Source: Acidobacteriota bacterium (GTDB lineage: Bacteria; Acidobacteriota; Thermoanaerobaculia; Multivoradales; UBA5704). From it: a DNA stretch of 19,936 nt. The notes under the pieces are model-generated. The model was not told the origin of the DNA, did not search any database, and was given only the letters and a program-made list of their open reading frames with translations. How positions within the stretch are numbered: position 1 is the stretch's first letter; each line of letters starts with the position of its first letter. The stretch lies in assembly GCA_040005235.1 (NCBI GenBank), contig JBDTZG010000080.1, positions 1 to 19,936 on the forward strand. Direction: 5' to 3'. The position numbers and the translations under genes were made by a program. This document shows, piece after piece, positions 1 through 19,936 of the stretch.

Positions 1-742
1 CGATCGAGTTGCTGCCGCCTCCCACGCAGGCGATCGCCAGATCGGGGCTCTCGGTCCCGGCCTGGCGCTTGAGTTGGATGCGTGCCTCTTCGCCGATCAC
101 CCGGTGGAAATCGCGCACCATGCGTGGGAACGGGTCGGGACCGAGCACCGAGCCGAGGATGTAATGGGTCGTGCGGACGTTGGTCACCCAGTCGCGCATC
201 GCCTCGTTGATCGCGTCCTTGAGCGTCCGGCTGCCGGAGTCGACCGGCACGACTTCGCTCCCGAGCAGGCGCATTCGCTGAACGTTGAGCGCCTGGCGCC
301 GCATGTCCTCTGAACCCATGTAGATCGTGCACGAGAGCCCGAGCGCCGCCGCCGCGGTCGCCGTGGCCACTCCGTGCTGTCCCGCGCCGGTCTCGGCGAT
401 CACCCGCTCTTTGCCCATCTCAACGGTCAACAGCGCCTGGCCCAGCGCGTTGTTGATCTTGTGGGCGCCGGTGTGGAGGAGATCTTCGCGCTTCAAGTAG
501 ATCCGCCCGCCGCCGAGTTCCTCGGTCAGACGTTCGGCGAACGTGAGCGGCGTCGGCCGCCCGGCGAAATTCGCGAGCAGATCGTCCAAGCGCCGCCGGA
601 ACCGCCGGTCTTTCCGCGCCCGGTCGTAGGCGCGGGAAAGCTCCTCGATCGGCGCCATCAAGGTCTCGGGCACGAACCGCCCCCCGTAGCGGCCGAAGTA
701 GCCTTGCGGGTCGGGGTTTGTAGGTGTGGCTTTACGGAACAT
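1..742 (-). CDS. trpB: Tryptophan synthase beta chain, N-terminal part; runs off the left edge of the window
   Basis: Not in the ORF track. Manual translation from ATG 742 gives [35 protein letters not shown]...[16 protein letters not shown] (PLP lysine)...[22 protein letters not shown] upstream; 11-bp overlap with trpF. Confidence 0.97.
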
Positions 743-1373
743 GAGTTTCCTCGTGGGAAGCAATCTCAGAGAAAAGGCGAGAGAGAAGGTCAGGATCCTT
801 GACGCCCGGCGAGCGTTCGACCCGCGAGCAGACGTCGATGAGCAAGGCGCCGCTCTGGTCGACCGCCGCGCGGACGTTGTCGGGACTTATACCGCCGGCT
901 AGGAAAACAGGACGGCCTGCGGCGGCGGCGGCGAACGGCTTGAGCGCCGAGTAGTCCCAAGGCTGACCGGTGCCGCCGACCGCGGGGGCAACCGCGGGGG
1001 CATCGACGAGAAAACCCCAGACCTCCGGGAAGCGTTCAGTCTCTCGGACAGGAACGCCGCGAAACGCCTTGATCGCGCGGCCGGCGAACGGCGCGATCCA
1101 TTCCGGGCTCTCGTCGCCGTGGAATTGGAGCAGATCGAGCCCCAACGCGCCCGCGATCTCTTCGACTTGAGAGGCGGGCGCGTTGACGAACACTCCGACC
1201 AAGCGAGCGCGCCCTTCGACTGCGTCGGCGATCTCCCGCGCCCGTTCGACCGAAACACAACGCGGGCTGCCCGGATAGAAGTTGAGCCCCAGATACGCGG
1301 CGCCCAGCTCCACCGCCAGGCGCGCATCGCCGACGGTCGTAACGCCGCACACCTTCACCTGAACGTTCATCAT
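732..1373 (-). CDS. trpF: Phosphoribosylanthranilate isomerase
   Basis: Motifs [58 protein letters not shown]. Confidence 0.95.
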
Positions 1374-2188
1374 CCCAGCCGCTCCGCACCCGTCATCTCA
1401 GCGAGCAGCGCGCCCGGGTTTTCGGCCAACAACAGCGCCTCGCCGATGAGGAAGGCATGAAACCCGGCATCCATCAAAAGCGCCACATCGCCGGCGTGAC
1501 GGATGCCGCTCTCTGCAACCCGGATCGCACCGAACGGCAGCAGCGGCAGGAGGGTCATCGACCGTTCGAGCGACACGTCGAACGTGCGCAGATCGCGATT
1601 GTTGACGCCCACGATCTCCCACCCCTCCTCGGCCACCGCAACCTTGGCCAGATCGTCGGGGTCGGTCGTCTCGACCAGCGGCACGAGCCCCAGGCCGCGG
1701 GCCTGTCCGGCGTAGTCCTCCAGCTCTGCGGCGGAGAGAAGTGCCGCGATCAGCAGCACGGCGGAGGCCCCGGCGTCGCGTGCGTAGACCAGCTGAACGG
1801 GATCGACGATGAAATCCTTGGCGATCGCGGGCAGGCCGGACGCTTCGCGGCAGGCGGTGAGCAGCTCGTAGGAGCCGAAGAAATGGTCGGGCTCGACGAC
1901 GACCGACAGGCAGGCCGCCCCCCGCTCGGCGTAGAGCCGCGCCTGGGCGATCGGATCGAAGCGATCGCCGACGAATCCCAATCGCGGCGAGCCGCGCTTG
2001 ATCTCGGCGATTATCCCGGGCGCCTGCTGCCGCCGACGCGCGTCAAGCCGCGCGAGGAACTCGTTGTCAGAAGGAGTGCGCGGCGCGCCGTGAGCCAGAG
2101 CCGGAGCCGAGCCGAGGGCGTTCTCTCCCCCCAGTCGCCGTCTCCTTTGATCGACGATTTTCTGCAGCACGTCCGGCGGTGCGCTCAT
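1370..2188 (-). CDS. trpC: Indole-3-glycerol phosphate synthase
   Basis: Motifs IIAEIKRGSP, KDFIVDPVQL, GVNNRDL, VAESGI, LIGEALL. Start placed at ATG 2188 (ATGA overlap with the trpD stop). Confidence 0.95.
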   Translation of the reverse strand: MSAPPDVLQKIVDQRRRRLGGENALGSAPALAHGAPRTPSDNEFLARLDARRRQQAPGIIAEIKRGSPRLGFVGDRFDPIAQARLYAERGAACLSVVVEPDHFFGSYELLTACREASGLPAIAKDFIVDPVQLVYARDAGASAVLLIAALLSAAELEDYAGQARGLGLVPLVETTDPDDLAKVAVAEEGWEIVGVNNRDLRTFDVSLERSMTLLPLLPFGAIRVAESGIRHAGDVALLMDAGFHAFLIGEALLLAENPGALLAEMTGAERLG

Positions 2189-3210
2189 GCTTGGAACCTG
2201 CACAGCTCGTCGAGCTTCCTCGCCGCCGCTCCGGAGCCGAGCGCTTCGCGGGCGAGCGCGGCCCCTCCGATGAGATCCTCCGCGAGCCCTCCGACCCAGA
2301 TTGCCGCCCCGGCGTTCGCGATCACGATGTCGGCGATCGGACCGGACTCTCCGGCGAGAAGGCGCCTCATCGCGATGGCGTTTTCTTCCGGGCCGCCGCC
2401 GGCCAGATCGGCGAGGGTCGCCCGCGCGAGCCCCAGATCCTCGGGTTCGAGGGTGAACGTGCGCACAGTGCCGTTCTTCACTTCGGCAATCTGGGTGGTG
2501 CCTGTCGTCGAGATCTCGTCGAGCCCGTCGTCGCCGTGGACGACCAGCGCGTGCTCCGCTCCCAGATCGGCGAGAACGCGGCCGATCCGCTCGACCAGAT
2601 GCGCGGCGTAAACCCCCATCAGCTGGCGCCTGGCGCCCGCCGGGTTGGTGAGCGGCCCGAGCACGTTGAACACGGTGCGCAGAGCCAGCTCGCGGCGGAC
2701 CGGCATCACCTCGCGCATGGCCGGATGGAGCACCGGCGCGAACAGAAACGCGATGCCGATCTCGTCCAGCGCGCGTCCGGCCACCTCCGGGGTGACGTCG
2801 ATCTTCACGCCGAGTGCCGCGAGCACGTCGGCGCTGCCCGATTTGCTCGACACCGACCGGTTGCCGTGCTTGGCGACCGGCACCCCCGCCGCCGCCGCGA
2901 CCAGCGCCGCCGCGGTCGAGATGTTGAACGTTCCGCGGCCATCGCCGCCGGTGCCGCAGGTGTCGACCACCGAGGTGCGCGAGTGAGGAATGCGCACCGC
3001 CCGGCGGCGCATGGCCGAGGCGGCGCCCGCGATCTCCGCCGGCTCCTCCCCTTTCATCCGCAGCGCGATCAGCAGGGCGGCTTTGACCGGCTCGGACAGC
3101 TCCCCGTCCATCAGGCGGCCGAACAGCTCCTCGGTCTCGTCCCGGGTCAGATGGCCACCGCCCACCAGCCGTTCGAGCGCGTGTTTCGCTTCGAAGGGGG
3201 ATTCGCTCAC
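2185..3210 (-). CDS. trpD: Anthranilate phosphoribosyltransferase
   Basis: Motifs DTCGTGGDG, TFNISTAAA, KHGNRSVSSKSGSAD, RTVFNVLGPLTNP, DGLDEIS. Start placed at GTG 3210 (GTGA overlap with the trpG stop). Confidence 0.96.
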   Translation of the reverse strand: MSESPFEAKHALERLVGGGHLTRDETEELFGRLMDGELSEPVKAALLIALRMKGEEPAEIAGAASAMRRRAVRIPHSRTSVVDTCGTGGDGRGTFNISTAAALVAAAAGVPVAKHGNRSVSSKSGSADVLAALGVKIDVTPEVAGRALDEIGIAFLFAPVLHPAMREVMPVRRELALRTVFNVLGPLTNPAGARRQLMGVYAAHLVERIGRVLADLGAEHALVVHGDDGLDEISTTGTTQIAEVKNGTVRTFTLEPEDLGLARATLADLAGGGPEENAIAMRRLLAGESGPIADIVIANAGAAIWVGGLAEDLIGGAALAREALGSGAAARKLDELCRFQA

Positions 3211-3809
3211 CGCGCGGCTCCGGAGGTCCCGGCGAAAGCCGCGGAGGTCAGACCCAAGAAATTTTCCATCAGCTTCGGCCCCGAGATGGTGAGCACCGAC
3301 TCCGGATGGAACTGCACGCCCCAATAAGGAAGCACGCGGTGGCGCAACCCCATGAGCACGCCGTCGTCGGTCGTCCAAGCGATCGGTTCCAACTCCTCCC
3401 CCAGGGTGTCTTCGCGGACGCAGAGGCTGTGGTACCGGGTCGCCTCGAACGGATCGTCGAGGCCGGCGAACACGCCCTGACCGCCATGGCGAACGGGCGA
3501 GGTCTTGCCGTGCATCAGGCGCGGTGCCCGCTCGACCGTAGCGCCGAACGCCACCCCCATCGCCTGATGGCCGAGACAGACGCCGAGGATCGGCACCGTG
3601 GTCCCGGAGGCGAGCAACTCCAAGCAGATCCCCGCCTCCTCCGGCCGCCCGGGGCCGGGCGAGAGCACGATTCCCGCGGGCTTGCGCGCGAGGAGTGTGG
3701 CGACCGTCTCGGCATCGTTGCGAATCACCTCCACCTCGGTGCCGGTGGCCGCGATCATCTGCACCAGGTTCCAGGTGAAGGAGTCGTAGTTGTCGATCAT
3801 CAGGATCAC
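3207..3809 (-). CDS. trpG: Anthranilate synthase component II (class I glutamine amidotransferase)
   Basis: Motifs MILMIDNYDSFTWNL, SPGPG, GVCLGHQ, RYHSL, GVQFHPES. Confidence 0.95.
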   Translation of the reverse strand: MILMIDNYDSFTWNLVQMIAATGTEVEVIRNDAETVATLLARKPAGIVLSPGPGRPEEAGICLELLASGTTVPILGVCLGHQAMGVAFGATVERAPRLMHGKTSPVRHGGQGVFAGLDDPFEATRYHSLCVREDTLGEELEPIAWTTDDGVLMGLRHRVLPYWGVQFHPESVLTISGPKLMENFLGLTSAAFAGTSGAAR

Positions 3810-5305
3810 GGCCGCTCCTCCAAGCGCTCCGCCAAGGCGACAGCAGCGAGCAGGCCGGCCGCTTTGTTTTCGGTCTCGCGCTGCTCGGAGGCGGGATCGG
3901 AATCGGCGACGATCCCGGCGCCCGCCGTCACCGTGGTCTCTCCTCCCGCCACCACCAAGGTGCGGATTGCGATGCAGGTATCGAGATCGCCCGAAAACGA
4001 GAAGTAGCCGACCGCTCCGGCGTAGGGGCCGCGCGACTCGGGTTCGAGCGAATCGATGATCTCCATCGCGCGGATCTTCGGCGCACCCGAGACCGTGCCG
4101 GCGGGAAAGCAGGCGAGCAGCGCGTCGAGCGCGTCCTTGTCCGCCGCCAGCTCCGCCTCGACCGAAGAGACCAAGTGCATGACGTGACTGTAGCGCTCGA
4201 CGAGCATGAATTCCGGCACCCGCACGCTTCCCGGCGTCGCGACCCGGCCGAGATCGTTGCGGCCGAGATCGACCAGCATCAGATGCTCGGCGCGCTCTTT
4301 GGGATCGGCCGCCAGCTCGTCGGCCAGGCGCTGATCGATTTCCGGGTCGGCGCTCCGCGGCCTCGTCCCCGCAATGGGCCGGGTTTCGATCCGGCGCCCG
4401 GTCTTCCTCACCAGCATCTCGGGGCTCGCCCCGACCAGCGCCAGCTCCGGCATTTCGAGCAGCACCATATAGGGGCTCGGGTTCACCCTCCGGAGCGCCC
4501 GGTAGAGCGCGATCGGCTCAATCGCCCGGGGGATTCCGAATCGCCGTGCGATCACCGCCTGGAAGATGTCGCCCGCCGCGATGTGCTCTTTGGCGATCTC
4601 GACCGCCTGCCGATAGGCCGCACCGTTCAGGCTCGCGCTCTCGGTGTAGGGGGCGAACGCCTCCGGCGTCAACTTCTGATGCGCCGAAAGCGGCGGGATC
4701 GCCACCGCGCCGCTGCCGCCCGCCGCCGTCAACAGCACCTGAAGCCGATCGAGCTGAGCTTCGGCCTGCTCGGCGCTCACCTCACCCTCGATCTCGTTGG
4801 CGATCGCGAGCAGGCGCTGGTACGCGTGGTCGAATGCGAGCACCGCGTCGAACCGGCCGAAGATCGCGACCGGCAGCCCCGCGACGGCCAAGGGCGGACG
4901 GTTCGGCAGCCTTTCCACCAGGCGGATCAGGTCGTAGCCGAACGACCCGACGAACCCGCCGGTAAAAGGCACCGCCCCCATCTCGCCCGGAACGACCGCC
5001 TCGATCCGCGACAGCTCGGCGCGCAGCGCTTCAAGCGGCGGACCCGGACGATCCGAGCGCACGCCCTCGCGCTCGATCTCCAGCCGGTCTTCATACAGCC
5101 GCAGGATCTCGCGCGGCCCGGCGCCCAGGAAGCTGTAGCGCGAGACCCGCTCGCCGCCGGTGACGCTCTCCAGCAGGAACCGAACGGGCGAGACCGCCGC
5201 GAGCCGCCGGTACGCCCCGAGGGGAGTCAGCTCATCGGCGAGCAGCTCGCGGACGTGCGGGAGAGCTTTCTTCTTCGCTGCACTCTTTGCATCACTTGCC
5301 TGCAT
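3806..5305 (-). CDS. trpE: Anthranilate synthase component I
   Basis: Trp feedback-site motifs LLES and NPSPYM; also GASPE, PIAGTRPR, EHLMLVDLGRND, PAGTVSGAPK, AGAGIVADS. Confidence 0.96.
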   Translation of the reverse strand: MQASDAKSAAKKKALPHVRELLADELTPLGAYRRLAAVSPVRFLLESVTGGERVSRYSFLGAGPREILRLYEDRLEIEREGVRSDRPGPPLEALRAELSRIEAVVPGEMGAVPFTGGFVGSFGYDLIRLVERLPNRPPLAVAGLPVAIFGRFDAVLAFDHAYQRLLAIANEIEGEVSAEQAEAQLDRLQVLLTAAGGSGAVAIPPLSAHQKLTPEAFAPYTESASLNGAAYRQAVEIAKEHIAAGDIFQAVIARRFGIPRAIEPIALYRALRRVNPSPYMVLLEMPELALVGASPEMLVRKTGRRIETRPIAGTRPRSADPEIDQRLADELAADPKERAEHLMLVDLGRNDLGRVATPGSVRVPEFMLVERYSHVMHLVSSVEAELAADKDALDALLACFPAGTVSGAPKIRAMEIIDSLEPESRGPYAGAVGYFSFSGDLDTCIAIRTLVVAGGETTVTAGAGIVADSDPASEQRETENKAAGLLAAVALAERLEERP

Positions 5306-5942
5306 GACGCCTCCCCAACTCGGCCGCGACCTCGGCGGAATCGACGCCGCACGCTTCGAGCAGGACCAGCAGATGGTAGAGCAGGTCGGCCGACTCCTCG
5401 CTCAACCGTTGGCGGCGGTCGGGATCTTGCGGGTTCGCACCGAGGAGGACCCCCGCGAGCGCCGCCTCCACCCCTTCTTCGCCGACCTTCTGGGCGATCC
5501 GTTCGGTTCCCTCGTCGAGCAGTCGCGCGGTATAGCTCTTCTCCGGATCCGCACCTCGGCGCGCCGCGATCACCGCCGAGAGCCAGCCCAGCTCCAGCCG
5601 CGCCGGATCGCGGCCCGCGGCGGGATTTTCAAAACAGGTGCGCTCTCCCGTATGGCAGCTGGGACCGTGCGCGCGCACCCGGGCGAGCAGGGCATCGCCG
5701 TCGCAATCGATCCGCAGTTCGACCAGGTCGAGACCGTTGCCGGAGGTCTCCCCCTTGCGCCAGAGGCTCTGGCGCGAACGGCTCCAGAACCAGACCTGAC
5801 CGGTCGCCACCGTCCGTTCGAGCGCCTCGCGGTTCGCCCAGGCGAGCATGCGCACCACACCGGATTCGACCTCCTGGACGATCACGGGAACCAAGCCGTC
5901 CGGGCCGAATCGGACTGCGTCGAGGTCCGGGCTTGGCGTCAT
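5292..5942 (-). CDS. hisIE: Bifunctional phosphoribosyl-AMP cyclohydrolase / phosphoribosyl-ATP pyrophosphatase
   Basis: HisI motifs [31 protein letters not shown]; HisE motifs [25 protein letters not shown]. Confidence 0.95.
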
Positions 5943-6724
5943 AGGTCATCCTCCAGCCGCATCGGAAATCCCCGCGCCGCAAGCTCCCGTTTGATCGCCG
6001 CCACGGTCCAATCCCCCTGATGAAAGATCGAAGCCGCGAGCACCGCGGCGGCTCCCGCCGAGAGCGCCGCCGCCAGATGCTCCGGCGATCCGGCCCCGCC
6101 CGAGGCGATCACCGGCACGTTGACCGCCCCGACCGCCGCCCGCAGAAGGGGAAGATCGTAACCGTCGCGCGTGCCGTCGGCGTCGATGCTGGTGAGCAGG
6201 ATCTCGCCCGCCCCTCGCGCCACCCCTTCCCGAATCCAGGCGAGCGCGTCCTTCCCCGTATTCTCTCGGCCGCCATGGGTCACTACTTCCCAGGTGCCTG
6301 CGGACCGCCGTTTCGCGTCCACCGACAGGACGACACATTGGCTGCCGAACCGGCCGGCCAGGTCGGAGAGCAGCTCCGGCCGGTCGACCGCCGCGGAGTT
6401 GACCGCAAATTTGTCCGCCCCGGCCCGCAGCAAGCGCCGGCCGTCGTCGATCCCGCGCACCCCTCCGCCGACGGTGAGCGGCACGAACGCCCGCTCGGCC
6501 GTCCGCCGCACCCAATCGAGATCGGTGTCGCGCGCCTCCGGCGCCGCGGTAATGTCCAGAAAGACGATCTCGTCCGCTCCTTCGGCCGCGTAGCGCGCGG
6601 CCGCCTCGGCCGGATCGCCCTGGTCGATCAGGTTCTCGAAACGGACCCCTTTCACCACTCGGCCCTCGCGGACGTCGAGGCAAGGGATCACGCGGCGGGC
6701 GAGGCCAGAGAGGAGAGTTGTCAT
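5939..6724 (-). CDS. hisF: Imidazole glycerol phosphate synthase cyclase subunit
   Basis: Motifs [56 protein letters not shown]. Confidence 0.97.
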
Positions 6725-7464
6725 ACGAACTCCTCCCCATGAGCCGCCGCCCGAGCCTCTTCGAGCGTGAACGCTCCGGAGTAGAGCGCCTGGCCGACGA
6801 TCGCGCCCGCGATCTCGGGGTAGACCCGTGCCGCGGCGAGATCATCGAGGGAAGAAACGCCACCGGAAAGGAGGGCCGGTAGGCCGCAGCTCCGAGCGAT
6901 CCGCCGGGCGAGCGCCAGATTCGGACCACCCATCATGCCGTCGCGATCGACGTCCGTCACCAACACCGCGGGGCAGGGGCAACCGATCAAAGCGGCCGTC
7001 AGCTCAGCGAGCGAACGCGCCGCCCCCTCCCGCCAGCCGGAGATGCGCACCTCGCCGCTCGTTCCGGAAAGATCGAGCGCCGGCACCAGACGACCCGGGT
7101 GGGCCGCGGCGATCTCGGCGAAGAGATCGGGGTCGCGGGCGACGAGCGAGCCCACCACCACCCGCTCCGCGCCCAGCGCGAGCGCGGCTTCGATCGATGC
7201 CCGATCGCGCAAACCGCCTCCGAGCTGAATCGCGGTTCCCTTTCCAATCATCCGTTCGATCATTCGTCCGATCAAATCGCGTTGCGGCGCCTCGCCCAAC
7301 GCGGCATCCAGATCGACGACATGGACGAGGCCAACCCCCGCGGCGGCGAATTGCTCCAGCAGGATAACGGGATCGGCTCCAACCGTCGTCCGCCGGGAGT
7401 CGTCTCCCTGTCGCAAGCGGACGGCCTGGCCGCCGCGCAGATCGATCGCGGGCAGAAGCTCCAT
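6721..7464 (-). CDS. hisA: ProFAR isomerase
   Basis: Motifs [59 protein letters not shown]. Start is ATG 7464 (TGATG overlap with hisH) or GTG 7467. Confidence 0.94.
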
Positions 7465-8084
7465 CACTCGCCCCTTTCTGACAACGCCAGGAAGTTCGCC
7501 AGGATCTTCAGCCCCGAGGGCCCGCTGCGCTCCGGATGAAACTGGCAGCCGAGCACCCGGCCGCGGCCGGCCACCGAGGTGAAGCTCCGGCCATGAAGGG
7601 TGCGAGCGAGCGTCACCTCGTCCGCTCCTTCGGGAGCGAAGCTGTGAACGAAATAGACCCATGGGTCGGGGGGAAGCCCAGCGAGCAGGGGATGCTCTAC
7701 CAGATCGTGCAGGCGGTTCCAGCCGATGTGCGGCAACGGCACCCCGTCGGGCAGACGGACGATGTGCCCGGGGAGGAGGCCCAAACCGTCGGTGGTGCCG
7801 AACTCCTCGCTCGACTCGAACAACAGCTGGAATCCGACGCAGATCCCGAGCAGCCAGGCGCCCTCGGCCAGTGCCGCGCGCAGCGCCGATTCGATCCCGC
7901 CGCGAAGCGCTTCGCGCGGCGGTCCGAAAGCACCCACCCCGGGCAGGATCAGGCGGCGCGAGGCCGCGATCGCCTCTGGATTTGCGGTCACCCTGGACTC
8001 TCCGCCCACGTGCTCGATTGCCCGTACGACGTTGCCGAGGTTGCCGACGCCGAGATCGACGATCGTGGTCGATTCGACGCTCAT
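7464..8084 (-). CDS. hisH: Imidazole glycerol phosphate synthase glutaminase subunit
   Basis: Motifs VDLGVGNL, LILPGVGAF, GICVGFQLL, PHIGWN, YFVHSF, QFHPERS. Start ATG 8084 (ATGA overlap). Confidence 0.95.
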   Translation of the reverse strand: MSVESTTIVDLGVGNLGNVVRAIEHVGGESRVTANPEAIAASRRLILPGVGAFGPPREALRGGIESALRAALAEGAWLLGICVGFQLLFESSEEFGTTDGLGLLPGHIVRLPDGVPLPHIGWNRLHDLVEHPLLAGLPPDPWVYFVHSFAPEGADEVTLARTLHGRSFTSVAGRGRVLGCQFHPERSGPSGLKILANFLALSERGE

Positions 8085-9874
8085 GCGGACAACGTCCCTT
8101 TGGTGCTCGGCACGTCGGAAGAACCGGGCCGGATCGCAATCGCCTGGCGCAGCGCGAGCGCCGCCGCCTTGAACGCCGCCTCCGCCGCGTGGTGGCCGTT
8201 CCTCGCCGAAAGCACGTCGAGATGGAGCGTCAGCCAGCCCCGATCGGCGAGCGCGGCGAAGTAATCGGCGACCAGCGAAAGCGGAAACTCCGCGGTGACC
8301 CAAGTATCGAGAAGCTCCGGCGGCACGCTCCAATGAAACGACCCGCGGCCGGAGAGATCGACCACCGCGCGCGCCAGAGCCTCGTCGAGCGGGGCGTAGG
8401 CATGGGCGAAGCGGACGAGGCCACGCCGGTCCCCCAACGCCGAAGCGATCGCCTCGCCGATCGCGATCCCCACGTCTTCGACCGTATGGTGCAGATCGAC
8501 GTGCGTGTCGCCCGAGGCCTCCAAGTCGATGCCCAAGCCGCCGTGGGTGCACAGCGCCTCCAGCATGTGGCCGAAGAACCCGTTCGGCACCCCGATCCGC
8601 CGAATGCCGCCATCGAGCGAGAGGGAAAGTTCGATCCGGGTTTCTTTCGTCGAGCGCGAGACGGTGGCCCTCCTGGGCTCGCCAGGCTCCAGCCTGGCGC
8701 CTTTGGATTCGATCGACCGAGCTTCTGCCACTCCTCGAACAGCGCCAGGCTGGAGCCTGGCGAGCCCAGGCGTCTGCGGCGAACAACCCAGCGCCGCCTC
8801 GACCGCCCGCAGCGCCCCACCGCTTCCGACCGACACCCTCAGACATCCGGCGAGACCGGGATACCCCCCCACGTCGCGCACCAGAATCCCCTGTTCCGCC
8901 AACCCGTCGCGAATCGCCCTCGCCGCGGCCCGCCGCGCCGCTTCGTCCTCTCCCGCCGCCCGGACGAGCAGGAAATTCGCCTCCGAGGGGAACACCTCCA
9001 AACCCGCCGCCGCGAGCGCCCTCGCCCACTGCGGCCGGCGGCCGAGGATCGTGCGCACGCGTCGCGTCGCCGCTGCTTCGCCTTCCAAGGCCGCCCTTCC
9101 TGCCGCGGCGCTCGCGCGGTTCAGGTTGTAAGGGAGCTTGATCTTAATCAGCTCCGTCACCAGGCGCGGATCGGCGAGCAGGTAGCCCAACCGCAACCCG
9201 GCGAGCGACCAGGCTTTGGAAAATGTCCGGAAGATCAGCAGGTTCGGGTAGCGCGCGAGCAGCGGCCGGTAGTCGTACCGGCAGAACTCGGCATACGCAT
9301 TGTCGAGCAGCAGCGGGCCGGTCATCCGTTCGAGCAGCGCCTCCACCTGCTCGACGGTAGCGGCGGCGCCCGTCGGATTGTTCGGCGTGCAGAGCACCAC
9401 GGGGCGCTCCGGAAAGCGTTCCACCTCGGCGAGCATCTCGTCCATCGGCAGGGCGATATCCGCGCGAGGCGGCAGGAAGACCGGCTTCGCTCCCGCCTTT
9501 TGAATGAACATCCGATAGAGACCGAAGCAGGGCTCTGCGACGAGCACCTCGCCGCCGATCGTCGTCAGCCCTTCGAGCGCGAGCGCAAGCAGCTCGTTCG
9601 AGCCGTTGCCGACCAGCACCCCCTCCCAAGGCCAAGCGTGGAGCGCGCCCAGCTCTCGGCGCAGCGCGTCGGCATGGAAATCCGGATAGCGCGCCCAGGA
9701 TTCTTCGGCGAGCGCTTGCGCCACCGCCACCTTCAGCCGGCGCGGCAGCTCCCACGGCACTTCGTTCTGATCGAGCTTCCACCGGCATTCGGTCTGCTCC
9801 AGGTGGTACGCCGGAAGCGCACGCAGCTCCGGCCGAATCAGCAAGGCGGGATCGAGAGTCCGAGGCGGTTTCAT
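8081..9874 (-). CDS. hisCB: Fused histidinol-phosphate aminotransferase (HisC, N-terminal) and imidazoleglycerol-phosphate dehydratase (HisB/IGPD, C-terminal), 597 aa
   Basis: HisC motifs KLDQNE, RYPD, VGNGSNE, PNNPTG, DNAYAEF, RTFSKAWSLAGLRLGY. The frame continues without a stop into IGPD motifs RSTKETRI, DLHHTVEDVG, PLDEAL, DLSGR, NGHHAAEAAFKA, VPSTKG. Start ATG 9874 (ATGA overlap with hisD). Confidence 0.92.
   Translation of the reverse strand: MKPPRTLDPALLIRPELRALPAYHLEQTECRWKLDQNEVPWELPRRLKVAVAQALAEESWARYPDFHADALRRELGALHAWPWEGVLVGNGSNELLALALEGLTTIGGEVLVAEPCFGLYRMFIQKAGAKPVFLPPRADIALPMDEMLAEVERFPERPVVLCTPNNPTGAAATVEQVEALLERMTGPLLLDNAYAEFCRYDYRPLLARYPNLLIFRTFSKAWSLAGLRLGYLLADPRLVTELIKIKLPYNLNRASAAAGRAALEGEAAATRRVRTILGRRPQWARALAAAGLEVFPSEANFLLVRAAGEDEAARRAAARAIRDGLAEQGILVRDVGGYPGLAGCLRVSVGSGGALRAVEAALGCSPQTPGLARLQPGAVRGVAEARSIESKGARLEPGEPRRATVSRSTKETRIELSLSLDGGIRRIGVPNGFFGHMLEALCTHGGLGIDLEASGDTHVDLHHTVEDVGIAIGEAIASALGDRRGLVRFAHAYAPLDEALARAVVDLSGRGSFHWSVPPELLDTWVTAEFPLSLVADYFAALADRGWLTLHLDVLSARNGHHAAEAAFKAAALALRQAIAIRPGSSDVPSTKGTLSA
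8672..8770. repeat. REP-like inverted doublet (REPIN-like), 99 bp, in frame within the hisC-hisB linker
   Basis: Arms 8672-8700 (CCTGGGCTCGCCAGGCTCCAGCCTGGCGC) and 8742-8770 are perfect 29-bp reverse complements around a 41-bp spacer. Each arm has an internal hairpin GCCAGGC-N4-GCCTGGC. Confidence 0.9.
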
Positions 9875-11190
9875 GCGAGCCTCCTGCGAGCCGCGGCGGC
9901 GTGGGCGGGAAGTCCCTCGGCATCGGCGAGCGCCGCTGCGGCACCCGCTCCGGCCTGGGCGGCCTCGCTGGAGAAACGGACCCGATGGAACCGGCGGACG
10001 AAATCCTCGACGTCGAGCCCGGAGGCGAATCGCGCGGAGCCGCAGGTCGGCAGCACGTGGCTCGGTCCCGCGATGTAGTCGCCGAACACCTCGGGGGTTA
10101 GTGGCCCCAGGAAAACCGCTCCAGCGTTGGCGATCCGCGGCGCCAACGCTTCCGCCCGCACTCCCACCAGCTGCAAATGTTCGGGCGCGATCCGTTCGAT
10201 CGCGAAGACCGCCTGGTCGTCGGTCGCGGCGATCAAGGCGACGCCGAACCGCGCGAGCGAAGCGCGGGCGGTCTCTTCGGTCGAGAGCGTCGGAAGTTGG
10301 CGTTCCAGCTCTTCCCGCACCGCTTGGGCGAAATTTCGATCGAACGTCACCAGCACCGCCGCCGCCCGCGGATCGTGCTCCGCTTGAGCGAGCAGATCGG
10401 CCGCGACCGAACCGGCCTCGACGCGCGGGTCGGCCGGATCCGCCGCGATCACCACCTCGCTCGGCCCCGCAAGGCCGTCGATCGCCACGTCGCCCTGCAC
10501 CTGCTGCTTCGCCGCCGCCACCCAGGCGTTGCCCGGCCCGAGGATCTTGTCCACCCGCGGCACGCTCTCGGTGCCATAGGCAAACGCCGCGATCGCGTGC
10601 GCGCCCCCCATTCCCCACACCTCGTCGATCCTCAAGCGCGCGAGCGTGAATCGAAGCGCCGCGCTCGCGTGGTAGGCGGCAGGAGGTGTGGCGACCGCGA
10701 TCGAAGGAACGCCCGCCAGGCGCGCCGGCAGCGCGGTCATCACGACCGTCGAAGGGTAGATCGCCCGGCCGCCCGGCACGTACAGGCCGACGCGGGCGAG
10801 CGGACGCACCACCTGCTCGATCTCGACCCCTTCGTGCGTGAGCGAAAAGCCGCGCGGCGCACGCCCGGCCCCTTCCAAATAGTAGCGCTCGACCGCCGCG
10901 ATCGCCCGTTCGAGCGCTGCCTCGAAGCCCGCGGGCAAGCTCGCACGATCCCGTTCCGGGTCGACCGGGAAGTGCCGCAGATCGGCGCCGCGGGCGACCG
11001 TCACCCCGTCCAGCCGGGCGACCAGCTCGACCAGCGCCGCATCCCCTTCGCGGCGGACGCGCGCGACGATCCGCGCCGCTTCCGCCATCAGCTTGCGGTC
11101 GAGCACGACACCGCCCCGCCGCTCCAGGCGTTCGAGCGCGCGCTCCCCTGCCGCCGTGCCGAGTGCCGAAGACTTGAGCATGCCGCTCAC
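9871..11190 (-). CDS. hisD: Histidinol dehydrogenase
   Basis: Motifs GLYVPGG, GGAHAIAAFAYGTESV, GPGNAWV, IDGLAGPSEV, DLLAQAEHD, APEHL, GDYIAGPSHVLPT, AEGLPAH. Start is GTG 11190 (GTGA overlap) or ATG 11181. Confidence 0.95.
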   Translation of the reverse strand: MSGMLKSSALGTAAGERALERLERRGGVVLDRKLMAEAARIVARVRREGDAALVELVARLDGVTVARGADLRHFPVDPERDRASLPAGFEAALERAIAAVERYYLEGAGRAPRGFSLTHEGVEIEQVVRPLARVGLYVPGGRAIYPSTVVMTALPARLAGVPSIAVATPPAAYHASAALRFTLARLRIDEVWGMGGAHAIAAFAYGTESVPRVDKILGPGNAWVAAAKQQVQGDVAIDGLAGPSEVVIAADPADPRVEAGSVAADLLAQAEHDPRAAAVLVTFDRNFAQAVREELERQLPTLSTEETARASLARFGVALIAATDDQAVFAIERIAPEHLQLVGVRAEALAPRIANAGAVFLGPLTPEVFGDYIAGPSHVLPTCGSARFASGLDVEDFVRRFHRVRFSSEAAQAGAGAAAALADAEGLPAHAAAARRRLA

Positions 11191-11813
11191 AGAGCCAGCT
11201 CCGCCGCTTCGAGCCGGGCCACCCACTCGTTCAAAACCGCGCGATGGCGCTGGTAGGCGGCGCGGTGCACGACCAGGCAGGGATGGATCACGTCGAGCAC
11301 CTCCACTTCGATCAGCCCGTTCTCGCGCAACGTCCGGCCGGTCTGCACGATGTCGAGCGCCAGGTCGGCGAGATCGAGCATCGGCGCCAGCTCGACCGAG
11401 CCCGACAATTCGAGGATCTCGGCGCCCCAGGAGCGCTCGGCGACCATCCGGCGCGCGGTCTTCGGGTATTTGGTCGCGAGACGGACCTGCTCCCCCGCCT
11501 TTGGCAGCTCACGGCTCTTGCCGATCAGAGAAAAATGGCAGGCGCCGTCGCGCAATCGGGCGGGCACGAGCAGGTCGCCGTCCACCTCACCCAGAACGTC
11601 GGAGCCGACCACGCCGCAATCGGCGATGCCGCGCTCGACGTACAGCGGCAGGTCCCAATCCTTCAAGAAAAGCACTTCGACCTCGCCGCCGTTCAACCGG
11701 GTCGAGAGCGCGCGCGTCTCGGGATCGAGCTTTTCGACCTCGACCCCCGCGACGCCGAACGCCGCGAGCGCCGCCTCCCGAATACGCCCCTTGGGCAGCG
11801 CGAGCCGGATCAT
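11187..11813 (-). CDS. hisG: ATP phosphoribosyltransferase, short form
   Basis: Motifs LALPKGR, GVVGSDVL, ATKYP, LSGSVELAP, DIVQTGRTLRENGL. At 208 aa it lacks the C-terminal regulatory domain, as expected for a HisZ partner. Confidence 0.95.
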   Translation of the reverse strand: MIRLALPKGRIREAALAAFGVAGVEVEKLDPETRALSTRLNGGEVEVLFLKDWDLPLYVERGIADCGVVGSDVLGEVDGDLLVPARLRDGACHFSLIGKSRELPKAGEQVRLATKYPKTARRMVAERSWGAEILELSGSVELAPMLDLADLALDIVQTGRTLRENGLIEVEVLDVIHPCLVVHRAAYQRHRAVLNEWVARLEAAELAL

Positions 11814-12808
11814 GACGGCACCACCGCGGTCAAACCATCGAGCCCGAGCGTGAAGCCGACGGCGGGAAGTTTGACTCCAAGCTGATCGAACAGCCGGTTG
11901 TAGCGCCCGCCGCCGCCGATTTCGAGCCCGCCTGCGCCGGCATAGCCCCGAAACACGAGACCGTCGTAGTAGGAGCGCTGGTGAGAGTCGGAAGTCCCGA
12001 GCTGCGGATCGAGGGTCAGTTGGGCGAACTCGGCGAGATCGACGGCCATCGAGATCTCAGGATGCAGCTCTGAAAGGGCGGCCACGGTTTCAATGCAGCG
12101 CGAGAGCCGCTCGCCCATGGCACCCAGCGCCGCCGGATCTGCCGGAGCGCCTTTATCGACCACTTCGAGCAAAGCCGCCGAACCGCCCAGCCGGCGCACC
12201 GCCGAACGCTCGCGGCGCGCGACGGCCGAGGCGAGGGCGGGGAGCGCGGGGAGATCACCGGCCCCGCCCGGTCCGCTCGCCCCGCCCGCTCGAATCAGCA
12301 GCTCGTCGAGCGCCCCGGCAAAGCCGACGATCACCGTCGGCCGCGGCACGCCGGTCGAGGCGAGCAAATCGAGAAACAGGCGCAACACCTCGGCCTCCGC
12401 CCCCTCGCCATCCTCCCCCAGAAGCTCCGCCCCCACCTGATAGCTCTCGCGCAGCCGGCCGGCCCGCTCCTCCGCCCAGCGGACGACGTCGCCGCGATAA
12501 AACAGCCGCAGGGGAAGAGAAAGACCGCCAAGGCGCGGCGCGATCAGCCGCGCGAGAAGCGGGGTGAAGTCCGAGCGCAGGGCGAGCACCTCGCCGTCGC
12601 GATCGACGAACCGATACAGCTCGCCCCGGCTCGCCGGAGAGAGCAAAGCCTCGTACGGCTCGGCATAATCGAGGATCGGCAGGACGACCTCGGAGTATTC
12701 GTTCTCGACGAGTCGGCCGACCAAGGCCTCCTCAAGGCTCTTCCGCCGGGCGGCGGCCCCGAACAGCAGAGCCGTAACCCCGATCGGCAAGCCGGTCGAG
12801 ATCCTCAC
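11810..12808 (-). CDS. hisZ: ATP phosphoribosyltransferase regulatory subunit (HisRS paralog)
   Basis: Motifs YRFVDRDGEVLALRSDFT, RLFYRGDV, QVGAEL, YYDGLVF, GGGRYNRL, PAVGF. GAGGA RBS before the GTG; adjacent to short-form hisG. Confidence 0.92.
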   Translation of the reverse strand: MRISTGLPIGVTALLFGAAARRKSLEEALVGRLVENEYSEVVLPILDYAEPYEALLSPASRGELYRFVDRDGEVLALRSDFTPLLARLIAPRLGGLSLPLRLFYRGDVVRWAEERAGRLRESYQVGAELLGEDGEGAEAEVLRLFLDLLASTGVPRPTVIVGFAGALDELLIRAGGASGPGGAGDLPALPALASAVARRERSAVRRLGGSAALLEVVDKGAPADPAALGAMGERLSRCIETVAALSELHPEISMAVDLAEFAQLTLDPQLGTSDSHQRSYYDGLVFRGYAGAGGLEIGGGGRYNRLFDQLGVKLPAVGFTLGLDGLTAVVPS

Positions 12809-12853
12809 GAGTTTTCCTCGCCAAATCCCTCGGGAAATCCGTATGTAGCGCTC

Positions 12854-12885
12854 AAAACAAAAACTCCTTCCGGGGCCGGAAGGAG
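12854..12885 (-). terminator. Intrinsic terminator (attenuator) in the operon leader
   Basis: mRNA sense CUCCUUCCG-GCCC-CGGAAGGAG (9-bp stem) followed by UUUUUGUUUU, ending 45 nt before the hisZ start. Confidence 0.92.
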
Positions 12886-12989
12886 ATTTCGAAAACCGAT
12901 CGCGTTCTCGTCCCGGGCCTTAAGGCCAAGGACAACAGCGTCCCGGCCTAGCTGGAGGTCTGATGATGGTGATGCCACCGCCACGCTGC
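12874..12989 (-). promoter_or_regulatory. Alternative RNA pairings of the attenuator (protector and antiterminator)
   Basis: Antiterminator: GGCCGGGA (12948-12941) pairs with UUCCGGCC (12881-12874) in the terminator 5' arm and loop. Protector: GCAGCGU (12989-12983) pairs with ACGCUGU (12941-12935). An intervening hairpin centres on GGCCUUAAGGCC. Found by eye, not by folding software. Confidence 0.7.
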
Positions 12990-13073
12990 AGACACCGAAG
13001 ACGCGACGACACCCTCGCCGATCGACAGGATCGAGAGAGGTGCGCGGTTCTGGGTGCGGTTGGCGGTCATCAT
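12948..13073 (-). CDS. His/Trp operon leader peptide, 41 aa: MMTANRTQNRAPLSILSIGEGVVASSVSAAWRWHHHHQTSS
   Basis: Manual translation. The run TGG CGG TGG CAT CAC CAT CAT (12982-12962) contains the only Trp and His codons of the ORF. It lies between a promoter-like sequence and a terminator. The start (ATG 13073 or 13070) has only a weak RBS. Confidence 0.85.
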   Translation of the reverse strand: MMTANRTQNRAPLSILSIGEGVVASSVSAAWRWHHHHQTSS

Positions 13074-13094
13074 CAAAAGTCCGTGACGGAGTGG

Positions 13095-13124
13095 AGTGTC
13101 TTCCGGCGGGGTGTGGGTTGTCAA
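13095..13124 (-). promoter_or_regulatory. Sigma70-type promoter for the leader and his-trp operon
   Basis: Perfect -35 TTGACA (13124-13119), 18-bp spacer, and a weak -10 GACACT (13100-13095), immediately after the aroDE stop codon. Confidence 0.6.
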
Positions 13125-13125
13125 G

Positions 13126-14619
13126 CTACCCCGCCCCCAACAACTCCCGCGCCAGATCCACCGGCATCTCTAGCCCGGTCATCCCCCGGAACTGACCGAA
13201 CGCCTGGGAGAGCAGGACCTCGCGGCCATCGATCGCGACAGCGCCGCGGGCGATTGCGGCAGCCAGGAGAGGCGTCGGCTCCAGGCTCTCGGCGCGGTAC
13301 ACGAGATCGACGACCACCGTTCCGGGGCGGATGCTCTCGACCGCGAACGGCAGCGGCTCGTCGTCTTTTCGGCCGAGCGAGGTCGCTTGGACCAGGATGT
13401 CGAAGCCGGAGGGGTCGAAACTTTCGAGTGGCGCGAACGCGAGGTGAAGCTCGGCCGCCGCGAGGCGCCCTTTCGCTTCGTTCCGATTCACCAGGGTCAC
13501 GCGGGCACCGGCTGCGGCGAGTCCGACCGCAGCGGAACGGCCCGCCCCGCCGGAGCCGATGACCGCCGCGCTCTTGCCCTTCACGTCGACGCCGCGGGCG
13601 CGGATCGGCAACACCACCCCTTCCGGATCGGTCGACTCTGCCTCCCATACGCCGTCGCGGAGGATCAGAGTATTCGCCGCACCGATCCGCTCGGCGAGCG
13701 GGCTCGACGCTCCCGCCACGGCCAGGGCCGATTCTTTGTGCGGCGCGGTGACCGACAGGCCGAGGAGCGGCAGGCCGATCTCCTCAAACACCGCCCCTTC
13801 GACCACGTCCAGCCAGAAGTCGCCGAAACCGTCGACGTGAAACGGCAGGTAGAGCGCCGGGATTCCGAGCGCGCGGTAGCAGCCGTTGTGCAGGCGTGGC
13901 GATAGGGAGTGGAAGACGGGATTGCCGACGATGCCGAACAGCGCCCGGATCGGCGGCAGCTCGGGCAGGCCGTAGTCGCCACGCAGTTTGGCGATCGAAA
14001 GCTGGCCGGGAGCACCGGGATTTTCGCTTGCCGAGCCGTAGACGACCGGCGCGCCGAGGCGCGGCGCCACCAGGCGGGTCCAGACGCCCGGCAGCCCCGA
14101 AGCGAACGCCGCCACGTCGCGCCGGCCGACTTCGGCAAGCAATTGGAGCGGCGCGAAGGCTTCCCCAGGCTGAATCGCCGCCGGGATCAACTTGTAGAGG
14201 AACGCCGGTTCGCCGAGCATCCGTTCGAGCCGCGCCTGAAGGCCGGGCAGCGGTGTCGGCCCACCGTGCCACGAGAGGATGCGCCGCTCGGGCGAGATGG
14301 CGGACAGCAGTCCGGCCGCGAGATCCCGCTCGGATTCGAGGTCGACCAAGTCATAGCCGACCGAAGCCTCGGCGATTCGCTTCTTCCGCTTGTCCGGAGC
14401 GGACTCCCCCGCGCCGCCTTCGTTCCTGCTGCGTAGCGTGTAGAGCAACCGGCCGGGAAATCGCGCCCGCAACGTCTCGGCCGGCAGATCGCCCAGCAGA
14501 TCCGCCCGCATTTCGAGCACGTCCGCCTGCGTCGCCAACCGATCGAGATCGGCATCACTCGGCAGCTCGGTGAGGGTCGCGATCAGGGTCGCGCGGTCGG
14601 GGGTGTCAGGAGCCTCCAT
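13126..14619 (-). CDS. aroDE: Fused type I 3-dehydroquinate dehydratase / shikimate dehydrogenase
   Basis: AroD motifs LEMRAD, YTLRSRNEGG, ILSWH, YKL, APGQLS. AroE motifs GNPVFHSLSPRLHN, SVTAPHK, GAANTL, STD, GSGGAGRS, VNR, DLVY, DGREVL. Start placed at ATG 14619. Confidence 0.9.
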   Translation of the reverse strand: MEAPDTPDRATLIATLTELPSDADLDRLATQADVLEMRADLLGDLPAETLRARFPGRLLYTLRSRNEGGAGESAPDKRKKRIAEASVGYDLVDLESERDLAAGLLSAISPERRILSWHGGPTPLPGLQARLERMLGEPAFLYKLIPAAIQPGEAFAPLQLLAEVGRRDVAAFASGLPGVWTRLVAPRLGAPVVYGSASENPGAPGQLSIAKLRGDYGLPELPPIRALFGIVGNPVFHSLSPRLHNGCYRALGIPALYLPFHVDGFGDFWLDVVEGAVFEEIGLPLLGLSVTAPHKESALAVAGASSPLAERIGAANTLILRDGVWEAESTDPEGVVLPIRARGVDVKGKSAAVIGSGGAGRSAAVGLAAAGARVTLVNRNEAKGRLAAAELHLAFAPLESFDPSGFDILVQATSLGRKDDEPLPFAVESIRPGTVVVDLVYRAESLEPTPLLAAAIARGAVAIDGREVLLSQAFGQFRGMTGLEMPVDLARELLGAG

Positions 14620-14677
14620 CAAACCCCACGCTCGCTGAGCTCGCGGACCGTCAGGGAAAAACGTCGAACTTTCACCA

Positions 14678-14687
14678 TAGGATTCTA
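14678..14687. promoter_or_regulatory. Possible overlapping divergent -10 elements between aroDE and the argE-like gene
   Basis: TAGGAT on the plus strand (14678-14683) overlaps TAGAAT on the minus strand (14687-14682) in the only AT-rich patch of the intergenic region. No clear -35 elements. Confidence 0.3.
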
Positions 14688-14732
14688 GTGCAGGTGGCCA
14701 CGGTCGCCCCCTCGCTTCCGCGAAAGCCCCCC

Positions 14733-15902
14733 ATGCCCACACTCCTCTCAGACTCCGACCTCCTTGCCCGGATCGTGGCGTTCGATACGGTCAGCTCGAA
14801 ATCGAACCTGCCGCTCGCGGATTTCATCGCGGATTACTTGGACCGGCCCAACGTGCGGATCGAGCGGCATCCCAGCCCGGACGGGACGAAGGCGAATCTA
14901 ATCGTCCGCGTCGGGCCGGAGCGGGACGACCGGGAGGGCTTGGCGCTCTCCGGGCACATGGACGTCGTGCCCGCCGGGGAGCCCGGGTGGCAGAGCGATC
15001 CCTTCACGTTGACCGACGGAGGAGATCGGTGGATCGCTCGGGGCGCCTGCGACATGAAGGGGTTCGTGGCACTGGCGGTGAACCTGGCGGCCGAAACCTC
15101 GGAGCGCGCCGGCAAGCTCTCCGCGCCGCTCGCACTCGTGCTCACCTACGACGAGGAGGTGGGCACCCTCGGCGCGCGCTGGTTGGCGGAAGACTATTCC
15201 GCGATCGACTCCCTTCCCCGCTCGATGATCGTCGGCGAGCCGACTTCACTTGCGGTGGTCGGCCTGCACAAGGGTCATTTGAAAATGCGCGCGACGTTCT
15301 CCGGCAAGAGCGCCCACTCGGGGTACCCACACCTAGGGGCCAACGCGATCGTTCCCGCCGGACGGGCGATCGTGGCGCTTGCCGAACTGGGCGCGGTGCT
15401 TCTGAAGGAGGGGGCTTCAAGCAGCGCGAGCTTTCCCGACGTGCCGTTCGCGGCGATCAACGTCGCCACCGTACACGGCGGCTCGGCGATCAACGTCGTG
15501 CCGGAACGCTGCGTCGTCGAGATCGGCGTGCGCACGATGCCGGGCCTCGAATCGAACGCCCTCGCGCCGAGGGTCGAAGCGGCGATCGCCTCAGTGCCCC
15601 TCCCCTCAGGCGTCACGGTGCGAACGGAGATCCTTTCGGACAGCCCGCCGATGATGCTGGATCCCGAGGCACCGATCCACCGCCTGCTCTGCGAGCTGAC
15701 CGGCCAAGTAGGGACGCGGAGCGTCGGCTTCGCCACCGACGCCGGCTGGCTCGCTCGCGCGGGGTTCGATTGCGCGGTGTGGGGCCCGGGGACGATCGAG
15801 GTCGCCCACAAGCCGAACGAGTGGATGCCTAAGCCTGAGTACGCCCAGGCGCGTACGCTCCTCGAACAGGCGATCGCGCGGTTCTGCGAGGGAGAGGCAT
15901 GA
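14733..15902 (+). CDS. argE: M20-family amidohydrolase, acetylornithine deacetylase-like; possibly an N-formylglutamate deformylase
   Basis: Motifs SGHMDVVP, RGACDMKG, YDEEVG, VGEPT, HKG, GKSAHS, GGSAINVVP, GPG, AHKPNE. Start ATG 14733. The family is secure; the substrate is not. Confidence 0.8.
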   Translation: MPTLLSDSDLLARIVAFDTVSSKSNLPLADFIADYLDRPNVRIERHPSPDGTKANLIVRVGPERDDREGLALSGHMDVVPAGEPGWQSDPFTLTDGGDRWIARGACDMKGFVALAVNLAAETSERAGKLSAPLALVLTYDEEVGTLGARWLAEDYSAIDSLPRSMIVGEPTSLAVVGLHKGHLKMRATFSGKSAHSGYPHLGANAIVPAGRAIVALAELGAVLLKEGASSSASFPDVPFAAINVATVHGGSAINVVPERCVVEIGVRTMPGLESNALAPRVEAAIASVPLPSGVTVRTEILSDSPPMMLDPEAPIHRLLCELTGQVGTRSVGFATDAGWLARAGFDCAVWGPGTIEVAHKPNEWMPKPEYAQARTLLEQAIARFCEGEA

Positions 15903-17191
15903 CCCGCTTCCTCGAAGCCGATCTCACCTGGACCGGCGAGCGGTTCGAGCCCGGAGTACGGATCGGCATCGACCCAGACGGCCGGATCGCGAGCGTCGGC
16001 AAAGCCGCCCCACCGCAGGATTCGCACGTCGAGCGCCTGGACGGACGGGCGCTGCTGCCTGGATTCGTGAACGTTCACTCCCACGCGTTCCAGCGCGGCC
16101 TACGCGGCCGGGGCGAGACCTTTCCGGCGGGGGCGGCGGGCAGTTTCTGGACCTGGCGCGAGGCGATGTACGGATTGGTCGAGACGATGACCCGAGATCG
16201 GATTCTGGAGCTGTCGTTCCAGGCATTCCGTGAGATGCGCGCGGCGGGGATCACCACCGTCGGGGAGTTCCATTACCTGCACCATGCGGGGCGGGGCGAC
16301 TTCTCGTTCGACAACGAGATCCTCGCAGCGGCCCATTCTGCGGGCATCCGTCTCGTGCTGTTGGAAACCTATTACCGCACGGGCGGAATCGGCCAACCTT
16401 TAAGCCCGGCGCAAAAGCGGTTTGACGGCGTCTCGCCCGACAACTATTGGCTGCAGATGCTCGCGCTCAGCGGACGCCTCGGTCGCCACCAGACGCTCGG
16501 CGCGGTGGTCCACAGCGTCCGCGCGGCGGACCTCGGCGAGTTGGGTGAGATCTACCGCGAGGCGCGGCGCCAGGGGCTCGTCTTCCACATCCACGTCGAA
16601 GAGCAGCAAAAGGAGATCGAGGACTGCCTCGTCGCCTACGGCAAAACGCCGATGGCCGCGCTGCTGGACGCCTGCGGCAGCGCCGAAGGGATCACAGCGG
16701 TCCACTGCACGCACACCTCGCCGGACGATCTCGTTCGATTCTTGGACGGCGGCGGCACGGCCTGCATCTGCCCGACGACCGAGGGCAACTTGGGCGATGG
16801 CTTGCCGGATCTAGCGCGATTCGTCGCCGCGCAAGGAGAGGCCGCCGCGCGGCTCGCCCTGGGCACCGACTCGAACGCGCGGATCTCGTTCCTCGAAGAG
16901 ATGCGCTGGCTCGAATACGGCCAGCGGGTGAGCACCGAAACGCGCGGCGCTTTGCGCGACGCAAACGGCGCGGTCGCCCCGGTGCTGCTCAAGGCCGCAA
17001 CCCTCGGCGGCGCCCGTTCGCTCGGTCTCGAAGCCGGCGAGATCCGCCCGGGCGCGTGGGCCGATTTCGCCGTGATCGACCTCGGTTGCCCCGAGCTGGA
17101 CGGCTGGGAGCCCGGCACCCTGCTCGACAGCCTGATCTTCGGCGCCGGCAACGGGGCGATCTTGGGGACCTGGGTGGGCGGCGTGCCGTAG
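15899..17191 (+). CDS. hutF: Formimidoylglutamate deiminase
   Basis: Motifs NVHSHAFQRGLRG, SFWTWREAMY, VGEFHYLHH, HSVRA, HIHVEEQ, CPTTEGNLGDG, GTDSN, EEMRWLEYGQR. ATGA overlap with the M20 gene. Confidence 0.9.
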   Translation: MTRFLEADLTWTGERFEPGVRIGIDPDGRIASVGKAAPPQDSHVERLDGRALLPGFVNVHSHAFQRGLRGRGETFPAGAAGSFWTWREAMYGLVETMTRDRILELSFQAFREMRAAGITTVGEFHYLHHAGRGDFSFDNEILAAAHSAGIRLVLLETYYRTGGIGQPLSPAQKRFDGVSPDNYWLQMLALSGRLGRHQTLGAVVHSVRAADLGELGEIYREARRQGLVFHIHVEEQQKEIEDCLVAYGKTPMAALLDACGSAEGITAVHCTHTSPDDLVRFLDGGGTACICPTTEGNLGDGLPDLARFVAAQGEAAARLALGTDSNARISFLEEMRWLEYGQRVSTETRGALRDANGAVAPVLLKAATLGGARSLGLEAGEIRPGAWADFAVIDLGCPELDGWEPGTLLDSLIFGAGNGAILGTWVGGVP

Positions 17192-17228
17192 TTCTCGGGG
17201 AGTAAGATCGCGCCTAAGAGCGCGAATC

Positions 17229-19367
17229 ATGCCGTCCCTCCTCCGCTTCCTCGCCCGCCGCGGCCTTCTCCCCCGCCTCTCCGAAACCGAGCGCCAGGCG
17301 CTCGCGGAGGGGACGGTTTGGCTGGACGGCGAGATCTTCTCCGGCATCCCCAATCTCCGGCGCATCCTCGCCGAGCCCTATCCGGAGCTTTCGGCGGAGG
17401 AGCAGGCGTTCCTCGACGGCCCGGTCGAAGAGGTCTGCGGACTCGCGAATCCCTGGGAAATCGCACACAGCCGGACTATCCCCGAGTCGATTTGGACCTA
17501 CCTTCGCGAGCACCGCTTCTTCGGCCTGTCGATCCCTCCCGCCTGGGGCGGCCTTGGCTTTTCGCCGCTCGCCGCGGGGGCGGTCTTCGGCAAGCTCGCC
17601 TCGCGTTCGCTGCCGCTTTCCGCGATTGTCCTGATCCCCAACTCGGTCGGGCCGGCGGAGCTGCTGCTCGCGCACGGTACGGAGGAGCAGCGGCGCCACT
17701 ATTTACCGCGCCTGGCGAGCGGCGAGGAGATCCCCTGCTTCGCGCTCACCGAACCCGAGGCGGGATCAGACGCGGCGTCTCTCGCTTCGGTCGGCGAGGT
17801 GCTCAAGGGTCCGGACGGCACGCCCTGGCTGCTGCTTTCGTGGAAAAAGCGCTACATCACGCTGGCTCCGGTCGCCACTCTGCTCGGCTTGGCGGTGCGG
17901 CTACACGATCCCGAGAACCTGCTTGGGGCTGGGATCGAGCCGGGGATTACCTGCGTGCTGGTCCCGACCTCCGCGCCGGGCGTCGAGATCGGCCGCCGAC
18001 ACGATCCGGCCGGTATCGCGATTCCGAACGGGCCGACCGAAGGGCGCAACGTCCTGGTCCCGGCAAACCAGATCCTCGGCGGACCAGAGGGAGCCGGCAA
18101 AGGCTGGGCGATGCTGATGGAGGCACTTTCGGCCGGGCGTTCGATCTCGCTTCCCGCGCAATCGGTGGGCGGGGCAAAGCTCGCGGCGCGCGTGGTGGGG
18201 GCGTACGCCCAGGTCCGTCATCAGTTCGGTCTGCCGATCGGCCGGTTCGAGGGGATCGAAGAGCCGCTCGCGAGGATCGCGGGCGAAACCTACCGGCTGG
18301 AAGCCGCGCGCGTCTTTACCGCCGGGGCGGTCGGCCGCGGCGAAAAACCGGCGGTGATCGGGGGAACGCTCAAGGTGGAAACGACCGAGCGGTTGCGCCG
18401 AATCGTGCTCGACGCGATGGACGTCCTCGGCGGGGCAGGCCTCTGCCGCGGGCCGCGCAACTTTCTCCCCGACGGGCTCGGGGCCGCTTCGATCGGCATC
18501 ACGGTCGAAGGGGCGAACATCCTCACCCGCACCCTGATCGTCTTCGGCCAGGGGCTGTTCCGCTCGCACCCGTACGTCCGCCGGGAGATCGCGGCGATCG
18601 AACAGCAGGACGAAAGCGCGTTTCGCCGCGCGGTGCTTGGGCACATCGCCCATTTCCTGCGGCTCAAACTCCGGACCCTGCGGCTCGACCTCTCGCGCGG
18701 CCATTTCACCCGGATCCCCACGAAGGGGGAGCATGCGGAGGACACCGCGCACCTCTGGCGCCGGCTCGCCTGGGCCTCCGCCCGCTTCGCCCTCCTCGCC
18801 CAGGCGACCCTCCTCCGCGAGGGAGCAAAACTCAAACGAGCGGAGCGCACCTCCGGCCGCTTCGCGGATGCTTTCGGCGCGATCTACCTGGGCTTCGCCT
18901 CGCTTCGCCGCTTCGAGGCCGAAGGACGGCGCACGGACGACCTGCCGTTCGTCCAATGGTCGGTCGAACGCTCGCTCGCCGACGTGCAAACCGCCCTCGA
19001 AACCATCCTCCGCAGACACCGCGGCCCGCTTTCGGCCCTCTGGCGTTTCCTGTGGCGGATTTCCCCCCTCGGTTCAGGACCGAGCGACGCACTTGGCGGC
19101 CAGCTCGCACGGGCACTCCAGACGGAAGGGGAGACCCGCGATCGGTTGACGGCGGGGATCTTTTTGGCAGACGATGAGAACGAACCTCTCGGACGGCTCG
19201 AAAAAGCGTTTCGGCTCACGCGCGCGGCCAAAGCGGGCGACGCCGAAGCCGAACGCCTTGCCGCAGAAGCCCGCCGCGAAGCGATAGAGGTGGACAGCTT
19301 TACTTTGGCGGAATATCTCGGCGCAGCGGCTGAGGATCTCGCGGCGACCCGCGTGAGCGAAGGGTAG
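17229..19367 (+). CDS. fadE: Large FadE-type acyl-CoA dehydrogenase
   Basis: Motifs PRLSETERQALAEG, PNSVGPAELL, IPCFALTEPEAGSDA, KRYITLAPVAT, GRSISLP, QFGLPIGRFEGI, ITVEGANILTR, and a FadE-like C-terminus (EVDSF). Confidence 0.88.
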   Translation: MPSLLRFLARRGLLPRLSETERQALAEGTVWLDGEIFSGIPNLRRILAEPYPELSAEEQAFLDGPVEEVCGLANPWEIAHSRTIPESIWTYLREHRFFGLSIPPAWGGLGFSPLAAGAVFGKLASRSLPLSAIVLIPNSVGPAELLLAHGTEEQRRHYLPRLASGEEIPCFALTEPEAGSDAASLASVGEVLKGPDGTPWLLLSWKKRYITLAPVATLLGLAVRLHDPENLLGAGIEPGITCVLVPTSAPGVEIGRRHDPAGIAIPNGPTEGRNVLVPANQILGGPEGAGKGWAMLMEALSAGRSISLPAQSVGGAKLAARVVGAYAQVRHQFGLPIGRFEGIEEPLARIAGETYRLEAARVFTAGAVGRGEKPAVIGGTLKVETTERLRRIVLDAMDVLGGAGLCRGPRNFLPDGLGAASIGITVEGANILTRTLIVFGQGLFRSHPYVRREIAAIEQQDESAFRRAVLGHIAHFLRLKLRTLRLDLSRGHFTRIPTKGEHAEDTAHLWRRLAWASARFALLAQATLLREGAKLKRAERTSGRFADAFGAIYLGFASLRRFEAEGRRTDDLPFVQWSVERSLADVQTALETILRRHRGPLSALWRFLWRISPLGSGPSDALGGQLARALQTEGETRDRLTAGIFLADDENEPLGRLEKAFRLTRAAKAGDAEAERLAAEARREAIEVDSFTLAEYLGAAAEDLAATRVSEG

Positions 19368-19756
19368 CGGCTAACCGGCCGGGATGGCGCCTATCGGGGG
19401 GCTATTACGGCTATCGGCGGGCTATATCGGCTATCGGGGCACTGTAGCGGCTAACCGGAGACTGTAGCGGCTATCGACAGGCTACGCTCGCTATCACGCG
19501 TGGATAGCGGGTATCGACGCCGAATAGCGGCAATCCCTCGGCGATAGCGACTTTCGGCCCCGGGATAGCGGCTATCGCGGCAGGATAGCCGCTACAGGCA
19601 ACCGATAGCGGGTATAGGCCGCAGATAGCCGCCAGCGGACGGGAATAGCCGCTATTGGACGCCTACAGCGGCTATCCAGCGAAAATAGCGGCTATCGCGA
19701 GTCGATAGCGGCTGGCGCGTGCCGATAGCCATTTTGCGCGAGCGACAGCGCGTTCA
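19363..19756. repeat. Non-coding array of 20 palindromic 13-mers (consensus GATAGC-G/C-GCTATC), 20-bp period, variable 7-bp spacers
   Basis: Unit starts at 19363, 19383 ... 19543, then 19564, 19584 ... 19744 (one 21-bp step). A perfect copy is at 19564-19576; the end units are degenerate. Confidence 0.92.
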
Positions 19757-19843
19757 AGCTGGAAACGTCACTCTTAGGAACACCTCGACGAGCTGTAGCT
19801 CGTATTCCTCGGGGGTAAGGTAGGGCTTGGGCTCGGGGAGCAT
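19754..19843 (-). pseudogene. Probable internally deleted Uma2/DUF820-family endonuclease remnant, 29 aa: MLPEPKPYLTPEEYELQLVEVFLRVTFPA
   Basis: The first 14 aa resemble a typical Uma2 N-terminus (PKPYLTPEEY) and the last 15 aa a typical Uma2 C-terminus. Recognised from memory of the family, not by search. Confidence 0.5.
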
Positions 19844-19873
19844 GGGGAGAGTTTGTAATGCCGGAGGGCTTTA

Positions 19874-19900
19874 CCTGGGAGCGCCAGGCTCCAGCCTGGC
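19874..19900. repeat. REP-like palindromic element, third copy of the family in the hisCB linker
   Basis: CCTGGGAGCGCCAGGCTCCAGCCTGGC matches 8672-8698 at 25 of 27 positions. Confidence 0.88.
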
Positions 19901-19936
19901 TCTGTTCGTCTCGATCAACCGGGCGCTTCCTTGCTG

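Follow-up and report, generated by a model that had tools for sequence, protein, structure and literature searches.

The locus described here raises the question of whether a single leader peptide can serve two separate amino acid pathways, as classical attenuation is usually taught with one leader per pathway or branched pathway. It lies in a 19,936-nucleotide stretch of contig JBDTZG010000080.1 (assembly GCA_040005235.1), which we refer to as the window. The host is a soil acidobacterium represented by a Thermoanaerobaculia MAG (Acidobacteriota). A preliminary description of the window had proposed that a hybrid of the tryptophan (trpL) and histidine (hisL) leaders precedes a joint his–trp operon, and that a shortage of either charged tRNA would turn on both pathways.

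Organisation of the his–trp operon and its leader

The operon genes are tightly packed on the minus strand in the order hisZGD(CB)HAF(IE)–trpEGDCFB (Table 1), and Pfam matches and ORF coordinates agree with the earlier placement of hisZ after the terminator and at the head of a joint operon. The best NCBIfam match for hisZ is TIGR00443 with 180.7 bits, which is below the curated cut-off of 271.65, and the gene has its own GAGGA with a start 47 nt beyond the U tract. The neighbouring his genes between 5292 and 11813 overlap or abut, and the ORF coordinates of trpE and hisIE overlap by 14 nt, so that there is no internal or separate trp control region. Every his and trp gene is present as a single copy in the genome and all are found in this operon, with trpE located 7.5 kb downstream of the leader and nine his genes in between. 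As judged by Pfam, the operon encodes two complete pathways (his, 12808–5292; trp, 5305–2), which are established as separate and differ in this from the one linked pathway of the multivalent attenuators. Histidine and tryptophan biosynthesis are not known to have more in common than PRPP as a precursor and the chemistry of the glutamine amidotransferases. In most relatives the aroD–aroE gene comes first amongst the genes downstream of the leader, but in the window it is found ahead of the promoter.

Table 1. Positions of the leader, RNA switch and operon features in the window.
Feature	Position	Strand	Remarks
aroD–aroE fusion gene	13126..14742	-	Pfam, NCBIfam, gene maps; just upstream of the candidate promoter
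-35 hexamer TTGACA	13119..13124	-	Sequence; begins 1 base past the aroD–aroE stop codon
-10 candidate GACACT	13095..13100	-	18-nt spacer after the -35 hexamer
Leader ORF	12948..13073	-	41 sense codons from the ATG at 13073, stop codon TAG at 12950–12948; peptide ends AWRWHHHHQTSS
Trp control codons TGG CGG TGG	12975..12983	-	Sequence; W at 12983–12981 and 12977–12975
His control codons CAT CAC CAT CAT	12963..12974	-	Sequence
Segment 1 (GGCCGGGAC)	12940..12948	-	Starts with the final base (G) of the stop codon TAG
Segment 2 (GTCCTTGGCC)	12924..12933	-	Partner of segment 1 or segment 3
Segment 3 (GGCCCGGGACGAGA)	12906..12919	-	Partner of segment 2 or, as antiterminator, segment 4
Segment 4 (TCTCCTTCCGG)	12876..12886	-	Terminator 5' arm
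Segment 5 (CCGGAAGGAG)	12864..12873	-	Terminator 3' arm
U tract TTTTTGTTTT	12854..12863	-	Terminator scan
hisZ, first structural gene	11810..12808	-	GTG start at 12808; Pfam PF13393
hisG, hisD, hisC–hisB (one open frame), hisH, hisA, hisF, hisIE	5292..11813	-	Pfam, ORF coordinates, tblastn map
trpE, trpG, trpD, trpC, trpF, trpB	2..5305	-	Pfam, ORF coordinates; trpB cut by the contig end

The promoter that had been suggested, TTGACA and GACACT with an 18-nt spacer, was found where expected, and an exact TTGACA is located upstream of the leader in all 31 related loci that we compared. In these loci a -10-like hexamer follows after about 18 nt (TGTAAT, TTTAAT, TCTAAT or TCTACT in many), and GACACT occupies the same position in the window. 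A consensus promoter scan of 12300–13700 did not call any promoters, because GACACT is identical to TATAAT at only three of six positions, and the identification of this candidate promoter rests on conservation and not on the consensus scan.

The short ORF between the promoter candidate and the first structural gene is the arrangement seen in attenuators, and translation of 13073–12948 gives the full leader peptide MMTANRTQNRAPLSILSIGEGVVASSVSAAWRWHHHHQTSS. The ATG is 21 nt past the -10 candidate and is not preceded by a strong Shine-Dalgarno sequence in the window. As previously described, the only Trp and His codons of this 41-codon ORF are clustered together, and the resulting WRWHHHH is an end-product codon cluster, also characteristic of attenuators, ahead of an operon making both histidine and tryptophan. 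With two Trp and four His codons, this one leader has control codons for two amino acids, as multivalent leaders do. Across the 6,224,448-base genome, with each of the six reading frames included, a run of seven codons with at least two W and at least four H occurs only once, at this position, and the operon's own genes contain 0.88% Trp and 1.8% His amongst 4778 codons. The share of CAT amongst His codons is 0.61 in the leaders vs 0.40 in the operon genes, a gap too small to interpret. No Pfam or NCBIfam family matched the leader peptide at E-values up to 10.

A weak hint of leader expression is provided by a 173-nt soil metatranscriptome contig which spans 12899–13071 with 12 differences and therefore comes from a relative. 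It should be noted that such contigs give no transcript ends and that the library may contain DNA. This was the only RNA run with any part of the stretch; it was kept as contigs, and these had nothing matching hisZ, the terminator or aroDE, an absence that carries no weight. The DNA runs X1 and X2 may be where the window sequence comes from and therefore do not count as independent.

Sensor codons in related genomes

We assembled a set of 45 homologous leaders from the Thermoanaerobaculia, of which 31 were found at hisZ, 13 by a covariance model (R1) and one by scanning the genome G054 for ORFs ahead of aroDE. Of the 32 hisZ places in 41 relatives, 31 had a leader whose tail was of the W/H or the H type, and the R1 search of 151 genomes from the class gave the 13 additional leaders; 151 genomes from the phylum were searched as well. 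The R1 matches in G132, G180 and G107 were false positives located inside coding sequence, that in G196 was a false positive consisting of a tRNA plus a terminator, and the match G000:C66:58135-58191 (E = 0.77) shows no leader.

The W/H cluster was conserved in these relatives, as the preliminary description had anticipated, with both Trp and His codons present in 40 of the 45 leaders, although the leaders are related by descent and such counts do not represent independent events. The further expectation that W codons would be present only where trp genes are attached was borne out by all 30 verified his+trp operons, in which the leader has at least one W and at least two H codons, and by the four his-only units without trp genes, in which the leaders have H codons only (G025, G036a, G040 and G054a, representing three families). 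G054 has separate leaders, with H-only codons before the his genes, W-only codons (WWW, with no H) before the aroDE–trpE unit, and F/Y codons before the chorismate mutase gene. The exact match between control codons and end products that had been stated earlier is not universal, since the leaders of the aroDE–trp operons without his genes in G032 and G127 keep three (HVHLH) and two (HLH) spaced His codons, respectively. No W-only leader was seen upstream of trpE in G025, G009 and G014, nor upstream of hisF–hisIE–trp in G036 or hisIE–trp in G040, and none was seen within the stretch examined in four of the five f14 genomes, with only G054 giving one. When the last 14 codons of the 45 leaders were read in each of the three frames, TGG was found 78, 1 and 7 times in frames 0, 1 and 2 (78 of 86 in the leader frame), and CAY 154, 1 and 14 times (154 of 169).

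A comparison with Rfam found a similarity between the window and His_leader (RF00514) with 26 bits and E = 0.073 at 12855–12972 on the minus strand, and while the cmscan alignment covers the whole of this model (positions 1–126), the gathering score is 49 and the window sequence is not a member. Trp_leader (RF00513) had no match at E-values up to 10 within 12500–13500. Five other Rfam matches (snoRNA, plastid intron and L31 leader; E = 0.3–8) were dismissed.

These observations bear on the alternative that the locus has a plain histidine leader of the hisL kind, in which the two Trp codons are incidental and the supply of tryptophan has no effect. The sole Rfam similarity being to His_leader would fit with this, as would the excess of His over Trp codons in most leaders and the single W in the cluster of a member of the same genus (ARGWHHHHH in G004), but the presence of W in every verified his+trp operon and in none of the four units without trp genes, the concentration of TGG in the leader frame, the scarcity of Trp amongst the operon codons (just 0.88%), and the W-only leader preceding aroDE–trpE in G054 all argue otherwise, and we regard a leader responding to histidine only as very improbable.

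The predicted RNA switch and its conservation

The RNA following the Trp and His codons has five conserved segments which can form four mutually exclusive helices (1:2, 2:3, 3:4 and 4:5; Table 1). The 9-bp terminator with a U tract that had been noted earlier was found at 12885–12854, where the hairpin has nine pairs, six of which are G–C, and a 4-nt loop followed by TTTTTGTTTT, as is typical of an intrinsic terminator. The hairpin energies calculated for the window are -13.9 kcal/mol for 1:2, -14.2 kcal/mol for 2:3, -15.9 kcal/mol for 3:4 and -14.9 kcal/mol for 4:5. When the window RNA from the stop codon to segment 4 was folded computationally, 1:2 and 3:4 were formed, and when the RNA to segment 4 began 13 nt later, 2:3 was formed instead and segment 4 was mostly free. 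The conserved helices and these window folds together predict an antiterminator that excludes the terminator and is tied to the position of the ribosome.

We modelled this switch in two ways. Whole-leader equilibrium folds with ribosome masks gave P(segment 4 paired) of 0.64 vs 0.36 for the window and means of 0.65–0.69 vs 0.57 for 26 leaders, and this model discriminates poorly because the terminator dominates every state (0.88–0.93). It was replaced by truncated-transcript folds, for which the results were still mixed, with 0.84 vs 0.09 for the window and a switch of more than 0.2 in only 23 of 39 leaders, while four (L057, L061, L073 and L075) were clearly opposite. Equilibrium fold models of the switch may thus be considered only moderately discriminating.

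The terminator helix 4:5 was paired in 96.9% of cells with compensatory changes in eight of 11 pairs, and helix 3:4 was paired in 93.7% of cells (39 sequences). Taken as the two alternative structures across 39 aligned leaders, 2:3 with 4:5 was paired in 94.6% of cells compared to 40–61% in slid controls and had double changes in 10 pairs (34 cells), and 1:2 with 3:4 was paired in 91.7% of cells compared to 39–71% in slid controls and had double changes in six pairs (13 cells); it should be noted that this larger alignment had been fitted to helices 1:2 and 4:5. A MAFFT alignment of 24 leaders showed little covariation, and shuffles equalled the real data for 1:2 with 3:4. The limited covariation can be explained by the segments being nearly invariant within the order.

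The spacing between the leader ORF and the switch was also conserved, with a gap of 0–2 nt between the stop codon and segment 1 in 29 of 31 loci, and usually three codons (range 1–5) separating the stop from the final His codon in related loci. This spacing is relevant to the suggestion that the ORF encodes a functional small peptide, for example an arrest peptide or a metal-binding peptide rich in His, in which the W/H motif matters as protein and not as codons. Within the genus the N-terminal 26 residues are well conserved, and a short (S/A)-V-(S/T) tail before the stop recurs in the family, as might be expected of such a peptide, but beyond the genus conservation is confined to the W/H cluster and to how far it lies from the stop. 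As the stop codon is also fixed in position relative to the RNA switch, the composition of the cluster tracks the downstream genes, and the peptide matched no Pfam or NCBIfam family, we find a role for the peptide itself scarcely credible.

A hairpin with a T-run was present 52–68 nt past the leader stop in 25 of 31 relatives, and no clear T-run followed the hairpin in the other six. This variation raises the alternative that the switch works chiefly at the level of translation, mRNA stability or Rho and not through intrinsic termination, with the 3' arm of the hairpin, GGAAGGAG(G), hiding a Shine-Dalgarno-like sequence. In nearly all relatives the 3' arm resembles a Shine-Dalgarno sequence and the 5' arm an anti-Shine-Dalgarno sequence, G034, G025, G040 and G033 are amongst those with no clear T-run past the hairpin, and in G025 the hairpin GGAGG is located a few bases ahead of an ATG. 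In the window, in contrast, TTTTTGTTTT comes after the hairpin, and hisZ, which has a GAGGA of its own, begins another 47 nt downstream. Together with the T-run found in most relatives this makes control mainly by other means than intrinsic termination unlikely.

A predicted two-input attenuator

We consider it highly probable that the locus encodes a ribosome-mediated attenuator, predicted from sequence, which senses the charging of both tRNA-Trp and tRNA-His and controls one transcript carrying the his and trp genes. The hybrid trpL/hisL reading in the preliminary description is supported by the link between codons and gene content, the conserved terminator and antiterminator alternatives, and the stop codon abutting segment 1. 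Transcription would begin at the promoter with the conserved TTGACA, and the leader of 41 codons would be translated. With histidine and tryptophan both plentiful, the ribosome would reach the stop codon and cover segment 1, which starts there, allowing 2:3 to pair and leaving segment 4 free to form the 4:5 terminator, and transcription would end some 47 nt ahead of hisZ. If the ribosome stalled on one of the two Trp or four His codons, which lie 17 to 35 nt before segment 1, 1:2 would pair instead, so that the 3:4 antiterminator forms and the polymerase reads into hisZ and on to trpB. Since a Trp stall and a His stall would give the same RNA outcome, the geometry suggests OR-gate behaviour. 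Translation of the leader, the stall itself, the relative timing of the ribosome and the polymerase, and the amino acid response are steps that we infer. The design also predicts that an untranslated leader would read through.

More generally, we tend to favour the view that the Thermoanaerobaculia have a modular attenuator, consisting of a promoter, a short leader, the five-segment switch and a CCTCCTTCCGG terminator, in which the sensor codons have been rewritten at each operon fusion or split, with H before his, W before aroDE–trpE, W+H before the aroDE–his–trp superoperon, and F/Y before chorismate mutase. On the same view the W+H version would be a true two-input OR gate over some 15 genes of two unrelated pathways and the first known case of a leader peptide combining two unrelated end products. 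Because the two operons have fused, one leader would appear to read both of these unrelated amino acids, and the related genomes with fused, split, his-only and trp-only units serve as natural controls in which the regulatory codons track gene content. This makes the old question of how regulation is rebuilt when operons merge directly testable, and the W+H leader offers a compact natural two-input sensor.

Comparison with known leaders

The preliminary description knew of no described His+Trp leader, and none was found in the literature that we searched (several relevant subscription papers were outside this search). Within that literature, the His+Trp leader would appear to be a known mechanism, leader-peptide attenuation, in a previously undescribed form, with its function predicted from sequence. 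The predicted attenuators of Acidobacteriota are said to lack assigned functions in the available part of PMC2965389, and our finding would extend leader-peptide attenuation to this phylum.

The leader in the window can be compared with several established systems. Those most similar in organisation to its histidine part are the hisL leaders of E. coli and Salmonella, in which the position of the ribosome on the leader selects the fold and there are seven His codons. These leaders share with the window a short ORF containing consecutive His codons, a series of alternative hairpins, and an intrinsic terminator ahead of the first his gene. The window differs in having four His codons and additional Trp codons, in having hisZ as the first gene of an operon that runs on into the trp genes, in being from a different phylum, and in its five segments, of which segment 1 starts at the stop codon and none was found to consist of the control codons. 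The two close Trp codons near the end of the leader and the terminator/antiterminator switch that follows are shared with trpL of E. coli, and also of Actinobacteria and Sinorhizobium according to the portions available of PMC6614838 and PMC1262725. Unlike trpL, the Trp codons in the window share the leader with His codons and trpE is 7.5 kb downstream. The predicted read-through without leader translation would also set the window apart from the trp and his leaders of E. coli.

Amongst the enterobacterial leaders thrL, ilvL (ilvGMEDA) and ivbL (ilvBN), a shortage of any of the amino acids sensed relieves termination. The window likewise has one leader peptide whose control codons are for two different amino acids, but those of thrL, ilvL and ivbL are for amino acids of one branched or linked pathway, whereas histidine and tryptophan are made by separate pathways that have been combined after operon fusion.

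The B. subtilis aromatic supraoperon is controlled by the TRAP protein and not by a leader peptide, and includes only hisC (hisH_b) from the his genes. It and other aromatic supraoperons with predicted attenuators, as covered in the accessible text of PMC1173090, resemble the window in being large clusters that join aromatic genes and a his-related gene under attenuation, and there is no His+Trp leader amongst the attenuators in that portion of the paper. Unlike the B. subtilis supraoperon, the window carries the whole his pathway and has a leader peptide. Finally, the leaderless poly-Cys ORFs of mycobacteria (bioRxiv 10.1101/834739, as far as its accessible text goes) are similar in that the codons of a short ORF, situated at or close to the 5' end of the transcript, allow one amino acid to be sensed, and in several of our relatives the leader ATG is just 7–11 nt past the -10 element. 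The window differs from these mycobacterial ORFs in the amino acids sensed and the lineage, and in having its ATG 21 nt past the -10 candidate.

A leader with Trp and His codons precedes a his-trp operon

The candidate promoter, leader ORF with Trp (W) and His (H) codons, terminator and hisZ named in the preliminary description are all present at minus-strand coordinates in the window, and the observation of a W/H leader in front of a his-trp operon is real. W and H are confined to the terminal cluster of the leader peptide, MMTANRTQNRAPLSILSIGEGVVASSVSAAWRWHHHHQTSS, and a six-frame search of the 6,224,448-base genome (GC 65.9%) for at least two W and at least four H within seven codons found the leader site alone (Trp and His account for 0.88% and 1.8% of the 4778 operon codons). 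A promoter scan of positions 12300–13700 called no promoters, because GACACT agrees with TATAAT at only three of six positions.

Features of the leader region and the adjoining genes in the window
Feature	Position	Strand	Remarks
aroD-aroE fusion (3-dehydroquinate dehydratase + shikimate dehydrogenase)	13126-14742	-	Pfam, NCBIfam
TTGACA (-35 hexamer)	13124-13119	-	First base one after the stop codon of the aroD-aroE fusion gene
GACACT (candidate -10)	13100-13095	-	18 nt past TTGACA
Leader ORF, 41 codons	ATG 13073, TAG 12950-12948	-	ATG 21 nt past GACACT
Terminator-like hairpin	12885-12854	-	9 pairs (6 G-C), 4-nt loop, then TTTTTGTTTT
hisZ start codon, GTG	12808	-	

The operon runs, by Pfam and NCBIfam assignments, in the order hisZ, hisG (a short form of 208 aa), hisD, hisC + hisB, hisH, hisA, hisF, hisIE, trpE, trpG, trpD, trpC, trpF and trpB, the last interrupted by the contig end. 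The genes abut or overlap their neighbours, and this tight packing, with the trpE start (5305) overlapping the hisIE end (5292), therefore leaves no space in which trp could have its own control region. A tblastn search of the 140-contig genome to which the window belongs, with 16 query proteins, places every his and trp gene once, within the operon, the additional matches being only distant paralogues (trpE 39%, trpG 34%). We note that hisC (histidinol-phosphate transaminase, residues 12–350) and hisB (imidazoleglycerol-phosphate dehydratase, residues 399–593) share one stop-free frame, 8081–9868 on the minus strand, which suggests a HisC-HisB fusion protein. The true start of the aroD-aroE fusion (aroDE) is probably near 14598, because the alignment with relatives begins only at about residue 49 of the long frame. 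The M20 peptidase, amidohydrolase and large acyl-CoA dehydrogenase genes at 14688–19367 (plus strand), which diverge from aroDE, appear unrelated to the attenuator finding.

Across the genus, family and order, HisZ was found in 41 genomes, and 31 places with long flanks were taken for comparison. Of 32 hisZ places (the window counted), 31 have a short frame whose tail is rich in W/H or in H, the sole place without one being a second, divergent hisZ copy in relative G036. An exact TTGACA lies upstream of the leader in 31/31, with a -10-like hexamer about 18 nt further on. In most genera aroDE adjoins hisZ (12–57 nt), the leader lies upstream of aroDE, and the gene maps give the unit aroDE-hisZGDCBHAFIE-trpEGDCFB, in which aroDE leads the attenuated superoperon; the window's genus differs in having the promoter and leader between aroDE and hisZ, with aroDE upstream of the promoter. 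In several genera (loci L041, L043, L050, L056, L062 and L040) the leader ATG is only 7–11 nt past the -10-like hexamer, and the mRNA translated into the leader peptide may therefore be leaderless there, or nearly so. The window leader opens with ATGATG (13068–13073, minus strand), as do 12/31 leaders; this is complementary to the His-codon CAUCAU (12963–12968, minus strand), and in the minimum-energy fold predicted for the full-length leader the start region is paired to that of the W/H codons.

Sensor codons shift with operon gene content

The W/H cluster is conserved in related genomes: in 40 of 45 leaders tabulated over their final 14 codons, W occurs at least once and H at least twice. 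Thirty of these 40 precede operons with his and trp genes verified in one co-directional cluster (21 + 9 from two locus sets), seven are on contigs that end before trp genes are visible, one (G031b) is a degenerate duplicate, and two, from G032 and G127, head aroDE-trp operons without his genes (leaders ARWRSHVHLHGA and HLHEGWWRDRS, respectively). Four leaders are His-only, with trp genes in 0/4 of their units: those of G025 and G054a (both HHHHHH, with units from hisZ to hisIE), G036a (unit from hisZ to hisA, with hisF-hisIE-trp elsewhere in the genome) and G040 (HHRH, with the hisIE-trp cluster on a different contig, where a long opposite-strand frame, a putative gene, lies between this cluster and a peptidase gene further upstream). 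The Trp-only leader G054c, NWWWYC, is upstream of aroDE-trpE, and genome G054 has separate H, W and F/Y leaders.

W codons had been expected only where trp genes are attached, and this was borne out by 30/30 verified his and trp operons with W and 0/4 trp-less units with W. W codons thus track trp linkage with no exceptions in the sample, in which independent events are few, given that the genomes share ancestry and that three families account for the four H-only cases. The broader claim that the control codons match the downstream products held for W without exception and for H in the 34 his-containing units, but H was kept in two of three his-less units. Over the 42 nt that precede the stop codon, the 45 leaders together have 78 TGG in the leader frame (1 and 7 in the others) and 154 CAY (1 and 14). 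Genera differ in how W and H are ordered and spaced (WRWHHHH, WGWWPVHHH, HWWWHGHAH, RHWHVHH), while the cluster itself and its distance to the stop codon are constant.

At L073 (G032) aroDE is followed directly by trpE and the whole his block is absent; at L074 from its congener G168, where his genes are still present, the full aroDE-his-trp arrangement is found. The two leaders are still alike (tails RWRSHVHLH and GWWRLHVHTH), which suggests that the his genes were recently excised in G032. Locus L076 (G031:C1:387196-404714, 401–3200) has a second leader copy, QAWWAHGHGKG, followed by fragmentary low-identity aroDE, hisZ and hisG, and has the appearance of a duplicated operon start that has decayed.

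A chain of mutually exclusive hairpins

Aligned on the stop codon, the leaders have five segments in common, GCCGGG(ac), GTCCCGGC, CCCGGGACGAGAG, CCTCCTTCCGG and CCGGAAGGAGG then TTTTCGTTTT, and adjacent segments can pair to form helices 1:2, 2:3, 3:4 and 4:5 (the terminator), of which neighbouring helices are mutually exclusive. In a 39-sequence model-based alignment whose fit used helices 1:2 and 4:5 and neither 2:3 nor 3:4, the 2:3 + 4:5 arrangement was paired in 94.6% of cells (40–61% when partners were slid by 1–3 columns) with both-side changes at 10 pairs (34 cells), and 1:2 + 3:4 in 91.7% (39–71% slid) with both-side changes at six pairs (13 cells). An unfitted MAFFT alignment of 24 leaders gave 94.7% and 91.1% pairing, respectively, with little covariation, and covariation above shuffles was not found there for 1:2 + 3:4.

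The window hairpins have energies of -13.9 (1:2), -14.2 (2:3), -15.9 (3:4) and -14.9 (4:5) kcal/mol. A transcript that spans the stop codon through segment 4 takes the 1:2 plus 3:4 fold (-31.7 kcal/mol), and one begun 13 nt later, which mimics a ribosome on the stop codon, forms 2:3 with segment 4 mostly unpaired. The equilibrium probability of segment 4 pairing with segment 3 in such truncated transcripts was 0.84 vs 0.09 for the window and 0.54 vs 0.23 on average; switching exceeded 0.2 in only 23/39 leaders and was clearly opposite in four (L057, L061, L073, L075), and a whole-leader mask model discriminated even less.

Of the two terminator arms, the 3' one (GGAAGGAGG) is Shine-Dalgarno-like and the 5' one anti-Shine-Dalgarno-like, in the window (12864–12886, minus strand) as in relatives; the hairpin sequence is near-invariant across the order, and a clear T-run is absent in G034, G025, G040 and G033. 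The final three codons before the stop in the window's family are often (S/A)-V-(S/T), e.g. TCC GTG AGC, and in L042 TCCGTG is complementary, by eye and in this one sequence, to CGCGGA between segments 2 and 3, where an outer helix may extend hairpin 1:2.

Proposed mechanism and expression

Segment 1 starts 0–2 nt past the stop in 29/31 leaders (in the window, at the G of TAG), and the last His codon lies 1–5 codons from the stop, usually three and in the window four. A ribosome is commonly cited as reaching about 12–13 nt past the A-site codon's first base, and at these distances one stalled at the last His codon would therefore leave segment 1 free. A ribosome at the stop codon would cover segment 1, allowing 2:3 and 4:5 to form and transcription to terminate; one held at any W or H codon would allow 1:2 and 3:4 to form, leading to read-through. 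Since either shortage would have the same RNA outcome, we infer that the element acts as an OR gate; an untranslated leader is predicted by this scheme to read through. The interpretation as a putative attenuator is well supported by the comparative evidence.

Among the 20 sequencing runs listed with any part of 12300–13400 there is one RNA library, with a single 173-nt contig (12899–13071, leader ORF plus segments 1–3) whose 12 differences indicate that it derives from a relative. This is a weak hint of leader expression, as contigs show neither ends nor strand and DNA contamination is possible.

Relation to known leaders and distribution

The element is predicted to work in the manner of the his and trp leaders of enterobacteria and, like thrL and ilvL, to sense several amino acids, but unlike in known multivalent leaders its two amino acids come from separate pathways joined by operon fusion; of particular value here are the related genomes, in which the sensor codons shift with operon gene content. 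It scored 26 bits against Rfam His_leader (gathering score 49), Rfam Trp_leader gave no matches at E up to 10, and the leader peptide matched no Pfam or NCBIfam family. The portions of the full-text literature covered, including PMC4833913, PMC2965389, PMC9413887 and PMC1173090, contain no His+Trp leader and no description of attenuation of a his-trp operon; an earlier description is possible, above all in subscription-journal reviews and comparative studies.

A covariance model (R1) built from 24 of the leaders at hisZ places scored 122.8 bits at the leader site in the window's genome, with the next full-length match at 15.8 bits and no other strong match. Across 151 genomes sampled from the class, 44 had matches at E ≤ 0.01; 151 genomes sampled from the phylum gave one match only outside the class, a tRNA with a terminator which we rejected as a leader. 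Inspection of 20 class-level matches found 13 leaders of his and/or trp units, four Phe/Tyr-rich leaders, and three inside coding sequence, which were likewise rejected. The Phe/Tyr-rich leaders, five with the R1 match at L094 (G085) beyond these 20, lie at about 400–560 of the oriented loci (the others being L085 from G054, L087 from G162, L090 from G116 and L091 from G093). Their tails include NWFYYGYYT, FAFYYRYDN, AYYYGFYT, FAYSYRYFT and FRFYFNYFM. Behind these leaders come a comparable hairpin chain and terminator, and the gene directly downstream looks like a chorismate mutase, judged by eye from the N-terminus.
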